Source: an uncultured Gammaproteobacteria bacterium (lineage in GTDB: Bacteria; Patescibacteriota; Microgenomatia; UBA12405; JAHJSD01). Taken from it: a stretch of DNA of 64,000 nt. The position numbers and the translations under genes are program-made. The notes below the pieces were generated by a model. It ran no database searches and was not told the origin of the DNA. It saw only the letters and a list, made by a program, of their open reading frames with translations. Shown piece by piece: positions 1 to 64,000 of this stretch (within the stretch, counting starts at the first letter, position 1; every line of letters begins with the position of its first letter). The stretch is from contig CAZCGQ010000002.1 of the NCBI GenBank assembly GCA_964498425.1, forward strand, positions 130,278 through 194,277, given 5' to 3'.

Positions 1-1105
1 TCAAGCCCTTAACCTTTTCCTCTGATTGGACTTCAAAATAATGAGATACCTTAGAAAGAATTTCATCAAGCTGGCCGGTTTCTTCACCAGTTGAGGCCAT
101 TTGGTACATAATCGGCGGGAAAACACCCGTTTCCTCAAGAGCTTCCGATAAAGGCACCCCCTTTTCAACTCGATCAGCTGAATTATTTAAGCCCTGAATA
201 TATATTTCGTTACCTGAAGTTCGAGCAACAATCTCCAAAGATTCAACCAAAGAAACTCCCGCTCCAAGCAATATTGACAAAGTTCGGTTTAACTCCGCCA
301 AATTTATTGTTTTGTTCATCTGTCCAATAATTGGAACTTTCAGTTTTAACTCATCGATCTTCAGCCGATATTCCTCAACGGAAACTAAATATTTATACAC
401 CACAAAACCAACTCCAGCCAAAACCGGAAAAAGCCAAACATTATTAGAAATAAATCCAGACAAGCCCATTAAAATTCGTGTCGGCAAAGGTAATTCGGCA
501 TCAAATTCCTCATACAAAGACATCATCTTCGGGATAACAAATATCATCATGATAAAGGTAACTAAAACCATTCCAACAACGATAATTACTGGGTAGATCA
601 TTGCTCCCTTAACCTTTCCGACAAATTCCTTTTTCTTTTCTAAATTTTCAGCAAGGCGCTCAAGTACTTCATCAAGTACTCCTCCTTGTTCACCAGCTCT
701 AACAGAGGCTAAATAAACATCGCTAAACGCCCCGCCTTCCTCCGCCAAAGAATCAGCCAAACTTGATCCTCCCTCGACCTTAGCTAAAACCCGACCAATA
801 ATTTCAGATAAACGACCATCAGTTTGTTCCTCAAGTAGTTTTAAAGCCTCACTCAACGGCAAACCAGTATTGATCATCGTTGACAATTGGCGGGTAAAAC
901 TAGCCAAACTATCTATTCCGATTCTCTTAAATAAAGAGGAGGTAAAAGCGTCCAAAAAAGATGTCTTTTTCTCTTTAAGTTCAAGCAGAACAAACCCCTT
1001 ATCTTGTAAAAGTTTTATTGCCCCTTGTCGGGTTCTCGCTTCAACAATTCCGTTAGCATTTCTGCCTAACTCATTTTTAGCTTTATAGGTAAACTTTTTT
1101 AACAT
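1..1105 (-). CDS. pilC: Type IV pilus assembly / T2SS platform protein PilC (GspF family), truncated by the window edge (start at 1105, runs off the left end)
   Basis: Reverse-strand translation from ATG at 1105-1103 gives MLKKFTYKAKNELG...GspF-like protein with two T2SSF repeats and TM segments (IYPVIIVVGMVLVTFIMMIF). It sits directly after pilT and pilB on the same strand. Confidence 0.85.
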   Translation of the reverse strand, partial: MLKKFTYKAKNELGRNANGIVEARTRQGAIKLLQDKGFVLLELKEKKTSFLDAFTSSLFKRIGIDSLASFTRQLSTMINTGLPLSEALKLLEEQTDGRLSEIIGRVLAKVEGGSSLADSLAEEGGAFSDVYLASVRAGEQGGVLDEVLERLAENLEKKKEFVGKVKGAMIYPVIIVVGMVLVTFIMMIFVIPKMMSLYEEFDAELPLPTRILMGLSGFISNNVWLFPVLAGVGFVVYKYLVSVEEYRLKIDELKLKVPIIGQMNKTINLAELNRTLSILLGAGVSLVESLEIVARTSGNEIYIQGLNNSADRVEKGVPLSEALEETGVFPPIMYQMASTGEETGQLDEILSKVSHYFEVQSEEKVKGL

Positions 1106-1107
1106 TA

Positions 1108-2163
1108 TTATCTCTCCAACATCCGATACAACTTTTCCTGGTCAATAGCAAAGGATGTAGCTACTTCCTTATCAACTCGACCTTTTTTAACCCACTGGGC
1201 TAAAGACCGCTCTAAAGGAATCATCCCCATCTCCGAAGAAGTTTGAATAATATTGTCAATCATGTGAACCTTATTTTCGCGAATTGAATTTTTAACTGCT
1301 GAGGTTGACAATAAAACCTCCACTGCCGGGACAAGATTATCATCTCTGGTTGGTATCAATCTTTGCGATACCACTGCTCTTAGCGTATTCAACATCTGGG
1401 CTCTAACCTGATCCTGAGATCCCTTAGGAAAAGCATCAACAACCCGGTCAATTGTTTCAGCAGCAGAATTGGTGTGCAAAGTTGAAAAAACCAAATGGCC
1501 GGTTTCAGCTATACTCAAAACTATTTCGATTGACTTTAAGTCCCTCATCTCTCCAACAAAAATTACATCCGGGTCTTCCCTTAAAACCGATCTAAGGGCT
1601 CGATTCCAGCTTAAAGTATCCCTACCAACTTCCCGCTGTGAAACAATTGCCTCCTTGGGCTCAATAAAATACTCAATCGGGTCTTCAATAGTAATTATGT
1701 GAACACCACGTCGACTATTTATTTCCTCAAGAATAGCTGCAACAGTTGTTGATTTTCCATGTCCGGCTGGGCCGGTAATCAAAACTAAACCTTGCTGCCA
1801 GTCAACAAACCGCTGCAAAACTGAGGGCAAATTTAGTTCTTCCAAAGAAGGGATCTCTGCTGGTATTGTCCGAAAGGAAGCGGCCGGCATTCCCTTAGCA
1901 TAATAAACATTTACCCGAAATCTCACCCCATTCGGCAAAGCGTAGGAAAAATCAACTTCCTTTTCCTCGATTAGCTTTTTACTTTGTTCCTCTGATAATA
2001 CTGCCTTGACTAATTCTTCAACCTTTTCATCACTCAGCTCTGGATGATTAACCAACGGTTCCAGTTGTCCATTTATTCTTAAAGTCGGCTTAATTCCAGC
2101 AATTAAATGCAAATCCGAAGCTTTATTCTTTGAGGCTAGTTCTAATAACTCTTTTATTTCCAT
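1108..2163 (-). CDS. pilT: Twitching-motility ATPase PilT (type IV pilus retraction ATPase)
   Basis: 351 aa with Walker A GPAGHGKSTT, Asp box, Walker B DVIFVGEMRD and His box TLHTN, typical of PilT/PilU. Located in the pilB-pilT-pilC cluster. Confidence 0.9.
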   Translation of the reverse strand: MEIKELLELASKNKASDLHLIAGIKPTLRINGQLEPLVNHPELSDEKVEELVKAVLSEEQSKKLIEEKEVDFSYALPNGVRFRVNVYYAKGMPAASFRTIPAEIPSLEELNLPSVLQRFVDWQQGLVLITGPAGHGKSTTVAAILEEINSRRGVHIITIEDPIEYFIEPKEAIVSQREVGRDTLSWNRALRSVLREDPDVIFVGEMRDLKSIEIVLSIAETGHLVFSTLHTNSAAETIDRVVDAFPKGSQDQVRAQMLNTLRAVVSQRLIPTRDDNLVPAVEVLLSTSAVKNSIRENKVHMIDNIIQTSSEMGMIPLERSLAQWVKKGRVDKEVATSFAIDQEKLYRMLER

Positions 2164-2165
2164 TA

Positions 2166-3911
2166 TTAAAATTCCGCTACCCTTAATACTTCCTCAATAG
2201 TAGTAATTCCTTCTAGCGCTTTGAGGTATCCATCCTGTTTCATCGTTAACATTCCCTGTTTCCTAGCCAATTTTTCCATTTCACTAGCAGCTGATTTTTC
2301 AACAATCAATTTAGCAATTTCATCAGTAACCGGCATTACTTCAAAAATACCGATTCTTTTTCGATAACCTGTTCCTCCGCAACTCTCACATCCCTTGCCT
2401 TTCCATAAGGTTAAGCTCTTTCCCTTAGTTTCTTTTTTCTGTTTTTCAATCGCTGACTGGTACATGTCACCAAGAACCTCTCTAATATCATCTTCCATCT
2501 CCTTATCAGGATGAAATTCTTCTTTACAATCTTCACAAATTCGTCTTAATACCCGCTGTGCAATTACCGTTGTCAATGATGAAACTAATAAAAAGGGTTC
2601 CGCCCCCATATCTATCAACCGAGGTGGAGCACCAGCGGCATTATTGGTATGCAGAGTAGAGAAAACCAAGTGGCCGGTTAAGGCAGCATGAATCGCCAAA
2701 TGTGTTGTTTCTTCATCTCTAATTTCTCCAACCATAATTATATCCGGATCTTGTCGAAGGAAAGACCTTAACGCGGATGAAAAAGTTAAGCCTGCTTGCG
2801 GATTAACCTGGACTTGATTAACCCCTTCAATCTGATATTCAACTGGATCTTCGATAGTCATCGTATTCACCTTAACTGTATTAATCTTGTGCAGTCCTGA
2901 ATATAAGGTAGTAGTTTTCCCAGAGCCAGTTGGGCCACAAACAATAACCATGCCCTGAGGGTTATCAATAGAATTCTGAACATTGCGCAAAGCTTTACCT
3001 CTTAAACCCAATTCCGGCAAGGTTGGAATTTTCTGTTCTTTCTTAAGCAAGCGCATAACCACTTTCTCACCGTAAACAGTTGGTGCCGTCGATACCCGCA
3101 AATCAACTGCATCCCCATCGGCAGTAAAGGTAAACCGCCCGTCTTGGGGAATTCTACGCTCGTCAATCTTCAAATCAGCTAAAATTTTAATTCGTGAAAC
3201 AACTGCCTCATGAATTTTTTTGGGCAAGACCAACTTTTCATTTAAAATCCCATCAATTCGATATCTCACTCGAGTTTCTTCTTCCATCGGTTCTATATGA
3301 ACGTCAGAAGCCCGCGAACGCATGGCAAACTGCAAAATTGTTGAAACCACTTTCGCAATTGGGGCTTCTCGAATAACTTCTTCCAAATGATCTAAATCTG
3401 GCAGTTTTTCATTTGATGGTTTTTTTTCAGTTTCTCCTAATGCTTGTTCAACTTGAGTTGTCAATTCCTGTTCGTAATGAGTATCAACCAATTGATCAAT
3501 CTGCTCCGGCAAACCAAAATAGGCAATTATCCTCATTTCGGTTTTTTTCTCCAAAAACTCAATTGTTTCCAAATCCAGCGGATCAGCCATGGCTACACTC
3601 AACTCCTTGTCATCTTCGTCCACCTTAAATGGAATCAAGTGATATCGCTCGGCTACGCTTCTTGGAACATAAGAAACACTAACCGGAGAAAACCCTTCTT
3701 TCTCCAAATCCACAAAGGGGATATCGTATAGCTCTGATTTAGCTTGAAAAATATCCCTTTTCGGGACTAATCCCTTACTAAGAAGAACTTCTTCTTGACT
3801 TTTATCAGATTGCAATTGGAAAAGTTTAACTTCTTTTGCTTGTTCTTGATTAATTTTGCCCTTTTCATGCAAAATATCAACCAGTGATTTTTCGTTAACC
3901 ATTGATATCAT
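2166..3911 (-). CDS. pilB: Type IV pilus assembly ATPase PilB (GspE family)
   Basis: 581 aa with an N-terminal GspE_N-like region, Walker A GPTGSGKTTT, a tetra-Cys zinc motif (CEDC...CESCGG), DPDIIMVGEIRD and TLHTN. Confidence 0.9.
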   Translation of the reverse strand: MISMVNEKSLVDILHEKGKINQEQAKEVKLFQLQSDKSQEEVLLSKGLVPKRDIFQAKSELYDIPFVDLEKEGFSPVSVSYVPRSVAERYHLIPFKVDEDDKELSVAMADPLDLETIEFLEKKTEMRIIAYFGLPEQIDQLVDTHYEQELTTQVEQALGETEKKPSNEKLPDLDHLEEVIREAPIAKVVSTILQFAMRSRASDVHIEPMEEETRVRYRIDGILNEKLVLPKKIHEAVVSRIKILADLKIDERRIPQDGRFTFTADGDAVDLRVSTAPTVYGEKVVMRLLKKEQKIPTLPELGLRGKALRNVQNSIDNPQGMVIVCGPTGSGKTTTLYSGLHKINTVKVNTMTIEDPVEYQIEGVNQVQVNPQAGLTFSSALRSFLRQDPDIIMVGEIRDEETTHLAIHAALTGHLVFSTLHTNNAAGAPPRLIDMGAEPFLLVSSLTTVIAQRVLRRICEDCKEEFHPDKEMEDDIREVLGDMYQSAIEKQKKETKGKSLTLWKGKGCESCGGTGYRKRIGIFEVMPVTDEIAKLIVEKSAASEMEKLARKQGMLTMKQDGYLKALEGITTIEEVLRVAEF

Positions 3912-3960
3912 CTTGGCACATTTAAATTACAAATTCAAGACAAGATGTTAAAATGAAAAC

Positions 3961-4602
3961 ATGAGTTATTTAATCATCGGCGGGACGCCTAAACAACAAC
4001 AAGAAAAAATTAAAGAGATTACCTCCCAGTCAAGCTCCAGCCCAGCCAATAACCCTGACCGGTTAGAAATCAAGCCCGATAAAACCATTGGCATTGACCA
4101 AATACGGCAAATAAAAACCTTCTTAGGTAAAAAAAGCTGGCACAGCAAAAATATAAAAACAGTAATCATTTACGAAGGCCAAACAATGACACCACCGGCC
4201 CAAAACGCCTTTTTAAAAACCCTGGAGGAGCCGCCACCAAACTCCCAAATAATCATTACCAGTATGTCCAAAAATGCTTTACTACCAACAATAATCTCCC
4301 GATGTCAAACTTTCAAACTATCAACTTCGTCAACACTAAAAAAATCCGATGCTAAAAAATACCTTAAGGACTGGCAAAAAATTGTAAATTCAAAGATTGA
4401 CGAAAGACTAAATATAATGTCTAAAATTAAGCCTGATGACTTAAACAAATATATTCAAACCTTACAGATTCAGCTTAATAATAAAAACATTAATAAAGCC
4501 AATATAGGGGATTGGCTGGAAAATTTAGTCAAAACCAAGCAGTTAATTGAAAATAATGTCAGCCTTAACCATGCAGTTGATTGGCTAGCCCTGAAATTAT
4601 AA
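3961..4602 (+). CDS. holB: DNA polymerase III delta-prime-like clamp-loader subunit (short form)
   Basis: 213 aa containing the PPAQNAFLKTLEEPP motif and the SRC motif region IISRCQTF characteristic of delta-prime/gamma clamp-loader subunits. It lacks a P-loop, consistent with delta-prime. Confidence 0.6.
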   Translation: MSYLIIGGTPKQQQEKIKEITSQSSSSPANNPDRLEIKPDKTIGIDQIRQIKTFLGKKSWHSKNIKTVIIYEGQTMTPPAQNAFLKTLEEPPPNSQIIITSMSKNALLPTIISRCQTFKLSTSSTLKKSDAKKYLKDWQKIVNSKIDERLNIMSKIKPDDLNKYIQTLQIQLNNKNINKANIGDWLENLVKTKQLIENNVSLNHAVDWLALKL

Positions 4603-4610
4603 AATAAATC

Positions 4611-5687
4611 ATGTTCACCCCTAAATATTCAATCAACAGCCAAATTTTAAACAGCATTTCACAAATTGAAAGCTCGAAAGCAATTATTGATGCGTCTCCA
4701 ATTATACCTGCCTATGAAAAACAATTTCAGGAAGAAGCTATCGTTAATGCCGTTCACTACGGAACTAAACTAGAAGGAAATGATCTCAGCTTTAATCAAG
4801 TTGCTAAGGTAATGGAAGGAAAACAAGTCTATGCCGCTAAAAGAGATATTCAAGAAGTAATCAATTATCGGGAAGTAATGGACCATCTGGAAAGCTTAAG
4901 CCAGGAAAAAGAATCAAACGAAAAATTATATAACAAGCAAACTCTTTGTAATATCCATCAAAAAACCGTTGATGGAATTGTTTCCGAAGACCAAACTGGT
5001 CAATTTCGTAATCTCCAAGTAACAATTCGAAACAGCGTTACTGACGAAATTTTTTTCCGGCCGCCGCCGCCGATAGAAGTTGAATACTTAATCGAAGATT
5101 TTTTTAATTGGCTGAACAGCGACGCAGCCAAACAAACACACCCCGTTCTTAAAGCAGGTATAACTCACTACACCTTAGTAGCTATTCATCCCTTTACAGA
5201 AGGAAACGGACGGACGGCGAGAGCAATGACAACTCTAGTCTTAATGCAGGAAAACTACAATATTAAACGTTTATTTGCACTGGAGGAATATTTTGACCGT
5301 CACGCTGAAAGGTACTATAACTCCCTGCAGGCAGTCTCCATGCAAAAAGGGGAAATCAGCGACCGTGACCAAACCCCTTGGCTGGAATATTTCACCACCG
5401 CCTTATCAACAGAATTAAAGAAAATTGAAGAAAAGGTTCGACAAATATCATCTGACATCAGCCTGAAAAAAAAGTTGGGTAATAAACAAATCCCAATAAA
5501 CAAACGTCAGGTAAAACTAGTAGAATACATGCGAGAATATAACGCCTTAAGGATGTCTGATGCCCGGGACATTATTCCAATGGTTTCCGACGATACTATA
5601 TGGCGAGATCTTAGAAAACTAATTGAAGCCGGCATCGTTGAAAAAAAAGGAAGCACCAAAGGAGCTTATTACCGCTTAGTATCTTAA
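4611..5687 (+). CDS. Fic/DOC family protein (putative AMP transferase) with a C-terminal winged-HTH-like tail
   Basis: 358 aa with the canonical Fic motif HPFTEGNGRTARAM. A degenerate N-terminal inhibitory-helix-like element is present (GTKLEGNDL). Confidence 0.8.
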   Translation: MFTPKYSINSQILNSISQIESSKAIIDASPIIPAYEKQFQEEAIVNAVHYGTKLEGNDLSFNQVAKVMEGKQVYAAKRDIQEVINYREVMDHLESLSQEKESNEKLYNKQTLCNIHQKTVDGIVSEDQTGQFRNLQVTIRNSVTDEIFFRPPPPIEVEYLIEDFFNWLNSDAAKQTHPVLKAGITHYTLVAIHPFTEGNGRTARAMTTLVLMQENYNIKRLFALEEYFDRHAERYYNSLQAVSMQKGEISDRDQTPWLEYFTTALSTELKKIEEKVRQISSDISLKKKLGNKQIPINKRQVKLVEYMREYNALRMSDARDIIPMVSDDTIWRDLRKLIEAGIVEKKGSTKGAYYRLVS

Positions 5688-5699
5688 TAAAAATCAAAA

Positions 5700-6650
5700 A
5701 TGTTATTTCACTTTATTCTTTTAACCGTTTTTTCAATTTTACTCGCCCTGACAACCAATCTTGTTTTGAAATCCCTAAAAAGAATTTCAATCATTACCAA
5801 AATGGATAACTACGCCTTGGCCAACTTTCTACTCGCTTTAGGTACGTCCTTGCCAGAATTATCCATTGGCATCCAAGCAGCCATTGCTAATCAATCCAGC
5901 CTCTCTCTCGGCAACGTTCTTGGTTCAAACATTGCTAATCTTTCAATTGTTATCGGCGGAGCAACTCTAATTGGCGGCAGTCTAAAAATCAACAAAAATG
6001 TTATCCAAAAGAATATTTTAATTACCTTCTTAATTGCTATTGCCCCCCTTTTATTTATGATCGACCGAGAACTCGGCACAATTGATGGTTTAATTCTTTT
6101 AGCTATCTTTATCATCTGGGAAGTCTCATCGTTTCCCGGTCAAAACAGACGGGGAAGATTGCTCTCCAGCTTAAAAACCAAAGTTGGTAGAAAAAAAGTA
6201 AATCACCTCGCCGTTCACACCGGTAAACTTTTTCTTGGTCTCGGCGGCTTGTTTCTATCCGCCCATATTCTTGTTGACAGCGCTCACTTTCTAGCCAACC
6301 ACTTCAACATTCCTCCAGTAATAGTCGGTATTTTTCTCATCGGCTTAGGTAGTTCCTTACCGGAATTAGTCCTTCAGTCAAAAGCAATCAAAAACAAAGA
6401 GCCAGAAATTGCCCTTGGAGACCTGCTCGGCTCGGTTGTATTTAACTCCTCACTAATTATTGGGGTTACGGCCATTCTCCAACCCTTCAATCTAACCCAA
6501 CCCCGGCTGTATTTTCTATCTGCTATATTTTTTCTTATTGCCTTTGGCCTTTTTTACCTCTTTATCAGAACAAAAAACATCCTCGAACGCTGGGAAGGGG
6601 CAATTCTTCTCATGTTATATTTAGTTTTGGTTTCTATCGGATTAATTTAA
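5700..6650 (+). CDS. CaCA-family cation/Ca2+ exchanger (YrbG-like Na+/Ca2+ antiporter)
   Basis: 316 aa polytopic membrane protein with two alpha-repeat motifs: GTSLPELSIGIQAA...GNVLGSNIANLSIVIGG and GSSLPELVLQSKA...GDLLGSVVFNSSLIIG. Confidence 0.7.
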   Translation: MLFHFILLTVFSILLALTTNLVLKSLKRISIITKMDNYALANFLLALGTSLPELSIGIQAAIANQSSLSLGNVLGSNIANLSIVIGGATLIGGSLKINKNVIQKNILITFLIAIAPLLFMIDRELGTIDGLILLAIFIIWEVSSFPGQNRRGRLLSSLKTKVGRKKVNHLAVHTGKLFLGLGGLFLSAHILVDSAHFLANHFNIPPVIVGIFLIGLGSSLPELVLQSKAIKNKEPEIALGDLLGSVVFNSSLIIGVTAILQPFNLTQPRLYFLSAIFFLIAFGLFYLFIRTKNILERWEGAILLMLYLVLVSIGLI

Positions 6651-6657
6651 TCCACTT

Positions 6658-7035
6658 ATGTTTAAAAACCTACTTGATGCCGCCAAACAATTGGCTGAAA
6701 AAATCAATCAAGATAAAATTCAGCCAACCAAAACAATTGGCTTATCCGAAAACGGAAAAAAAATCGCCAACTATCTAAAAAGGCTCCTTCCATCAACCGC
6801 CAACCGCAAACACCTAGCCACTATTTTAATTACCGACGACGGTAATCTTCCTTTAAACAAACTTATCCACGCAGTCAAACTTTATCGGCAAAAAAACGTC
6901 AAAAGGATAATTGTCGGCTTGCCAATTTATAAACATGATGATGTTCTAGAGTTGGAAAAACTGGCTGATGCTGTTTACACTGTCCACGAACCGGCAACCT
7001 TTATTTCCGCCGCCGAATTCTATCAGGACCTCTAA
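6658..7035 (+). CDS. Hypothetical protein (125 aa)
   Basis: ORF with plausible coding composition and no recognisable motif. There is a weak PRTase-like flavour (IIVGLPIYKHDDVLE). Confidence 0.35.
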   Translation: MFKNLLDAAKQLAEKINQDKIQPTKTIGLSENGKKIANYLKRLLPSTANRKHLATILITDDGNLPLNKLIHAVKLYRQKNVKRIIVGLPIYKHDDVLELEKLADAVYTVHEPATFISAAEFYQDL

Positions 7036-7068
7036 TATTGGGGACCAAGCCACTCGCGAGCAGCTGGG

Positions 7069-7139
7069 TGGACCTGCCGGGAATCGAACCCGGAACATAC
7101 CCATGCGAAGGGTACGGTATACCGTTTACCTACAGGCCC
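7069..7139 (-). tRNA. tRNA-Ala (anticodon CGC)
   Basis: Reverse complement folds as a cloverleaf: GGGCCTG-TA-GGTA/AACGGTA/TACC-G-TACCC/TTCGCAT/GGGTA-TGTT-CCGGG/TTCGATT/CCCGG-CAGGTCC-A. It has the G3:U70 Ala identity pair and anticodon CGC. CCA is not encoded. Confidence 0.8.
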
Positions 7140-7156
7140 CATGAACCAATTTTATC

Positions 7157-7468
7157 ATGTTAAAATTAACTATGGTAAAAAAAATTGGCGACTCAAATGC
7201 CTTTCAACAAGTCTTAGACAAACTAGACCAAAGGCGAAAATATGTTAAAAAGGAATTTCAAGCTTACGGCCTAGAATTGGCCGAAGAACTCAATGACTGG
7301 AAAAACAAATCCCTCTACATTAGACTAGCCAAAAACACGCCACGAGAACTGCTTGAAAAAGCATTAAATTTCGTCAAAGACCAACCAAAAGGTGAAATAC
7401 GCAGCCGTGCACGGTTGTTTATGTGGAAGCTTAAACAACTACGGGATGAAAAAGAAAAAGAAGAATGA
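7157..7468 (+). CDS. Hypothetical charged protein (103 aa)
   Basis: ORF only. The protein is K/E-rich and helical-looking. Confidence 0.35.
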   Translation: MLKLTMVKKIGDSNAFQQVLDKLDQRRKYVKKEFQAYGLELAEELNDWKNKSLYIRLAKNTPRELLEKALNFVKDQPKGEIRSRARLFMWKLKQLRDEKEKEE

Positions 7469-7485
7469 TAAACTGACCTTAGACA

Positions 7486-8304
7486 ATGAAAAAATTAATC
7501 ATTCTATCCGTTATCGCCTTACTTCTCCCAGCCTTATTTTTGGTTGCCCAATCTCAAAAGCGTCAACCCAAAATAGTTAAACGGGCCTCTTCACAAGAAG
7601 AAACTATCGAACCCCTAATTTTGCCTGGCGAAGTTGTTGCTGACCGTCAAGTAACTCTCCGTTTTCAAACTTCAGGAAAACTAGCTTGGCTGGGGGCAGA
7701 GGAGGGAACTGAAGTAAAAAAGGGCCAGGCCATTGCCAAGCTCGATACAGTTGAACTTGAAAAAAAATTCCAGAAAGAAATGAACGATTATCTCAAACAG
7801 CGCTGGACCTTCGAACAAACCCATGATGATTATCAGGATGAAAAAGACCGGCATTTAATCACTGATGAAATAAAACGAATTCTGGAAAAAGCTCAATTTG
7901 ATTTGGAAAGCAGTGTTATTGACACTGAAATTGCTAATTTAGCTGTCAAATATGCAACGATAATCAGTCCGATTGATGGAATTGTTACTAGTCTCGACCA
8001 ACCTGTTACTGGCGTAAACATAACTCCGGCAACCTCCGAAATTACCGTTACCGATCCCAACAGTGTTTATTTTCAACTTGAAGCTGATGAAGAGGAAGTC
8101 GTTAATCTCCAAGAAAAGATGACCGGAAAAATAATTCTTGACTCCTATCCCAACCTGGAATTCGACTCAGCCGTTGACTTTATCAGCTTCACCCCAATAT
8201 CAACTTCTGGTTCAGCCTCATACGCGGTTAAATGCCCTCTGCCTGCTAATAATAATCTTCGGTTCCGAGTTGGCATGGCCGGCGAAATGGAAATTAACAA
8301 CTAA
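7486..8304 (+). CDS. Efflux-pump periplasmic adaptor subunit (HlyD/MacA-like membrane-fusion protein)
   Basis: 272 aa with an N-terminal signal/TM segment (MKKLIILSVIALLLPALFLVA). It has a coiled-coil/lipoyl-like adaptor architecture (AKLDTVELEKKFQ..., SPIDGIVTSL). It sits immediately upstream of the MacB-like ATPase and permease. Confidence 0.6.
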   Translation: MKKLIILSVIALLLPALFLVAQSQKRQPKIVKRASSQEETIEPLILPGEVVADRQVTLRFQTSGKLAWLGAEEGTEVKKGQAIAKLDTVELEKKFQKEMNDYLKQRWTFEQTHDDYQDEKDRHLITDEIKRILEKAQFDLESSVIDTEIANLAVKYATIISPIDGIVTSLDQPVTGVNITPATSEITVTDPNSVYFQLEADEEEVVNLQEKMTGKIILDSYPNLEFDSAVDFISFTPISTSGSASYAVKCPLPANNNLRFRVGMAGEMEINN

Positions 8305-8308
8305 ACCG

Positions 8309-8971
8309 ATGATAACTCTAAAAGATGTTTCTAAAAGCTATCATCTTGGAGAAACAACTGTCCACGCTTTAAACAACGTTTCTCTAGAAATTAAAAAAGG
8401 AGATTCAATCAGCATTCTTGGACCTTCAGGTTCAGGTAAATCAACCTTAATGCACATTGCCTCTGGCTTGGACTTACCCGACGAAGGCAAAGTCATTTGG
8501 GACAAAAGGGATATTTCCAATTACCCCACTCAAAAACTTGCTCGGTTCAGAAATAATAAAGTCGGATTTATTTTCCAACAATTCTTTCTACTTCCCAAAA
8601 TGACTGTCTTAGAAAATGTACTCCTTCCAACCCAATACGCTAATTCCAAAGAAAACATTCAACAACAAGCAAAAGAAATTCTTAACCTAGTTGGCCTGGA
8701 AAACAGAATGCACCACACCCCCAACCAACTGTCCGGGGGAGAACAACAGCGGGTTGCAATTGCTCGTTCCCTAATCAATAACCCTGAAGTCATTTTTGCT
8801 GATGAACCAACCGGCAACCTAGACTCCAAAACCGGCCGAAAGATTATGGCTATTCTTAAAAAGTTAAATAATGAAAACAAGATTACTTTAATTGCCGTTA
8901 CCCATGATCCGTTAGTCACCGAATACACCCAAAGAGAGGTGCGATTAGCTGATGGAAAAATAGTTCAATGA
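8309..8971 (+). CDS. ABC transporter ATP-binding protein (MacB/LolD-like)
   Basis: Walker [11 protein letters not shown]-loop, ABC signature [15 protein letters not shown], Walker [13 protein letters not shown], and H-loop THD. Start placed at ATG 8309 (MITLKDVSK) because the longer ORF from 8138 overlaps the upstream gene. Confidence 0.85.
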
Positions 8972-10167
8972 TTAAATACACTATACAAACCTTGTTCAGG
9001 AATAAAATCCGTTCGACTTTAACAACCCTAGGCGTAATTATCGGCGTTTGGGCAGTTATTCTATTAGTCGCCATTGGTAATGGCTTAAAAGTCTACATCG
9101 AACAACAATTTATGGAGCTGGGATCAAATATGATTTTTGTTCTTCCCGGCCAGTATTTTGACACAGAAGGAAACATTAGAACTACCGGAGATATGAGTGC
9201 TCTTTCTGGTGCTAATTTTGACATTGACGATGTTGACAACCTAGAAAAAATAGCCCAAGCCCCCTACATTATTCCAGCAACTTACCGAACAGTAACTGTT
9301 TCCAAAGGAAGAGAAAAAGTAATCGCTGACCTCTTGGGAACAACCGCTAATTACCCACAAGCTAGGAATTTAGATATTGCTGAAGGACGATTTTTCACCG
9401 AATCGGAAACAGCCCGGGGTAGAGAAGTGGTTATTCTGGGCCACCAAGTTAAAGAGGACCTTTATCAAAACCAGTCCCCAATTGGCGATCGAATTGAAAT
9501 AGAAGATAACCGCTACACTATTATTGGAGTCGCCGAAGAAAAAGGTGGGGGGATGAGCAACATGGGAATGACTTCCGACAGTTCAATTTATACTCCCTAT
9601 GAAGCTGTTTGGAAAATCACCAATGACGAAACCTTTAACATTATTTTTGTTTTTGCTGATAAGCGAGAAAATGTAGAAACTGTTAAAAATCAAACTAAAG
9701 AAATCTTACTTGAAGATCACCAAGAAGAAGAGTTTTCAGTAGCTGATCAAAGTGAATTTTTGGGTATTGTCAACGAAATTCTAAGTATGGTTACCATCGG
9801 ACTTGGCGGTATAGCCGCAATTTCTCTAATTGTCGGAGGAATCGGCATTATGAATACAATGTACGCTTCGGTTACAGAAAGGACCAAAGAAATTGGTTTA
9901 AGAAAGGCAGTTGGGGCAACAAATAAAAACATTCGTAATCAATTCTTAATTGAATCTTCAATCCTTAGTCTTAGCGGTGGAGCTATCGGCCTTACTCTTA
10001 GCTTTGTCAGTGTTCTCATTATGAGAAAATTTTTCCCAGCCGCAATTACTCTTTGGTCAGTACTCCTTGCCCTCGGTGTTTCTACCTTAGTTGGAATTAT
10101 CTTCGGACTGGCTCCGGCCAGAAAGGCAAGTAAGATGACACCGGTTGAAGCCCTACGTTATGAATAA
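8968..10167 (+). CDS. ABC transporter permease (FtsX/MacB-type, 4 TM)
   Basis: 399 aa with an N-terminal TM, a large periplasmic domain, and a C-terminal FtsX-like 3-TM bundle (GGIGIMNTMYASVTERTKEIGLRKAVGA). It is coupled to the ATPase by 4-nt start/stop overlap. Confidence 0.8.
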   Translation: MIKYTIQTLFRNKIRSTLTTLGVIIGVWAVILLVAIGNGLKVYIEQQFMELGSNMIFVLPGQYFDTEGNIRTTGDMSALSGANFDIDDVDNLEKIAQAPYIIPATYRTVTVSKGREKVIADLLGTTANYPQARNLDIAEGRFFTESETARGREVVILGHQVKEDLYQNQSPIGDRIEIEDNRYTIIGVAEEKGGGMSNMGMTSDSSIYTPYEAVWKITNDETFNIIFVFADKRENVETVKNQTKEILLEDHQEEEFSVADQSEFLGIVNEILSMVTIGLGGIAAISLIVGGIGIMNTMYASVTERTKEIGLRKAVGATNKNIRNQFLIESSILSLSGGAIGLTLSFVSVLIMRKFFPAAITLWSVLLALGVSTLVGIIFGLAPARKASKMTPVEALRYE

Positions 10168-10211
10168 TTTCCTCTTGAAATGGGGTATTTTCATCTGGTA
10201 TTCTGTAAGTA

Positions 10212-12071
10212 ATGGCACCAGTTCAGTTGAAGAATACTAAGGAAGGGGAGTTTAAGTTACTTGGATTGGGTGCTGGAACAACTAAAAACCAAACTGTTCT
10301 TTTCTATTCAGCCAACAACCAACAACAGCCGTTTAACATTGCTGTCGCCGATCAAAACGGCTTTAATTTTAAGCCAGTATCTCAGAAACTTAAATTTGGC
10401 TATTGGTGGCAGGAACCCTCCGCCGAAACCATCACCACAGATTATCGTCTCAGCCAAACTCGAAGAAACTATATTTTAACCTATCTTGAAAAAACCAACA
10501 GTCATTACCAACTAAAATACCGGCTGACCAAAAACTTAATCAATTGGTCAAAATCCAAAGCAATCCCGGAAATTGCTGAAGCTGGAATAAACTTGCCAAA
10601 AACCAAGACAATCATCTACGGCCGGAAAGAAATTAAAAAGGCAAATTTCGGTAAATTTTCAAATTCTGCTCTATCAAACAAGTCAATCTTTCAGCTCAAG
10701 GAAAGAGTACTTGGTCGAAGCAACTTTAAAATCAGCCAAATTTTCAATTTAAAACAAGGTTACCTAGCCCTATTCTATTGCTACCAAGATCCATACATTT
10801 TGTCATCCTACTCTTGGCTGCTTATGCTTCTTGACAAAAGCAAAGGCAATGAAATCCAATGGACAAAACAAATGCCAATTACTGGAACAATTCCTGATGC
10901 CAAAGACAAAAAAATTGGTGCCCTTGGTTCAGTTAAAATTAATGACCAGCTTATTTCCTATTGGCAGTTGGATAACCAAAAAATATATGCTCTATCTCAG
11001 CCATTTTTTGAAATCAATCAGGTTAAACCTCCAACCCCTTTCCCATACCTTAAAAAATTAGACCGCGCTCCCGAAAACCCAATTTTAAAGCCCCAGCCGG
11101 AAAACAACTGGGAGTCAAAACTTGTTTTCAATCCCTCAGCTATTGACGATGGCGAAAAAGTTCACTTAGTTTATCGAGCAATTGGAGATGATGATACTTC
11201 TTCATTTGGCTATGCCGTTTCTGAGGATGGAATAAACATTGATCAACGTTCAGACAAACCAATCTATCAACCCAGGGCGGATTTTGAAACTAACCCCCAA
11301 GCACCCCGCGTAGCCGCCAGGGAATTTATCTCTGGGGGAGGGGCAGGTGGATGTGAAGACCCAAAACTAACCAAGATAAAGGACAAAATTTACATGACTT
11401 ATACTGCCTGGGATGGGGCCAATCATCCCCGAGTAGCCTTAACTTCAATTAACAGTGATGATTTCTTTAATCAAATATGGAACTGGCAGCTGCCAGTTCT
11501 CATTTCACCTCCTAATGAAATTCACAAAAACTGGGCAATTTTCCCTAAAAAAATCAATGGTAAATACGCTATTCTTCACAGCCTTTCACCTGAAATTCTA
11601 GTTGATTATTTTGATAGCCTTGATTTTGATGGCGAGAACTTTATCGAAAGTTATTACCGCCCATCCGGCCGACAAAACAATTGGGATACTTGGGTTCGGG
11701 GACCCGGGCCAGCTCCAATTGCAACTGACGATGGCTGGCTAATCCTATACCACGCTATGGATAAAAGAGACCCCAACCGATACAAACTGGGGGCGATGAT
11801 TGTTGACAAAAATGATCCAACAGAAATACTTTACCGCTCAAATACGCCCCTGCTTGAACCAGATATGGACTACGAAAACGAAGGCTTTAAGGCAGGAGTT
11901 GTTTATTCCTGTGGAGCAGTAGTCAGAAATGACCGCCTCTTGGTTTATTACGGTGGAGCGGACACAGTCAGCTGTGTTGCCCAAATAAAGCTTGACCAAC
12001 TGCTAAACCAAATGAAACTTGATCAAGAAATTCGGCTTAGACCAGCCAAGCCTGTTTTTATGTATAATTGA
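10212..12071 (+). CDS. GH130-like (DUF377 / glycosidase-related 5-bladed beta-propeller) protein with a ~290-aa N-terminal extension
   Basis: The C-terminal ~320 aa carries the GH130 hallmarks: NPILKP, WESKLVFNPSAI, GCEDPKLTKI...YMTYTAWDG and YYGGADT. The N-terminal region is unassigned and possibly a degenerate propeller. Confidence 0.6.
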   Translation: MAPVQLKNTKEGEFKLLGLGAGTTKNQTVLFYSANNQQQPFNIAVADQNGFNFKPVSQKLKFGYWWQEPSAETITTDYRLSQTRRNYILTYLEKTNSHYQLKYRLTKNLINWSKSKAIPEIAEAGINLPKTKTIIYGRKEIKKANFGKFSNSALSNKSIFQLKERVLGRSNFKISQIFNLKQGYLALFYCYQDPYILSSYSWLLMLLDKSKGNEIQWTKQMPITGTIPDAKDKKIGALGSVKINDQLISYWQLDNQKIYALSQPFFEINQVKPPTPFPYLKKLDRAPENPILKPQPENNWESKLVFNPSAIDDGEKVHLVYRAIGDDDTSSFGYAVSEDGINIDQRSDKPIYQPRADFETNPQAPRVAAREFISGGGAGGCEDPKLTKIKDKIYMTYTAWDGANHPRVALTSINSDDFFNQIWNWQLPVLISPPNEIHKNWAIFPKKINGKYAILHSLSPEILVDYFDSLDFDGENFIESYYRPSGRQNNWDTWVRGPGPAPIATDDGWLILYHAMDKRDPNRYKLGAMIVDKNDPTEILYRSNTPLLEPDMDYENEGFKAGVVYSCGAVVRNDRLLVYYGGADTVSCVAQIKLDQLLNQMKLDQEIRLRPAKPVFMYN

Positions 12072-12075
12072 AACA

Positions 12076-13044
12076 ATGATCATTGTCAGCCGCAGTTCAG
12101 CCAACCCAATTTTAAAACCAAATTCAGACAACATCTGGGAATCAAAAGCTGTCTTCAACGGCAATCCCGTCAAAACTAATGGGAAATACAGCTTAATCTA
12201 CCGTGGATTATCTCAAAAAATAAACCATCAAAATCAAGAAATGGAGTTGTCAACTATTGGAAAAGCAACTAGTTCCGATGGTATTAAATTTGACAACCGC
12301 CAGCAATTTATAAAGCCGGAAAAAGAATGGGAACTCTTTGGCTTAGAGGATCCACGGGTGACCAAATTTAACGATAAATATTACATTTTTTATACTGCCG
12401 TCAGTGCCTATCCACCCAATCCATCAGTCATTAAAGTTGGCTTGGCAATCAGTAAGGATATGAAGACAATAGAGGAAAAATACCTCGTTACTCCCTTTAA
12501 TGCTAAATCAATGACCATGTTTCCTGAAAAAATTAACGGCAAAGTATCCGGACTATTGGCCGTTGATACTGATACCCCGCCCGCCAAAATTGCCTTTGTT
12601 CAATTTGACCAAATTGAAGATATCTGGAATCACCAGATCTGGAATCAGTGGTATAAAAACGTCGATCAACATACTATTTCCTTGCAACGTCGCCCTCAGG
12701 ACCATGTTGAAATAGGTGCTTGCCCAATAAAAACATCCCAAGGTTGGTTATTAATTTACAGTTATATAAATAATTACCAAAATACAGATAAGCGCATCTT
12801 CACTGTTGAAGCCGCTCTTTTAGACAAAAAAAATCCCGAGAAAATAATCGGCCGATCAAAATTTCCTCTGTTAGTTCCCGAGAAAAAATATGAGCTGGAA
12901 GGAATGATTCCGGATATTGTATTTCCTTCTGGAGCCTTGGTAAAAAACAATCAACTACTTATTTATTACGGCGCCGCCGACAATTACTGCTGTCTGGCTA
13001 GCTGTTCATTATCAAATTTATTAGAGGAGCTGACCAATGATTAA
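12076..13044 (+). CDS. GH130-like beta-propeller glycoside phosphorylase/hydrolase family protein (paralog 2)
   Basis: Carries NPILKPNSDNIWESKAVFNG, GLEDPRVTKFNDKYYIFYTA and YYGAADN. Start moved to ATG 12076 (MIIVSRSS...) to avoid a 50-nt overlap. Confidence 0.65.
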   Translation: MIIVSRSSANPILKPNSDNIWESKAVFNGNPVKTNGKYSLIYRGLSQKINHQNQEMELSTIGKATSSDGIKFDNRQQFIKPEKEWELFGLEDPRVTKFNDKYYIFYTAVSAYPPNPSVIKVGLAISKDMKTIEEKYLVTPFNAKSMTMFPEKINGKVSGLLAVDTDTPPAKIAFVQFDQIEDIWNHQIWNQWYKNVDQHTISLQRRPQDHVEIGACPIKTSQGWLLIYSYINNYQNTDKRIFTVEAALLDKKNPEKIIGRSKFPLLVPEKKYELEGMIPDIVFPSGALVKNNQLLIYYGAADNYCCLASCSLSNLLEELTND

Positions 13045-13984
13045 ACTTAAACGCTACGTCAATAACCCAATTCTTAATCCCATTCCTGAACATGATTGGG
13101 AAGCAAAGGCAGTTTTTAACACTGCCGCAATATATCTCGATAACCAAGCCCACTTAGTTTATCGAGCAATGGGCCATGACAATATTTCTACTTTCGGCTA
13201 CGCCTCGAGCTCAGATGGAATAAAAATTGATACCCGCTTAGCCGAACCCATCTATCAACCAAGAATTGAGGAAGAAAAAACAAAAAATCCCGGTGGGAAT
13301 TCTGGCTGTGAAGACCCAAGAATTACCCGAATAGGGGATACCTTATACATGACTTACACCGCCTACGATGGAGTTAACCCAACCCGGGTTGCTTTAACAA
13401 CAATATCAGTAGAAGATTTTCTTAATCACAATTGGAACTGGTCCGTTCCAAAAATCATTACGCCTCCGGGCATCGACAGCAAAAACTCCTGTGTTTTACC
13501 AGAAATAATTGACGGTAAATACTATATTTTCCATCGTTTTTATCCCTGCATCTGGATTGACGCTGTTGAAGACTTAAACTTTGGTGAAAACGACTGGGTC
13601 AAGGGCAGTGCCTGGATTAAACCAAGAAGCGATAAATGGGACAGCCGAAAAATTGGCATTGCTGGCCCGCCAATAAAAACCGATCACGGCTGGCTGCTTA
13701 TTTACCATGCCATCAGCGAAGCCGACCGCCATTACCGCTTAGGGGCGATTCTCCTCAAGCTCGACAATCCCACCCAAACTTTGGCAAGAACTGACTATTA
13801 TCTTCTTGAACCAAGAATGGAGTTTGAACTAAACGGCCAAGAAGATGATGTTGTTTTCTCCTGCGGCCAAGTAGTTATCGACGATATTTTATACGTCTAT
13901 TACGGCGGAGCCGACAAATCGATCGGCATTGCTGCCTGCAGTTTCACAGAATTAGTCAATAAATTAACCAAGGTTCAAACCTAA
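13037..13984 (+). CDS. GH130-like beta-propeller glycoside phosphorylase/hydrolase family protein (paralog 3)
   Basis: Carries NPILNPIPEHDWEAKAVFN, GCEDPRITRIGDTLYMTYTAYDG and YYGGADK. Confidence 0.65.
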   Translation: MIKLKRYVNNPILNPIPEHDWEAKAVFNTAAIYLDNQAHLVYRAMGHDNISTFGYASSSDGIKIDTRLAEPIYQPRIEEEKTKNPGGNSGCEDPRITRIGDTLYMTYTAYDGVNPTRVALTTISVEDFLNHNWNWSVPKIITPPGIDSKNSCVLPEIIDGKYYIFHRFYPCIWIDAVEDLNFGENDWVKGSAWIKPRSDKWDSRKIGIAGPPIKTDHGWLLIYHAISEADRHYRLGAILLKLDNPTQTLARTDYYLLEPRMEFELNGQEDDVVFSCGQVVIDDILYVYYGGADKSIGIAACSFTELVNKLTKVQT

Positions 13985-14027
13985 ACAACCTTCAAGGTTA
14001 ATTAGTACCTGAACCTCTGATATAGAT

Positions 14028-14564
14028 ATGATCAGAAAGGCAAAACTAGCTGATGCTCAGGCAATCAGCCAGCTAATAACCAAAAACCTAAAATCGCAAA
14101 AGGAAGATAAGTCCACTGGTTTTTTGAGGTACAAACGAAGTCCGAAAAAAGTCAAAAAAATTATCAAAAAATCAATTATCACTCTTGTTTATACCAAGAA
14201 TAAAAAAATTATTGGCTTAATGAACGCTCACCCGCCAATCAAATACAAAAATAAAACCTATAACTGGGAATCTAAGCTACTAGAAAAAACCTATTTTGAT
14301 AATCAAAAATCAGCTGTTATTTACCTCGGTGCAATCGACCCCGAATACCTCCACCAAGGGATCGGCAGTCAACTCTATCAAGAGATGGTCAGCAACCTAA
14401 TCCGCCAGGGATACAAATATCTATTTGCCTCAATTAGTTTAAAACCGATAAAAAATAAGGCCTCTTGGGGGTTTGTTAAATCCAAAGGATTTGAAACAGC
14501 AGCAATTATCACCCCAACAAAAAATCCCGATAAAGAAACCGCCCTATTCGTTAAAAAATTGTGA
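14028..14564 (+). CDS. Putative GNAT-family N-acetyltransferase
   Basis: 178 aa with a motif-A-like segment (IYLGAIDPEYLHQGIGSQLYQEMV). Confidence 0.4.
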   Translation: MIRKAKLADAQAISQLITKNLKSQKEDKSTGFLRYKRSPKKVKKIIKKSIITLVYTKNKKIIGLMNAHPPIKYKNKTYNWESKLLEKTYFDNQKSAVIYLGAIDPEYLHQGIGSQLYQEMVSNLIRQGYKYLFASISLKPIKNKASWGFVKSKGFETAAIITPTKNPDKETALFVKKL

Positions 14565-14571
14565 AAGAAAA

Positions 14572-14631
14572 CATTGCTTACTATCTGTAGCTTTAGCGAA
14601 ATATTGCTTGCTATCTGTAGCTTTAGCGAAA
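14572..14631. repeat. Tandem duplication of a 30-bp unit (2 copies, 2 mismatches) at the 3-prime flank of tRNA-Tyr
   Basis: CATTGCTTACTATCTGTAGCTTTAGCGAAA followed by TATTGCTTGCTATCTGTAGCTTTAGCGAAA, seen directly. Confidence 0.8.
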
Positions 14632-14636
14632 GATAG

Positions 14637-14718
14637 TCCAGGGGGTAGGATTCGAACCTACGTAGGGAAACCCGACGGTTTTACAGACCGTTCCATTTGG
14701 CCACTCTGGCACCCCTGG
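14637..14718 (-). tRNA. tRNA-Tyr (anticodon GTA), class II with a long variable arm and an unusual C1:G72 first pair
   Basis: Reverse complement CCAGGGG-TG-CCAGAGTGGCCAAATGGA-ACGGT/CTGTAAA/ACCGT-CGGGTTTCCCTAC-GTAGG/TTCGAAT/CCTAC-CCCCTGG-A. It aligns almost position-for-position with E. coli tRNA-Tyr, but the acceptor stem begins C1:G72. CCA is not encoded. Confidence 0.8.
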
Positions 14719-14878
14719 TTGAAACCAAATCTGACTTGGTAGGTGTTATTCTATAATGCTCAGCTGCTAATTGCAAAATAAAACTACGTTATCTTTAAAA
14801 ACTATAATTGACGCTTTAGGTCTAGGTAATTCAGAAGTTGTCACTTTTATCCTCGTACGACGGGAAATAACTACTGCA

Positions 14879-15547
14879 TTATAAGACTAGATAATTTTCG
14901 ATATTTAAATAAAATTCTGTTAAAAACCGACAAATATTATCATTTTCTTTTAGTTTACAAATAATTCGATTAATCTCTTCATAATCCTTTGAGCCCAGTG
15001 AAGTTAAGAAAATTTTTCTAGACTCAGTCGAGGGAGGAACAGACAAATGTTCAAGCAAGATTTGGTACCACTGCGTAACCACATCCTTATTAATATTCAA
15101 CCATTCGTCATTACTATCCCAAGCTTCTCGAAAATATCGAATATAATCCGGTCTGTTTTCAATCCAATTATAAACCAATTCATCTTCCAAGTACTTTAAA
15201 CAGCTATTAACAATTTTTATCTTCTTATTGGAGTGGAAAATTAACGGCAAATCTACCCCCAATGATAATTTAATTTCTTTAAATAGAAATTCTTGGTTTT
15301 CTTTAAAGTAATTAACCCGAACTAGGTCAATTAAACTATGAAAATAAACACCCGCCTGAAAATCAGGTTGGGCTCTTGCCTCTTTCAAATCTACCTTTCT
15401 AAGATGAGTTAAAAACCTATCCAAATTAGCTAAGTAACGAATATCGGGGAAGTTATTACCTAAAAAGAACTTATGCTTATTTTTGGCCGCGAAGTAACGG
15501 GGATAACACCTCTCTGCCACCATAACGTGGGTTATCTCTGCCGCCAT
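14879..15547 (-). CDS. Hypothetical protein (222 aa)
   Basis: ORF only. No motif recognised. Confidence 0.4.
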   Translation of the reverse strand: MAAEITHVMVAERCYPRYFAAKNKHKFFLGNNFPDIRYLANLDRFLTHLRKVDLKEARAQPDFQAGVYFHSLIDLVRVNYFKENQEFLFKEIKLSLGVDLPLIFHSNKKIKIVNSCLKYLEDELVYNWIENRPDYIRYFREAWDSNDEWLNINKDVVTQWYQILLEHLSVPPSTESRKIFLTSLGSKDYEEINRIICKLKENDNICRFLTEFYLNIENYLVL

Positions 15548-15610
15548 TGATAATTATAACAAATAAATTTTGTGGTTTAAATGGAGTAGGGGAGTGCTGA
15601 AAAAAAGATC

Positions 15611-15639
15611 TTGACAGTTTCACGGCAAAAGTTTAAAAT
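15611..15639 (+). promoter_or_regulatory. Sigma-70-like promoter TTGACA-17 bp-TAAAAT
   Basis: TTGACA at 15611-15616, a 17-nt spacer, then TAAAAT at 15634-15639. This predicts a TSS near 15646. Confidence 0.5.
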
Positions 15640-15646
15640 AAGTTAA

Positions 15647-15990
15647 CATTTTAATAAAGGCAGTGACGAGTGGTGAAGTAGAGAAGAAAACGGTAACTAG
15701 AGAGTAAGCGGTTGGTGAAAGCTTACCAAGTTTTCAAATCGAATTACCCACTTCGAGCCGAAAGGTTAAAAGCCTTTCCGGGAGTGCCCGTAACAGCACA
15801 AACGTGTGTCACATTTAGTTCCGCAATTGCGGAACAGGAACGGAGCACGTAATAAAGAGTCTTTATTGCAACCGTTCTCCGAGTGACATCGGAGATTTTT
15901 TTGTGCTAGCAATAAGGAGAAACAAGGTGGTACAGCGAGTTAAACCCTCGCCCTTGATCGAGTTAAACTCGACCGGGGCGAGGGTTTTTA
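15647..15990 (+). promoter_or_regulatory. T-box-like riboswitch leader (~345 nt) preceding the hypothetical-protein + tyrS operon
   Basis: A T-box-like sequence AAGGUGGUACAGCGAG lies at 15924-15939. Its UGGU bulge is complementary to the A73-CCA end of the local tRNA-Tyr. A possible antiterminator (GCGAG..CTCGC) is mutually exclusive with the downstream terminator. AGAGA and GGUGAAAGC stem-I-like elements are present. A candidate UAC (Tyr) specifier lies at 15745-15747. Confidence 0.4.
15945..15989 (+). terminator. Intrinsic terminator/attenuator hairpin 2 nt upstream of the start codon; it also sequesters the RBS
   Basis: CCCTCGCCC (15945-15953) pairs with GGGCGAGGG (15976-15984), followed by TTTTT. 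The RBS GAGGG (15980-15984) lies inside the 3-prime arm, 8 nt from ATG 15992. Confidence 0.6.
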
Positions 15991-15991
15991 T

Positions 15992-17332
15992 ATGAGGGAA
16001 ATTATGAAAAATAGAATACCACCAGGACCAGATGGAACAAAAAGGTTAAATCTTTTTGGAACAACAATCAACGTTGATAAGTTACCACACCAACCGGAAC
16101 CATCCTCCCCGGTAGGGAAATTAATGTCGGAACTTGAGGGCCATCAAGAAGATCTAATTTCAATATTATTTAACACTGAGCCAAGTGAACAAGAAAAAGT
16201 CCAAGCAGTAAAAACTAAAACAAATCAAATAATTAGACCCTTTCAGCAACCAGACCCAAGTAATCCCTTTGGTTCAATCTGGGGAGAAATAACTGCACAA
16301 ATAGCGGCAAATCGTCTTAACTGGTCAAGGAAAAAAATTCAAACTCACTTGTCCAGGGCTGAGCCAAGTCCGGCAAAAACCGAACAAGGTTTAGCATCAG
16401 CGTTACTAATTCAAAAAATCAATGAAAGGTTAACAGGTCGGGGAAAAGAACTTGCCCAAAGAGAACGGCTTGAAAGAAAACTAAACGCCTGGGTAGATTG
16501 GGCCAGACAGTTCGGCTGTAATCAGGAACAAGCTCAAAAAGTAACTTTATGTACTGCCAAACTTCAACTGCTTCAACCGGAAGGAGGCAAAATAATAAAT
16601 CTTAAAAGGTTAGTCGAATTATTATCTAATGGAATTCAAGGACAAACAGTTAATTTAATTCGATTGCAATGTCTTCCAACAATAAATTCCAAAAAAGGCA
16701 CCCAAGTTTCCGACAAAATGCTGACTAAAGCCCCATTACCAAGTGCAGGATTTGTGACAGTCGACCAACGGGAAGAAATAAAACCAATAAAAACAATTTC
16801 TGAGACATTAAGTCAGTTTGAAATAAATCATTCCCTAACCTTTCTGATAGTTGATATCGACTGCTTCATCCTTGATGATAGAAGCTTAGTAGAAAAAGCC
16901 GAAAAATTTGAAACAAGACTAGATAATCTGTTAAAAAGTCACTTCGCTAATGTAAACGTAACTAGATTAAGCAAAACCGCAGGTTTAGATAGTCCGAGAG
17001 AAGTCCTAACCTCATCAACAGTTTCAGAAATCATTAACAATCCTTTTCAATTATTATCACCCCTAGAGTTAGAAAGACGAACCGAAAAAATGAGAGAAAA
17101 ACTTTCTTGCATGGCAGTTCCTAGTGAAACTAAGACCTTTTCTTCCGCTCAAGAATTAACAATAAGGGAGTTTGCTATCGACTTCTGGATTGGCGAAAAA
17201 TTTGGAGGGAAAAAAGAAGCAATTTTTATCAGAAGAACTAAATCTCTTCAGGCAGCTAGTGAAACCTTTCTTCGCGGGGCTAAACAACAATCACCTCCAT
17301 TTATTGCTTTTTGGACAAATAGATTTGCATGA
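15992..17332 (+). CDS. Hypothetical protein (446 aa), first gene of the tyrS operon
   Basis: Long ORF with coding-like composition and no recognisable motifs. Its stop is 20 nt from the tyrS start. Confidence 0.5.
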   Translation: MREIMKNRIPPGPDGTKRLNLFGTTINVDKLPHQPEPSSPVGKLMSELEGHQEDLISILFNTEPSEQEKVQAVKTKTNQIIRPFQQPDPSNPFGSIWGEITAQIAANRLNWSRKKIQTHLSRAEPSPAKTEQGLASALLIQKINERLTGRGKELAQRERLERKLNAWVDWARQFGCNQEQAQKVTLCTAKLQLLQPEGGKIINLKRLVELLSNGIQGQTVNLIRLQCLPTINSKKGTQVSDKMLTKAPLPSAGFVTVDQREEIKPIKTISETLSQFEINHSLTFLIVDIDCFILDDRSLVEKAEKFETRLDNLLKSHFANVNVTRLSKTAGLDSPREVLTSSTVSEIINNPFQLLSPLELERRTEKMREKLSCMAVPSETKTFSSAQELTIREFAIDFWIGEKFGGKKEAIFIRRTKSLQAASETFLRGAKQQSPPFIAFWTNRFA

Positions 17333-17351
17333 AAGGGTTCGAAAAGATAAA

Positions 17352-18503
17352 ATGAAGAAGATGGATATCGATCAGATAATTAATTTAATTACCAGAAATT
17401 GTGAGGAGGTAATGACCAAAGATGACCTCCAAAAACTAATTAAATCCGAAACTAAATTAAATCACTACATTGGCTTTGAGATATCCGGCATGGTTCATCT
17501 CGGAACCGGCTTAATGTCAATGGGAAAAATTGCTGACTTTTTGCAAGCGGGAATTAAATGTACTATTTTATTAGCTGATTTTCACTCCTACCTTAATAAC
17601 AAGCTTGGCGGGAACTGGGAAAACATTCGAAAGGCAACCAATGCCTATTTCAAAGAAGGCTTAATTGCCTCTCTTAAATGTTTTGATATTGACGTCGATC
17701 AAATAATCTCTACTGAACAATTACAATTTGTCATGGGAAAAAACTTATACGAAAACAACCTTATCCACTGGGAAACCTTTATGGAAGTTGGCAAACATCT
17801 CACCCTGGCTAGAAACCTCCGATCAATTTCGATTATGGGAAAAAAAGAAGGAGAAAGTGTTGATATGGCAACCCTATTTTATCCCCCCCTGCAAGTAGCC
17901 GATATTTTTACTCTTCAAGCTAATCTTGTTCATGCCGGCATCGATCAACGCAAGGCACACGCTAATGCCCGAGATGTCGCCGACAAAATTACCATCAACC
18001 CTTTAAAAAACGACCAAGGGGAAATCATTTCTCCCGTCGCTGTTCACCACAATACCATTGCTGGATTAGAAGGACCGAAGACAAAAAAAGAAACGGGCGA
18101 AGAGCTGAAAATGAGCAAATCCAAACCGAAATCAGCGATTTTTATTCACGATACCCCGGAGGAAATAAATGAAAAAATTAAATCTGCTTACTGCCCACCG
18201 CAAGAAATTGCCTATAATCCAATCATCAACTGGGTAGAAACCCTAATTTTCTGGGGAGCGGATAGAGTAGAGGAGGGGTTAAAAATTAACCGAGAAGAAA
18301 AGCACGGAGGCAAAATAGAATACCAGGAAATTGATCGGTTAAAGCAAGACTATCAATCCGGTAAATTACACCCACTAGATTTAAAAAATGCTGTAGCCAG
18401 CTGGTTAATTAATAAACTTAAACCGGCAAGAATTCACTTCCAGAAAGGAAAAGCGAAAGAGGGATTGGAGTTAATGAAGGATTTAGTAAACAGTAATAAG
18501 TAA
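17352..18503 (+). CDS. tyrS: Tyrosyl-tRNA synthetase, archaeal/eukaryotic type (class Ic)
   Basis: YIGFEISGMVHLGTGL...ILLADFHSYLN, KMSKS, and C-terminal ELHPLDLKNAVASWLINKLKPAR align closely with M. jannaschii TyrRS (YIGFEPSGKIHLGH...ILLADLHAYLN; ELHPMDLKNAVAEELIKILEPIR). Start at ATG 17352 (MKKMDIDQI). Confidence 0.85.
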   Translation: MKKMDIDQIINLITRNCEEVMTKDDLQKLIKSETKLNHYIGFEISGMVHLGTGLMSMGKIADFLQAGIKCTILLADFHSYLNNKLGGNWENIRKATNAYFKEGLIASLKCFDIDVDQIISTEQLQFVMGKNLYENNLIHWETFMEVGKHLTLARNLRSISIMGKKEGESVDMATLFYPPLQVADIFTLQANLVHAGIDQRKAHANARDVADKITINPLKNDQGEIISPVAVHHNTIAGLEGPKTKKETGEELKMSKSKPKSAIFIHDTPEEINEKIKSAYCPPQEIAYNPIINWVETLIFWGADRVEEGLKINREEKHGGKIEYQEIDRLKQDYQSGKLHPLDLKNAVASWLINKLKPARIHFQKGKAKEGLELMKDLVNSNK

Positions 18504-18524
18504 TTAGTAACTAGGGAAAATACA

Positions 18525-18863
18525 ATGTTAAAAAATATAAAATCAAAGGTTCAAAATTTATCCAAAAAGTTCCTTTACGGTGGGATAATCCTCCTAATTT
18601 GGGAAATAATTTTAATTTTGCAAGGTACTCATTGGACAAATTACTTTCTCCTAATTTCCGGGGCTATTGTTGGTTCATTAATTATGGAAATTGATTGGTT
18701 TTTCCCGAGCCAAGAAATTCGCCGAATTTTACCAGTTATTCTCCTTCCCTTGACAATATTTATTCTTACTTCAACTAGTGGAACTTTAGGGAAATCGATT
18801 ATTGTTTTTGTTAACTTTATTTTAATTATTGATCAACTTAATAAAGATGAAAGTCAAAATTAA
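18525..18863 (+). CDS. Hypothetical small membrane protein (112 aa, ~3 TM)
   Basis: ORF with hydrophobic segments. Confidence 0.4.
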   Translation: MLKNIKSKVQNLSKKFLYGGIILLIWEIILILQGTHWTNYFLLISGAIVGSLIMEIDWFFPSQEIRRILPVILLPLTIFILTSTSGTLGKSIIVFVNFILIIDQLNKDESQN

Positions 18864-19041
18864 TGAGGAAAAATGTATTGGCTGTGGGCTATGCCCAGCC
18901 TTGGCCCCAGAAGTTTTCACTATGAAATACGACCAGGGTAAAGCTGTTGTTGAAAATCAACCTTCAGAATTAACCGATGAAGTTCAATCTGCCGCCGACA
19001 GCTGTCCAGTCAAGGCAATAGAAATTAGCCAAAATGAATAA
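18847..19041 (+). CDS. Ferredoxin (single 4Fe-4S cluster, ~64 aa)
   Basis: Carries CIGCGLCP ... DSCPVKAI, a classic mono-cluster ferredoxin. Start at ATG 18847 (MKVKINEEK). Confidence 0.7.
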   Translation: MKVKINEEKCIGCGLCPALAPEVFTMKYDQGKAVVENQPSELTDEVQSAADSCPVKAIEISQNE

Positions 19042-19825
19042 AAAGTTTCCAATTCCCCTCCCGGTACTAGTTTTAATGATCTCTGCTTCATTTTTGGCCG
19101 GCAGCATTTGGCAAAAATCGCAAGTTAACCCCCAGGTTAACCAAAGTACTCAAAAAGCGTTATCTCAAAATTATCGTTTCCAGCCCAAAAAAACAACAAC
19201 GCCGGAAATAAAGCTTTTTTTTCAATCCTTTAGCCAAGAAGATATTGAACTCCAAACCAATTTAATAACACTTGTAGAGGAATTCGGCCAACAAGTAACC
19301 TGGCAGCCGCATTATTTGTTTTCGGAATCCTCCAACCCTAGTCAAATCAACAACTGTCTTGCCACCGAAACCAACAGTTTTTATTGCTCACCACAAGGTA
19401 AAAACCAACTCAATCAAAATGTTCGCGAAATCTGTGCCTGGCGCTTTGCCAATAATAAGCTTCAGTGGTGGAAATTCGTAAACTCTATTTACCAAAACTG
19501 CACTTTGAGTGAAATCGACACCTGCTGGCAAGAACAAGCTAAGGAAGCAAATCTTCCCAGTAATCAAATTCAAAACTGCTTCAGCACCCAAGCTGTTGAA
19601 ATTATTCAAGAAGAAATCACTGCCTTTAACAATAATTCGATAAACCAAACTCCGGTGATATTAATTAACGATATTCGACTGCCTTTTTCGACACTAACAG
19701 CTAATGCCAAAAATGTAGTTAAAATTGGTAATAACTACTTTAGCGGCGAAGAACTAAACAGTCCGGAATATCTAAGAGCAGCTGTATGTGCGTCCTTCAA
19801 AGATAAGCCAGAATTATGCAAATAA
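19034..19825 (+). CDS. Secreted/membrane-anchored hypothetical protein with a DsbA-like thioredoxin-fold flavour but no canonical CXXC
   Basis: N-terminal TM (FPIPLPVLVLMISASFLAGSIW). A C-terminal TPVILINDIRL segment resembles the DsbA cis-Pro region. There are several Cys but no CXXC. Confidence 0.3.
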   Translation: MNKKFPIPLPVLVLMISASFLAGSIWQKSQVNPQVNQSTQKALSQNYRFQPKKTTTPEIKLFFQSFSQEDIELQTNLITLVEEFGQQVTWQPHYLFSESSNPSQINNCLATETNSFYCSPQGKNQLNQNVREICAWRFANNKLQWWKFVNSIYQNCTLSEIDTCWQEQAKEANLPSNQIQNCFSTQAVEIIQEEITAFNNNSINQTPVILINDIRLPFSTLTANAKNVVKIGNNYFSGEELNSPEYLRAAVCASFKDKPELCK

Positions 19826-19842
19826 TCGGTTCTTTTGTTTCC

Positions 19843-19871
19843 TTGAATACCTTATTTAAATAGACTATAAT
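19843..19871 (+). promoter_or_regulatory. Sigma-70-like promoter TTGAAT-17 bp-TATAAT upstream of gyrB
   Basis: TTGAAT at 19843-19848, a 17-nt spacer, then a perfect TATAAT at 19866-19871. Confidence 0.5.
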
Positions 19872-19913
19872 GTACTTAGTAAAAATGAGCTAACCTGCTT
19901 ATTATCACTGCAG

Positions 19914-19940
19914 GAATTCTGCTGAGCAGAATTTTTTTTT
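19914..19940 (+). terminator. Intrinsic terminator-like hairpin + T9 run between the promoter and the gyrB start
   Basis: GAATTCTG (19914-19921), loop, CAGAATT (19927-19933), followed by a T-run of 7-9 (19932-19940). Confidence 0.55.
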
Positions 19941-19959
19941 GCTCCTAAAAATTAAGAAT

Positions 19960-21927
19960 ATGGTAAAAAAGAAGAGTAAATCGAATAATATTGAAAAATA
20001 TACTGGAGATCAAATTGTCGTCCTGGAAGGACTAGCTCCGGTCAGGAAGCGACCGGCAATGTACATCGGGTCGACTAATGCCTCCGGCTTACATCACTGT
20101 GTCTATGAAATCGTTGATAACGCCATCGATGAAGCCTTAGCCGGGGCAGCAGAAAATGTTTGGGTTATTCTTAACGAAGACCAATCAATAACCGTCATCG
20201 ACGACGGCCGTGGAATTCCAGTAGAAGAACACCCCAAATACAAAAAGTCAACCTTAGAAATAGTTATGACCAAACTCCACGCTGGAGGTAAATTTGAAGG
20301 TGAAGCTTATAAAATTTCTGGTGGTCTTCATGGAGTTGGGTCTAGTGTCGTTAATGCTTTATCAACTTCAATGCAAGTTGAAGTTCATCGAGATAACAAA
20401 ATTTACTATCAAGCTTATAAGCAGGGAAATCCAAAGGCAAATGTAAAAGAAATTAAAGAAACCAATTTTCCAGAATCGAAAAAGCTTCTTAGCAAAGGCC
20501 AAACTGGAACAATCGTCAATTTCAAGCCTGATCCGACTATATTCAAAGAAACAACTGAATTTTCTCCAAAAACAATTAAAAATTCGCTAAGGGACAGGGC
20601 CTTTCTTATTTCTGGTTTATTCTTCCACTTTTATAATGAAATAAAGAAAGACGAATATCATTTTTATTTTGAAGGGGGAATTAGGTCATTACTTGATCAA
20701 ATCAACCGAGGTAAAGATATTATTCATGAACCAATTTATATTCAAGGCGAACAGGATGATAAGGAATTAGAAATTGCTATTCAATATACAGACAGCTCAA
20801 GGACAAATATAACTTCATTCGTTAACGTCATTAACACTCAAGACGGCGGTACTCACGAGTCCGGCTTTAAAAGTGCCCTGACGAGAGCAATTAAAAAATA
20901 TGCTGAGAAAAACGACCTACTCAAGAAAATTAAAAATGGAACAATTCGCGGTAAAGACACCCGAGAGGGATTAACTGCGGTAATTTCAGTAAAAATGCCT
21001 TCCAAAGATCTCCAATTTGAAGGTCAAACCAAAGGTAAGTTAGGTAATAGTGAAGTTAGGCCGTTTGTAGCTAAAGTTGCCCGCGAAGGGTTAGAAACCT
21101 ATTTTGAAGAACATCCCGGTCAAACCGGAACAATTTTAGAAAAAATTATGTTAACAGTTAGAGCAAGAAAAGCAGCTAAAGCTGCCCGCGACGCGATTTC
21201 TAGAAAAGGCATTTTTGATTCTCTAGGATTGCCAGGAAAACTAGCCGACTGCCAATCAAAAAACCCGAAAAAATCAGAACTATTTATTGTTGAGGGAGAC
21301 TCAGCTGGAGGTTCAGCCAAACAAGGTAGAGACCGAAAATTCCAGGCAATCTTACCATTAAGGGGTAAGGTTCTTAATACTGAAAAAGCACCTTTAGACA
21401 AAATTGTTGAATTTCCAGAACTAAAGGATCTAATCGTTGCCCTTGGCGTTGGCATTGGTGAAGAGGTAGATATGGAGAAACTTCGATATCACCGAATAAT
21501 TATTATGACTGACGCGGATGTTGACGGAGCTCACATTGCCACCTTACTCTTAACCTTCTTTTTTAGGTACCTACCGGAAACAATAAACCAAGGTAATCTC
21601 TATATCGCCCAACCGCCTTTGTTTAAAGTTAAAGCCGGCAAAAATTCTCAATATGCTTATTCCGAAAAGGAAAAAGATAAACTTTTGGCTAAGTTTGGTA
21701 AAGACTACAAAAATATATCCATTCAACGTTATAAGGGGCTTGGAGAAATGAATCCTGATCAGCTTTGGAATACAACAATGAACCCTGAAAACAGGATTTT
21801 AAAATTAGTAACCATAAATGACGCTGAACAAGCAGACGAAACTTTTTCAATCCTAATGGGTAAAAAGGTCCCACCGAGAAGACACTTTATTCAAACACAT
21901 GCTAAAATGGCAACCTTAGATATATGA
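19960..21927 (+). CDS. gyrB: DNA gyrase subunit B
   Basis: Carries VLEGLAPVRKRPAMYIGST, GHK ATPase motifs, a Toprim domain (EGDSAGGSAK, DADVDGAHI) and the GyrB tail. ATG 19960 is preferred over the TTG 19939 that lies inside the T-run. Confidence 0.9.
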   Translation: MVKKKSKSNNIEKYTGDQIVVLEGLAPVRKRPAMYIGSTNASGLHHCVYEIVDNAIDEALAGAAENVWVILNEDQSITVIDDGRGIPVEEHPKYKKSTLEIVMTKLHAGGKFEGEAYKISGGLHGVGSSVVNALSTSMQVEVHRDNKIYYQAYKQGNPKANVKEIKETNFPESKKLLSKGQTGTIVNFKPDPTIFKETTEFSPKTIKNSLRDRAFLISGLFFHFYNEIKKDEYHFYFEGGIRSLLDQINRGKDIIHEPIYIQGEQDDKELEIAIQYTDSSRTNITSFVNVINTQDGGTHESGFKSALTRAIKKYAEKNDLLKKIKNGTIRGKDTREGLTAVISVKMPSKDLQFEGQTKGKLGNSEVRPFVAKVAREGLETYFEEHPGQTGTILEKIMLTVRARKAAKAARDAISRKGIFDSLGLPGKLADCQSKNPKKSELFIVEGDSAGGSAKQGRDRKFQAILPLRGKVLNTEKAPLDKIVEFPELKDLIVALGVGIGEEVDMEKLRYHRIIIMTDADVDGAHIATLLLTFFFRYLPETINQGNLYIAQPPLFKVKAGKNSQYAYSEKEKDKLLAKFGKDYKNISIQRYKGLGEMNPDQLWNTTMNPENRILKLVTINDAEQADETFSILMGKKVPPRRHFIQTHAKMATLDI

Positions 21928-22448
21928 CAGAAAAAATTCCCTCTGGACCAAATTCACCAAAAATTGTTTTTTGCCGGGTAGAAATCCCGAAAGGCGGAAC
22001 AAATAAATATGAATTTCACCACACCATGAACCAATTAATTTTAGACCGAGTTCTACCTGGTTCAGTTTTTTATCCAACAGAATATGGCTACATTCCTTCA
22101 ACCCTAGCCGAAGACAACGACCCATTAGATATTATGGTTATGGTTTCCTCTCCAACCATTCCTGGCTGCTTAATTCGATCTAGAGTAATCGGCGGTTTAG
22201 AAATCGTTGACACCGGCGAACGAGACACAAAAATTATCGCCGTTGGAAAAAACGACCCGAGAATGAACCACTATCAAGCCTTGGATGATCTCAGCCCGGC
22301 TGTCAAAGAAGAAATTGCAGATTTTTGGGAAAGCTACGCTAATCTTGAATCTACTAAAGAAATTAGGGTAGGGAAGTGGTTAAACAAAAAACAAGCCTAT
22401 CAAGTAATTAAAGAAAGCGAACAAAGATGGCAAAAAACAAAAAAGTAA
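21924..22448 (+). CDS. ppa: Inorganic pyrophosphatase (family I)
   Basis: 174 aa with [17 protein letters not shown] and DPLDIMVM motifs. Confidence 0.85.
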
Positions 22449-25063
22449 CCCCAAGAGCGGATGAAATCAAACCGGTAACCATAACTCAGGAAATGCGCCA
22501 GGCATACCTAGACTATGCCATGAGCGTGATTGTTTCCCGGGCCTTACCGGATGTCAAAGACGGCTTAAAACCAGTCCAGCGAAGAATTCTTTACGCCATG
22601 CATCAAATGAACCTAACCAGCGGTAGAAGCCACAGTAAATCTGCCAAAATTGTTGGTGAGGTTTTAGGAAAATATCATCCCCATGGAGACAGTTCCAGCT
22701 ACGGGGCCTTAGTTCACATGGCCCAGGATTTTTCAATGCGCTACTGCCTAGTCAACGGCCAAGGTAACTTTGGCTCAGTTGACGGCGACCCGCCAGCAGC
22801 AATGCGTTACACCGAAGCTAAAATGGCTAAAATTGCTCAAGAAATGCTTAAAGATATCAGCAAGGAAACTGTTGACTTTGCCGATAACTTTGATCGAACC
22901 TTAAAAGAACCAATGGTTCTACCGACTAGAATTCCCAATCTTCTTCTCAACGGGGGTGACGGAATTGCTGTTGGTATGGCAACCAAAATTCCCCCCCACA
23001 ACCTAACCGAAGTAATTGACGCCTTAATCTTTATGATTGAACAGGGTAAACTTGAACAAAAAGAAGTAGAAGAAGAAATTGAGTTCAAAAAGCTGGCTGA
23101 CAAAACAAAAAAAACTGCTGAAAACGTCATCATGGAAGAAGTCAATAAACTTAAAGCCTGGCAGTTCGAATTTGAATCTAAGTGTTCAAGTACAAACCTC
23201 TTGGAATTCATCAAGGGCCCGGACTTCCCAACAGCCGGAGAAATCTACGACAACGAAGCAATCGTCAAAACCTATACTACCGGAAAAGGAAGTATTCCAA
23301 TGCGGGGTAAGGCTAAAATTGAAGAAGCGAACATGGGCAAACATAATATTATCATTAACGAATTACCATATCAGGTAAATAAAGCCAATTTGGTTGCCAA
23401 AATTGCAAAATTAGCTAGAGATGAAAAAATTACTGGAATTTCAGACCTCAGGGATGAATCCGATCGACATGGAATCAGAATCGTCGTTGAGTTGAAAAGA
23501 ACCTCTCGGCCAAATTCAATCCTTAACAAACTCTATAAATATACCTATCTTCAGAAAAATTATCCGGCTAACATTGTTGCCTTAGTTGACGGTGTACCGC
23601 AAACCTTAAACTTACGACAAATTCTGCTTCTTTTCATCCGGCACCGGCATGAAGTTGTTAGCCGAAGAACTCTCTACGAATTCCGTGAAGCTAAATTCAG
23701 AGCCCACATCTTGGAGGGTCTTAAAATTGCTCTTGATAACTTAGACGAAGTAATTGAAACAATCAAAAAGTCGAAAGATGCCAATGTTGCTAAAGATAAC
23801 TTGATGGAAAAATTTAACCTAACTGATATTCAAGCTCAAGCAATTTTGGATATGCAGTTAAAAAGGCTGGCCGCGTTAGAACGGCAAAAAATTGAAGCAG
23901 AATATAAGGAAATAATGGAAAAAATAGATGAACTAAAAGCATTGCTTACCAAACCTAAAGTAATGATAAAAGCAATCAAGTCCGAGCTGACTGAAATAAA
24001 GGAGAAATACGGCGATGAAAGAAAAACTAAAGTTTACAAGCGTAAAATTGGGGAACTTTCTGAAGAAGACTTAGTTGCCAAAGAAGAAGTTATCGTAACC
24101 ATCACTAAAACCGGCTATATTAAGCGGGTTGGACGAGGAACTTACCGCAGTCAACGCCGCGGCGGCAAAGGCGTTCAGGGAATGACAACGAAGGAAGAAG
24201 ATATAATTAAAAGTCTTTTCTCCTGCACAACTCATGACATTATCTATTTCTTCACCGATCAGGGTAAAGTTTATGAAAAGCGGGTCTGGGAAATTCCAGA
24301 AGGTTCCAAAAAAGCAAAAGGTCAGGCGATCATTAATCTCATTGACATTGAGCAAGGCGAAGAAGTTCAAGCCTTCTTAAAACGATCAGCTAAAAAAAGC
24401 GATCAAGAAAAATATGTCTTTCTAGCAACTGCCCAAGGTCAAGTTAAACGAACAAGACTTGAGGATTTTGACAACATCAGAAAAACTGGAATAATTGCAA
24501 TTGGACTAAAAGACAATGATGAACTAGTTGACGCCAAATTAACAAACGGTAAGAAAAACGCTTTCTTGGTCACTAAAAAAGGAAAAAGCATCCGGTTTAA
24601 AGAATCTGATGTCCGAGCAATGGGCAGAACTGCCCAAGGAGTTAAAGGTATTGACCTTAAAAAAGGTGATCAGGTTATTTCACTTGACATTATCCCGGAA
24701 AAGAAACCTGTGCCTGAAGACAAACGCCGTAAACTTTTCCGTCACCTTCTAGTAGTCACTGAAAGAGGTTTAGGCAAAAGAACTAACGCCTTTAAATATC
24801 CACTCCAAAAAAGAGCTGGCGTTGGAGTTAAAGTTGCCAATATTAACAAAAAAACTGGAGATGTCGCCGCCGCTCAAATAGTTGATCAAGATACCGAAAA
24901 AATTGTTCTAACATCCAAAAAAGGAAAGGTTATTAAGCTCCCGGTTAAAAACATCCCTGTTCTTGGTCGAACTACGCAAGGAGTTATCCTGATGCGCTTT
25001 AAATTAAAATCGGAAGCAGTATCGGCTATGGCTTGTCTTCAAGAAACTAACGGCGACAACTAA
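22427..25063 (+). CDS. gyrA: DNA gyrase subunit A
   Basis: 878 aa carrying the catalytic Tyr region [10 protein letters not shown] and the QRD region [18 protein letters not shown]-terminal beta-pinwheel repeats are present. Confidence 0.9.
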
Positions 25064-26010
25064 TCATTGCCAGAGTGAAACCTTTTATGGGTTTGATGAA
25101 GCTGTCTATCCGTAACGTGAGTATATATCTGAGTAGTAGCAATATTTTTATGGCCGAGAAGCTCCTGAACCGATCGTAAATCCGCTCCTTGACGTAATAA
25201 GTCCGTTGCAAACGAATGCCTTAAAACATGGGGCGTAACCTTTACCGGAAGTTTAGCTTTCTTCCGATACTTTTCAACCAATCTCTGAACTGACCGTGCC
25301 GATAACCGAACATCCTCATCATCCATTGAAGGGTCTTTTTTTCCTGAATAACGAATAAACAACGGATCATAATGATCATCGCGAGCGACCAAATAACGAT
25401 CCAACCATTCCACCGCCCGGTCAGACAAAAAAACCACCCTTGCCTTCTGCCCCTTACCAATAACACCAACCTCTTGAGTTTTTAAGTTTATTTCATCCCG
25501 ATTTAAACCGACTAATTCGCTTACCCGTAATCCGGTTGAAAATAAAGTTTCCAAAATAGCCTTATCACGCAAACCAATTTTTGTCGATATTTTCGGCTGA
25601 TTTAGAAACTTTTTTAATTGGTCAATACTCAAAAACTTGACCTGCCTATCCTCAGTTTTCGGCAAATCAATTTTATCTGGAGCAACTACATTATAGTTAT
25701 TCTTGATTAACCAACTCAAAAAAGACCGCAAGGCAATAATATGATAACCTTGAGTTTTCTTCTTTAAAAATGTATCTCGGCGAGTTTTAATTCTTGCCAA
25801 ATAAATCCGGAATTTCCGAATATTCTCCAGATTCAAATCGGCGAGAGTAGGGGAGTAGTCTTCCCTATCTTTTCGAAGAAATTGATTAAAACGTTTCAAA
25901 TAATGCCGATAATTACGAATAGTTAGGGGAGAGCAATTTTTTTCGATTTCCAAAGCATCCAAAAATTTGTTAACCATCGTCCATAGGTTAGATTTATTAC
26001 CTTTAGCCAT
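25060..26010 (-). CDS. Tyrosine recombinase, XerC/XerD family
   Basis: 316 aa with an N-terminal core-binding domain. The catalytic residues are R...[12 protein letters not shown]...LLGH...Y (IYTHV). It converges on gyrA with overlapping stops. Confidence 0.85.
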
Positions 26011-26914
26011 TACAATTACAAGCTATCACACTTGATTAATCATGTCAAGATTGTGCGACGTTTATAAAAACATATGATCCATACCAGTAAAAAAAATATT
26101 GTTTTTAATAAAAAATAATCTGACTAAATACCTTTTTAAATTATATGCTAATTAAAAATAATTATCACTGATATTCTCCTATCTGTAGGCATTAAGTTGC
26201 TAGAGGCATTCTAAGGCATTTTTATAAAGTAGGCCCTATATTGGGTCATCACTTCTAAGAAGGTTATAAAATTTTTGGATATTTTTTAGCACAGAGTAGT
26301 GGTTGATGAGCTAGATATAAATAAGTGAAATAAGTCTCTGATAAAGAAATAGATAAAACAAAAGTTATTAGCCGGAAGGTAGAAGTTTAATTAAATCAAA
26401 TTCAATTTAAACTTTAAATTTTTAACTTTTAATCTTTAACTCCTCTTCACTCTTCCACTTTTTATCGCGTCGCAAAAGAAATATTGTGCGACATTATACC
26501 GACCGCGTTTCTCTGATAAAAGTCACTATCATAAATTATATTAAGTAACTTTAGTAATCTCTTAATGCAAGGGAAGCCAAACTAAACCTAAAATAATACC
26601 TTTTAACATGTCTTATCAACTTAAATATGATAATAAACTAGTTTTAAACCTGTTTTAGGCCTGAAAAATTCAAGTAGAAGTAATTGAAATAAGAAGGGCA
26701 AGTTTTCCACAACTATCATGAATTTTCGCGTATTTACCTGAAAAATATACTTAGTTATATTTAACTAGCAATCCAAAAAATAAATTGCTAATTGTGAAAA
26801 TAGTCCTATAATTTTCACGAAGCGGATATGTATACTATAGGATATTCGTAAATATTATTATAGGGTTGTAGTGCTCCCCTCTTCTCTACTCGGCCATACT
26901 TATAAAAAATTTTG
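26011..26914. other. 904-bp AT-rich gene-free region (no ORF of 60 aa or more on either strand). It holds a dif-like inverted repeat and DnaA-box-like words at the strand-bias switch. It is a candidate replication terminus; an origin is the alternative.
   Basis: Genes to the left are mostly on the + strand and genes to the right are all on the - strand. The composition is AT-rich and low-complexity. Confidence 0.5.
26467..26494. promoter_or_regulatory. Candidate dif-like Xer recombination site (two ~9-11 bp inverted arms around a 6-bp spacer)
   Basis: GTCGCAAAA - GAAATA - TTGTGCGAC. The arms are 8/9 complementary. The site lies 457 bp from the Xer gene start. Confidence 0.3.
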
Positions 26915-27706
26915 TCAGCGCCAGTTGGTTACCAAAAATAAAGCAATGAATGTACCTAAACCAACCAGAACAAATTCTCGGATTGTTTCTTTAAATAATT
27001 TTTCCTGACAGTAAGCGTGACTTAATCCTAGAAAGACGTAAGCAATACTAGTCAAGTATAAAGAAGCTTTAGTTACTTCCAAGGGCCAATATGAAACAGC
27101 TAGAGCAACTTCTCCCAATATTAGCGAAAAAACTATAGCTAAACGTAAATTTTTCCAAGCAAATGGCCGCTTTAATCGAATACTCCAAAAATAGTGGATT
27201 AAAATTGGTATATTTGCCGCTAAAATTAGACCACCATTATGCCAACTGGGTAGACGAAAGGAGAAAACTACTTCATAAATAAAGAAGGAAGTAACTAAGG
27301 TTATTAAAAAACCAACAATATTGGCCGCCCTAATTAACGGAACCGTTTTTATCTCAGCAGAAACTAAAAATACATTTTCAATTAAAAACAAGGTATAGAT
27401 GCCAAAAAGAAAAACAACCAGCAGCACTAGTTCCCATACCCAGTTAACCGCAAACAAAAACCTAAATAAACTAATTCCCAGGGAAAACATCAACGGCAAA
27501 AAGGCACTGACTAAAAGATTGCGTTTATTTTTCGCCATCGAATAAAAAAGGATAATTTGGAAAATTGCTGACCCCAAAGAAAATCCAACAATTCCAGTAT
27601 ATTTCCACTGAAAAGAAACTAGGCTAAGTAAAAAATAGGCTGTTGTTAAAATCAGACTGGATATCAAAAAATAAGCTCGTTTAGACATTAACAAAAACCT
27701 CCTCAA
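26915..27706 (-). CDS. Hypothetical polytopic membrane protein (263 aa)
   Basis: ORF with about 8 hydrophobic helices. Confidence 0.4.
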   Translation of the reverse strand: MRRFLLMSKRAYFLISSLILTTAYFLLSLVSFQWKYTGIVGFSLGSAIFQIILFYSMAKNKRNLLVSAFLPLMFSLGISLFRFLFAVNWVWELVLLVVFLFGIYTLFLIENVFLVSAEIKTVPLIRAANIVGFLITLVTSFFIYEVVFSFRLPSWHNGGLILAANIPILIHYFWSIRLKRPFAWKNLRLAIVFSLILGEVALAVSYWPLEVTKASLYLTSIAYVFLGLSHAYCQEKLFKETIREFVLVGLGTFIALFLVTNWR

Positions 27707-28379
27707 CGTCGGGGTGATTTTTTACCGTTTCTAAAAACGCCTCAATCTCTTTCCTTTGATCGGCATCAACTGCTAAATTATCATTTGCAACTAACCTAAC
27801 TCCTTGCGAGACAACTTCAAATTTCTCCTCTATTTGATCAACAAACTCTCTTATTTTTTCCGGTTGAATTGAAACAATTACTTGATTTTCTTTTTCAATA
27901 AAATCCTCAACTCCATAGTCAATCAAATTTAGTATGGTATCTTCACTATCTTTTTTAACCACTACCCTACCCTGGCGTGAAAATTTATAACTAACTGAAC
28001 CCGGCTCAGCCAACCCCCCACCGTGCTTATCGAATATATTTTTAACCTCTTGAATTGTTCTTTGTCGGTTATCAGTTACAGCCTTAATCAAAACAGCCAA
28101 GCCAAATGGACCGTAGCCTTCTAAAACTACCTCATTTGAAGCTTTCTGTTTTTTAAGAGCATTATCTATTGCTCTCTTAATATTTTCCTTAGGCATATCC
28201 TCTTCTTTGGCCCGATCAATTGCCTGGCGAAGCTGAACGTTCTTATCTGGATCAGGCGACCCACCTTCTTTCACTGCTGCCGTTATCAAACTGGACAATT
28301 TGCTAAAAACCTTAGCTCTTGCCCGATCTTGAGAATTTTTTTGGCGTTTAATATTTTCCCACTTAGAATGTCCCGACAT
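27681..28379 (-). CDS. yebC: YebC/PmpR-family transcriptional regulator
   Basis: MSGHSKWENIKRQK...N-terminus and overall length are typical of YebC. Confidence 0.85.
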   Translation of the reverse strand: MSGHSKWENIKRQKNSQDRARAKVFSKLSSLITAAVKEGGSPDPDKNVQLRQAIDRAKEEDMPKENIKRAIDNALKKQKASNEVVLEGYGPFGLAVLIKAVTDNRQRTIQEVKNIFDKHGGGLAEPGSVSYKFSRQGRVVVKKDSEDTILNLIDYGVEDFIEKENQVIVSIQPEKIREFVDQIEEKFEVVSQGVRLVANDNLAVDADQRKEIEAFLETVKNHPDVEEVFVNV

Positions 28380-29290
28380 TATTGTATTTTAACATTTTCA
28401 ATCAATAATTCGATGTCACCAAATCCTTTCTCCACCCCAACTTTAATAGAACACCCTAAAACTCGGCTTAAACGTTGAACTGAATAGGTATTTTTCTGCT
28501 CCTCCCGACTAAGGTTAATAACACAACCATCAACCTCAGCCTCCAAACCATCAACTTCTACAACCCTAATTCCAATATTCTCCGGAATTGAACTAATTTT
28601 ATTCGCTAAGCCGCTTTTTTCACCAACGTTAAAAACCGACATAGTTAAACCCTCATTTTTAATAACCGGGTCAGAAAAATAAGTCCAAAACTGCTCATCA
28701 ATTTTTTCCGGTTCAATCTTGTAAATCTGAGAACCGTCTGCCAACTGTTCACTTTCGCCATAATTTTCTAAATCGATCACTTGCCAAACCAAATCATTTT
28801 TATTTAAAAATCGCCACAATCGCCAATTAGTAATATTTTGAGGAGGAAAAAGCAAATTTCGAAAACCTTTTTTTAAAAAAGACTGGCTTAAATCTTCTAC
28901 TTTTAAATTTGTATCCATTAAACCAACATCAACCGGCAAACCAAAATAATAACTCAAACTTCTTGCATAAATAGCTTGATTGCTCTCCTGTTCCGCTAAA
29001 AGAGGGAGTTTACCTACTTGATAAGAACCATGCCAAGGCGTTTCAATCATTGTTTTGGAAGGAACTCTGACCACAACGACCATATCCTTAGCTGGAGTAA
29101 CCGTCATTAACAAAGAATCCTGATCAGCTGTTTCCACACCAAAAGAAATTTGATCAACTCCCGACCAAGCTTGATTAGTCTTTATCAACCTCCAACCAAT
29201 AAGCAAAAATAAGGCTGATATCAGGCCTAAAATTATTAAAAATAATTTATTTAAATTAGATTTTCGTTTTTTCTTTCTTGGCATGTTCAA
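28379..29290 (-). CDS. Putative LytR-CpsA-Psr (LCP) family cell-envelope phosphotransferase
   Basis: N-terminal basic tail plus TM anchor. An LCP-like core is present (DSLLMTVTP...VVVVRVPSKT...YYFGLPVDVG). Confidence 0.45.
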   Translation of the reverse strand: MNMPRKKKRKSNLNKLFLIILGLISALFLLIGWRLIKTNQAWSGVDQISFGVETADQDSLLMTVTPAKDMVVVVRVPSKTMIETPWHGSYQVGKLPLLAEQESNQAIYARSLSYYFGLPVDVGLMDTNLKVEDLSQSFLKKGFRNLLFPPQNITNWRLWRFLNKNDLVWQVIDLENYGESEQLADGSQIYKIEPEKIDEQFWTYFSDPVIKNEGLTMSVFNVGEKSGLANKISSIPENIGIRVVEVDGLEAEVDGCVINLSREEQKNTYSVQRLSRVLGCSIKVGVEKGFGDIELLIENVKIQ

Positions 29291-29975
29291 GTATTTTCTT
29301 TAACTCCCCAGGTAAACCAACCTTAAAACTAACCCTTTCTTCTTTTTCTGGATGCAAAAAAGCAATTTCCTGGGCAACCAAAAACATTGTTCGGTCCTCT
29401 CCTAACTTTCCTCCATAAAGACTGTCGCCGTAAATCGGATGCCCCAGATACTGCAAATGGACGCGAATTTGATGAGTCCTGCCGGTTTTTGGCCAAACCT
29501 CAACCAAAGTATACACGTTTCCTTCTATGAAATACTTTCCAACCGGTTTAAACCGAGTTTCCGCCTTTTTACCATCAGGATTAACCCCATACCTTAATCT
29601 ATTATATGGTAAACGTCCAACCGGGCTGACAACCTTACCTTCACTCTTTAAATCACCCCGAACCAAAGCAAGATATTTTTTCTTAACCTGTCTACTCTTA
29701 AACTGACCTTGCAAAAAATCAAATGCTTCCTTATTTTTAGCCCCTAAAATTATACCCCAAGTATCTTTATCCAACCGGTGGACGATACCTCCTCTATTTT
29801 TTTGAAAATTGTAATTTGAAAATTGAATATTTTTGACCACCCAATCCTCAAGGGTTTTTCCTTGATAAGTATCAACGTTAAGAGTCACCCAATTGGCTGG
29901 CTTATTAACAAGAAAAATAGACCTATCCTCGAAGATTATTTGAGGTTTATGATTCCTTTTCTCGACACTTGACAC
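29256..29975 (-). CDS. RluA-family pseudouridine synthase
   Basis: Carries HRLDKDTWGIIL (catalytic Asp) and HQIRVH motifs. Confidence 0.8.
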   Translation of the reverse strand: MSSVEKRNHKPQIIFEDRSIFLVNKPANWVTLNVDTYQGKTLEDWVVKNIQFSNYNFQKNRGGIVHRLDKDTWGIILGAKNKEAFDFLQGQFKSRQVKKKYLALVRGDLKSEGKVVSPVGRLPYNRLRYGVNPDGKKAETRFKPVGKYFIEGNVYTLVEVWPKTGRTHQIRVHLQYLGHPIYGDSLYGGKLGEDRTMFLVAQEIAFLHPEKEERVSFKVGLPGELKKILEHAKKEKTKI

Positions 29976-30330
29976 ATTTAGTAGTTTCCGGGTAGACCAT
30001 CAACCGCTTAGTATTAATAAACTGGCCGCACTTTTCACAAATACCATACTGACCAACTTTAATTCTTGCCAATGCCTTCTTAATTTGGATTATTCTCTTG
30101 TTCATTTGGCCGGATATTGCCTTAGCCCGAGCGTGGCCAAACTGCTCGTCAGCCTCCATATCCGGTTTGGCATTTTCATTAACCCGATCCTCGTTAGCAA
30201 ACGGATCGTCTTTTTCAACTTGAGCAACCTGCCTAGTTATTTTTTTTAACTCCTCAGTTAAAAACGTTTTTACCGGTTCCAAAACAGCCTGAGGAAAAGT
30301 AAATTTTTGCTTCTCTTTCTTTTTTGTCAT
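29947..30330 (-). CDS. DksA/TraR-family C4 zinc-finger protein
   Basis: C-terminal CEKCGQFI...CVKC four-Cys finger with an acidic coiled-coil N-terminus. Confidence 0.7.
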   Translation of the reverse strand: MTKKKEKQKFTFPQAVLEPVKTFLTEELKKITRQVAQVEKDDPFANEDRVNENAKPDMEADEQFGHARAKAISGQMNKRIIQIKKALARIKVGQYGICEKCGQFINTKRLMVYPETTKCVKCREKES

Positions 30331-30333
30331 AAT

Positions 30334-30894
30334 TTAACCTCTTTGTTCCCGCCCGGAAAGTAAAACAATTCCGCTTATTCCACTGACAAGAACTAACGAC
30401 CAAACACTCAATTCTATCAACCACCTCTGCCAAAAATCAAGTCCAATCTGAAATATAGCTATTAAAATCAAGTTTATTAAGAAGAAAAAACCAACTCTTC
30501 CGCTAGGATACCAGCGAAAATTCCGATAATTCTTCCAAATAAAACCGCTGAGAACAAAAATCAAATAGACTACTCCCTCCACTAACCCAGCGTATGCAAC
30601 AGCTAAACTAACTAAACCCGGCCAAGCTAATGTTTCCATTATCGGCCAAAAACGCCAATCTAAGCTGGTACTGAAAACAAAAACCACGACAGTAACTGCC
30701 ATTAGATAACCAAAAAGGTGTAAATGCAAACCAACCAAATTAACTAAATACTGCCAAGCCAAACTAATTGCCAAACCTAGTAAAGATGCTTTAACTATCT
30801 GGTTTTCCGGATAATCATCTTTCAGTAATCGATAGGCTTGAAATAAAAAAATAAATCCGGCTAAAATTTGAAGAATCAACCGCACCTGTTGCAT
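30334..30894 (-). CDS. Hypothetical membrane protein (Trp-rich, ~5 TM)
   Basis: ORF. Start trimmed to ATG 30894 (MQQVRLIL...) so it does not overlap tRNA-Leu. Confidence 0.4.
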   Translation of the reverse strand: MQQVRLILQILAGFIFLFQAYRLLKDDYPENQIVKASLLGLAISLAWQYLVNLVGLHLHLFGYLMAVTVVVFVFSTSLDWRFWPIMETLAWPGLVSLAVAYAGLVEGVVYLIFVLSGFIWKNYRNFRWYPSGRVGFFFLINLILIAIFQIGLDFWQRWLIELSVWSLVLVSGISGIVLLSGREQRG

Positions 30895-30935
30895 TTGATG
30901 ATTATAACACGTCTTTATGTTAAAATTAGGCATCA

Positions 30936-31024
30936 GCCGCGGTGGTGGAATTGGCAGACACGCAGGTCTCAAAAACCTGTGAGGTTTACCCCTCGTGCCG
31001 GTTCAACTCCGGCCCGCGGCACCA
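30936..31024 (+). tRNA. tRNA-Leu (anticodon CAA), class II, CCA encoded
   Basis: GCCGCGG-TG-GTG/GAATTGGCAGA/CAC-G-CAGGT/CTCAAAA/ACCTG-long variable arm-CCGGG... TTCAACT ...-CCGCGGC-A-CCA. It is close to E. coli tRNA-Leu(CAA). Confidence 0.8.
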
Positions 31025-31036
31025 AAAAAAGACGTT

Positions 31037-31441
31037 TTAAAACACCCTCAATCCTTGTTTCTCGTAAAACCTGTCAAATGAGAAAACTCCATCCAATTCA
31101 TTTATTTTAACCATAGCTACATTTAAACAATCTATCCAAGAACTTCCCTTTTTATCTTGACTCAAGAAAATCTCATCGGCCATATTTTCAACCTGAGCAT
31201 TATAATCTAATTCAATCAATTTTCTTTTCCTTACCTCATTCAAAAACCGCTTAGCTATAGTCTGATTAACTTTGTATGACAATACTGTAACTGCCTCTGG
31301 AACAGTGAAGGGAGTTATAAATAATTTGTCATTTATTAGTTCCTTTGAAATTGTCAATGCTTTTTGATGGTTACTATCATCATTCTTCGCCAAAGCAACC
31401 AGAGCATCCGCGTCAACCAGTATCTTTTTTATTTTCATCAT
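31037..31441 (-). CDS. PIN-domain ribonuclease (VapC-like toxin)
   Basis: 134 aa. N-terminal LVDADALVAL contains the conserved PIN Asp, and the size is typical of VapC. Confidence 0.6.
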   Translation of the reverse strand: MMKIKKILVDADALVALAKNDDSNHQKALTISKELINDKLFITPFTVPEAVTVLSYKVNQTIAKRFLNEVRKRKLIELDYNAQVENMADEIFLSQDKKGSSWIDCLNVAMVKINELDGVFSFDRFYEKQGLRVF

Positions 31442-31673
31442 ACAAATACTTATCTAAATTATCAGATAAATTTTTTGGGCCACCCGAAATGTTAGCATCG
31501 GCCAACTTCCATAAATCATTTTTTTCTTTTGGTAAAACATACATAATTTTTCGTTTTAAACCAAAAGAAATCATTTTTCGTATAATTTCAGCCATAGATG
31601 TATCCAATTTTTTGGCTATTCTGTTCAACTCCGCGTGCTGCCCCTCCGGTAAATATATTTGAGTTCTTAGCAT
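31413..31673 (-). CDS. Putative RHH/CopG-like antitoxin (VapB-like)
   Basis: Start placed at MLRTQIYLPEGQHAELNRIAKKLDTSMAEIIRKM (87 aa). It overlaps the PIN gene start, a typical toxin-antitoxin arrangement. Confidence 0.4.
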   Translation of the reverse strand: MLRTQIYLPEGQHAELNRIAKKLDTSMAEIIRKMISFGLKRKIMYVLPKEKNDLWKLADANISGGPKNLSDNLDKYLYDENKKDTG

Positions 31674-31713
31674 TATGTTTAATGTATACCACAGATGTAT
31701 GTGGTTGTCAAGA

Positions 31714-33036
31714 TTATTTTTTAACGCCGAAAAAGGAGACTTTCTTCGGGTTGAAGTAAAGTTCAAACTGACCAACTGGACCGTTTCGGTGCTTAGCAAT
31801 ATCACAATTTACCAATTCCCTATTCTCGTCATCATCTCGATACAAAAACATAACTACGTCGCTGTCCTGTTCAATTGAACCCGATTCGCGCAAATCAGCC
31901 AATCGTGGCCGGTTGCCGCCTCTCTTCTCTACTGCCCGTGACAACTGAGATAAAGACAAAACCGGCACCTTAAGTTCTCTGGCTAAATTCTTTAAACCTT
32001 GAGAAATATCTGAAACTTCCTGAACCCGGCTGTCCCACCGGCGTCGAGAGTGCATTAGCTGTAAATAATCAACAATTATCAAATCCAAACCCTTTTCAAT
32101 TTGCAAACGCCTGGCTTTAGTTCTAATTTGAAGAATATTCAACCCGGGCGTGTCATCAATATATAAAGGTGCCTCTGCTAAAATACCCATTGCTTCTGAC
32201 AACCGAGACAAATCATCATCATTCAATTGTCCCGTTTTCATCTTCCAGGCATCAATATCGGCCTGGCGAACCAATAACCGATCAACCAATTCTTCCTTAC
32301 TCATTTCCAGCGAAAAAAAGCAAACCGACATTTTTTGTTCAACTGCAACATGCCGAGCAATGTTTAACGACCAAGCGGTTTTCCCCACCCCTGGTCGAGC
32401 AGCCAAAATAATTAAATTACTTTGCTGAAATCCAGCCAAATAATCATCTAAATCTTGAAATCCACTTGGAACTCCTCGTAAACCATCCGACCTTTTTTGC
32501 AGTTCATCCAACCGATCAAAACTTTCAGCCAACGCCTCGCGGAGCGAAGTCGGAATTTTCTTTAAGTGCTGTTGACTTAGTGAAAATATTTCCTGTTCTG
32601 CCTCATCCAGAGCCTCATCAGCAGCAATTTCATCATCAAAAGCAACCTGATTAATCTTCGCCGATGCCGATGCTAGTTCCCGCTTAGTGTGTAAATCCTT
32701 GACAATTTGAGCGTAAGAAACAGCGTGAGCTGAAGTAGGAACAGAATTAGCCAGCTTTGATAAATAAGACCGTCCGCCAACTTTATCTAACTTTTTTTTC
32801 TTCTTTAATCTCTCCGCCATCGTAACCAAATCAATCGGAACTCTTTCCTCATATAATTCCAGTGCCGCTTCAAAAATCGACTGATGACCAGACTCATAAA
32901 AACATTCCGGAGCTAAAACATCGGCTACTTCTACAACCGCATCCTTATCAATCATGATTGCCCCCAAAACTGAAGTCTCAGCTTGTTTTGAGTGGGGCGG
33001 AACTTTCAGCTGTTGAGGTGAGCTTCTTCCAACCAT
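31714..33036 (-). CDS. dnaB: Replicative DNA helicase DnaB
   Basis: 440 aa with an N-terminal domain, Walker A AARPGVGKTAWS, Walker B IIVDYLQLM, and an Arg finger. No intein is present. Confidence 0.9.
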   Translation of the reverse strand: MVGRSSPQQLKVPPHSKQAETSVLGAIMIDKDAVVEVADVLAPECFYESGHQSIFEAALELYEERVPIDLVTMAERLKKKKKLDKVGGRSYLSKLANSVPTSAHAVSYAQIVKDLHTKRELASASAKINQVAFDDEIAADEALDEAEQEIFSLSQQHLKKIPTSLREALAESFDRLDELQKRSDGLRGVPSGFQDLDDYLAGFQQSNLIILAARPGVGKTAWSLNIARHVAVEQKMSVCFFSLEMSKEELVDRLLVRQADIDAWKMKTGQLNDDDLSRLSEAMGILAEAPLYIDDTPGLNILQIRTKARRLQIEKGLDLIIVDYLQLMHSRRRWDSRVQEVSDISQGLKNLARELKVPVLSLSQLSRAVEKRGGNRPRLADLRESGSIEQDSDVVMFLYRDDDENRELVNCDIAKHRNGPVGQFELYFNPKKVSFFGVKK

Positions 33037-33039
33037 AAA

Positions 33040-33588
33040 TTATTTTAAAGCAAAATAGTCCGTACCTTCTTCAGTTAAATCGCTGTGCTTAACCTTGACT
33101 TTTTCGATCGCGTCTATGTCTTCTCTATCAATTTTATCCAAAAATTCTTTACCGATCTTGTAGCCAAAAACTATCCCTCTTGGTGAAAGTCTTTTAACAG
33201 CTTCTTCTGCTTCCTTAGCCTCTTTCTTACTGCCGGCTAAATCCAAAAATAATAAGTCCAACTGACCAAGTTTATCAACCTTTTTATGAGAGGGCTTCTC
33301 CCACTTGCCGCAAAGATAACACAATCTCCAACCTTCAATTCTAATCTCCCAGTAACCGTCCCCCGTGCTGGTAATTTGAGTTCCCCCAATTTCATACTCA
33401 CCCGGTCCAGGAACAACAAACGGCTGATCGCGGTTCATTGGAGTAACCTTATTAAGATTTACCTTATTTCCATTCCTGGGGATAACAATATCCACTTTTA
33501 TCTTATTATCCGGTATTCCTAATCCCAGGTAAGTCCGCTTAACCCGAACACGAAACAAATTTTCAATTGGATATTTGACTGTTAACAT
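33040..33588 (-). CDS. Hypothetical protein (182 aa)
   Basis: ORF only. Confidence 0.35.
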   Translation of the reverse strand: MLTVKYPIENLFRVRVKRTYLGLGIPDNKIKVDIVIPRNGNKVNLNKVTPMNRDQPFVVPGPGEYEIGGTQITSTGDGYWEIRIEGWRLCYLCGKWEKPSHKKVDKLGQLDLLFLDLAGSKKEAKEAEEAVKRLSPRGIVFGYKIGKEFLDKIDREDIDAIEKVKVKHSDLTEEGTDYFALK

Positions 33589-33718
33589 AACAATTAAATC
33601 TTAACATTAAGACCAAACCAATACAAGAACCACAATTATTTGTCGACCATAATATATCAAAATGCATCAAAATTACTGCTTGACAGGGAGAGTACCTTTT
33701 CATATTATAAGAGTAAGG

Positions 33719-34165
33719 ATGAAAAAAGAGTTAACCATAGCAATTTTTATCGGAATTCTTCTCGGCTTCGGATTAAGCGCATTTTTCTGGGCTAGAAATA
33801 ACCGGAAGATTCCCCTACTATCCTCTAGAAATCCTCAACCGACCAAACCAGAGGATATGCCCTCTCCAGTTCCAACTGAACCAGTTGAAAATGAGAATGT
33901 AACGCTAACCATCAATCAACCAGAAAACGAAATAGTAACCTCCGAAGAAAGCTTAGACATCCAAGGAACAACCATTCCTAATGCCACTGTTATTGTCATC
34001 TGGGAGGAAGGCGAGGATATCCTCGTCGCTGACAAATCCGGTAAATTTGAAACAGAAATTGAACTCATCGGCGGTGAAAATACTATTAATATTTCCGCTT
34101 ATGACAACCAAGGTGAACAATCTGCCCAAACCTTGACAGTAACCTATTCTACTGCTAAATTTTAA
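33719..34165 (+). CDS. Hypothetical secreted/membrane-anchored protein
   Basis: Start at MKKELTIAIFIGILLGFGLSAFFWA (signal anchor), followed by a beta-rich domain. Confidence 0.4.
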   Translation: MKKELTIAIFIGILLGFGLSAFFWARNNRKIPLLSSRNPQPTKPEDMPSPVPTEPVENENVTLTINQPENEIVTSEESLDIQGTTIPNATVIVIWEEGEDILVADKSGKFETEIELIGGENTINISAYDNQGEQSAQTLTVTYSTAKF

Positions 34166-34176
34166 CTAATCAACCA

Positions 34177-34971
34177 ATGAACAAAAAACTATTTGTAATC
34201 GCCTTTTTCTTGACACCATTGGCATTATTTATTCCCTATAAACTAAAGGCCCAAGAATCAACTGCCACTGCTTCCCCTACCACTGATCCGGACACAATCA
34301 AAGGGGTAAGGGAAGAAATCGAAAAGAAGGTACGGGATAAACTTGAAGAAATAGTTAATAAACAAACTAAAGTCGGCTGGATTGGTGAAGTTACTGATGT
34401 TTCTGAAACTGGGTTCAAAATTGAAGTTGACGGTGAAAACCGGACAGCAACCTTTAATGAAGATGCCGTTATTATTGATACTGACCGCCAGCAATTAACC
34501 TTTGATGACTTAGAAAAAGGCCAACGGGTAATTGCCATGGGTTACTCTCAAATTGACGGGACTTTAGACGCCCGAAGAATTGTCTTTACCGGAAAAAAAG
34601 AGCCGAGAGACAGACAGGCCATTTTCGGAACAATCACTGAAAAAGCCGAGCAGGATGAAATTATGTTAGTAAGAAATGGGCAGGAAAGTTATGAATTAAT
34701 CCTCGATAATAATTCTGCTATTGAAATGAAAACCGACGGGGAAATAACCGAAATTGAATATGACGAATTGGCTGTTGATCAAAAAATTGCCGCTGTCATC
34801 TCCCCCACCGACGGTAATACCAAAACTTATGAAGTTGAGGAACTACTGGTAATTTCCAGCCCAGCTCAAACGGAAGAAGCTACCCCAACCGAATCCGAAG
34901 AAACAGGGACGGAAATGGAAGACACCGACACCGGGACCACCGCCACCGAAACCGGAACAACTGCCCCTTAG
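34177..34971 (+). CDS. Hypothetical secreted protein with an acidic Thr/Glu-rich tail
   Basis: Signal peptide MNKKLFVIAFFLTPLALFIPYKLKA. The C-terminus is TEEATPTESEETGTEMEDTDTGTTATETGTTAP. Confidence 0.4.
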   Translation: MNKKLFVIAFFLTPLALFIPYKLKAQESTATASPTTDPDTIKGVREEIEKKVRDKLEEIVNKQTKVGWIGEVTDVSETGFKIEVDGENRTATFNEDAVIIDTDRQQLTFDDLEKGQRVIAMGYSQIDGTLDARRIVFTGKKEPRDRQAIFGTITEKAEQDEIMLVRNGQESYELILDNNSAIEMKTDGEITEIEYDELAVDQKIAAVISPTDGNTKTYEVEELLVISSPAQTEEATPTESEETGTEMEDTDTGTTATETGTTAP

Positions 34972-35015
34972 CTTATTCTCTACTCTCTAAACCACAATCT
35001 GCTAAAATATAAACC

Positions 35016-36263
35016 ATGGCTAACCAAGTACAAACCTTAAAGGGATTTCGAGACATTATGCCGGAGGAAATGGTTATTCGTCAGAGAGTAATAAACATCC
35101 TGCGCCGAACCTTTGAATCTTTTGGCTTTCAGCCAATCGCTACTCCCACCCTGGAATACGCGGAAGTTTTATTAAATAAATATGGTCAAGAAGCAGATAA
35201 ACTTGTTTACACTTTTAAAGATTTAGGCGACCGTCAAGTTGGGCTTAGATACGACCTAACTGTCCCCGTCGCCCGCTATCTAACCAGCAATCAAAATGAA
35301 ATTACCTATCCCTTTAAACGTTACCAAATCCAAAATGTTTTTCGAGCTGATAAACCCCAACGCGGCCGATTCCGAGAATTTACCCAATGTGACATCGACA
35401 CATTTGGAATTTCCACACCCCTGGCTGACGCAGAAATTACTCTAGTTATTTATACCGCTCTTAAGAACCTCGGTTTTGAAAAATTCACCATAAGAATTAA
35501 TGACCGGCAGTTGTTAACCGCAATGCTTAATCAGGCTGGAGTAGATAACAAAGACAAGCAGTCGTCAATTTTGCAGTCAATTGACAAACTAGATAAAAAA
35601 ACTAAACCGGCAATCACCCAGGAACTAAAAAACAAGGGGTTTGAAGAAAGCTTAATCAAAAATATTTTCAATAAATTAGATAACCTAACTCCTAGTCAGA
35701 ATTTAAACCAAATTTCTAATTTTCTTGATAAAAATGGGGTAAGCCGAGAATTCTATCAATTCAGTCCAAGTCTCATCCGGGGCCTAGACTATTACACCGG
35801 CCCAGTATTTGAAGCCGTTGTTACTAAACCAGATATCGGCTCAATTGGCGGTGGCGGCAGATACGACAATCTTGTCAACCAAATTGGTGGTCCCGATATT
35901 ACCGGAACCGGATTCTCATTTGGGTTAGAACGAGTTGTTGAGGTTATTAAAGATCAAAGTCTTTGGGAAAATATTTCCAGCAGTTCTACTAAAGTCTTAA
36001 TAACTATTTTCTCTCCGGAACTGGCAGAAAATTCAATGAGCACGGCCAGTAAATTTCGGCAAGAAGGAATAAACGCTGAACTGTACCTTAACCCCGAGGA
36101 GAGATTGAATAAGCAGTTAGACTACGCTAACAAGAAAAATATCCCCTGGGTGGTTATCATCGGCCCAGACGAAGTCAAAAGTAACTCTGTTACCCTCAAA
36201 AACATGAAAACTGGAAATCAACAAACCCTTTCTCTCCAAAAAGCAATTACCCAACTCCAATAA
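35016..36263 (+). CDS. hisS: Histidyl-tRNA synthetase
   Basis: Carries MANQVQTLKGFRDIMPEE, class II motifs 1-3 (FRAD..QRGRFREFTQCDIDTFG; GGGRYDNL), and an anticodon-binding domain. Confidence 0.9.
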   Translation: MANQVQTLKGFRDIMPEEMVIRQRVINILRRTFESFGFQPIATPTLEYAEVLLNKYGQEADKLVYTFKDLGDRQVGLRYDLTVPVARYLTSNQNEITYPFKRYQIQNVFRADKPQRGRFREFTQCDIDTFGISTPLADAEITLVIYTALKNLGFEKFTIRINDRQLLTAMLNQAGVDNKDKQSSILQSIDKLDKKTKPAITQELKNKGFEESLIKNIFNKLDNLTPSQNLNQISNFLDKNGVSREFYQFSPSLIRGLDYYTGPVFEAVVTKPDIGSIGGGGRYDNLVNQIGGPDITGTGFSFGLERVVEVIKDQSLWENISSSSTKVLITIFSPELAENSMSTASKFRQEGINAELYLNPEERLNKQLDYANKKNIPWVVIIGPDEVKSNSVTLKNMKTGNQQTLSLQKAITQLQ

Positions 36264-36319
36264 CCTTCAACTATTGTACTACGATCGTGGGGTAATAGTT
36301 GAAATTGCTAGGGGTTAAA

Positions 36320-37000
36320 TTACTTAATTAAATCCAGGGAGCCGTCGAGAATTTCTTCCAACTGGCGAGATTTTTTGCCAGTACGATGGTCAGTAACCCG
36401 ATTCTGTTGAAAATTATAAGTCCGAATTTTATCTGATCGACGGCCAGAACCAGCAGACTGCCGAATTTGACCAACATAACCCTTCTTTTTAGCCTGAGCT
36501 CTCTGCCACAGTTTGGAAGCAAGTAAACTTAAAGCAATCTGACGGTTTTTCTGCTGACTGCGTTCCTTCTGACACTCAACAGTAATTCCACTCGGCTTAT
36601 GAGTTAATCGAACTGCGGTTGAAACTTTGTTAACATTTTGACCGCCGTGTCCGCCAGCCCTAAAAAAGTCCCAGGTTAAATCCTCTTCCCGTATCTCTTT
36701 GGGGTTAACTGAAACTTTTGGTAAAACAATAACTACTGCCGTTGAAGTATGAATACGACCGTGCTTTTCTGTTTCCGGTATTCGCTGTACCCGGTGTGTT
36801 CCTGTTTCGCCTTGAAGAAACTTAAAAGCGTTTTGGCCGACAACTTGGAGCTTATCTTCATCAATTTTTCCTACCCGCCAACCCTTACTTTTAGCATGTT
36901 GTAGATACATTCGAAAAAGATCTTTAGCCCATATCTTCGCTTCTGTTCCACCAGCCCCCGGCTGGATTTCCAATATTGCTATGTTGGGGTTAATTTTCAT
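36320..37000 (-). CDS. Peptide chain release factor, RF1-like (PxT-type PET tripeptide + GGQ) lacking N-terminal domain 1 (226 aa)
   Basis: Codon-reader region [18 protein letters not shown] and GGQ loop [21 protein letters not shown]. In-frame TAA/TGA stops lie within the 95-nt gap to rpmE, so no upstream domain 1 is possible. Confidence 0.7.
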
Positions 37001-37094
37001 AATTCGTTTATCGGTTACGGTGAAGAAACGCGTATCGTATTTCGGTTAAAGGTAACGTAACCGTCATACGATTGACGATTCGAGCCTCGTAACC

Positions 37095-37319
37095 CTAACC
37101 TTTTTTAGACGATTCCTTTGCTAATTTTCGCTTTCTCTCAAACTTTTCTATCCGACCTTCTGTATCCAAATACTTGGTTTCACCAGTAAAAAAGGGATGA
37201 CAAGCCGAACAAATTTCAACTTCAATCTCTGGTAAAGTCGACCCAGTGGTAAAAGTGTTACCACAAGTACAAGTCACTTTAGCATCATCATGGTATTTTG
37301 GATGGATTCCTTTTTTCAT
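37095..37319 (-). CDS. rpmE: 50S ribosomal protein L31
   Basis: [10 protein letters not shown]...CTCG...[10 protein letters not shown] zinc-ribbon L31. Confidence 0.85.
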
Positions 37320-37343
37320 TGCCAAGCTATTATAACACAACAA

Positions 37344-38483
37344 CTATCTCTCTCCCAACTTAACTGAAGCTGTTTTATCCTCTCCTCCCCGCCAATATTC
37401 AATTTCAATTGTCTCCCCTACCCGCTTTTGATTAACAATTTCAGCAATGTCATTTTCTCCTTCTGCAATCCGCTTACCGTCAAGACGCGTAATGATATCC
37501 CCTTCTTCCAAATCTGCCTGTTCAGCGGCAGAATTTTCAACTACATTTCGAACATAGGCCCCTTGAGGAACCTCATTTAACAAAGCCGACCGTTCTGAAA
37601 TCATTTGATATTCAACTCCCAAGAACGCTCGCTGAAACTCCCCGGTTTCTTCAAAAGTTTGCAGGCTGTCTTTAACAATATTAATTGGAATAGCAAAGCC
37701 AATATTCTCGGCCTGCCCAGCAACGGCTACATTTACTCCAATAACTTGACCGGCAGAATTAATCAACGGCCCACCGGAATTACCGGGGTTTATGGCGGCA
37801 TCAGTTTGGATAACATTATCTATCCGCTCAACATAACCCTCGTAGATAGAGCCAGCGGTAATCCCCCGCCCTAAACCGGAAATAACTCCCGTAGTCACTG
37901 TGTGCCGAAACTCACCCAAAGCGGTTCCAATTGCAACTACTAATTGTCCAACCTGAAGCTCTTCAGAATCGCCTAATTCAATTGCTGGCAAATCAGAATC
38001 TACTTTTAAAATTGCCAAGTCATTAGCCGGGTCTCGGTATATATCCGCAACTTCATACTCCTCCCCGTTTTGGTCAATTACTCTGTATTCGGCAGAAGGG
38101 TCATTAACAACGTGCTTATTGGTTATGACTAAGCCTTCTTTAGGTATAAAACCAGAACCAATATTTTGTTCAATTCGCCGCTGTTCGGTTTCAAAATTAA
38201 AAAAACCAAAGGGGTCAAAATTCAACTGCGGAACTCGCTGGGTTTTACTTATTGAAACAGTAACTACCGAAGGAGCTGAATCTTCAACAACATTAATAAT
38301 TACCGATTCTTCCTTGAGAACCTTTCTTTCAACGTAAGCTTCTCCCGACTGACCGGTTACAGGAAAATATTGATTTAAAAATCCTAACCAGCCTAATCTA
38401 TCTGCTATTCCACCAAAAAGAACTGCAACTAAAAGTAAAAAGCCAACCCCAAAACCGGCTAAAAAGAATTTAATTTTTTTCAT
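37344..38483 (-). CDS. HtrA/DegP-family serine protease with a C-terminal PDZ domain
   Basis: N-terminal TM. Catalytic triad context: ITNKHVV (His), DLAIL (Asp), GNSGGPLIN (Ser). The PDZ domain carries GAYVRNVVENSAAEQADLEEGDIITRLDG. Confidence 0.85.
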   Translation of the reverse strand: MKKIKFFLAGFGVGFLLLVAVLFGGIADRLGWLGFLNQYFPVTGQSGEAYVERKVLKEESVIINVVEDSAPSVVTVSISKTQRVPQLNFDPFGFFNFETEQRRIEQNIGSGFIPKEGLVITNKHVVNDPSAEYRVIDQNGEEYEVADIYRDPANDLAILKVDSDLPAIELGDSEELQVGQLVVAIGTALGEFRHTVTTGVISGLGRGITAGSIYEGYVERIDNVIQTDAAINPGNSGGPLINSAGQVIGVNVAVAGQAENIGFAIPINIVKDSLQTFEETGEFQRAFLGVEYQMISERSALLNEVPQGAYVRNVVENSAAEQADLEEGDIITRLDGKRIAEGENDIAEIVNQKRVGETIEIEYWRGGEDKTASVKLGER

Positions 38484-39708
38484 TAATGACCTCCAAACCC
38501 TTTTCCAAAATTAAATCTTCTTCTTCCTCTTCAGTTCCTTCCTGTTCTTCTTTTAACTCAACAACAACCTCCGGTTGAAACCCATCTTCATTTATCGAAG
38601 ATTCATCCGGCAGTAACCAGTGGGCGGTGGTAATATGCAGCCCAGCTTCATCAGGCAATTGTTCCGGTTCTTGAATTGTCCCCTTTCCAAAAGTAGTCCG
38701 ACCAACAACCGTTGCTCGTTGATAATTACTTAACGCTCCGGCTAAAATTTCCGAAGCCGAGGCTGAACCATTGTTAACCAAAACAACCAAAGGGATTTCC
38801 ATTAAACTACCTGACCGTTCAACTTCATACTTTTGCTTAACTCCACGATAATCCTCCTGCCAAACAACGTTTTTTCCCTTTTCTAGAAATTCCCCAGCAA
38901 CATAAACCGCTCCGTACAAATAACCGCCTGGATTATTCCTCAAATCCAAAATCATTCCACCAAATTGGGCCTCATTTTTACGCTGATTAACTTCCTTGAC
39001 CCACTTGTCCCACTCCTTATTCATCCGTTCACTAAATTGAAGCATATGGGCGTAAGCAATGTCTTTACCATTAACACTTTTCCACTCAGTTTCCAAAGCC
39101 GGGATTTCAATTTCGCCCCGAGTTATCTCCACCTCAAACGGTTCCGGACGGGATTGACGGGATAAGGTTAAGGTGAGTTTATCACCAATTTCGCCTCGAA
39201 TAAGCTTAACTGCTTCTGGCAAAGTGATATCCTCTGTTGTCCGGTCAATTCCATTGTTTTCATCGACAATTTTTAAAATATAATCTCCTGCTTCAATTCC
39301 AGCTTTGTCCGCCGGAGTGTTCTTCAAAGGTGAAATTACTGCCAACTGCATGTCTTTATAACCCAATCGAATACCTACCCCCCCGAAACTACCGGTCAAG
39401 TTTTCCTGACTGACTTCATTATCATCTGGCGGAAGATAGACGGTATAAGGATCTCCCAAAGAATCAACCAATCCTGAAATAGCTCCCTGGACCATTTCCT
39501 CTGAATCCAATTTTTCCTTGTTCAGGTACTTGCTTTCCAGTTTATTCCAAACTAACCAAAAATTTGATAAATCAACATTTTTGGGATTAGCGGAACTAAA
39601 ATTATTTCTTGACAAACCATAGCGATAACCTCCATAGCCAGCAATCAAAATAATTCCCAAAACTAAAACCAACTGTCGAACTTTTCTTAATATATTTTTT
39701 TTAGTCAT
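38470..39708 (-). CDS. Carboxyl-terminal processing protease (S41, CtpA-like) with a PDZ domain
   Basis: PDZ domain GVGIRLG...TPADKAGIEAGDYILKI. The S41 catalytic region is GSASASEILAGAL...TFGKGTIQ. Confidence 0.85.
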   Translation of the reverse strand: MTKKNILRKVRQLVLVLGIILIAGYGGYRYGLSRNNFSSANPKNVDLSNFWLVWNKLESKYLNKEKLDSEEMVQGAISGLVDSLGDPYTVYLPPDDNEVSQENLTGSFGGVGIRLGYKDMQLAVISPLKNTPADKAGIEAGDYILKIVDENNGIDRTTEDITLPEAVKLIRGEIGDKLTLTLSRQSRPEPFEVEITRGEIEIPALETEWKSVNGKDIAYAHMLQFSERMNKEWDKWVKEVNQRKNEAQFGGMILDLRNNPGGYLYGAVYVAGEFLEKGKNVVWQEDYRGVKQKYEVERSGSLMEIPLVVLVNNGSASASEILAGALSNYQRATVVGRTTFGKGTIQEPEQLPDEAGLHITTAHWLLPDESSINEDGFQPEVVVELKEEQEGTEEEEEDLILEKGLEVINEKN

Positions 39709-40225
39709 TGCTTGGAATTAACAAACAACCATTATCCGCATCTAGTAAACATTTTACTCCGTTCCCTTTTTTTATCAACTTCGCCCCCGCCTTGTCAACC
39801 TGCAAACCGGGTATTCCCCAGTTAATTCCCAACTCCGTTTGCTCAGTAACCACCAACCCGCTGACTCCCAAAGCTTTGGCTTTAGCCACTAAATGCGAAG
39901 TTATATTAACATCTGAAGTTAGAACTATCTTACCCCGAAAGCTGGAATCCAAAGTTGAATAGTTTAATTCCGGGAAGCTAACTAGTTCCCCCCATTGACG
40001 TCCTTCCCCTAATCCTTTTCCACTTACTTTTTCTGATTTAAACTCTAATTTAATTTTTCTTTCGTCAATTTCACTAACCTTGCCGCTTACTGGAGCCTTA
40101 ATCTGACAATTCTTGTTTTCTGCTAATGTTTGATCTTCTGACACCATTTGGCCGCTTTCAACCAAAACATCAGTTTCTTCTGGTAAATTAACTACCCACA
40201 AAGTTTTACTCATTATCCTAGCCAA
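39701..40225 (-). CDS. Hypothetical protein (174 aa)
   Basis: ORF only. Confidence 0.35.
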   Translation of the reverse strand: MARIMSKTLWVVNLPEETDVLVESGQMVSEDQTLAENKNCQIKAPVSGKVSEIDERKIKLEFKSEKVSGKGLGEGRQWGELVSFPELNYSTLDSSFRGKIVLTSDVNITSHLVAKAKALGVSGLVVTEQTELGINWGIPGLQVDKAGAKLIKKGNGVKCLLDADNGCLLIPSND

Positions 40226-40457
40226 CGCGAGTTATAAAGGGGAGTAGCCCTAAATGCCGGGCATGCTTAACCGCTTTAGCTAGTAACCTTTGGTGTTTAG
40301 CACAAACACCAGTTTTCTCGCGAGACAAAATTCGCATACGAGGAGACAAATAATTCTTCAGATCCTCATAATCCTGCCACCTCGGCATTGTGCCCGTTCG
40401 GCAAAAATTGCAATCCCTCTTAACCGGTTGTTCTTTTTTTCTTCTTCTTCGAGCCAT
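40218..40457 (-). CDS. rpsR: 30S ribosomal protein S18
   Basis: MARRRRKKEQPVKRDCNFC...YLSPRMRILS...CAKHQRLLAKAVKHARHLGLLPF. Confidence 0.85.
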   Translation of the reverse strand: MARRRRKKEQPVKRDCNFCRTGTMPRWQDYEDLKNYLSPRMRILSREKTGVCAKHQRLLAKAVKHARHLGLLPFITRVG

Positions 40458-40459
40458 AA

Positions 40460-40960
40460 TTAAAACGGAATGTCTTTATCTTCCTCCTCTTGACTATCTT
40501 CAAAATCTTCTTCAATGCTCTTTTCCCCCTTAGACTCGTCCTCACCGCTTACTTCATCCTCTTCTTCTACCGGAGGCTGCTCTTCATCTTCCGGTTCCTC
40601 GACGGATTGAGAACTTGATTCATCCCGTGAGCTGAGGAGAATCATATCATCAATAACCACCTCTGTTGTTTGACGCTTAACATTATCATCGCCAGTCCAC
40701 TCCCGGTACTGAATTCGTCCGCCAACATAAACTTTAGCACCTTTAAAAAGAAGCTGAGCACAAAGCTCTGCCAACTGGCTCCAGGCAACAATTCGATGAA
40801 ATTGAGCCGCCTCTTTCTCATCCCCATCACTGGTTGTCCATCGACGGTTTGTCGCTAACCCAAAATTGCAAACTGCTGTCCCTCCGGGAGTATAGCGTAA
40901 CTCTGGATCCCGGGTGAGATTACCTAATAACATTACCCGATTTAGACAACGTGTTGACAT
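40460..40960 (-). CDS. ssb: Single-stranded DNA-binding protein
   Basis: OB fold (RVMLLGNLTRDPELRYT) and an acidic C-terminal tail ending DIPF. Confidence 0.85.
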   Translation of the reverse strand: MSTRCLNRVMLLGNLTRDPELRYTPGGTAVCNFGLATNRRWTTSDGDEKEAAQFHRIVAWSQLAELCAQLLFKGAKVYVGGRIQYREWTGDDNVKRQTTEVVIDDMILLSSRDESSSQSVEEPEDEEQPPVEEEDEVSGEDESKGEKSIEEDFEDSQEEEDKDIPF

Positions 40961-40970
40961 AAATCCTCCT

Positions 40971-41261
40971 TCAACTAGCTTTTAATAATAAATAACGAAT
41001 AATTGTTTCATTGCGATTAAGGTAAGTATTCAACGAGGAGAAGTCAGCACTGTCCAACACTTCAAAATTCCAGATCCAGAATTTTGCTTGATCATTACCC
41101 TTAATTTGATAAGTCAACTTCTTACTTCCCCAATCCTTTTGGTCAGTAATTTTTGCCTTAATTAATTTTAATTGCTTTTCTAGCTCTGAGAAGATTTCTT
41201 TCAATTCTTTTTCTTCACTTCCCGTCGGCGTTAAAAAAACAAACTCATATTCAACAGCCAT
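40971..41261 (-). CDS. rpsF: 30S ribosomal protein S6
   Basis: MAVEYEFVFLTP...Strong AGGAGGA RBS 4-10 nt upstream. It forms the classic rpsF-ssb-rpsR operon. Confidence 0.8.
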   Translation of the reverse strand: MAVEYEFVFLTPTGSEEKELKEIFSELEKQLKLIKAKITDQKDWGSKKLTYQIKGNDQAKFWIWNFEVLDSADFSSLNTYLNRNETIIRYLLLKAS

Positions 41262-41277
41262 TATCCTCCTATTATAC

Positions 41278-42699
41278 TTATTCCCCTCTACTTTCGTCAA
41301 GAGGTTTTATTTGATAACCAGATGGGGCATCAATAACCTGATAACCCTTACTCTCTATTTTCAACCTCAATTCATCGGCCTGATCCCAATCTCCCTCTTC
41401 TCGAACCGTTTCTCTTTGGCCTACCAATTCCACTACTTCAGCAGGTATATTAATTTCTTTTTCTTCCCTAATTAAATCCAACCCCAACACCCGATCAAAT
41501 TTTTCCGCTAAGTATCTTTTCTCTCCCTCAGACAAATCTTTTTTTAAACCTTCCCAAAAAACAGCTAAAGCTTGAGGAACATTCAAATCATTAGCTAAGG
41601 CCTGCTTGAATTCAGTTTCAATTTCAATAACCCGTGGAGTTTTTTCAATTTTCTTTCCCGCGGGAATAGAATTTAACAGGCTATTTCTCGATCGACGAGA
41701 ATTTGCTAAGCCATCCCAAGAAAAATTTATTTGTTTCCGATAATGGCCAGTTAAATAAAAATATCTTAAGTCTAGAAGATTAAAACCCTCATTAATAATG
41801 TCAGCCAAGTTATAAGCATTTCCTAGGCTTTTGCTCATTTTTCCTCCATCAATAAGTAAAAAGGCACCATGTATCCAATATTTAACGAACGGTTTTTTCC
41901 CAGTTGCCGCTTCCGCTTGAGCTATTTCATTTGGATGGTGAGTACTCCTTAAATCCTCTCCACCAACGTGAATATCAAATTGCTCACCCAAATATTTCAT
42001 ACTCATTGCTGAACATTCAATGTGCCAACCGGGAAATCCCTTTCCCCAAGGACTTGGCCACTCCATATCTCTTTTTTTATCAGTCGGACTAAATTTCCAT
42101 AAAGCAAAATCTCTCGGATCTTTTTTTTCCAGATTTTTTTCTACTCTTGCTCCGGGTTTTATTTCATCGAGAGTTGATAAATCCCCATAATTGTTTCCTT
42201 TTTTCTCAAACTGCTGAACATCAAAATAAATCCCATCACTTGTTTGATAAGCAAAGCCCATTAATTCAATTTTTTTAATCAATTTTATTTGCTCATCAAT
42301 ATGTTCCGTTGCTTTAGGAAGAACATCCGGCTTAAGTATATTTAGTTTTTCTAATCCAGACAAGAATTCGTCGGTATAGTGATTAGCAATCTCCCAAGCC
42401 GTTTTTCGCTCCTTTAAAGCCGCTTTTTCTAATTTATCTTCACCGCTATCAGCATCATCAGTTAAATGACCTACATCAGTAATATTCATAACGTGGGTTA
42501 CCTTATAATTAAAATATTGAAGACTCCGACTTAAAAGATCACTCAAAACATAGGTCCTCCAGTTCCCAATTGTTACATATGAATAGACAGTCGGGCCGCA
42601 GGTATACATACTAACCTTTCCCTCTTCAATTGGCTGGAAAACTTCTTTCTTATTGGTCAGGGAGTTAAATAGCTTAATTGTGGCCACCTTTGATTTCAT
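41278..42699 (-). CDS. cysS: Cysteinyl-tRNA synthetase
   Basis: Carries the HIGH-region equivalent (CGPTVYSYVTIGN), Zn ligand region WHIECSAM, and KMSKSLGN. Confidence 0.9.
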   Translation of the reverse strand: MKSKVATIKLFNSLTNKKEVFQPIEEGKVSMYTCGPTVYSYVTIGNWRTYVLSDLLSRSLQYFNYKVTHVMNITDVGHLTDDADSGEDKLEKAALKERKTAWEIANHYTDEFLSGLEKLNILKPDVLPKATEHIDEQIKLIKKIELMGFAYQTSDGIYFDVQQFEKKGNNYGDLSTLDEIKPGARVEKNLEKKDPRDFALWKFSPTDKKRDMEWPSPWGKGFPGWHIECSAMSMKYLGEQFDIHVGGEDLRSTHHPNEIAQAEAATGKKPFVKYWIHGAFLLIDGGKMSKSLGNAYNLADIINEGFNLLDLRYFYLTGHYRKQINFSWDGLANSRRSRNSLLNSIPAGKKIEKTPRVIEIETEFKQALANDLNVPQALAVFWEGLKKDLSEGEKRYLAEKFDRVLGLDLIREEKEINIPAEVVELVGQRETVREEGDWDQADELRLKIESKGYQVIDAPSGYQIKPLDESRGE

Positions 42700-43228
42700 T
42701 TTTGCCCCGTTGGGCGATTAATGCTGTTCCTCGCTTTTGTTTGCTTCCGGTTTCATCCAAAGGACCTTGGCCCGGCCCACCGGCCATCTGAGCCTCTTTT
42801 TTCGCCTGCTCTTCCTCAGCTTCTCGTTGAGCTTTCATTTCTTCTAACAACTGTTCTTCCTCATCTTCCTTGTCTTTTTTCTTTTGACGAACCTGCTGAA
42901 TTTCCTGATCAACATCTCGGCCGCCCACTTGTGGAGCTTTCTTTGGACTTACCTTCGGCTTGTCGTCAGGATTGTTAATACTCTGCTGCAGCTGTTCAAT
43001 TTCCTGGTCAGTTTTATCCTTATTCATTTCCTTTAGCTGATCCAGACTTATATTGTTCTTGCCATTGTCACCCTGTTTTTTACCGTCACTGCCGCCACCA
43101 ATCATTTCTCCAGCCGCTTCTTCAGCCGCTTGACCAGCCTGCTTAGCTGCTTCCTTAACCGTCTCACCGGCTACTTGGCCCAGTCCTTTAACAGTATTTG
43201 ATAAGATTTTAGGTTTGTTTGCCATCAA
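42674..43228 (-). CDS. Hypothetical low-complexity K/E/Q/G-rich protein (184 aa)
   Basis: ORF with strong compositional bias, likely disordered. Confidence 0.3.
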   Translation of the reverse strand: MMANKPKILSNTVKGLGQVAGETVKEAAKQAGQAAEEAAGEMIGGGSDGKKQGDNGKNNISLDQLKEMNKDKTDQEIEQLQQSINNPDDKPKVSPKKAPQVGGRDVDQEIQQVRQKKKDKEDEEEQLLEEMKAQREAEEEQAKKEAQMAGGPGQGPLDETGSKQKRGTALIAQRGKNEIKGGHN

Positions 43229-43506
43229 AGGCCCATCCCTTCTAACGGACCGCCGCCAATTTCCTGCATTTTCTTGGCCGCCATCTTCTGTGATTTTTTA
43301 ATTGCCTTGTTAATTGCATCAACCAAATTCTTATTTTCCTCACCATTAATCAATACTTGCTTCAGCTTTTGAGTTCCATCCATAATAACCTTTATCCCTT
43401 TGTCCTCAATTTCAACCTCTTCTTTTCCCAAAGCCTTCTTCATCTTAACTGCTTGATCTCGCAGTTTTTTCAACTTGCCTAGTTTTTTAAATTTATCTAA
43501 AGCCAT
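43225..43506 (-). CDS. ybaB: YbaB/EbfC nucleoid-associated protein
   Basis: 93 aa with MALDKFKKLGKLKKLRDQAVKMKK...It sits immediately downstream of dnaX, as is typical. Confidence 0.8.
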   Translation of the reverse strand: MALDKFKKLGKLKKLRDQAVKMKKALGKEEVEIEDKGIKVIMDGTQKLKQVLINGEENKNLVDAINKAIKKSQKMAAKKMQEIGGGPLEGMGL

Positions 43507-43529
43507 AATTCACCTCCTTCATCATCTAA

Positions 43530-44972
43530 TTATCCAAATATATCCTTAGCTGCATTATACAAATCTTTCTTCTTATCTCCAAGTATACATTTTATCTTAA
43601 CATAACCATTAAAAACCTTTTCAACTCCCTGCTCAACAATTTGCCGATTACGATGCTCCTCCAATTTGTCTTTATGAAAAGGATAAAAAACTTCTAAAAT
43701 TAAGTTTTCGCCCTCAATTCTTTTCGGCTGAGCCGCCTTTAAAAAAGCAGCAACAGAGTGATTCATCGGCTTAACTGCCTCTAATAAATTATCCCAATTT
43801 TCTCTAATTTCTTCAATGCTCATTTCAATCTTTTCTTTACTTGAACTTGGTTCAACTTTTTCAATTTTAACCTTCTTCTTCGGTTTTTGTTTAGGCTTTT
43901 TCTTAGTTTTGGCCGCTTTTTCTGAACCTGCCTCCTCACCAAGATATTTAATCACAGCTAATTGAAAGGATAACTGCGGAATTAAGGCATTTTTTTGACG
44001 GTAAGACGCCTCTGAAAACAAATCTGATAAACTAACTAGATCCCCTACCTCAAAATTGTCCGCGATTTCCTTCAACTGACTATCCTTCTCAACTCCGGTT
44101 TTAACCAAAATCAATTGTTGAATCAGGCCTAAAAGCCGCTTGAAATAATCACTAAACGATGCCCCTTCTCCAGCCAATTCTTCTCCAATGGCAATCAACT
44201 CATCTACTTTTTTTTCGGCAATTAATTTAATAACCGTCTCCGGCCTCCTTTTTTTCCAATTTCCAAGCAAATTTCTAGCTTCATCCCATTTAATTTCAGA
44301 CCCCAAGTTAAGCGTCAAATTTTCCAGCATTTTTTGAGCATCACGAAAACCGCCCTCAGACAAACCAACAATTTCATTGATAACCTTCTTATCTACCTCT
44401 AAGTCTTCTCCATCAATGACTTTTTGCAAACTCCGCTTAACCTCAGCTTCTGTCCCATGCCGAAAATCAATCCGCATTAATCTCGACATAACCGTCGGAA
44501 TTATTTTGTCGGGGTCAGTCGTACAAAGAACAAAAATTACGTGACTTGGCGGTTCTTCCAACGTTTTCAATAAGGCATTAAAAGCTTGATTAGTCAACAT
44601 GTGAACCTCATCGATAATATAAACCTTGAATTTGCCCTTAATGGGAGATAGCCCAATTTTCTCCTTTAATTCCCGAATATCATCAATACCTCGATTGGAA
44701 GCAGCATCTATTTCAACAACATCTAAGCTGGTACCCCGGGTAATTTCTAAACAAGATTCACACTGATTGCACGGCTCAAAACCTTTGCCCTCCTGACAAT
44801 TCACGGATTTTGCTAAAATTCGAGCAGCCGAAGTTTTTCCAGTTCCTTTTGGTCCGGCAAATAAAAAGGCGTGAGGAACAGAATCCTTGTTAAGGATTTT
44901 TTGTAACTCTTGACGAACACTAGCTAAATCTAGATCTTGAATAGTTTGAGGTCGATATTTTAAAAAATACAC
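43530..44972 (-). CDS. dnaX: DNA polymerase III subunit gamma/tau
   Basis: Walker A GPKGTGKTS, a Zn module (CNQCESC), Walker B/DEAD-like IIDEVHML, the SRC motif, and a Lys-rich C-terminal region. Confidence 0.85.
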   Translation of the reverse strand: MYFLKYRPQTIQDLDLASVRQELQKILNKDSVPHAFLFAGPKGTGKTSAARILAKSVNCQEGKGFEPCNQCESCLEITRGTSLDVVEIDAASNRGIDDIRELKEKIGLSPIKGKFKVYIIDEVHMLTNQAFNALLKTLEEPPSHVIFVLCTTDPDKIIPTVMSRLMRIDFRHGTEAEVKRSLQKVIDGEDLEVDKKVINEIVGLSEGGFRDAQKMLENLTLNLGSEIKWDEARNLLGNWKKRRPETVIKLIAEKKVDELIAIGEELAGEGASFSDYFKRLLGLIQQLILVKTGVEKDSQLKEIADNFEVGDLVSLSDLFSEASYRQKNALIPQLSFQLAVIKYLGEEAGSEKAAKTKKKPKQKPKKKVKIEKVEPSSSKEKIEMSIEEIRENWDNLLEAVKPMNHSVAAFLKAAQPKRIEGENLILEVFYPFHKDKLEEHRNRQIVEQGVEKVFNGYVKIKCILGDKKKDLYNAAKDIFG

Positions 44973-44973
44973 A

Positions 44974-45327
44974 TTACTTAGTTAAATTGCCTATTCCATG
45001 TTCTAAAAGTTCCTTAATTATTTCATTAACCATCCGCTGACGCTGACGGGCTTCCTTTCTGGCTAAAGGAAAACAAATAACCAAATCTCCTAGTCTTAAC
45101 ACCCCATCCGGACCTTTTTCATTCATTGGAAAGGCTAACACCTTGGGAATATAATCCTTATTTCGATAATCCTTATTTAAACTTTTTGCTTTCCGTTTAC
45201 CAACAAAGTTTATACTCAACTCTATTTTATCCGGCAGATCATACTCACTTAAGATTGTTTTAGCAATCTTTCTGATTTCCTTAACATCCAAAGGATAGCG
45301 GGGGTCCTTCTTAATTAAAATTTTCAT
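44974..45327 (-). CDS. ybeY: YbeY-like endoribonuclease with a truncated/degenerate His-triad
   Basis: VLAFPMNE...LGDLVICFP matches the YbeY core (VLSFPFE...LGDLVIC). The C-terminus ends ...LLEHGIGNLTK, so the HGxLHLxGYDH zinc site is incomplete. Confidence 0.55.
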   Translation of the reverse strand: MKILIKKDPRYPLDVKEIRKIAKTILSEYDLPDKIELSINFVGKRKAKSLNKDYRNKDYIPKVLAFPMNEKGPDGVLRLGDLVICFPLARKEARQRQRMVNEIIKELLEHGIGNLTK

Positions 45328-45746
45328 TTTAATTCTTCTTTAACGACTTCGGCAACAACGTTTCCTTCCGCCTTTCCCTTCAACTTATTCATTACTTGTC
45401 CCATAACTTCTCCAAAATTGGGCTGCTCCAGTTGACTAATAATCTCGTCAACTGTTTCTTTCACCTCATCCTTGGACATCATTTCCGGTAAATATTTTTC
45501 TAAAATCTCTATTTCCCGCTTTTCGTTGCTAACCAAATCCTCTCTTTCAGCCTTTTGGAACATCTCTAAGGCCTCTTTCTTAGCCTTCATTTCCTTTTGT
45601 AAAACCTTTATCGGCTCAAACTTCTCCGCCCTCGCCTGTTCGGTTTGAAGAAGAGAAAGCAGATACTTTAACGTTTCAGCTAACTGCTTTTCTCCTGATT
45701 TGGTCGCATTATGAATATCCTTACGGATTTTTTCAATTAAATTCAT
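45324..45746 (-). CDS. GatB/YqeY-domain protein
   Basis: 140 aa of typical YqeY helical bundle (…NKLKGKAEGNVVAEVVKEEL). Confidence 0.75.
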   Translation of the reverse strand: MNLIEKIRKDIHNATKSGEKQLAETLKYLLSLLQTEQARAEKFEPIKVLQKEMKAKKEALEMFQKAEREDLVSNEKREIEILEKYLPEMMSKDEVKETVDEIISQLEQPNFGEVMGQVMNKLKGKAEGNVVAEVVKEELK

Positions 45747-45748
45747 TT

Positions 45749-45922
45749 TTAATTGCTCCTTTTTAAAGCCTTCTTTTTTTCGTGCCTTTTTTGGGACGGC
45801 TTAACAAACTCTTGTTTATCCCTAATATCATCTATTATATTCGTTTGTTTTATGAGCTGATAAAACCGGTTGAGCATATCATGTATTGATTCTCCTTTTT
45901 TTCTTTTGACAACAAGTGGCAT
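45749..45922 (-). CDS. rpsU: 30S ribosomal protein S21 (57 aa; below the supplied 60-aa ORF cutoff)
   Basis: Manual translation MPLVVKRKKGESIHDMLNRFYQLIKQTNIIDDIRDKQEFVKPSQKRHEKKKALKRSN. A GGGAGGTG RBS lies upstream. It sits in the conserved rpsU-yqeY neighbourhood. Confidence 0.75.
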   Translation of the reverse strand: MPLVVKRKKGESIHDMLNRFYQLIKQTNIIDDIRDKQEFVKPSQKRHEKKKALKRSN

Positions 45923-45989
45923 TGCATATGAACACCTCCCTTCTCTAATTTAGTTTAACAAAGATTGACTTGAAGAACAATAATCAAAA

Positions 45990-46622
45990 TTAGTTATTTT
46001 GATTTAAGCACTGCACCCAATCACTAGTGTTAACAGTCCCGTTTTCATCAAAGTCATACTTTGAATCGCTTGTCCCGAACTTCTCCATAAAATCACTCTT
46101 ATTACATGTTGTTACTTTCTCACCGGAGCCAGTTGCTGTCGGGCTTGCTTCCGGAACTTCCGTCGGACTAGCCGCGGGCATTGTTGTCGGTGTTGCCGCT
46201 ACAGTTGGCTGAACTGCCTGAGTTGGACTGACTGTAACCTCACCCGGTTTAGTCTTAAATGAATATGGAATACCGTTGTTATCATAAATCTCTTCACCAA
46301 CCCGAATTCTAAAATAATAGGTCGTTTCTTCCTTAAGCGGCGACAAAACAACGCGATGAGTCGTACTCGGCTGATTTTCCAAAGCTCTTAAAAGCAAACT
46401 AGCCGGAGTTGTCCCGTATTCAACTGTGCCCTGAACCTCTTTATCTGTTTGCCAGGTAACAGTTGCGGACTTAACATCAGCTTGAACACGCACATTTTGA
46501 GGTTCCTTACCACCGGAGGCACCGCTTAAGTACGTTTTTGCTGTTCGAACTCCAACCGCAGCTAAAACCCCAACTAAAAGAAGAATAACAATAATCACCA
46601 CCATTTTAATCTTTTTTTTCAT
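45990..46622 (-). CDS. Secreted FN3-like module protein with a C-terminal single dockerin-like Ca-loop segment
   Basis: Signal anchor, then an FN3-like beta segment (PQNVRVQADVKSATVTWQTD...YYFRIRV), a Pro/Thr linker, and C-terminal DFDENGTVNTSD. Confidence 0.5.
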   Translation of the reverse strand: MKKKIKMVVIIVILLLVGVLAAVGVRTAKTYLSGASGGKEPQNVRVQADVKSATVTWQTDKEVQGTVEYGTTPASLLLRALENQPSTTHRVVLSPLKEETTYYFRIRVGEEIYDNNGIPYSFKTKPGEVTVSPTQAVQPTVAATPTTMPAASPTEVPEASPTATGSGEKVTTCNKSDFMEKFGTSDSKYDFDENGTVNTSDWVQCLNQNN

Positions 46623-47311
46623 AAAGACAAGGCCCAGCTAAATAATAACATAAGTCCGCCCCCAATAACAGCAATCATTATCGGTGTTTCAATTCCGGTC
46701 TCGGGCAAACTGCTTGGCGTAGACGTTGGCTGATCCGGAGCAGTTGTACTCGTTGGAGCTGGGGTGTTGGTTGCCTCAGCCGGCGTATTTGTCGGTTGAG
46801 CTGACTCCCCAATAGTATAACTGCCGCTTCCACAAGCAGCGCAATCAATTAAGTCATTTCCTTGTTGATCCCAGATTGCCGAGTCAGTATCAACACCAGA
46901 CTCACAAAGGAATGATGTTGAGGCTGTTCCCTCAGCAGTAGCTTCAAAAGTTACCGTAGCAATATCTCCTTGACCGCTGTTGGTAACCAGAGCCTGCTCA
47001 GAAAAAAGATAAATTGTCAACTTCCCGTTATTATTTTCAATATTGTAATCAAACCCTGAAAAGAAATCCCCCTCAACTACTTCATTTACCTTAAGCCTAC
47101 TTTCATCAAAACTAATTAAGGCATCCGCTGCCATTGATTCTTTGTCCCCGGTATCAATTTTAACCAGGATATCAAAGGTTTCACCAACCTCATAATTCCC
47201 ACTTGATGGCTGAAAATACAACCTTGGACCAGCCTGAGCAAAAACTGTTCCCGCCTGCCACAGGCCGATGAAAAAGATTACGGTAAAGACTACCTTTCTA
47301 GCAATTTTCAT
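46619..47311 (-). CDS. Secreted cohesin-like beta-sandwich protein with an LPETG sortase anchor
   Basis: Signal peptide. A cohesin-like domain is present (YEVGETFDILVKID...GDIATVTFEA). After a Pro/Thr linker come LPETG plus a hydrophobic tail. Confidence 0.5.
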   Translation of the reverse strand: MKIARKVVFTVIFFIGLWQAGTVFAQAGPRLYFQPSSGNYEVGETFDILVKIDTGDKESMAADALISFDESRLKVNEVVEGDFFSGFDYNIENNNGKLTIYLFSEQALVTNSGQGDIATVTFEATAEGTASTSFLCESGVDTDSAIWDQQGNDLIDCAACGSGSYTIGESAQPTNTPAEATNTPAPTSTTAPDQPTSTPSSLPETGIETPIMIAVIGGGLMLLFSWALSL

Positions 47312-47892
47312 TTATTTATTCTAATCCTTAAATCCTCTTTAGTAAACGAATATTCCTTTCCTTGTCCGGCTAATACTGTTCCCCTTGCCTCACCCGGGTT
47401 ATAGATTACAAATTCCGTTCGTCCGGCTGCCAAAGGCTTATACTCTATTACTGCTAAGGATACCTCTTCCCCGGCTGTAATTTCAACCCCCTCCATTGTG
47501 CTTGGCTCAACCAGTGAAATTAAAACCCTTTTTTCTTCCGGTTCAATCCAGTTCCTAGCAGCATAGGAAAATTTCTCGCTGGGATCAATTCCCATAACTT
47601 CAACCATGTTCGGTTGATAATTAAGATAAACATCAACTCCATCCAGCATAATGGTTTCTTTCGCTGTTAAAACTACTTTCATTTGGCTAGTTTCCCCAAG
47701 ATTAACTGCTTCTTCCCCTTGCAAGCTAACTTCCGCCTCTGTCTGAAGTTGCGTCGACTGCGGAAGGGGCAATCTCTCTTTAACCTGAGCTTGATTAACT
47801 TGAGTATTTTTAACTACCAAAATACTCTCTAATATTATTAAAAGCGCTAAAACTGGTATCAACCATTTTACTTTTTCTAAATTAAATTTCAT
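47308..47892 (-). CDS. Secreted hypothetical protein, paralog of 53764-54345
   Basis: Signal anchor. It shares ~45% identity with the 53764-54345 product (…EPE.R.L.SLVE…GEARGTVLAG.GKEY.F..EDL.I). Confidence 0.45.
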   Translation of the reverse strand: MKFNLEKVKWLIPVLALLIILESILVVKNTQVNQAQVKERLPLPQSTQLQTEAEVSLQGEEAVNLGETSQMKVVLTAKETIMLDGVDVYLNYQPNMVEVMGIDPSEKFSYAARNWIEPEEKRVLISLVEPSTMEGVEITAGEEVSLAVIEYKPLAAGRTEFVIYNPGEARGTVLAGQGKEYSFTKEDLRIRINK

Positions 47893-48997
47893 CTTCGTAT
47901 TTTGTACTCAACGTACCCAGGAAAAAGGTAACATCCTGACCGTTAACAATACCGTTAAAATTAATATCTTCCGGAATATCTCCTTGAGTCATAAATGCCT
48001 GCTTTAAAGTTGTAAAGTCAGCACTGTTCACAACCCCATTTTGATCAATGTCGCCTGGCTCAAGGCGCAACCCGGTCCAGTCAAAATTATTATCACCGGC
48101 AGCTAAGGTAATATCTTCTTCACCCAGCCAACAATGTTCTGTCTGATCATCCTCGCAATACCGCCTAGCTAAATGTACTGGTCCTTTAATCAATATAGCA
48201 TATCCATCACTGGGTTCAACTCCAACCAACTCTAAACTCCCTGTTCCAATTGCTTCTTCATTAAATTCAACAGGGACATCTTCATACTTATATGTCGACC
48301 CCTCGCCCTTAACGACGAGGTCAACGAATCTTGTTCCGATATCATCAACAACCAATTCATGCTCATCAACCCGATATTCCGTACCAACAAATTTAATCTT
48401 AAAATTCATCTCCGGCCAACCTGTTGGCGGCTCGGTTGGTATCGGAGTCGGTTCCCCTGCACTAACACTTACTTCAGCCCCAGCAAAATCTGTAATATTC
48501 AAGACCCTGTCCCTCTCCCCTTCTAGTCCCCTCGCCCCAACAAAGGAAACTGCTCCCGTTCTATTTATTGTTGATGTTCCTTCTCCGACCAAATTAAAGG
48601 TTAAGGTGACTAAATTAAAAGTGTCTTCAATTGGTGTAACACCAGATTTTAGGTAAGCTACCGTTTCCACTACCCCACCTTGAGTGGTTTGAGACAAACC
48701 ATTAAATTCTTCACTTAAGCTTGAAGAGGCAAATTCCAAAACTGATGGGTCGTAACTTAAACTAAAATGTCCACCGCTGACTAAATTACCATCCGGCAAA
48801 ACTCTAACTTGTACGCTGGCAGTTTGGTCATCCAAATCAACGTTTTGACTGTCCGGTAACACTTGAACATTAATATTCCCATAGGCTGCTCTTCTTCTAA
48901 CTTCTTGCGTCTGTTGTACTAAGGCCAAAGAAGCAATAACTGCTATCAAGGGCAAAACAAAAAGCAAAGTTAGTAGTTTTCTTTTATATTTTTCCAT
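47882..48997 (-). CDS. Secreted cohesin-like module + C-terminal dockerin-like protein (paralog of 54329-55567)
   Basis: The C-terminus DIDQNGVVNSADFTTLKQAF...EDINFNGIVNGQDVTFFLGTL is a two-segment dockerin-like Ca-binding repeat. Start at ATG 48997. Confidence 0.5.
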   Translation of the reverse strand: MEKYKRKLLTLLFVLPLIAVIASLALVQQTQEVRRRAAYGNINVQVLPDSQNVDLDDQTASVQVRVLPDGNLVSGGHFSLSYDPSVLEFASSSLSEEFNGLSQTTQGGVVETVAYLKSGVTPIEDTFNLVTLTFNLVGEGTSTINRTGAVSFVGARGLEGERDRVLNITDFAGAEVSVSAGEPTPIPTEPPTGWPEMNFKIKFVGTEYRVDEHELVVDDIGTRFVDLVVKGEGSTYKYEDVPVEFNEEAIGTGSLELVGVEPSDGYAILIKGPVHLARRYCEDDQTEHCWLGEEDITLAAGDNNFDWTGLRLEPGDIDQNGVVNSADFTTLKQAFMTQGDIPEDINFNGIVNGQDVTFFLGTLSTKYEDEI

Positions 48998-48999
48998 TT

Positions 49000-50325
49000 T
49001 TAGAATTTGGGCAACTCCGAATACCACTGATTAACATCGCCTTCGTCCAACTGGCCGTTGCAGTTAAAGTCACCGTAAAGATAATTACTATTTAATTTAT
49101 AATCATCGTACCAACCGGCAAAGTCTTCCATATTTATCGTTCCGTCACAGTTATAATCCGCACTAGACTGAATATACCCTCCGTCCGGGCAAGGCTTACA
49201 GCCACTTGGTGCCTCCGTATTTGTCGGCTGAGGTGGCGTATCTGTATTTGTTGGTTGCGGCATATCTGTGTTCGTTGGCCGCGGGGACTCCGTTGGTCTA
49301 GTTGTACTGGTTGGCTCAGGGGTTACTGTTGGCGTTACTTCATCTACCTCAAATGTTGCCCCACTGGTATTAACCTGGTATTCACTCACATCACAACTCC
49401 CAGATTCTTGAACAGGTACACAGCCTGATGCCTCCGCGTTAGTGAAGTTTAATGTTCCTTGCCCATTAACCCTTACTTCAATTTCCGCTACTGTAAAAAC
49501 TCCCCAGGGCAGTTCTTGCCAAGGTGATGATTTGTTAGCCTGAATTACCAATTGCCCTCCCCCATAGTTAACATTCAATTCACTTGGTAAACCAACTAAA
49601 CTGACATCAACTACCTCTAAGTTAGAACCATAGTTTAATCTTAAGCTGGCAATATCAACTTTTTTCTGGCTGGAATCAATCATCAAATTGGCGTTAACCG
49701 TACCTCCAGATTGGCCAACCTGATAATTACCTGGTTCAAAATAAGCAACTATTTCATGTTGCTGGGGAGGGTTAGTTGGAATTGGAGAAGGAGTGCTGGT
49801 TGCTACTGGCTCCTGGCGTATTTCAAAACTCGCTCCTAATGTGCTAGTGCTGTGTGAAGTCACTGGGCAACTACTACCACTAGGATTACAACCATTAACC
49901 GTTGCACCGTCAAATCTAAGATTACCTCCGGAATTAACCCTTACCGTAATAGTCGCTACCGTAAAACTACCACTTGGCAGCTGCTGCCAATTTCCAGTTT
50001 TAACTGCCGTTATCTCAGCTTGGCCACCTCCAGAAGTTATACTCATCTGATTAGGTAAAGCCCCCAAACTAATATTTTCAATTTCTAGCCCGGAATCATA
50101 ACTTAAATTCAGGGAAACCAAATCAACCTTTTTTTGTCCAGAATCAGCTATTAACCTAACATTAACTGTTTCTCCGGAATTATTGACTGCGTAGGAGGAC
50201 TGGTTAAAACTCAAGTCTACGTCTGCGGCCGCTCCCCGTCTCGTTTCTTGACTTTGATTTACCAAGTAAATTCCACCCAATAAAGAAGTAATTAAAATAC
50301 CAATTAAAAAAACTTTTTTTATCAT
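49000..50325 (-). CDS. Secreted protein with two cohesin-like repeats, a Pro/Thr linker and a C-terminal Cys-containing dockerin-like module
   Basis: Two ~150-aa internal repeats (…LSYDSGLEIENISLGALP…GCNP / …LNYGSNLEVVDVSLVGLP…GCVP). The C-terminus carries DYNCDGTINMEDFAGWYDDY...GDFNCNGQLDEGDVNQWY. Confidence 0.5.
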   Translation of the reverse strand: MIKKVFLIGILITSLLGGIYLVNQSQETRRGAAADVDLSFNQSSYAVNNSGETVNVRLIADSGQKKVDLVSLNLSYDSGLEIENISLGALPNQMSITSGGGQAEITAVKTGNWQQLPSGSFTVATITVRVNSGGNLRFDGATVNGCNPSGSSCPVTSHSTSTLGASFEIRQEPVATSTPSPIPTNPPQQHEIVAYFEPGNYQVGQSGGTVNANLMIDSSQKKVDIASLRLNYGSNLEVVDVSLVGLPSELNVNYGGGQLVIQANKSSPWQELPWGVFTVAEIEVRVNGQGTLNFTNAEASGCVPVQESGSCDVSEYQVNTSGATFEVDEVTPTVTPEPTSTTRPTESPRPTNTDMPQPTNTDTPPQPTNTEAPSGCKPCPDGGYIQSSADYNCDGTINMEDFAGWYDDYKLNSNYLYGDFNCNGQLDEGDVNQWYSELPKF

Positions 50326-50374
50326 CTATATATATAAGTTAAAGATATCAGAAACATATCCTGGTTTCAATAAG

Positions 50375-50938
50375 TTACAAACCTAACATTCTTAAAAACC
50401 ATTTCATAATTTTACTCGTTATTCCTTGCCCGTTTGATCCAACTGTAATATTTACATCTTCCCCTGTTGTTGTTTCAAATCCGCTAACCTGGCAGTCATT
50501 TCCGTTAGGGATACAACCATTAGATTGGGTGGTATTAAATGATATATTTCCTGAAGATTTAGCCCCAACAGTTATTGTAGCCAAATCAAATTTACCGCTC
50601 GGGAGAGACTGCCAATTACTCATCTTTACCGCTTTAATACTTATCTTCCCACCACCGGTACTAACTCCAAGCTCATCTGGCAAATCACCTAAGTCTATAT
50701 CCTTAATTTCTAATCCAGAACTGTAATCCATTTCCACCAAAGCTAAATCAACTTTTTTTTTCCCTGCGTCAATTTTTACTTTTATGTCCACTGTTTCACC
50801 AACATCAATCTGGTAGTTGTTCTTTTCAAAATAAAAATTAACAGCACTTCCCCGAGAAAAAACCAATTTCGCGTTACCGAAGAAGAAAATCAAAAAAAAA
50901 AGAACAAAGGCAGATTTTTTTACCAACTGCTTAGTCAT
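50375..50938 (-). CDS. Secreted single cohesin-like module protein
   Basis: Signal anchor MTKQLVKKSAFVLFFLIFFF, then a module homologous to the repeats in 49000-50325 (…MDYSSGLEIKDIDLGDLP…GCIPNGNDC). Confidence 0.5.
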   Translation of the reverse strand: MTKQLVKKSAFVLFFLIFFFGNAKLVFSRGSAVNFYFEKNNYQIDVGETVDIKVKIDAGKKKVDLALVEMDYSSGLEIKDIDLGDLPDELGVSTGGGKISIKAVKMSNWQSLPSGKFDLATITVGAKSSGNISFNTTQSNGCIPNGNDCQVSGFETTTGEDVNITVGSNGQGITSKIMKWFLRMLGL

Positions 50939-53432
50939 AAAGAGCTGACCTCCAAACCGAGAAATCAATGTATTCAACAGTACCATTGCAGTTGGTATCT
51001 CCATAAACACTGTTACCGTTCCCTGTACACTGACCGGTATCCGATGCCGTCCCGTCAAACATAGCTGACCTCCAAGCAGAAAAATCTAGGTAATCAACAT
51101 CTCCATCACAATCGGCATCTCCAGTTACACACTCGCCTTCTTCCGGTGTATTCGTTGGATCAACTGGAGGCACCGGTGTATTTGTCGGGCCACCTGGTCC
51201 TGCCGGCGTATTCGTCGGTTGAACTGGCGGTACCGGCGTATTCGTCGGTAATGGCTGATCTGTTGGAATTGGCGAAGGTTCAATTTCATCCTCACAAGCC
51301 CTATCGGAACAACTATACCAACCACTTCCTGGATCCTCATCCCACCATTGACAGCCATATCTACACGCTCCAGTTACGCAATAACAACTCCTTTGACTGA
51401 CAGGCGTCGGTGTCGGCTCAATTTCTTCCTCGCAAGCACTGGCCGAACAACTAAACATATTCTCCATTGGCTCATCTGACCATACACAACCATAAGCACA
51501 TGCTCTAGTTACACAGTAACATTCTCTTTGACTAACCGGCGTTGGGGAAATTTCAGCATCACACGCACTATCCGAGCAACTGTACCAACCACTTCCTGGA
51601 TCCTCATCCCACCACTGACAACCATAACTGCAAGCTCCAGTTACGCAATAACAACTCCTTTGACTGACAGGCGTCGGTGTTGGTGAAGTTTCACATCTAC
51701 TATCAGGGCTACTATTCCAACAAATCTTTGTGTCTGCGTTTGGAGGTAAAAAGAAAATACCACACTGTAAATCTGGAAGACAATCTTCCTTCCCAGTGCA
51801 AGTATCCCCACAATCGCCGTCACCAGAATCTAACTCACAACAATAAGTTGTTGATTCCCCAGAAACTCCAATAACTCCTCCACAAGGCCTGTTATAATCA
51901 GTTCTTCCCGAACACTCTGACGGCAATGAACACTCCTCATCCGACGCACACTCCACAAAATCAATATACCCTGTTGGTGTTGGGGAAACCCTCACTCGGC
52001 AAACTCCAGGCATACCTTGACTCAAGTCACAATAACCAGAACAACAGTCAGAATTGGCCCCGCACTCCCCGCCATTATTTACACAACTAGATCGACAGAT
52101 TCCGGGCATTCCTTGGCTTAAATCACAATTGCCCGAACAGCATTCAGAATTTGCACCACATTCCCCGCCATTATTTACGCATCTTGGAGTTGGCGTTGGT
52201 TCCGGTCCACAATACCTATCCGCGCACGATCTCCAAAGCCCCCCTGGATTAGCTGTCCGCCATTCACAACTATTAAATACACTGCTGCAAATTCCTTGGC
52301 AATAACAATTCAAATCACCTGAGGGTGTTGGAGTTGCCGTAGGTACTATAGTTGGGGTTGGATAAGGAAGACAGCAATACTTATAACCCCCTGGAGTAAC
52401 TCCACACTTTTTACCTCTTAAAACTGTTCCTCCACAGTTAGCCGGCGGTACACAAGCCTCATCAACATCACAACTAACAAAATCCTCCTCAGTTTCACAT
52501 CCACAACCACCGCCTACTGGAACACAATTTTCACCACTTGGGCAACTACCTAAGCAAACATTCCCATCAGGAGTAAGTTCCATATGACAACTCTCTGACG
52601 CCGGCGTTGCAGTCGGCTGAGGTCCGCAATAACAGCTCGTCCCTTGGCAATAATAGCTATTACAACAATCACTGCAGTTAGCTCTCGACGTTCCGTCTGA
52701 CGTTTCACAGGCTGTACCATCACGTTCACAAACTGAACAATTTCTGACACATTCTTCTCTAGTAATAAAATTGCCATTGGGATCAGCTACACAAGTTCCA
52801 CTCATCGTACATCGATAATTTGGCTCTGGAGTAGAAGTTGCCGTTGGTACTCTCGTTGGAGTTGGTTCAGAAACACAGCAATATTTATAACCACCTGGAA
52901 TAACTCCACATTTCTTATTGTATCTAACTAATCCTCCACAATTATCCGCTGGAACACAAACCTCATCGGCATCACAAGTAACAACTCCGCCCGGCGGCGT
53001 TGGAGCAACACAACCTCGACCGTCTATACAAGTACTATCTCCTGGACAACCATAACAAACAAGTTGGCCTCCGTAATTGACACAATGCCCGTTAGCTCCA
53101 CAACAATCACCCTCGGATTTACCGGAACAATCTGTACTTGGTCTTGGTGTAGCAGTAGGTGCTGATGTTGGATCGGGATTTTTACAGCAAATTTCGCCAA
53201 TCGGGCAAGTTCCAGAAGCATTTTCTAACCCAAAATCCGAACATCTAGCTGACCCAGGCCCCCCAGATTTACAAATCGGGCAAGTATAAGCAGCGCCGCG
53301 GCGGGTTTCTTGCTGCTGCTGTACAAGCCTTAAAGCCGCCGGCAAAGCAACTCCAATTAAAAGCAAACCAATAATAATCGGAATATTGGCCGCTCCGCGC
53401 TGAGAAAAATTATTTTTTAACTTTTTTAACAT
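50931..53432 (-). CDS. Large secreted Cys-rich repeat protein (833 aa) with a C-terminal dockerin-like module
   Basis: Signal anchor. It contains about 100 Cys in repeated knot-like units: 3x CYCVTGAC.YGC.W.DEDPGSGWYSCSD.AC, 2x VNNGGECGANS.CCSG.CDLSQGMPG.CR, and 2x KKCGV.PGGYKYCC. The C-terminus carries DADCDGDVDYLDFSAWRSAMFD...GDTNCNGTVEYIDFSVWRSALYD. Confidence 0.5.
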   Translation of the reverse strand: MLKKLKNNFSQRGAANIPIIIGLLLIGVALPAALRLVQQQQETRRGAAYTCPICKSGGPGSARCSDFGLENASGTCPIGEICCKNPDPTSAPTATPRPSTDCSGKSEGDCCGANGHCVNYGGQLVCYGCPGDSTCIDGRGCVAPTPPGGVVTCDADEVCVPADNCGGLVRYNKKCGVIPGGYKYCCVSEPTPTRVPTATSTPEPNYRCTMSGTCVADPNGNFITREECVRNCSVCERDGTACETSDGTSRANCSDCCNSYYCQGTSCYCGPQPTATPASESCHMELTPDGNVCLGSCPSGENCVPVGGGCGCETEEDFVSCDVDEACVPPANCGGTVLRGKKCGVTPGGYKYCCLPYPTPTIVPTATPTPSGDLNCYCQGICSSVFNSCEWRTANPGGLWRSCADRYCGPEPTPTPRCVNNGGECGANSECCSGNCDLSQGMPGICRSSCVNNGGECGANSDCCSGYCDLSQGMPGVCRVRVSPTPTGYIDFVECASDEECSLPSECSGRTDYNRPCGGVIGVSGESTTYCCELDSGDGDCGDTCTGKEDCLPDLQCGIFFLPPNADTKICWNSSPDSRCETSPTPTPVSQRSCYCVTGACSYGCQWWDEDPGSGWYSCSDSACDAEISPTPVSQRECYCVTRACAYGCVWSDEPMENMFSCSASACEEEIEPTPTPVSQRSCYCVTGACRYGCQWWDEDPGSGWYSCSDRACEDEIEPSPIPTDQPLPTNTPVPPVQPTNTPAGPGGPTNTPVPPVDPTNTPEEGECVTGDADCDGDVDYLDFSAWRSAMFDGTASDTGQCTGNGNSVYGDTNCNGTVEYIDFSVWRSALYD

Positions 53433-53447
53433 TATATTTGTATGTGT

Positions 53448-53690
53448 TTACTGACAGCAGTAGGGCTTATCCGAAGGACAATCTCCCTTGTTCCACCTCA
53501 TATTAATTTCATGACAAAACTGAGCTTTACATGTTGTTTGACAAGGATAGCCAAAGGTTGGCATTTGGTTTCCAGCCGCCCCTTTTCGAGTTTCTTGACT
53601 TTGCTTAACTAGCTGTAAAACGCCAATCAAAGCAAGAAGGACAAAAAAAATGGCTAGAAGGCTTAAAATTTTTCGTTTGTTTTGTTCCAT
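53448..53690 (-). CDS. Small secreted Cys-rich protein (80 aa)
   Basis: Signal anchor plus a C-terminal 6-Cys segment (GYPCQTTCKAQFCHEINMRWNKGDCPSDKPYCCQ). Confidence 0.4.
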   Translation of the reverse strand: MEQNKRKILSLLAIFFVLLALIGVLQLVKQSQETRKGAAGNQMPTFGYPCQTTCKAQFCHEINMRWNKGDCPSDKPYCCQ

Positions 53691-53763
53691 AAAGGCTGGT
53701 AAAAATCGTAACTATCCTCACTCTAGACCATAACGTATCTTTTTGTCAAGAATCAGTTCTTAA

Positions 53764-54345
53764 TTACTCGACGCTGATAGTTAAGTCTTCAGTAATAAAA
53801 TCATATTCTTTCCCCTTGCCAGCTAAAACCGTACCCCTTGCCTCTCCAGCTTTATAAATCTCTACATCAACCTTTCCATCTAAAATCGCTTGATAGGTAA
53901 TATCGGCTAAAATTAATTTTTGGCCTTTCTCTAAATTTACTTGACCATTTTCTTGAGTCTCAACTAATGATAATAAGATTCGTTCGTTTTCTGGTTCAAT
54001 CCAATTCCGTCCAACAACAGAAAATTCCGTTGTCGGCTTAACAGTTAAAATTTCAAGGCCGGCGGAATCATAACGAAGGTATACGTCTGCTCCATCTAAG
54101 ATTAATTCTTCCTCGGCAGATAAAACTACTTTAACGTTTTCAACCTCTCCCCTCCTTACCTGGCTGTTACCAATCAAATTAATCTTGGCTGCGTAATTTA
54201 AATTATCATCAACTTGAACCGAAGTTTCCGAGGCCACTTCTTTCTTCCTAACTGCCATCAATTTGACGATAAAAACACTCTCAAAAATAACTAGCAAAGA
54301 TAGGACTGGAATTATCCAAACTCTCTTTTTAAAGGTCATCTTCAT
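53764..54345 (-). CDS. Secreted hypothetical protein, paralog of 47308-47892
   Basis: See 47308-47892. Confidence 0.45.
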   Translation of the reverse strand: MKMTFKKRVWIIPVLSLLVIFESVFIVKLMAVRKKEVASETSVQVDDNLNYAAKINLIGNSQVRRGEVENVKVVLSAEEELILDGADVYLRYDSAGLEILTVKPTTEFSVVGRNWIEPENERILLSLVETQENGQVNLEKGQKLILADITYQAILDGKVDVEIYKAGEARGTVLAGKGKEYDFITEDLTISVE

Positions 54346-55567
54346 ATTTTGTGCTTAAAGTATTTAGGAAAAAAGTAATATCCTGACCGTTAACAATCCC
54401 ATTAAAATTAATATCCTCCTCAACGTCCCCCTCCAACTTTAAAGCCTCTTTCAATAAAGTAAAGTCAGCGCTGTTGACAACTCCGTTTTTGTCAATGTCC
54501 CCTGGCTCCAAGTTAATTTCTGTCCAATCAAAGCTATTTTCACCGCTATCTAAGGTTATTTCTTCTTCACCAAGCCAACAATGTTCCCTTTGGTCATCCT
54601 TACAAAATCGCTTGGCTAGATGCACCGGGCCTTTAACCAATACTGCATAACCGCTTCCCGGCTCAACTCCAGTTAAATCTATTGAACCAGTTCCAATTGC
54701 TTGATTATTAAATTCAACTGGAACGTCCTCATATTCAAAACTCTCCCCATTACCCTTAACCCAAACGTCGACTAACCGGGTACCAATGGTATCCACTGTC
54801 TTCATCACCCCGCCTACCCGATACTCTGTTCCTTCAAACTTAATTTTAAAAGTTAACTCCGGCCATCCACCTTCCGGTTCTCCTGTCGGAGTTGCCGTTA
54901 CCACCGGTATTGGCGTACTGGTAGCCTCAGGGTCTGGCGTGTTAGTTGCCCCAGACGGCGGAGTATTTGTTGCCACTGGAGTTTCTGTCGGGACTAACTC
55001 CGATACAACCGTTATCGTTGATCTATCAAAACTACTCATTGATAACTGCCGGTCAATATTACCCTCCTGACCTCTAGACCCGGTAATTACATAATCCTCA
55101 GTCCTGTTAATATCAGCTACACCCGTCTGCTTTGCTTCAAAAGTCAAAGTTGCAATTTGAAAAGGCTCATTATTTAATCGCTCTAATTCATCCCGAGCCA
55201 TTGTCGTCAATGCCGTAAACTCAACCCTTCCTCCAGCAGAAGAGTCAGACCCGGTAAATCCATTACGAACAGCAACATCAACAAACTCTAATACATCCTC
55301 ATCGTAATCCAGAGTCATTTTTACTAAATTAACCAAATTCGGTCCAGGATTAACCATAACTTGTAGGTTAACCTGTTCACCGACTTCCACTATTTTTTCA
55401 TCTGGCAAAATTGAAACGGCAACATTGCCGTAAGCAGCTTGACGTCTAGTTTCTTGGCGCTGTTGAACCAAATAAATTGCCCCAAAGAGGCCAAAAATTA
55501 AACTAAAAAAGATAAACCAGTTTTTATTACCTGTATTCGTCATACCATTGGGCAAAATCCTGCTCAT
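54329..55567 (-). CDS. Secreted cohesin-like module + dockerin-like protein (paralog of 47882-48997). The real start may be the internal Met at 55543.
   Basis: C-terminus GDIDKNGVVNSADFTLLKEALKLEGDVEEDINFNGIVNGQDITFFLNTL, plus a Thr/Pro linker. Confidence 0.5.
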   Translation of the reverse strand: MSRILPNGMTNTGNKNWFIFFSLIFGLFGAIYLVQQRQETRRQAAYGNVAVSILPDEKIVEVGEQVNLQVMVNPGPNLVNLVKMTLDYDEDVLEFVDVAVRNGFTGSDSSAGGRVEFTALTTMARDELERLNNEPFQIATLTFEAKQTGVADINRTEDYVITGSRGQEGNIDRQLSMSSFDRSTITVVSELVPTETPVATNTPPSGATNTPDPEATSTPIPVVTATPTGEPEGGWPELTFKIKFEGTEYRVGGVMKTVDTIGTRLVDVWVKGNGESFEYEDVPVEFNNQAIGTGSIDLTGVEPGSGYAVLVKGPVHLAKRFCKDDQREHCWLGEEEITLDSGENSFDWTEINLEPGDIDKNGVVNSADFTLLKEALKLEGDVEEDINFNGIVNGQDITFFLNTLSTKYEDDL

Positions 55568-57611
55568 TAACTATATCATCACAATTAAAGTCAGCGTAAA
55601 GCAAATTACTTCCGCTTCTAAAATCATCATACCAACCAGCAAAGTCCAATTCATTAACTTGACCATTACAATCATAATCAGCTCTTGAACCAACCTTTGT
55701 CCCATTTGGACAAGGCTTACAACCCTGAGGCGGAGTATTTACCGGCAAAGTTGGTGTCCCTTCCGGTTCCCGACACCGTTCAACTATTTCTTGACAATTA
55801 TTGTTCTCATTAACTTCATCAACTTGATCTCGGCTATCAATACAAACCTCAATTGTGTCACTCTGGCCAGAGCATTCCTCATAAAAACTATAAATGCCAA
55901 TATCAAAACTGCGGATATTCCCATTAGCCGGAACATCGATTTCCCCTTTGTCGTTTCCATCAACGGTTAAACTTGCCTTAACCGTTTGAATATCCTCAAT
56001 CTCCTTACCTTCGTTAACTGAATGCAAATATACCTTACCTGAAACATTTCCCTCCATCCCACCTAGCCAAACATTTTTCAGGCTTAATTCCGGCTTATCA
56101 CCAAAATAAAAACTGGCCTGGTTCCTGAAATCAGTTAAGGGAATATTTATTGGGGTACAGCCATCACAAGGATTTGGCTTGGGAACACAGGCTTCTATTT
56201 GGCCGCTCTGGAAGCGAATCGACCCTTCTTGATTAACCTTAACCTCCAAACTACCTGCCTTAAAACGAGTTCGTGGAAACCTTTGCCAAACTGATGGGTG
56301 TTTTGCTGTTAAATTGAGATTAATAGCTCCACCACTGATACTAATATTACTATCATGACCGAAATCATTTCCATAACGCGCCTCAACCTCTAAACCCGAA
56401 TCGTAAGAGAACTGCATCCTCAACCGCTTAACCGGCAAACCGGCATATTCGCCTCTCCCGTCAATGTAAAACCGAGCATCATCGCTAACATCTCCAGCTT
56501 TCTGTACAACAAAGGTATCATCATTAAAAAAGCCCCATATATCCTCCTGAACGGGTTCCTCTTGATAACAATTTTCCATGCAAGCATCGAAATCCTCTGC
56601 CATTCCCGGCCGGCCGTCACAATCAAAATCAATCATCTGTTTAACAACCTCAGCACAATCCTCTGACAAAATTACTTCATCCTCGTTGGGAACTCGACTA
56701 CAATCATTTGGCACACAATCCGGTGGGGTTGTCGGTACCGGTTGGTCTTGATGCGGAGTAGAGGTTGGAGCTGATTTGTCACAACAACAGTTACCACTAC
56801 CACAGCCATAGTCCCCATCTAAACAATTGGCAAACCGAAAACATAAATAGGTTGGCTCACATTCACAATCCGGACAAACCGCGCTGCATTCAGCAGAAAC
56901 TATCGGCGTACTGGTCGGATTAGGTTGGCAGTCACAGTTATTATCTTCCGGACAGTCAGGATTACGGCAATATTTACGGTTACCGATAATCGGAATTGCT
57001 TGAGCGGTAGAATCGCCTAAAACCACCTCTGAATCAGCCTCTTCAACAGTCGGCTGCCAGCAAATCAAATCCCCAGCACAACCATTATTATCGAGACAAA
57101 CATCATTACAACCTCCACCTGGCAAAGCTGGCGTATTAGTTGGGTTGCTTGAGGAATTAGCTTGACATTGTTTATTACTATTAGACCAACATCTGCTGGA
57201 CCCACAATCACACCCTGGAGTTAAAACCTGTGCACATTGCATACTAGGATCAGTAGCATAGGCACAACTATCAACACAAGAATTAGGAAACTCTCTCCAA
57301 CTCCCACCACTTGCTAAACAAAGCTCTCTATTAGTTGGAGTATTTGTCGGCAGCTGACTGCCACCTGGGCCAGCCGGGGTATTTGTTGGCAAACTTCCAC
57401 CCGGAGGCAATTCCCCCATCCCTACCTCACTTCCAACCTTAGTTGCCGCTTGTCGCCTTACTTCCTGTTGTTCTTGAACCAACTGTAAACCGGCAAAAAG
57501 TGAAGCCCCAATAAGAACCAAGCTGATAACTAAAATAATCTGGCTGTTTCCTCGTTCCACAAAGTTTCTCACTCTTGCTTCAAGATAATCCATTTCAACC
57601 TCTTTTGTCAA
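55527..57611 (-). CDS. Large secreted Cys-rich protein (694 aa) with a cohesin-like module and a C-terminal Cys-containing dockerin-like module
   Basis: Signal anchor. The N-terminal half is Cys-rich. The central region resembles the cohesin-like repeats (…MQFSYDSGLEVEARYGN…IEACVPKPNPCDGC). The C-terminus carries DYDCNGQVNELDFAGWYDDF...ADFNCDDIVNEQDFAQWYDEY. Confidence 0.5.
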   Translation of the reverse strand: MTKEVEMDYLEARVRNFVERGNSQIILVISLVLIGASLFAGLQLVQEQQEVRRQAATKVGSEVGMGELPPGGSLPTNTPAGPGGSQLPTNTPTNRELCLASGGSWREFPNSCVDSCAYATDPSMQCAQVLTPGCDCGSSRCWSNSNKQCQANSSSNPTNTPALPGGGCNDVCLDNNGCAGDLICWQPTVEEADSEVVLGDSTAQAIPIIGNRKYCRNPDCPEDNNCDCQPNPTSTPIVSAECSAVCPDCECEPTYLCFRFANCLDGDYGCGSGNCCCDKSAPTSTPHQDQPVPTTPPDCVPNDCSRVPNEDEVILSEDCAEVVKQMIDFDCDGRPGMAEDFDACMENCYQEEPVQEDIWGFFNDDTFVVQKAGDVSDDARFYIDGRGEYAGLPVKRLRMQFSYDSGLEVEARYGNDFGHDSNISISGGAINLNLTAKHPSVWQRFPRTRFKAGSLEVKVNQEGSIRFQSGQIEACVPKPNPCDGCTPINIPLTDFRNQASFYFGDKPELSLKNVWLGGMEGNVSGKVYLHSVNEGKEIEDIQTVKASLTVDGNDKGEIDVPANGNIRSFDIGIYSFYEECSGQSDTIEVCIDSRDQVDEVNENNNCQEIVERCREPEGTPTLPVNTPPQGCKPCPNGTKVGSRADYDCNGQVNELDFAGWYDDFRSGSNLLYADFNCDDIVNEQDFAQWYDEYR

Positions 57612-58215
57612 GAACTAGGGAAGTTATCTCCCGCTTAATTAGTCCCCCCGCTAATCTTATTCCTCTTAAAATTAATTTTAAATCATAAGCCAAACACTTC
57701 TTGTCAACATAGTTAATATCCAACTCCATCCATTTATTAAAGGGACTGTCATGATAGCCGTTAAAAAGCCAGGGCGAAATAATTCCCGGCTTAGCTTCTT
57801 CACGTTTTTTCTGCCAATCCTTAAGTTGATTTGCCTCCTTAACCGGTAGCGGCCGCGGGCCAACAATGCTCATTTCCCCTTTGATGATGTTGATTAACTG
57901 CGGCAGTTCATCTAAACCGGTGTGAGCCAGAAATCTGCCAATCTTGGTATATCTTGGGTCTTTTTTAATCTTAAACACCGGCCCGTCAGCCTCATTGAGA
58001 TGCTCAAATTTCTTCTGATCATTATCAGCGCCAGGGTACATTGTCCGAAACTTAAATAAATCAAATACTTCTCCCTTCTCCCCTACTCTCTGCTGTTTAA
58101 ACAAAATTGGCCAACCGCCGCCCAAAAACAAGATAAACAAAGAAATAATCCCCAAAACAGGCAAAAATAAAAGAAAAAAGGCAATGGTTATAAATACTTC
58201 TACTCCTCTTGGCAT
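57595..58215 (-). CDS. Polyprenyl-phosphate sugar phosphotransferase (Bac_transf family; PglC/WbaP-C-terminal-like initiating transferase)
   Basis: N-terminal TM, then KQQRVGEKGEVFDLFKFRTM...DELPQLINIIKGEMSIVGPRP. Start at ATG 58215. Confidence 0.75.
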   Translation of the reverse strand: MPRGVEVFITIAFFLLFLPVLGIISLFILFLGGGWPILFKQQRVGEKGEVFDLFKFRTMYPGADNDQKKFEHLNEADGPVFKIKKDPRYTKIGRFLAHTGLDELPQLINIIKGEMSIVGPRPLPVKEANQLKDWQKKREEAKPGIISPWLFNGYHDSPFNKWMELDINYVDKKCLAYDLKLILRGIRLAGGLIKREITSLVLDKRG

Positions 58216-58238
58216 AATTTGTATACTATTATATAGAT

Positions 58239-60191
58239 ATGAAAAAACCAAGCCAATGGGCAGTCTACTTTTTTTTCGCAATTAATTTCGTCCTTAGTTT
58301 GCTTGACCAGGGAGCCCTCCTCCCCTACCTGATTATTTTACAACTGCCCTTTTTACTTGTTTTGTTCATAAAAAAAGAAAAACTTTCATTACCACTGCTC
58401 AAACCAATCATCCTTGTCACTATTGTCTTCATAATAAACTTTTTTACCTCTGCTAATAAGCAATTTACCTTTGAAAGAATTCTCATTTGGCTGACCACCT
58501 TTTTAGTCTTCTGGATTTTTTATAATTTAAATTTCCAGACTAAAGATAAAAAGTTGTTTATTAACCTCCTAATCTATACTTCCCTTCTCTTAATTCCTTT
58601 CTTTCTCTACTACCGAATAACCCACACCGTTATTCACACTTCCGCCTTGTCAATGATCCAACCAATGACCGGCCACGTCCATATATCTTCCCTATTTTTG
58701 CTCAGCCTAACCGCCAGCTTTTTAACCAAACGCCACCTTATTTCTCTCATTTTGCTCATCAGTCTGGCGGCAACCAACTCTGTTTCCTCCTTTTTCGCTT
58801 TATTTTTAGGCAGTCTTTTGCTCATTACTATTCCCAATAAACTAGTTAAGCCCAAAATTAAAATAGTCACTATAAGCATCGCTATCGTCATTTTTACAAC
58901 ACTTCTAGCCCTTAGCTCTAAAACTCCTAAAGCCTTGGACAGTATTGACCCTCTTTGGGCCAAAAAAACGCTTGGTGGGGCTAGAATTCACTACTGGGAG
59001 CAGGCATTTAAAGGCTTTATAGCCCGACCAATTACCGGCTGGGGGTTGGATACTTCAGGCATCGTCTCCCAAAAATTCATGAATGATGGCTACTATTCTC
59101 TTTATCCCCACGGTTTTCTCTTTAAAATTTTAGCCGAAACAGGATTAATTGGGTTAATGGCTTTCAGTTATTTAGTTATTCTACTAACTAAATCGGTTTC
59201 CTTAAAAAGTAAGGAAAATATAATTATTGCTAGCATAATTATTATTTCAGCTCTTGAATCTTTAACTGACTTTGGCTGGCAGTTTCCCTCAATAATGTTT
59301 ATTCTAGCTGGCAGCCTAGGTATTATTGTAAAAAAAGCTGAGATCGCTAAAACTAAAACAACTACTCTTCTTATGATTAGTCTATTACTGGCAATAATCT
59401 CAACCGGCCTAGTAGCATCCACCCATTTTAAAAGACAGGGGAAATATGACCTTGCCCAAATTTTCTATCCACTCGACCAGGAAATTTATGTAGAAAATTA
59501 TGAAATTATTAACCCAAAAATAACGCACTTTTTCTTCGGCCAGGACCCAAATTTTTGGGGCAAAATGGCTTACAAATATCAACAAAACGATGAACTTGAT
59601 AAAGAGATTAATGCTCGGGAAAAAGAACTTGCAAAGCTTAAACCTAGTTTCTCTCAAAGAAAAAAGCAAGAATTAATTAGTTTGTACCTTAAAAATAATC
59701 AAGAAAAAGAAGCAACTAACACTATTTTTGAAAGAATCTGGGCACCTATTAAAACTAGCGAAAAAACTGTGACATTTACTAATCAGGAAAAAAATATCAT
59801 TGATCAATTAATAAAAAATAATAAAGGCCTAATTTTTTCACAAATTAATAAAATTAGTAAACAAATTGATATACAAGAAAAGCCTCAGCTTTTTTACACT
59901 CAGCTTTTTTATCAATTAGGTTTAGAGCTATATAATGAAAATCAACCTAAAAGTACAGAAATTTTATGGAAAAAAATTACAAAAATAAATCCTCAATGGA
60001 GCCACTTTCACATTGAGCTTGCCAACTTGTATTGGGAAAAGGGAGAGAAAAAAAAAGCTGTAAATCAACTCGAAGAGATTTGTTCCCAATACAACTCTCC
60101 CCGAAAACACTGTTTAAATTACTTAAAAGACTACCCTTACTTTCAAAAGCCAGGTAGTTTAGAAAATCAAATTCCAATATTTACTCCTTAA
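58239..60191 (+). CDS. O-antigen ligase/Wzy_C-like polytopic membrane protein (possible PglL-type O-oligosaccharyltransferase) with a C-terminal soluble TPR-like domain
   Basis: About 12 TM helices with a large periplasmic-loop region (WAKKTLGGARIHYWEQAFKGF). The ~230-aa C-terminal domain is helical and repeat-like. Confidence 0.5.
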   Translation: MKKPSQWAVYFFFAINFVLSLLDQGALLPYLIILQLPFLLVLFIKKEKLSLPLLKPIILVTIVFIINFFTSANKQFTFERILIWLTTFLVFWIFYNLNFQTKDKKLFINLLIYTSLLLIPFFLYYRITHTVIHTSALSMIQPMTGHVHISSLFLLSLTASFLTKRHLISLILLISLAATNSVSSFFALFLGSLLLITIPNKLVKPKIKIVTISIAIVIFTTLLALSSKTPKALDSIDPLWAKKTLGGARIHYWEQAFKGFIARPITGWGLDTSGIVSQKFMNDGYYSLYPHGFLFKILAETGLIGLMAFSYLVILLTKSVSLKSKENIIIASIIIISALESLTDFGWQFPSIMFILAGSLGIIVKKAEIAKTKTTTLLMISLLLAIISTGLVASTHFKRQGKYDLAQIFYPLDQEIYVENYEIINPKITHFFFGQDPNFWGKMAYKYQQNDELDKEINAREKELAKLKPSFSQRKKQELISLYLKNNQEKEATNTIFERIWAPIKTSEKTVTFTNQEKNIIDQLIKNNKGLIFSQINKISKQIDIQEKPQLFYTQLFYQLGLELYNENQPKSTEILWKKITKINPQWSHFHIELANLYWEKGEKKKAVNQLEEICSQYNSPRKHCLNYLKDYPYFQKPGSLENQIPIFTP

Positions 60192-60370
60192 AATAAAGTA
60201 TAAATAAATGGAGCAACCGGAGAAGTTTCTGCAAGAATAAATAAGATTCCAAAGATAAACAAAAAAATTACGATTGGAACTAGCCACCACTTTTTATTCA
60301 CCATAAGAAATTTTAAAAAATCCCCCATTATTCCTAGTTTCGAAACAATATCCCTAATTATTTTCTTCAT
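60188..60370 (-). CDS. Small membrane protein (60 aa) downstream of the carbamoyltransferase
   Basis: Single TM (WWLVPIVIFLFIFGILFILA). Small proteins of this type often accompany NodU/CmcH-type carbamoyltransferases. Confidence 0.3.
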   Translation of the reverse strand: MKKIIRDIVSKLGIMGDFLKFLMVNKKWWLVPIVIFLFIFGILFILAETSPVAPFIYTLF

Positions 60371-62076
60371 TTTTTTATAACAAAATTTTGTAAAACCAAA
60401 ACATCAATGCCTGTATTTACATAACAATTATAAGCATTTTCAGGTGTATTGACAATAGGCTCCCCTCTGATGTTAAAGGAAGTATTTAAAACCACTGGAC
60501 AACCAGTTAAATCATAAAAAGATTTAATCAAATGATAATACTTCTCGTTTTGTTTTTGATTTACCGTTTGTATCCGAGAAGAACCATTCTCGTGAGTTAC
60601 TGCTGGGATTTTTTTCCGACCTTGTTTGGTTTGAACCACCTTAAGCATAAACGGTGACCGGTCACCAGGAATAAAATATTCATCCGCCTTATCTTCTAAA
60701 ACTGATGGAGCAAAAGGCCGAAATGGTTCCCTGTGCTTCACCTTAGCATTCATAATGTCCTTCATTTCTGGATTCCTCGAGTCAGCAATCAGCGTCCGGT
60801 TGCCCAATGCCCGAGGCCCCCATTCCATCCTATCCTGATACCAAGCAACTACTTTTTGATCAGCAATAAGTCTAGCTACAACTTTAGTTAGTTTTTCAAT
60901 ATTTTCAAAGTATTCATAGCTGACCTTGTTGTCATCTAGAAACTGTCGAATTTCGTCATTAGAATAACTTGGACCGTAAAAAACCTCATCCATTGTAAAT
61001 TCTCTTTTCTTGTCAAGCAAAGAATTATATATATAGAAGGCAGTACCTAAAGCTCCACCTGCATCGCCGGCGGCCGGCTGAATATATAAATTTTCAAATG
61101 AAGTCTGGGGAATAATCTTCCCATTAGCAGCACTATTTAAGGCTACTCCCCCGGCCATGCATAAATTTTTCAATTTAGTTTCTTGATATAAACCTTCTAT
61201 CATTTTAAGTATTACCTCCTCCGTCACCTTTTGAATACTTGCAGCAACATCCCTGTAATGCTGAGGAAAAGTCTCACTTTTTTGCTTTAAAGGCGGTTGA
61301 TTATCAAAAAGTTTGATAAACTTCTGATTAATAGACTTTAAGCCATACTCATATGAAAAATATTTCATGTTTAATTGAAAAGCGCCGTCATTATTTATTT
61401 CAATTAAATTATCCTTTATTACTTTCTCATACTTTGGTTCACCATAAGGAGCTAAGCCCATCATTTTATACTCGCCATTATTTATTCGAAATCCGCAGTA
61501 GTAAGTAAAAGCAGAATACAGCAAGCCAAGAGAATGTGGAAAATTTATTGATTTATTTAATTCAATTTTGTTACCCTTCCCAACACCCTTAGTTGCTGTC
61601 TCCCACTCCCCTACTCCATCTAAAGTTAAGATAGCTGCCTCTTGAAAAGGAGAAACTAAAAATGAACTTGCGGCATGTGACAAATGATGTTTCAAAAAAA
61701 CGATATCTTTATCCCAACCTAATTCCTTTTGAATAATATTTTTAATCCACAGCTTTTCTTTAAACCAAATTGGCATAGCCTGACGAAAAGAGTTGAAGCC
61801 CTTTGGCACTGTTTTTAAATAAGTTTCCAAAATCCGTTCAAATTTTAAAAAAGGTTTTTCATAAAAGCCAACATAATCCAAATCACTAGAGGTTATGCCT
61901 GCCTCTTTAAGACAATATTTAATTGCCCCTTTAGGAAATGAAGCATCATGCTTCTTGCGTGAAAATCTTTCTTCAGCAACAGCAGCCACTAATTGCCCAT
62001 CTTTAACTAATGCAGCTGCCGAATCATGGTAAAAGCAGGAAAGGCCTAATATATAAGTTGGTTTAACATTGTTCAT
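60367..62076 (-). CDS. Carbamoyltransferase (NodU/CmcH/NovN family)
   Basis: N-terminus YILGLSCFYHDSAAALVKDGQLVAAVAEERFSRKKHD plus a C-terminal YrdC/Kae1-like carbamoyltransferase domain. 569 aa. Confidence 0.85.
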   Translation of the reverse strand: MNNVKPTYILGLSCFYHDSAAALVKDGQLVAAVAEERFSRKKHDASFPKGAIKYCLKEAGITSSDLDYVGFYEKPFLKFERILETYLKTVPKGFNSFRQAMPIWFKEKLWIKNIIQKELGWDKDIVFLKHHLSHAASSFLVSPFQEAAILTLDGVGEWETATKGVGKGNKIELNKSINFPHSLGLLYSAFTYYCGFRINNGEYKMMGLAPYGEPKYEKVIKDNLIEINNDGAFQLNMKYFSYEYGLKSINQKFIKLFDNQPPLKQKSETFPQHYRDVAASIQKVTEEVILKMIEGLYQETKLKNLCMAGGVALNSAANGKIIPQTSFENLYIQPAAGDAGGALGTAFYIYNSLLDKKREFTMDEVFYGPSYSNDEIRQFLDDNKVSYEYFENIEKLTKVVARLIADQKVVAWYQDRMEWGPRALGNRTLIADSRNPEMKDIMNAKVKHREPFRPFAPSVLEDKADEYFIPGDRSPFMLKVVQTKQGRKKIPAVTHENGSSRIQTVNQKQNEKYYHLIKSFYDLTGCPVVLNTSFNIRGEPIVNTPENAYNCYVNTGIDVLVLQNFVIKK

Positions 62077-62281
62077 AAAAATTCTTATTGTCTAGATCTG
62101 CTAAAAATCTCTTTACCCAAAAAATACTCTCCTTTTTTGGGCTCTTAAATAACCAAAGAAAAAAACCTAACGGCACGAAAAATAAGAAATATATAACAGA
62201 CAACAAAATATACGTCTGAACTCTAGATACTATTCTACTTATGAATATAAATTTTAACTTTAGCCCCTTAATTATTTCCAT
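62063..62281 (-). CDS. Small membrane protein (72 aa) upstream of the carbamoyltransferase
   Basis: Single or double TM ORF overlapping the carbamoyltransferase start by 14 nt. Confidence 0.3.
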   Translation of the reverse strand: MEIIKGLKLKFIFISRIVSRVQTYILLSVIYFLFFVPLGFFLWLFKSPKKESIFWVKRFLADLDNKNFYEQC

Positions 62282-62341
62282 TATAGTAATATGTAATCAC
62301 TAGAAAATTAATTATATCAAATTAATAAGAGAAACAAATTT

Positions 62342-63934
62342 TTAATAATTTAACTTTACATCTTTAATTATCTCAACAACTTTTTGAGCTATTAATTGAT
62401 GTCCATAATTCGTAGGATGAACAAAATCCCACCAAATGATACCGGTGTGATTTTTTTGTTTTAAATATTCATGAAGGTCAAAATAATCAATATCATTTTC
62501 CTTGGCTACTTCTATCATAATATCGTGGAAAAAGCTATCAGAACTAATTTCTAAAGAGTTTGGTTCTAATAGAAAAATTACTTTTAGTCCTTTTGCTTCA
62601 CTTAAGTCAATGATTTTTTGCAAATTCTTCCTAAATTCCTTAGGATTTACATCATTCGTAGATAAATTAACTACTACCATTTCTAGTGGTAATTTTAACC
62701 AATAATCTCTATAATAATCAACCAAATCTTTTGATTTAACCCCATACATACCAGCATTAATAAAATTATAACTATCTTTTGAAAAATCTCCCAAAACTCT
62801 CTCTTTATTTTGATTTTGTGCTAAGTAACCATTTTCTTTATTAATCATATTCTCAGCTCTTGCCACAAACGTTAAATATTCTTCCGATGCACCAGCACCC
62901 CAAGTTTGTGAGGTGCCAAGAAACAAAACATTTTTACTATTTACATCAGCCGATTCCCAAGAGGATTTTGCCTTTTGTTTAATAATATTCTCCTTTCTTT
63001 GTAACGATGTTTCCTCTTTTTGAATAAGATTATTAAAAAAGCTATTTAAACTAGGATATCGAGTACTAAAATAAAAATAAGAGTATAGATAGATAGCACC
63101 AATCACTAAGCAAAAGGATAAAAAAATTGATAAAGTAATATAAATTGATCTTTCAAATGAATTTCCTTTTCTAACAAGACAAATCTGAAAAACCTTAGTA
63201 ATAACACTCATTACTAAAAAAACTCCAAAAAATATATAAATTAAATTTTTATCATTACGAAAATTTTCTTTAAAAACATTGCCCTCCACATCCATAATAA
63301 TAATATTGTCTACATAGCTATTAGAGTATGATCCGCGAAAACCGATTTTACTTTGCAATAAGGGCATATCTATTCCATCAACTAAAGCTATCTTGTCGCC
63401 AATTTTAATTTTCATCCTTCCCGTTTCGTTAAATACTACTTCAACCCTGTACCACACACCCTCTTTAAATCCATTTATACTTAAATCTCTAGTATCTACA
63501 AATTTCCCGGAATTTTCAGCCAATATGTATTCATTTTTAAATTTAGGGTTTAAACTAAATCTAATAGCAGAAAACCCATTTATTGTTTTGTTAAATATAA
63601 ATAATAAATAAGAATCTTCACTTAATCTAAAATCAAAACTAACTATGCTCGGGTATACTTTATCTCCATAAACAACTTCCTGAAAACCATGCCATGCTCC
63701 TAAATTTAATTTTTCCTTTGATAATGTTTGTTTTTTCGTAAAAAACTGGTAACTTCCCATCACAAATTTCTTTAAGAATAATTTGCTTGATAACCAATTT
63801 CCATTTCTGTCTAAAGTATTCGTCGCTAATAAAAATGTTCTCGTTGCAAAAAAAGAGAAGCAAAGATTAACTAAGCAAAATAACAATAATAAATAAATTG
63901 ATTTAATTTTCGATTGTTGCAGCAATTTGTGCAT
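62342..63934 (-). CDS. Membrane-anchored SGNH/GDSL-type hydrolase (possible glycan O-acyl esterase/transferase)
   Basis: N-terminal TM plus a lectin/jelly-roll-like region and a central TM pair. The C-terminal SGNH fold carries LFLGTSQTWG (block I Ser), VVVNLSTNDV (block III) and WDFVHPT (block V Asp/His). Confidence 0.5.
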   Translation of the reverse strand: MHKLLQQSKIKSIYLLLLFCLVNLCFSFFATRTFLLATNTLDRNGNWLSSKLFLKKFVMGSYQFFTKKQTLSKEKLNLGAWHGFQEVVYGDKVYPSIVSFDFRLSEDSYLLFIFNKTINGFSAIRFSLNPKFKNEYILAENSGKFVDTRDLSINGFKEGVWYRVEVVFNETGRMKIKIGDKIALVDGIDMPLLQSKIGFRGSYSNSYVDNIIIMDVEGNVFKENFRNDKNLIYIFFGVFLVMSVITKVFQICLVRKGNSFERSIYITLSIFLSFCLVIGAIYLYSYFYFSTRYPSLNSFFNNLIQKEETSLQRKENIIKQKAKSSWESADVNSKNVLFLGTSQTWGAGASEEYLTFVARAENMINKENGYLAQNQNKERVLGDFSKDSYNFINAGMYGVKSKDLVDYYRDYWLKLPLEMVVVNLSTNDVNPKEFRKNLQKIIDLSEAKGLKVIFLLEPNSLEISSDSFFHDIMIEVAKENDIDYFDLHEYLKQKNHTGIIWWDFVHPTNYGHQLIAQKVVEIIKDVKLNY

Positions 63935-64000
63935 ATAAAACCCTTATAGTTTTATTTTCTTTCTCCATTACTAAATAAATATCTCTACTTTCCCCTATTT

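Follow-up and report, generated by a model that had tools for sequence, protein, structure and literature searches.

A very rare secreted protein with a hypervariable array of cysteine-rich mini-modules in a cohesin/dockerin gene cluster

A cohesin/dockerin cluster with two cysteine-rich genes

The gene encoding an 833-residue, very Cys-rich protein (hereafter A833) is part of an 11-gene cohesin/dockerin cluster found in the window, i.e. the whole stretch of 64,000 nucleotides that was analyzed. The genes lie on one strand with overlaps of 4–41 nt, which points to a single operon:

55527..57611, minus strand: 694-aa protein with 43 Cys (6.2%), composed of a leader, Cys-rich modules (56568–57320), a cohesin-like part (56097–56546), a CARDB domain (55791–56027) and a dockerin of the 'GCKPCP' type (55530–55727)
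54329–55567, minus strand: 412-aa scaffold protein, cohesin and type I dockerin (Pfam)
53764–54345, minus strand: 193-aa membrane-tethered cohesin-like protein (Pfam/hhalign)
53448..53690, minus strand: 80-aa ORF, leader (helix and QETRKGAA) and a single alpha module at 53451–53549
50931..53432, minus strand: A833 (833-aa ORF), leader, ~16 mini-modules, Pro/Thr linker and dockerin-like tail
50375–50938, minus strand: single-cohesin protein
49000–50325, minus strand: 441-aa protein, two cohesin-like modules and a dockerin
47882–49027, minus strand: 381-aa protein, cohesin and dockerin
47308–47892, minus strand: 194-aa cohesin protein
46619–47311, minus strand: 230-aa protein, cohesin and LPETG wall-anchor motif
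45990–46622, minus strand: 210-aa fn3-like protein

Two scaffold genes thus span the interval between the Cys-rich genes (53764..55567, minus strand), and the downstream scaffold genes, assigned with Pfam and NCBIfam, cover 45990..50938 (minus strand). The LPETG protein is devoid of a positively charged tail and its anchor matches were sub-threshold. Glycosylation-type genes are found immediately upstream. Neither a CxxC disulfide oxidoreductase nor a sortase was found within the window; CPR genomes are known to encode DsbA/MdbA-like oxidoreductases and VKOR (bioRxiv 10.1101/335083).

A833 contains 96 Cys, i.e. 11.5% of its residues (the median for the ORFs of the window is 0.46%), and together with the 694-aa protein it accounts for 56% of all the Cys encoded by the 58 likely ORFs of the window, in agreement with the hyper-Cys character that an earlier model-made reading of the sequence alone had ascribed to both proteins. 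As a whole, A833 matched no Pfam or NCBIfam family. An identical protein is already present in NCBI, on a 204,570-bp contig.

The dockerin-like tail proposed by this sequence-only reading is recognizable from its two halves, DADCDGDVDYLDFSAWR and DTNCNGTVEYIDFSVWR, which display the duplicated Ca-loop and helix of ~22 residues typical of type I dockerins (PF00404), the loop following the EF-hand-like pattern D/N-x-D/N-x-D/N-G...D before the helix. Although the isolated tail remained under the Pfam Dockerin_1 cut-off (E=0.0011, 19.5 bits for a cut-off of 22.9), a profile built from six tails matched solved dockerins, with 5lxv_B first (E=5e-5), followed by 1daq, 2mte, 5nrm and 2vn5, dockerins forming the majority of the matches.

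In the 694-aa protein, Pfam detected the CARDB domain (2.8e-7) and, weakly, the dockerin. Its cohesin-like part (residues 356–505) gave no Pfam match to cohesin (PF00963). By contrast, the module family to which this part belongs aligned with the Pfam-supported cohesins of the cluster (hhalign probability 97.5%, E=8e-12), and the top PDB matches of the module were scaffoldin cohesins (E ~1e-3), which lends some support to the cohesin-like module suggested earlier. The CARDB domain and the dockerin had escaped the earlier reading.

The cluster resembles the cellulosomes of Clostridium thermocellum and Ruminococcus flavefaciens in its duplicated Ca-loop dockerins, several cohesin scaffolds, Pro/Thr linkers, adaptor proteins carrying both modules and putatively wall-anchored terminal cohesin, and R. 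flavefaciens cohesins and dockerins are the top PDB matches of its modules. It differs from them in several respects: the cargo comprises Cys-rich bead arrays, an fn3-like module and a CARDB domain but no glycoside hydrolase; its dockerins are variants flanked by Cys and fall under the Pfam threshold; the anchoring motif is LPETG, not SLH; and most members carry an unusual 'QETRR' leader.

Module types of A833 and their structural relationships

Between its leader and its tail, A833 consists of ~16 mini-modules of eight sequence types, mostly with six Cys each and joined by Pro/Thr linkers. Its features are, from the N-terminus:

53289..53432, minus strand: leader, residues 1–48, hydrophobic helix followed by LVQQQQETRRGAA, conserved in relatives
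53175..53288, minus strand: alpha copy 1 (6 Cys, C..C..C..C..CC), residues 49–86
53004..53132, minus strand: theta module (8 Cys), residues 101–143, with 55% identical copies in P0009
52866..52982, minus strand: alpha copy 2 (KKCGV..GGYKYCC), residues 151–189, the sequence modelled with AlphaFold2
52620..52817, minus strand: eta and zeta modules (12 Cys in total), residues 206–271, zeta being conserved in the relative P0002
52491..52592, minus strand: delta module (6 Cys), residues 281–314
52365..52478, minus strand: alpha copy 3, residues 319–356, within a 78% DNA repeat
52203..52313, minus strand: beta/CYC module, divergent fourth copy, residues 374–410
51993..52184, minus strand: two tandem gamma modules, knottin-like, CVNNGGECGANS.CCSG.CDLSQGMPG.CR, residues 417–480, an 80% DNA repeat
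51831..51956, minus strand: alpha copy 4, residues 493–534
51687..51815, minus strand: epsilon module (6 Cys), residues 540–582
51288..51659, minus strand: three tandem beta/CYC modules (CYCVTGAC.YGC.W...), residues 592–715, acidic and aromatic-rich
51138..51287, minus strand: long Pro/Thr linker, residues 716–765, repeating every 30 nt (PTNTPVPPV.; Tandem Repeats Finder, 51143–51249)
50934..51137, minus strand: dockerin-like tail composed of two halves, each a Ca-loop and a helix (DADCDGDVDYLDF and DTNCNGTVEYIDF), an internal 74% repeat

The Cys columns alone are invariant in the modules, all 13 linker-delimited Cys clusters contain an even number of Cys and Pro/Thr linkers separate the modules, features that agree with the small, independently folding disulfide-type modules anticipated from the sequence. 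With its hydrophobic leader helix and ~16 modules, A833 has the layout of the SCREPs, in which an export signal precedes at least two tandem small disulfide-rich domains, SCREP being a descriptive architecture class and not a homologous family (Maxwell et al. 2018, PMC6262176). The SCREP survey includes bacterial examples, and InterPro-recognised domains are present in 98% of its entries (PMC6262176); A833 differs from these entries in that most of its modules have no recognised domain, and docking through a dockerin is foreign to SCREPs.

The two KKCGV units noticed earlier are present as parts of the six-Cys alpha module, of which A833 has four copies; a fifth makes up the whole body of the 80-aa ORF. 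The AlphaFold2 model of alpha copy 2 is confident (mean pLDDT 89.2) and comprises three beta strands (9–13, 20–30 and 33–39); as modelled, the module shares with the beta-defensins (trans-defensin fold) the C-C-C-C-CC framework, the three-stranded sheet and the placement of the Cys on the strands. In the hhalign alignment with beta-defensins all six Cys are in register. However, this alignment has a probability of 6.4%, no Pfam match was obtained at E<=10, and the model gave no significant fold match in the PDB (hBD4, Foldseek E=6.8, TM 0.30). Moreover, the alpha copies carry a net charge of −6 to +1, i.e. they lack the cationic character of beta-defensins.

The two gamma (CVNNGGEC) units described in the earlier reading are found at residues 417–448 and 449–480. 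Their spacing, C-x6-C-x5-CC-x3-C-x9-C, corresponds to the C-C-CC-C-C framework of the inhibitor-cystine-knot (ICK) peptides of spider and cone-snail venoms and of plant and insect antifungals, with typical loop lengths. About 20 of the 24 matches of the gamma profile in the PDB were ICK peptides, with E values from 5e-4 and 1e-3 for the best ones to 0.05, whereas all matches to Pfam knottin families remained under the cut-off (16.7 bits at best); a gamma-like unit of the relative L012 reached 24.1 bits for a Toxin_29 (Pfam) cut-off of 25. At this marginal significance, the gamma sequence may be said to resemble ICK toxins, from which it departs by being bacterial, acidic and arranged in tandem within a large surface protein.

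As for the CYC units, the three copies reported previously (residues 592–626, 636–669 and 681–715, each preceded by VSQR) were all retrieved, the divergent copy at residues 374–410 having been missed. These beads contain 6 W/Y/F per 35 residues, the aromatics being conserved; the AlphaFold2 model of the module is of low confidence (pLDDT 65.9). Judged by eye, the 694-aa protein seems to contain an epsilon-related unit that carries a long insert. Most A833 modules matched no Pfam, NCBIfam or PDB family, and none matched a known adhesin or carbohydrate-binding family. In particular, 20 single-module Pfam queries (E<=10) and NCBIfam searches yielded no match to EGF, TNFR, granulin, pacifastin, hevein or other abundant Cys-rich families. 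Among the fold analogies put forward by the sequence-only reading, the knottin one is therefore supported, at marginal significance, for a single module type and the EGF and granulin ones are not, and the standard EGF/TNFR family that would have made the modules ordinary was not found.

These likenesses raise the question of whether A833 is a polyprotein precursor, cut in its linkers (e.g. after PTPVSQR) to free knottin- or defensin-like toxins or antimicrobial peptides acting on a host or on competitors. Such a view would account for the ICK-like framework of the gamma modules, the defensin-like Cys spacing and strand order of the alpha module, the VSQR ahead of all three CYC units and the adjoining free-standing single-module gene. 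We nevertheless consider it improbable: the charge of the modules ranges from neutral to strongly acidic, P0002 and P0004, two relatives, have not kept the QR site, the C-terminal dockerin speaks for retention on a scaffold and not for release, and the defensin comparison of the alpha module is as poor as described above. The acidity of mature A833 (pI 4.1, net charge −62) argues specifically against a cationic form of the toxin role envisaged at first and against a cationic antimicrobial one.

A metal-binding or redox-buffering thiol protein, akin to metallothioneins or zinc-ribbon arrays, is also suggested by the high Cys content and by a few CxxC pairs such as CPIC at residues 51–54. This explanation is very improbable: metallothioneins contain ~30% Cys, the spacing of the Cys is fixed and their number even in each module, the gamma framework fits disulfide knots, and A833 is exported and bears a dockerin. 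The presence of only two His in the mature protein leaves a His/Cys form of the metal-binding role considered earlier unsupported.

Repeats, selection on the copies and assembly

The repetition of the modules is visible in the DNA. The strongest repeat, 51271–51425 versus 51538–51692, is 86% identical over 155 nt, with a 135-nt core at 90%; it is followed by 51996–52088 versus 52092–52184 (the gamma pair, 80%), 52324–52480 versus 52828–52984 (alpha copies 3 and 2, 78%) and 50934–51010 versus 51054–51130 (the dockerin halves, 74%). Tandem Repeats Finder recognized a 132-nt period with ~3 copies, the middle CYC copy being 67% identical to its neighbours. The repeats are therefore real, but the description of them as near-identical (~90%) applies to the core alone and is overstated for a range of 74–90%; none was found in the gene of the 694-aa protein, to which they had also been attributed.

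CYC copies 1 and 3 differ by a dS of ~0.5 with a dN/dS of 0.12, and the gamma pair, 84% identical as protein, by a pS of 0.78 (saturated) with a dN of 0.086. Mismatches lie mainly at codon position 3 (15 of 22 in the CYC pair, 17 of 19 in the knottin-like pair), and the copies are therefore old and under purifying selection, which contradicts the overall idea of recent or homogenised repeats. The exception is a 47-nt exact patch common to CYC copies 1 and 3, which hints at local gene conversion. The array does not look like the target of a diversity-generating retroelement (DGR): no reverse transcriptase was present among the window ORFs scanned and the repeat mismatches are not adenine-specific.

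The repeats make the region prone to assembly collapse, as had been feared: all seven related metagenome contigs, as well as a Logan contig, terminate inside repeated modules. This Logan contig (SRR15425351) is 100% identical to positions 51651–56112 of the window, i.e. to residues 1–594 of A833, and ends within the 47-nt exact repeat; a second one begins at ~50765. The number of CYC copies and the 3' 720 nt of the A833 gene thus come from the present assembly. Could the gene be non-coding, or a repeat region that was collapsed or joined into a chimera during assembly? The exact repeat inside the CYC array, the breakage of independent contigs at this array and the coverage of 50765–51650 by this assembly alone leave some room for such an artefact. 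It is hardly credible, however, given the independent identical sequence over residues 1–594, the collinear homologues present in other samples and the uninterrupted ORF, which ends in a proper dockerin with diverged halves. Furthermore, the mismatches between the repeats are biased towards third positions, by which the reading frame is confirmed.

A hypervariable array in a conserved locus

Although A833 is real, secreted proteins of this kind are very rare: nine matches were found among 1.84 billion representative proteins. Contigs related at ~80% nt identity keep the flanking genes and the 48-aa leader, while the Cys array is exchanged for other modules. The locus is thus conserved except for this array, which is hypervariable, a feature missed by the earlier reading. 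In L007–L013, identity amounts to 79–86% at the nucleotide level over the flanking genes and the leader, and homology ends at position 53268/53286 of the window. The orthologous proteins are 84–86%, 67–75% and 95–96% identical and the leader 98–100% identical, the bodies being made of other module types. As the relatives' genes are broken by contig ends, the replacement of modules is visible in the first 80–190 residues past the leader only. Three more distant relatives (P0002, P0004 and L020) follow the same plan of leader, Cys modules and dockerin but carry other sets of modules. The label of P0004, 'Patescibacteria group bacterium', is our basis for reading the host as an ultra-small, Patescibacteria-type organism.

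In L001 and L006–L013, the gene that immediately precedes the Cys-rich one is an ortholog of the 80-aa ORF, and the alpha mini-protein is 95–96% conserved versus 67–86% for the neighbouring genes, which agrees with the free-standing six-Cys mini-protein initially noticed at this position. The leader motif of A833, for its part, occurs on six proteins of the cohesin/dockerin cluster.

The knob array being wholly changed among close relatives, A833 most likely serves for recognition or attachment at the surface. We propose, with a probability of roughly 0.5, that it is a hypervariable array for recognition or adhesion, docked on the scaffold and braced by disulfides. A833 would be an exported cargo of a cohesin–dockerin surface scaffold in a Patescibacteria-type (CPR) bacterium; the conserved leader would take it across the membrane or anchor it there; the ~16 mini-domains of 30–43 residues and eight types, strung as beads on Pro/Thr linkers, would each probably be held by three or four internal disulfides; and the dockerin-like tail would plug into one of the approximately nine cohesin-like modules encoded by the neighbours, one of which carries the LPETG wall-anchor motif. 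The bead array would form the exposed, variable end, directed towards the surface of a host cell or some other ligand outside the cell. That the beads are under purifying selection and yet swapped as a set between related populations argues for such a multivalent array, and the acidity of mature A833 and the aromatic-rich CYC beads fit ligand binding better than membrane attack. The architecture, the cohesin and dockerin relationships, the rarity, the selection on the repeats and the hypervariability are results of the analysis, and the disulfides, the display on the scaffold and the binding function are inferred. On the other hand, the leader may anchor A833 in the membrane, which would make docking redundant and counts against this proposal, as do the lack of module matches to known adhesin or carbohydrate-binding families, the absence of a CxxC oxidoreductase and of a sortase from the window and the weak anchor features of the LPETG protein.

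A different reading of the variability is that A833 is an inert, rigid, protease-resistant stalk that extends or fills the surface layer, the modules changing through weak constraint or evasion of phages and predators rather than through ligand choice; the Pro/Thr linkers might then be glycosylated. The beads-on-a-string layout with its Pro/Thr linkers, the glycosylation-type genes directly upstream, the lack of a recognised binding domain in A833 and the rigidity suggested as one role of high Cys content (PMC4736985) are compatible with a stalk. We find it rather unlikely in view of the purifying selection on non-Cys positions (the knottin-like pair is 84% identical as protein with saturated synonymous sites), the conserved aromatics of the CYC beads and the strong conservation of the alpha mini-protein relative to its neighbours.

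A multi-headed protease inhibitor held on the scaffold, with canonical-loop beads that shield the latter or block host proteases, seems to us about equally doubtful. Models for it are the squash knottins, Kazal or pacifastin arrays and the cellulosomal serpins that bear a dockerin, which are present in Clostridium thermocellum. The gamma modules match ICK families. In addition, inhibitors are commonly built from small Cys-rich domains in tandem (SCREPs, PMC6262176) and pacifastin-like six-Cys domains have been found in CPR by structure search (PMC13388995). Against this, Kazal, pacifastin, squash, WAP and antistasin gave no match even at E<=10, the pacifastin Cys pattern is absent from A833, and a wholesale exchange of module types among relatives would be unusual for a housekeeping protective inhibitor.

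Among the closest counterparts of A833 are the large, very Cys-rich extracellular proteins of the CPR Peribacteria, which show strain variation and for which a role in attachment was proposed (Anantharaman et al. 2016, PMC4736985). A833 fits the description of this class in its export signal, its high Cys content, its variation and its CPR host, the latter being taken from the P0004 label: like the Peribacteria proteins, it is exported, very Cys-rich, encoded in a genomic cluster of a small-genome CPR-type host and variable between related populations, and attachment is a role proposed for both. Unlike A833, these proteins average 1,655 aa with ~7% Cys and weakly resemble FG-GAP and the Cys-rich repeats of Myxococcus; A833, with 11.5% Cys, has discrete modules of 30–43 aa, Pro/Thr linkers, a dockerin and a cohesin operon. 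Epibiotic Saccharibacteria, for their part, require surface adhesins (PMC11665869).

A more far-reaching version, which we regard as speculative and unlikely, is that the locus is a combinatorial display in which bacterial mini-domains are shuffled as a library between the conserved leader and the conserved dockerin, the composition of this library setting the host-cell range of an episymbiotic CPR bacterium; some of the mini-domains would be truly related to animal knottins and beta-defensins. If true, the host range would be determined by a cassette-type element that sits on a cellulosome-like scaffold, and this would be evidence for the existence of defensin and knottin scaffolds in bacteria.

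Cysteine content and modules of the 833-aa protein

Cysteine-rich genes of the region, coordinates in the window
50931-53432, minus strand: A833, the 833-aa protein, 96 Cys (11.5%)
53448-53690, minus strand: 80-aa protein, a leader plus one alpha module
55527-57611, minus strand: 694-aa protein, 43 Cys (6.2%)

The sequence-only reading had singled out A833 and the 694-aa protein as hyper-Cys products, and this is confirmed: across the window's 58 likely ORFs, the median Cys content is 0.46%, and the two proteins hold 56% of all the Cys that these ORFs encode. A833 consists of four parts, namely a leader, mini-modules, a Pro/Thr linker and a 68-aa tail. Local profile HMMs resolve about 16 mini-modules of eight sequence types.

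Parts of A833 upstream of the tail
Leader: residues 1-48, hydrophobic helix, then LVQQQQETRRGAA
alpha: four copies, pattern C..C..C..C..CC
beta/CYC: four copies, one of them divergent (residues 374-410)
gamma: two tandem copies, CVNNGGEC...
theta: one copy, 8 Cys
eta, zeta, delta, epsilon: one copy each
Pro/Thr linker: 30-nt period in the DNA

The three CYC units and the two CVNNGGEC units recognized earlier are present, the latter in tandem, but the divergent fourth CYC copy had been missed, and the two KKCGV..GGYKYCC units, also present, belong to the four-copy alpha type. The 80-aa ORF is indeed a free-standing mini-protein.

When A833 is cut at its Pro/Thr-rich linkers, all 13 resulting clusters have even Cys counts (6, 8, 6, 12, 12, 6, 12, 12, 6, 6, 6, 2 and 2). 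Moreover, the alpha and beta/CYC alignments each have six Cys columns with little or no variation: in alpha, they are the sole invariant columns (mean column identity 30%), and in beta/CYC one Tyr and one Trp are invariant as well, the CYC units carrying six aromatic residues per 35. The even counts and invariant columns suggest that each module, or bead, would be held by internal disulfides. CPR genomes have been reported to encode DsbA/MdbA-like enzymes and VKOR (bioRxiv 10.1101/335083). Within the window, we found no sortase, VKOR or canonical/CxxC disulfide oxidoreductase; an exported 263-aa thioredoxin-like protein without CxxC (19034-19825, plus strand; VSR_TRX 3.7e-7, weak Thioredoxin_4, 3% Cys) may be a degenerate DsbA-like protein. 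That the Cys residues make A833 a thiol or metal protein is very improbable, given its dockerin and the mere two His of the mature protein.

The whole protein matched nothing in Pfam, NCBIfam, PHROGs or PADLOC, and Pfam scans of single modules (E<=10) returned only sub-threshold knottin toxin families, for gamma-type units alone. About 20 of the 24 matches of the gamma profile to PDB sequences are inhibitor cystine knot (ICK) peptides (best E 5e-4 and 1e-3), and a gamma-like unit of a relative (contig L012) scored 24.1 bits against the Pfam Toxin_29 cut-off of 25 bits. These values suggest, at marginal significance, that gamma is knottin-like; the earlier analogy with knottins holds to that extent, the other modules having no Pfam match. 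A knottin-like unit could point to a toxin polyprotein, which we regard as improbable in view of the dockerin and of the acidity of A833, whose modules are neutral to acidic and whose mature form has a pI of 4.1 and a net charge of -62.

An AlphaFold2 model of alpha, built with 12 paralogous sequences, is confident (pLDDT 89.2, pTM 0.63) and has three strands. Foldseek searches of PDB and BFVD with this model gave no significant match (best E 6.3), hBD4 being found at E=6.8 with a TM of 0.30, and profile searches of PDB sequences revealed no relatives. Against a set of beta-defensins, all six Cys fell in register with an hhalign probability of 6.4% (controls, 1.1% and 0.07%). The hhalign and hBD4 values do not support homology with beta-defensins; alpha shares with them a Cys framework and a predicted strand order only. 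The CYC model is unreliable (pLDDT 65.9) and found nothing in structure searches, and PDB profile matches of CYC to T-cell receptors were judged to be chance.

Age of the repeats and assembly support

DNA repeats within the A833 gene (minus strand)
51271-51425 and 51538-51692: 86% identity over 155 nt, 90% in a 135-nt core
51996-52088 and 52092-52184: 80%
52324-52480 and 52828-52984: 78%
50934-51010 and 51054-51130 (dockerin halves): 74%

Tandem DNA repeats do exist in the A833 gene, but their description as near-identical was too strong, with identities of 74-90% and only 67% between the middle CYC copy and its neighbours; in the 694-aa gene, for which they had also been claimed, none were found. 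Nor are they mostly recent or homogenised, as had been proposed. CYC copies 1 and 3 have diverged with a dS of 0.51 and a dN of 0.06 (dN/dS 0.12), and synonymous sites of the gamma pair are saturated (pS 0.78), its peptides still being 84% identical. Codon position 3 holds 15 of 22 and 17 of 19 repeat mismatches, which confirms the reading frame. The repeats are thus mostly old duplicates under purifying selection on the protein. What remains of the proposal is one exact 47-nt run in the CYC array (51367-51413 and 51634-51680), compatible with a local gene-conversion patch.

A Logan contig (SRR15425351) is 100% identical to positions 51651-56112 and terminates inside this 47-nt repeat, and a second one starts in the downstream gene, at about position 50765. 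Residues 1-594 of A833 are therefore corroborated; the corroboration does not extend to the number of CYC copies or to the gene's 3' end. The related metagenome contigs (7/7) likewise end within repeated Cys modules, which, together with the break in the Logan contig, justifies the earlier warning of an assembly hazard. Every independent contig reaching the orthologous Cys-rich gene (L006, L007-L013) ends 80-240 residues in; L012, where CTKPNYCDSVLSCPDCKSGDYDCASGQCCC is present twice, exemplifies a module at which contigs break. Genes of this Cys-array class are probably cut off systematically in short-read metagenomes and under-counted in protein databases.

Such under-sampling may partly account for the rarity of A833. 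An exhaustive phmmer search of 1.84 billion representative proteins with residues 49-716 returned just nine proteins at E<=1e-3, query included; a word-index search of 5.8 billion clusters gave three others, and a word-index search with a 41-aa module profile retrieved a single match, a fragment of an 80-aa ortholog. Among GTDB species representatives there were no true relatives: all that matched were unrelated organisms, at 29% identity to the gamma region. Neither a viral scan nor a first metagenome scan gave a match.

A variable bead set in a cohesin/dockerin cluster

From 57611 down to 45990, 11 same-strand genes that overlap or abut form a cluster whose products are all exported cohesin and/or dockerin proteins; one cohesin bears an LPETG motif, and no glycoside hydrolase is found. 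The A833 tail comprises two Ca-loop/helix halves; although it scores below the Pfam Dockerin_1 cut-off (19.5 versus 22.9 bits), a profile of six such tails matches solved dockerins (5lxv_B, E=5e-5), in support of the dockerin-like tail seen initially. The 694-aa protein has a CARDB domain, a dockerin and the cohesin-like module attributed to it: aligned with paralogues from two neighbouring proteins, this module matched the cluster's Pfam-supported cohesins with an hhalign probability of 97.5%, and its best PDB matches are Ruminococcus scaffoldin cohesins. The cluster also contains a segmental duplication (47882-50325 versus 53764-57611), the 441-, 381- and 194-aa genes paralleling the 694-, 412- and 193-aa genes at about 72% nt identity. 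The 381- and 412-aa genes share 72% identity over their 3' 540 nt, and the two dockerins of the 'GCKPCP' type resemble each other; the Cys-rich N-terminal half occurs in just one copy of the first gene. Promoter and terminator scans gave counts not clearly above shuffled controls.

In six cluster proteins, an N-terminal hydrophobic helix leads into an almost constant motif, L-V-x-Q-x-Q-E-T/V-R-R/K-x-A-A.

Leader copies, all on the minus strand
48880-49027
50220-50325
53289-53432
53570-53690
55420-55567
57440-57611

The leader also occurs in loci of relatives (L001, L002, L016-L020), where it precedes unrelated passengers (a GH39 enzyme, cohesins, other Cys-rich bodies). It matches no NCBIfam or Pfam signal model and has the look of a signal for export, anchoring or processing that is particular to this lineage; the stretch Q-K/R-G-x-x-Q/N-L/I-P at its N-terminal end loosely resembles pilins, without the usual Glu. 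Residues 1-52 of the 80-aa protein weakly match PHROG 31430 (E=0.0028), a family of no known function, which probably reflects helix composition; less probably, this phage protein family might have a similar leader.

Relatives of A833 differ in their modules. P0002, a JGI protein, is collinear with A833 over zeta-delta-alpha and epsilon-beta; an 80-aa ortholog immediately precedes it, and a CARDB protein follows downstream. P0004 (from a 'Patescibacteria group bacterium') and the locus L020 keep the leader, Cys modules and dockerin plan with different module sets. Module types also recur in otherwise unrelated proteins such as a subtilase (P0011, 890 aa), whose C-terminus bears, on Pro/Thr linkers, 4-Cys units resembling gamma as well as units of the alpha type (C..C..C..C..CC); the same mini-modules are thus joined to enzymes in other organisms too.

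The main new result comes from contigs L007-L013, obtained from other samples, which are 79-86% identical in nucleotides to the window over the 412-, 193- and 80-aa genes and the first 48-55 codons of A833. Homology then ends abruptly, at position 53268 or 53286. Data sets of the related populations are JGI 3300017990, 3300017992, 3300018065 and 3300028840 and ENA ERZ27256773/80/91.

Protein identity of L007-L013 to the window
412-aa gene: 84-86%
193-aa gene: 67-75%
80-aa gene: 95-96%
A833 leader: 98-100%

Past the leader, these genes bear other modules: L007 keeps a diverged first alpha, then has a 'CCC-end' module resembling, by eye, one of the 694-aa protein, and L012 begins with this module type and also has a gamma-like unit and others. 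Over the stretch visible in these contigs (the first 80-190 residues past the leader), module replacement by recombination would be the simplest reading. A diversity-generating retroelement (DGR) was ruled out as the cause, since no reverse transcriptase was found among the window ORFs scanned and mismatches between the repeats are not concentrated at adenines.

The analysis thus shows A833 to be an exported string of mini-domains under selection that ends in a dockerin and is encoded in a cohesin/dockerin operon; its bead set is variable.

Directly upstream of the cluster (57595-63934) lie genes for a Bac_transf sugar-phosphate transferase, a Wzy_C membrane protein (O-antigen-ligase/O-oligosaccharyltransferase-type), a carbamoyltransferase, a DUF5989 protein and a GDSL acylhydrolase. 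In L002, the P0004 gene likewise has a Bac_transf remnant upstream. Judging from these genes, the Pro/Thr linkers may be O-glycosylated. Elsewhere in the window are three consecutive GH130 (beta-1,4-mannooligosaccharide phosphorylase family) genes (10212-13984, plus strand), the first with a long N-terminal extension, and, within 25060-28000, a tyrosine recombinase (Phage_integrase) gene adjoining the lowest-GC stretch (0.316 at 26001-28000, about 0.40 elsewhere); the final 2 kb are AT-rich too (GC 0.277).

A possible role at the cell surface

We propose that the A833 tail would dock onto a neighbouring cohesin, that the scaffold would be wall-anchored via the LPETG protein and that the bead array would face outwards as a recognition or attachment surface. 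To this reading, a multivalent recognition or attachment device, we assign a probability of about 0.5. It agrees with the variability and proposed attachment role of the large, Cys-rich extracellular proteins of CPR Peribacteria (PMC4736985), and likewise with the finding that epibiotic Saccharibacteria cannot do without their adhesins (PMC11665869). The same docked array could instead act as a multi-headed protease inhibitor, which seems unlikely, or serve as an inert rigid stalk, a reading we consider equally doubtful. At 1108-3911 (minus strand), the window encodes two secretion ATPases of the T2SSE/PilB-PilT type, one of which has an MshEN domain; they probably belong to a type IV pilus, a further surface-contact system of this genome.

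Already known are surface proteins of CPR bacteria that are Cys-rich and variable, display through cohesins and dockerins, and tandem small disulfide-rich domains (SCREPs; PMC6262176). In the literature searched, we found neither the specific architecture of A833 nor its unclassified module types, the confidently modelled alpha included, nor knottin-like units on a bacterial scaffold, nor so sharp a boundary between conserved leader and variable body.

How ultra-small Patescibacteria recognize and hold their hosts is largely unexplained, and surface adhesins have proved essential where tested (PMC11665869). With this locus there is now a specific candidate open to testing, in which the dockerin-borne array varies while the leader, scaffold genes and partner mini-protein are fixed. 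Several mini-domain types that seem to be unclassified are gained as well, among them alpha with its confident predicted fold, and the presence of knottin-like units in a surface protein of a bacterium is relevant to how small disulfide-rich scaffolds arose.
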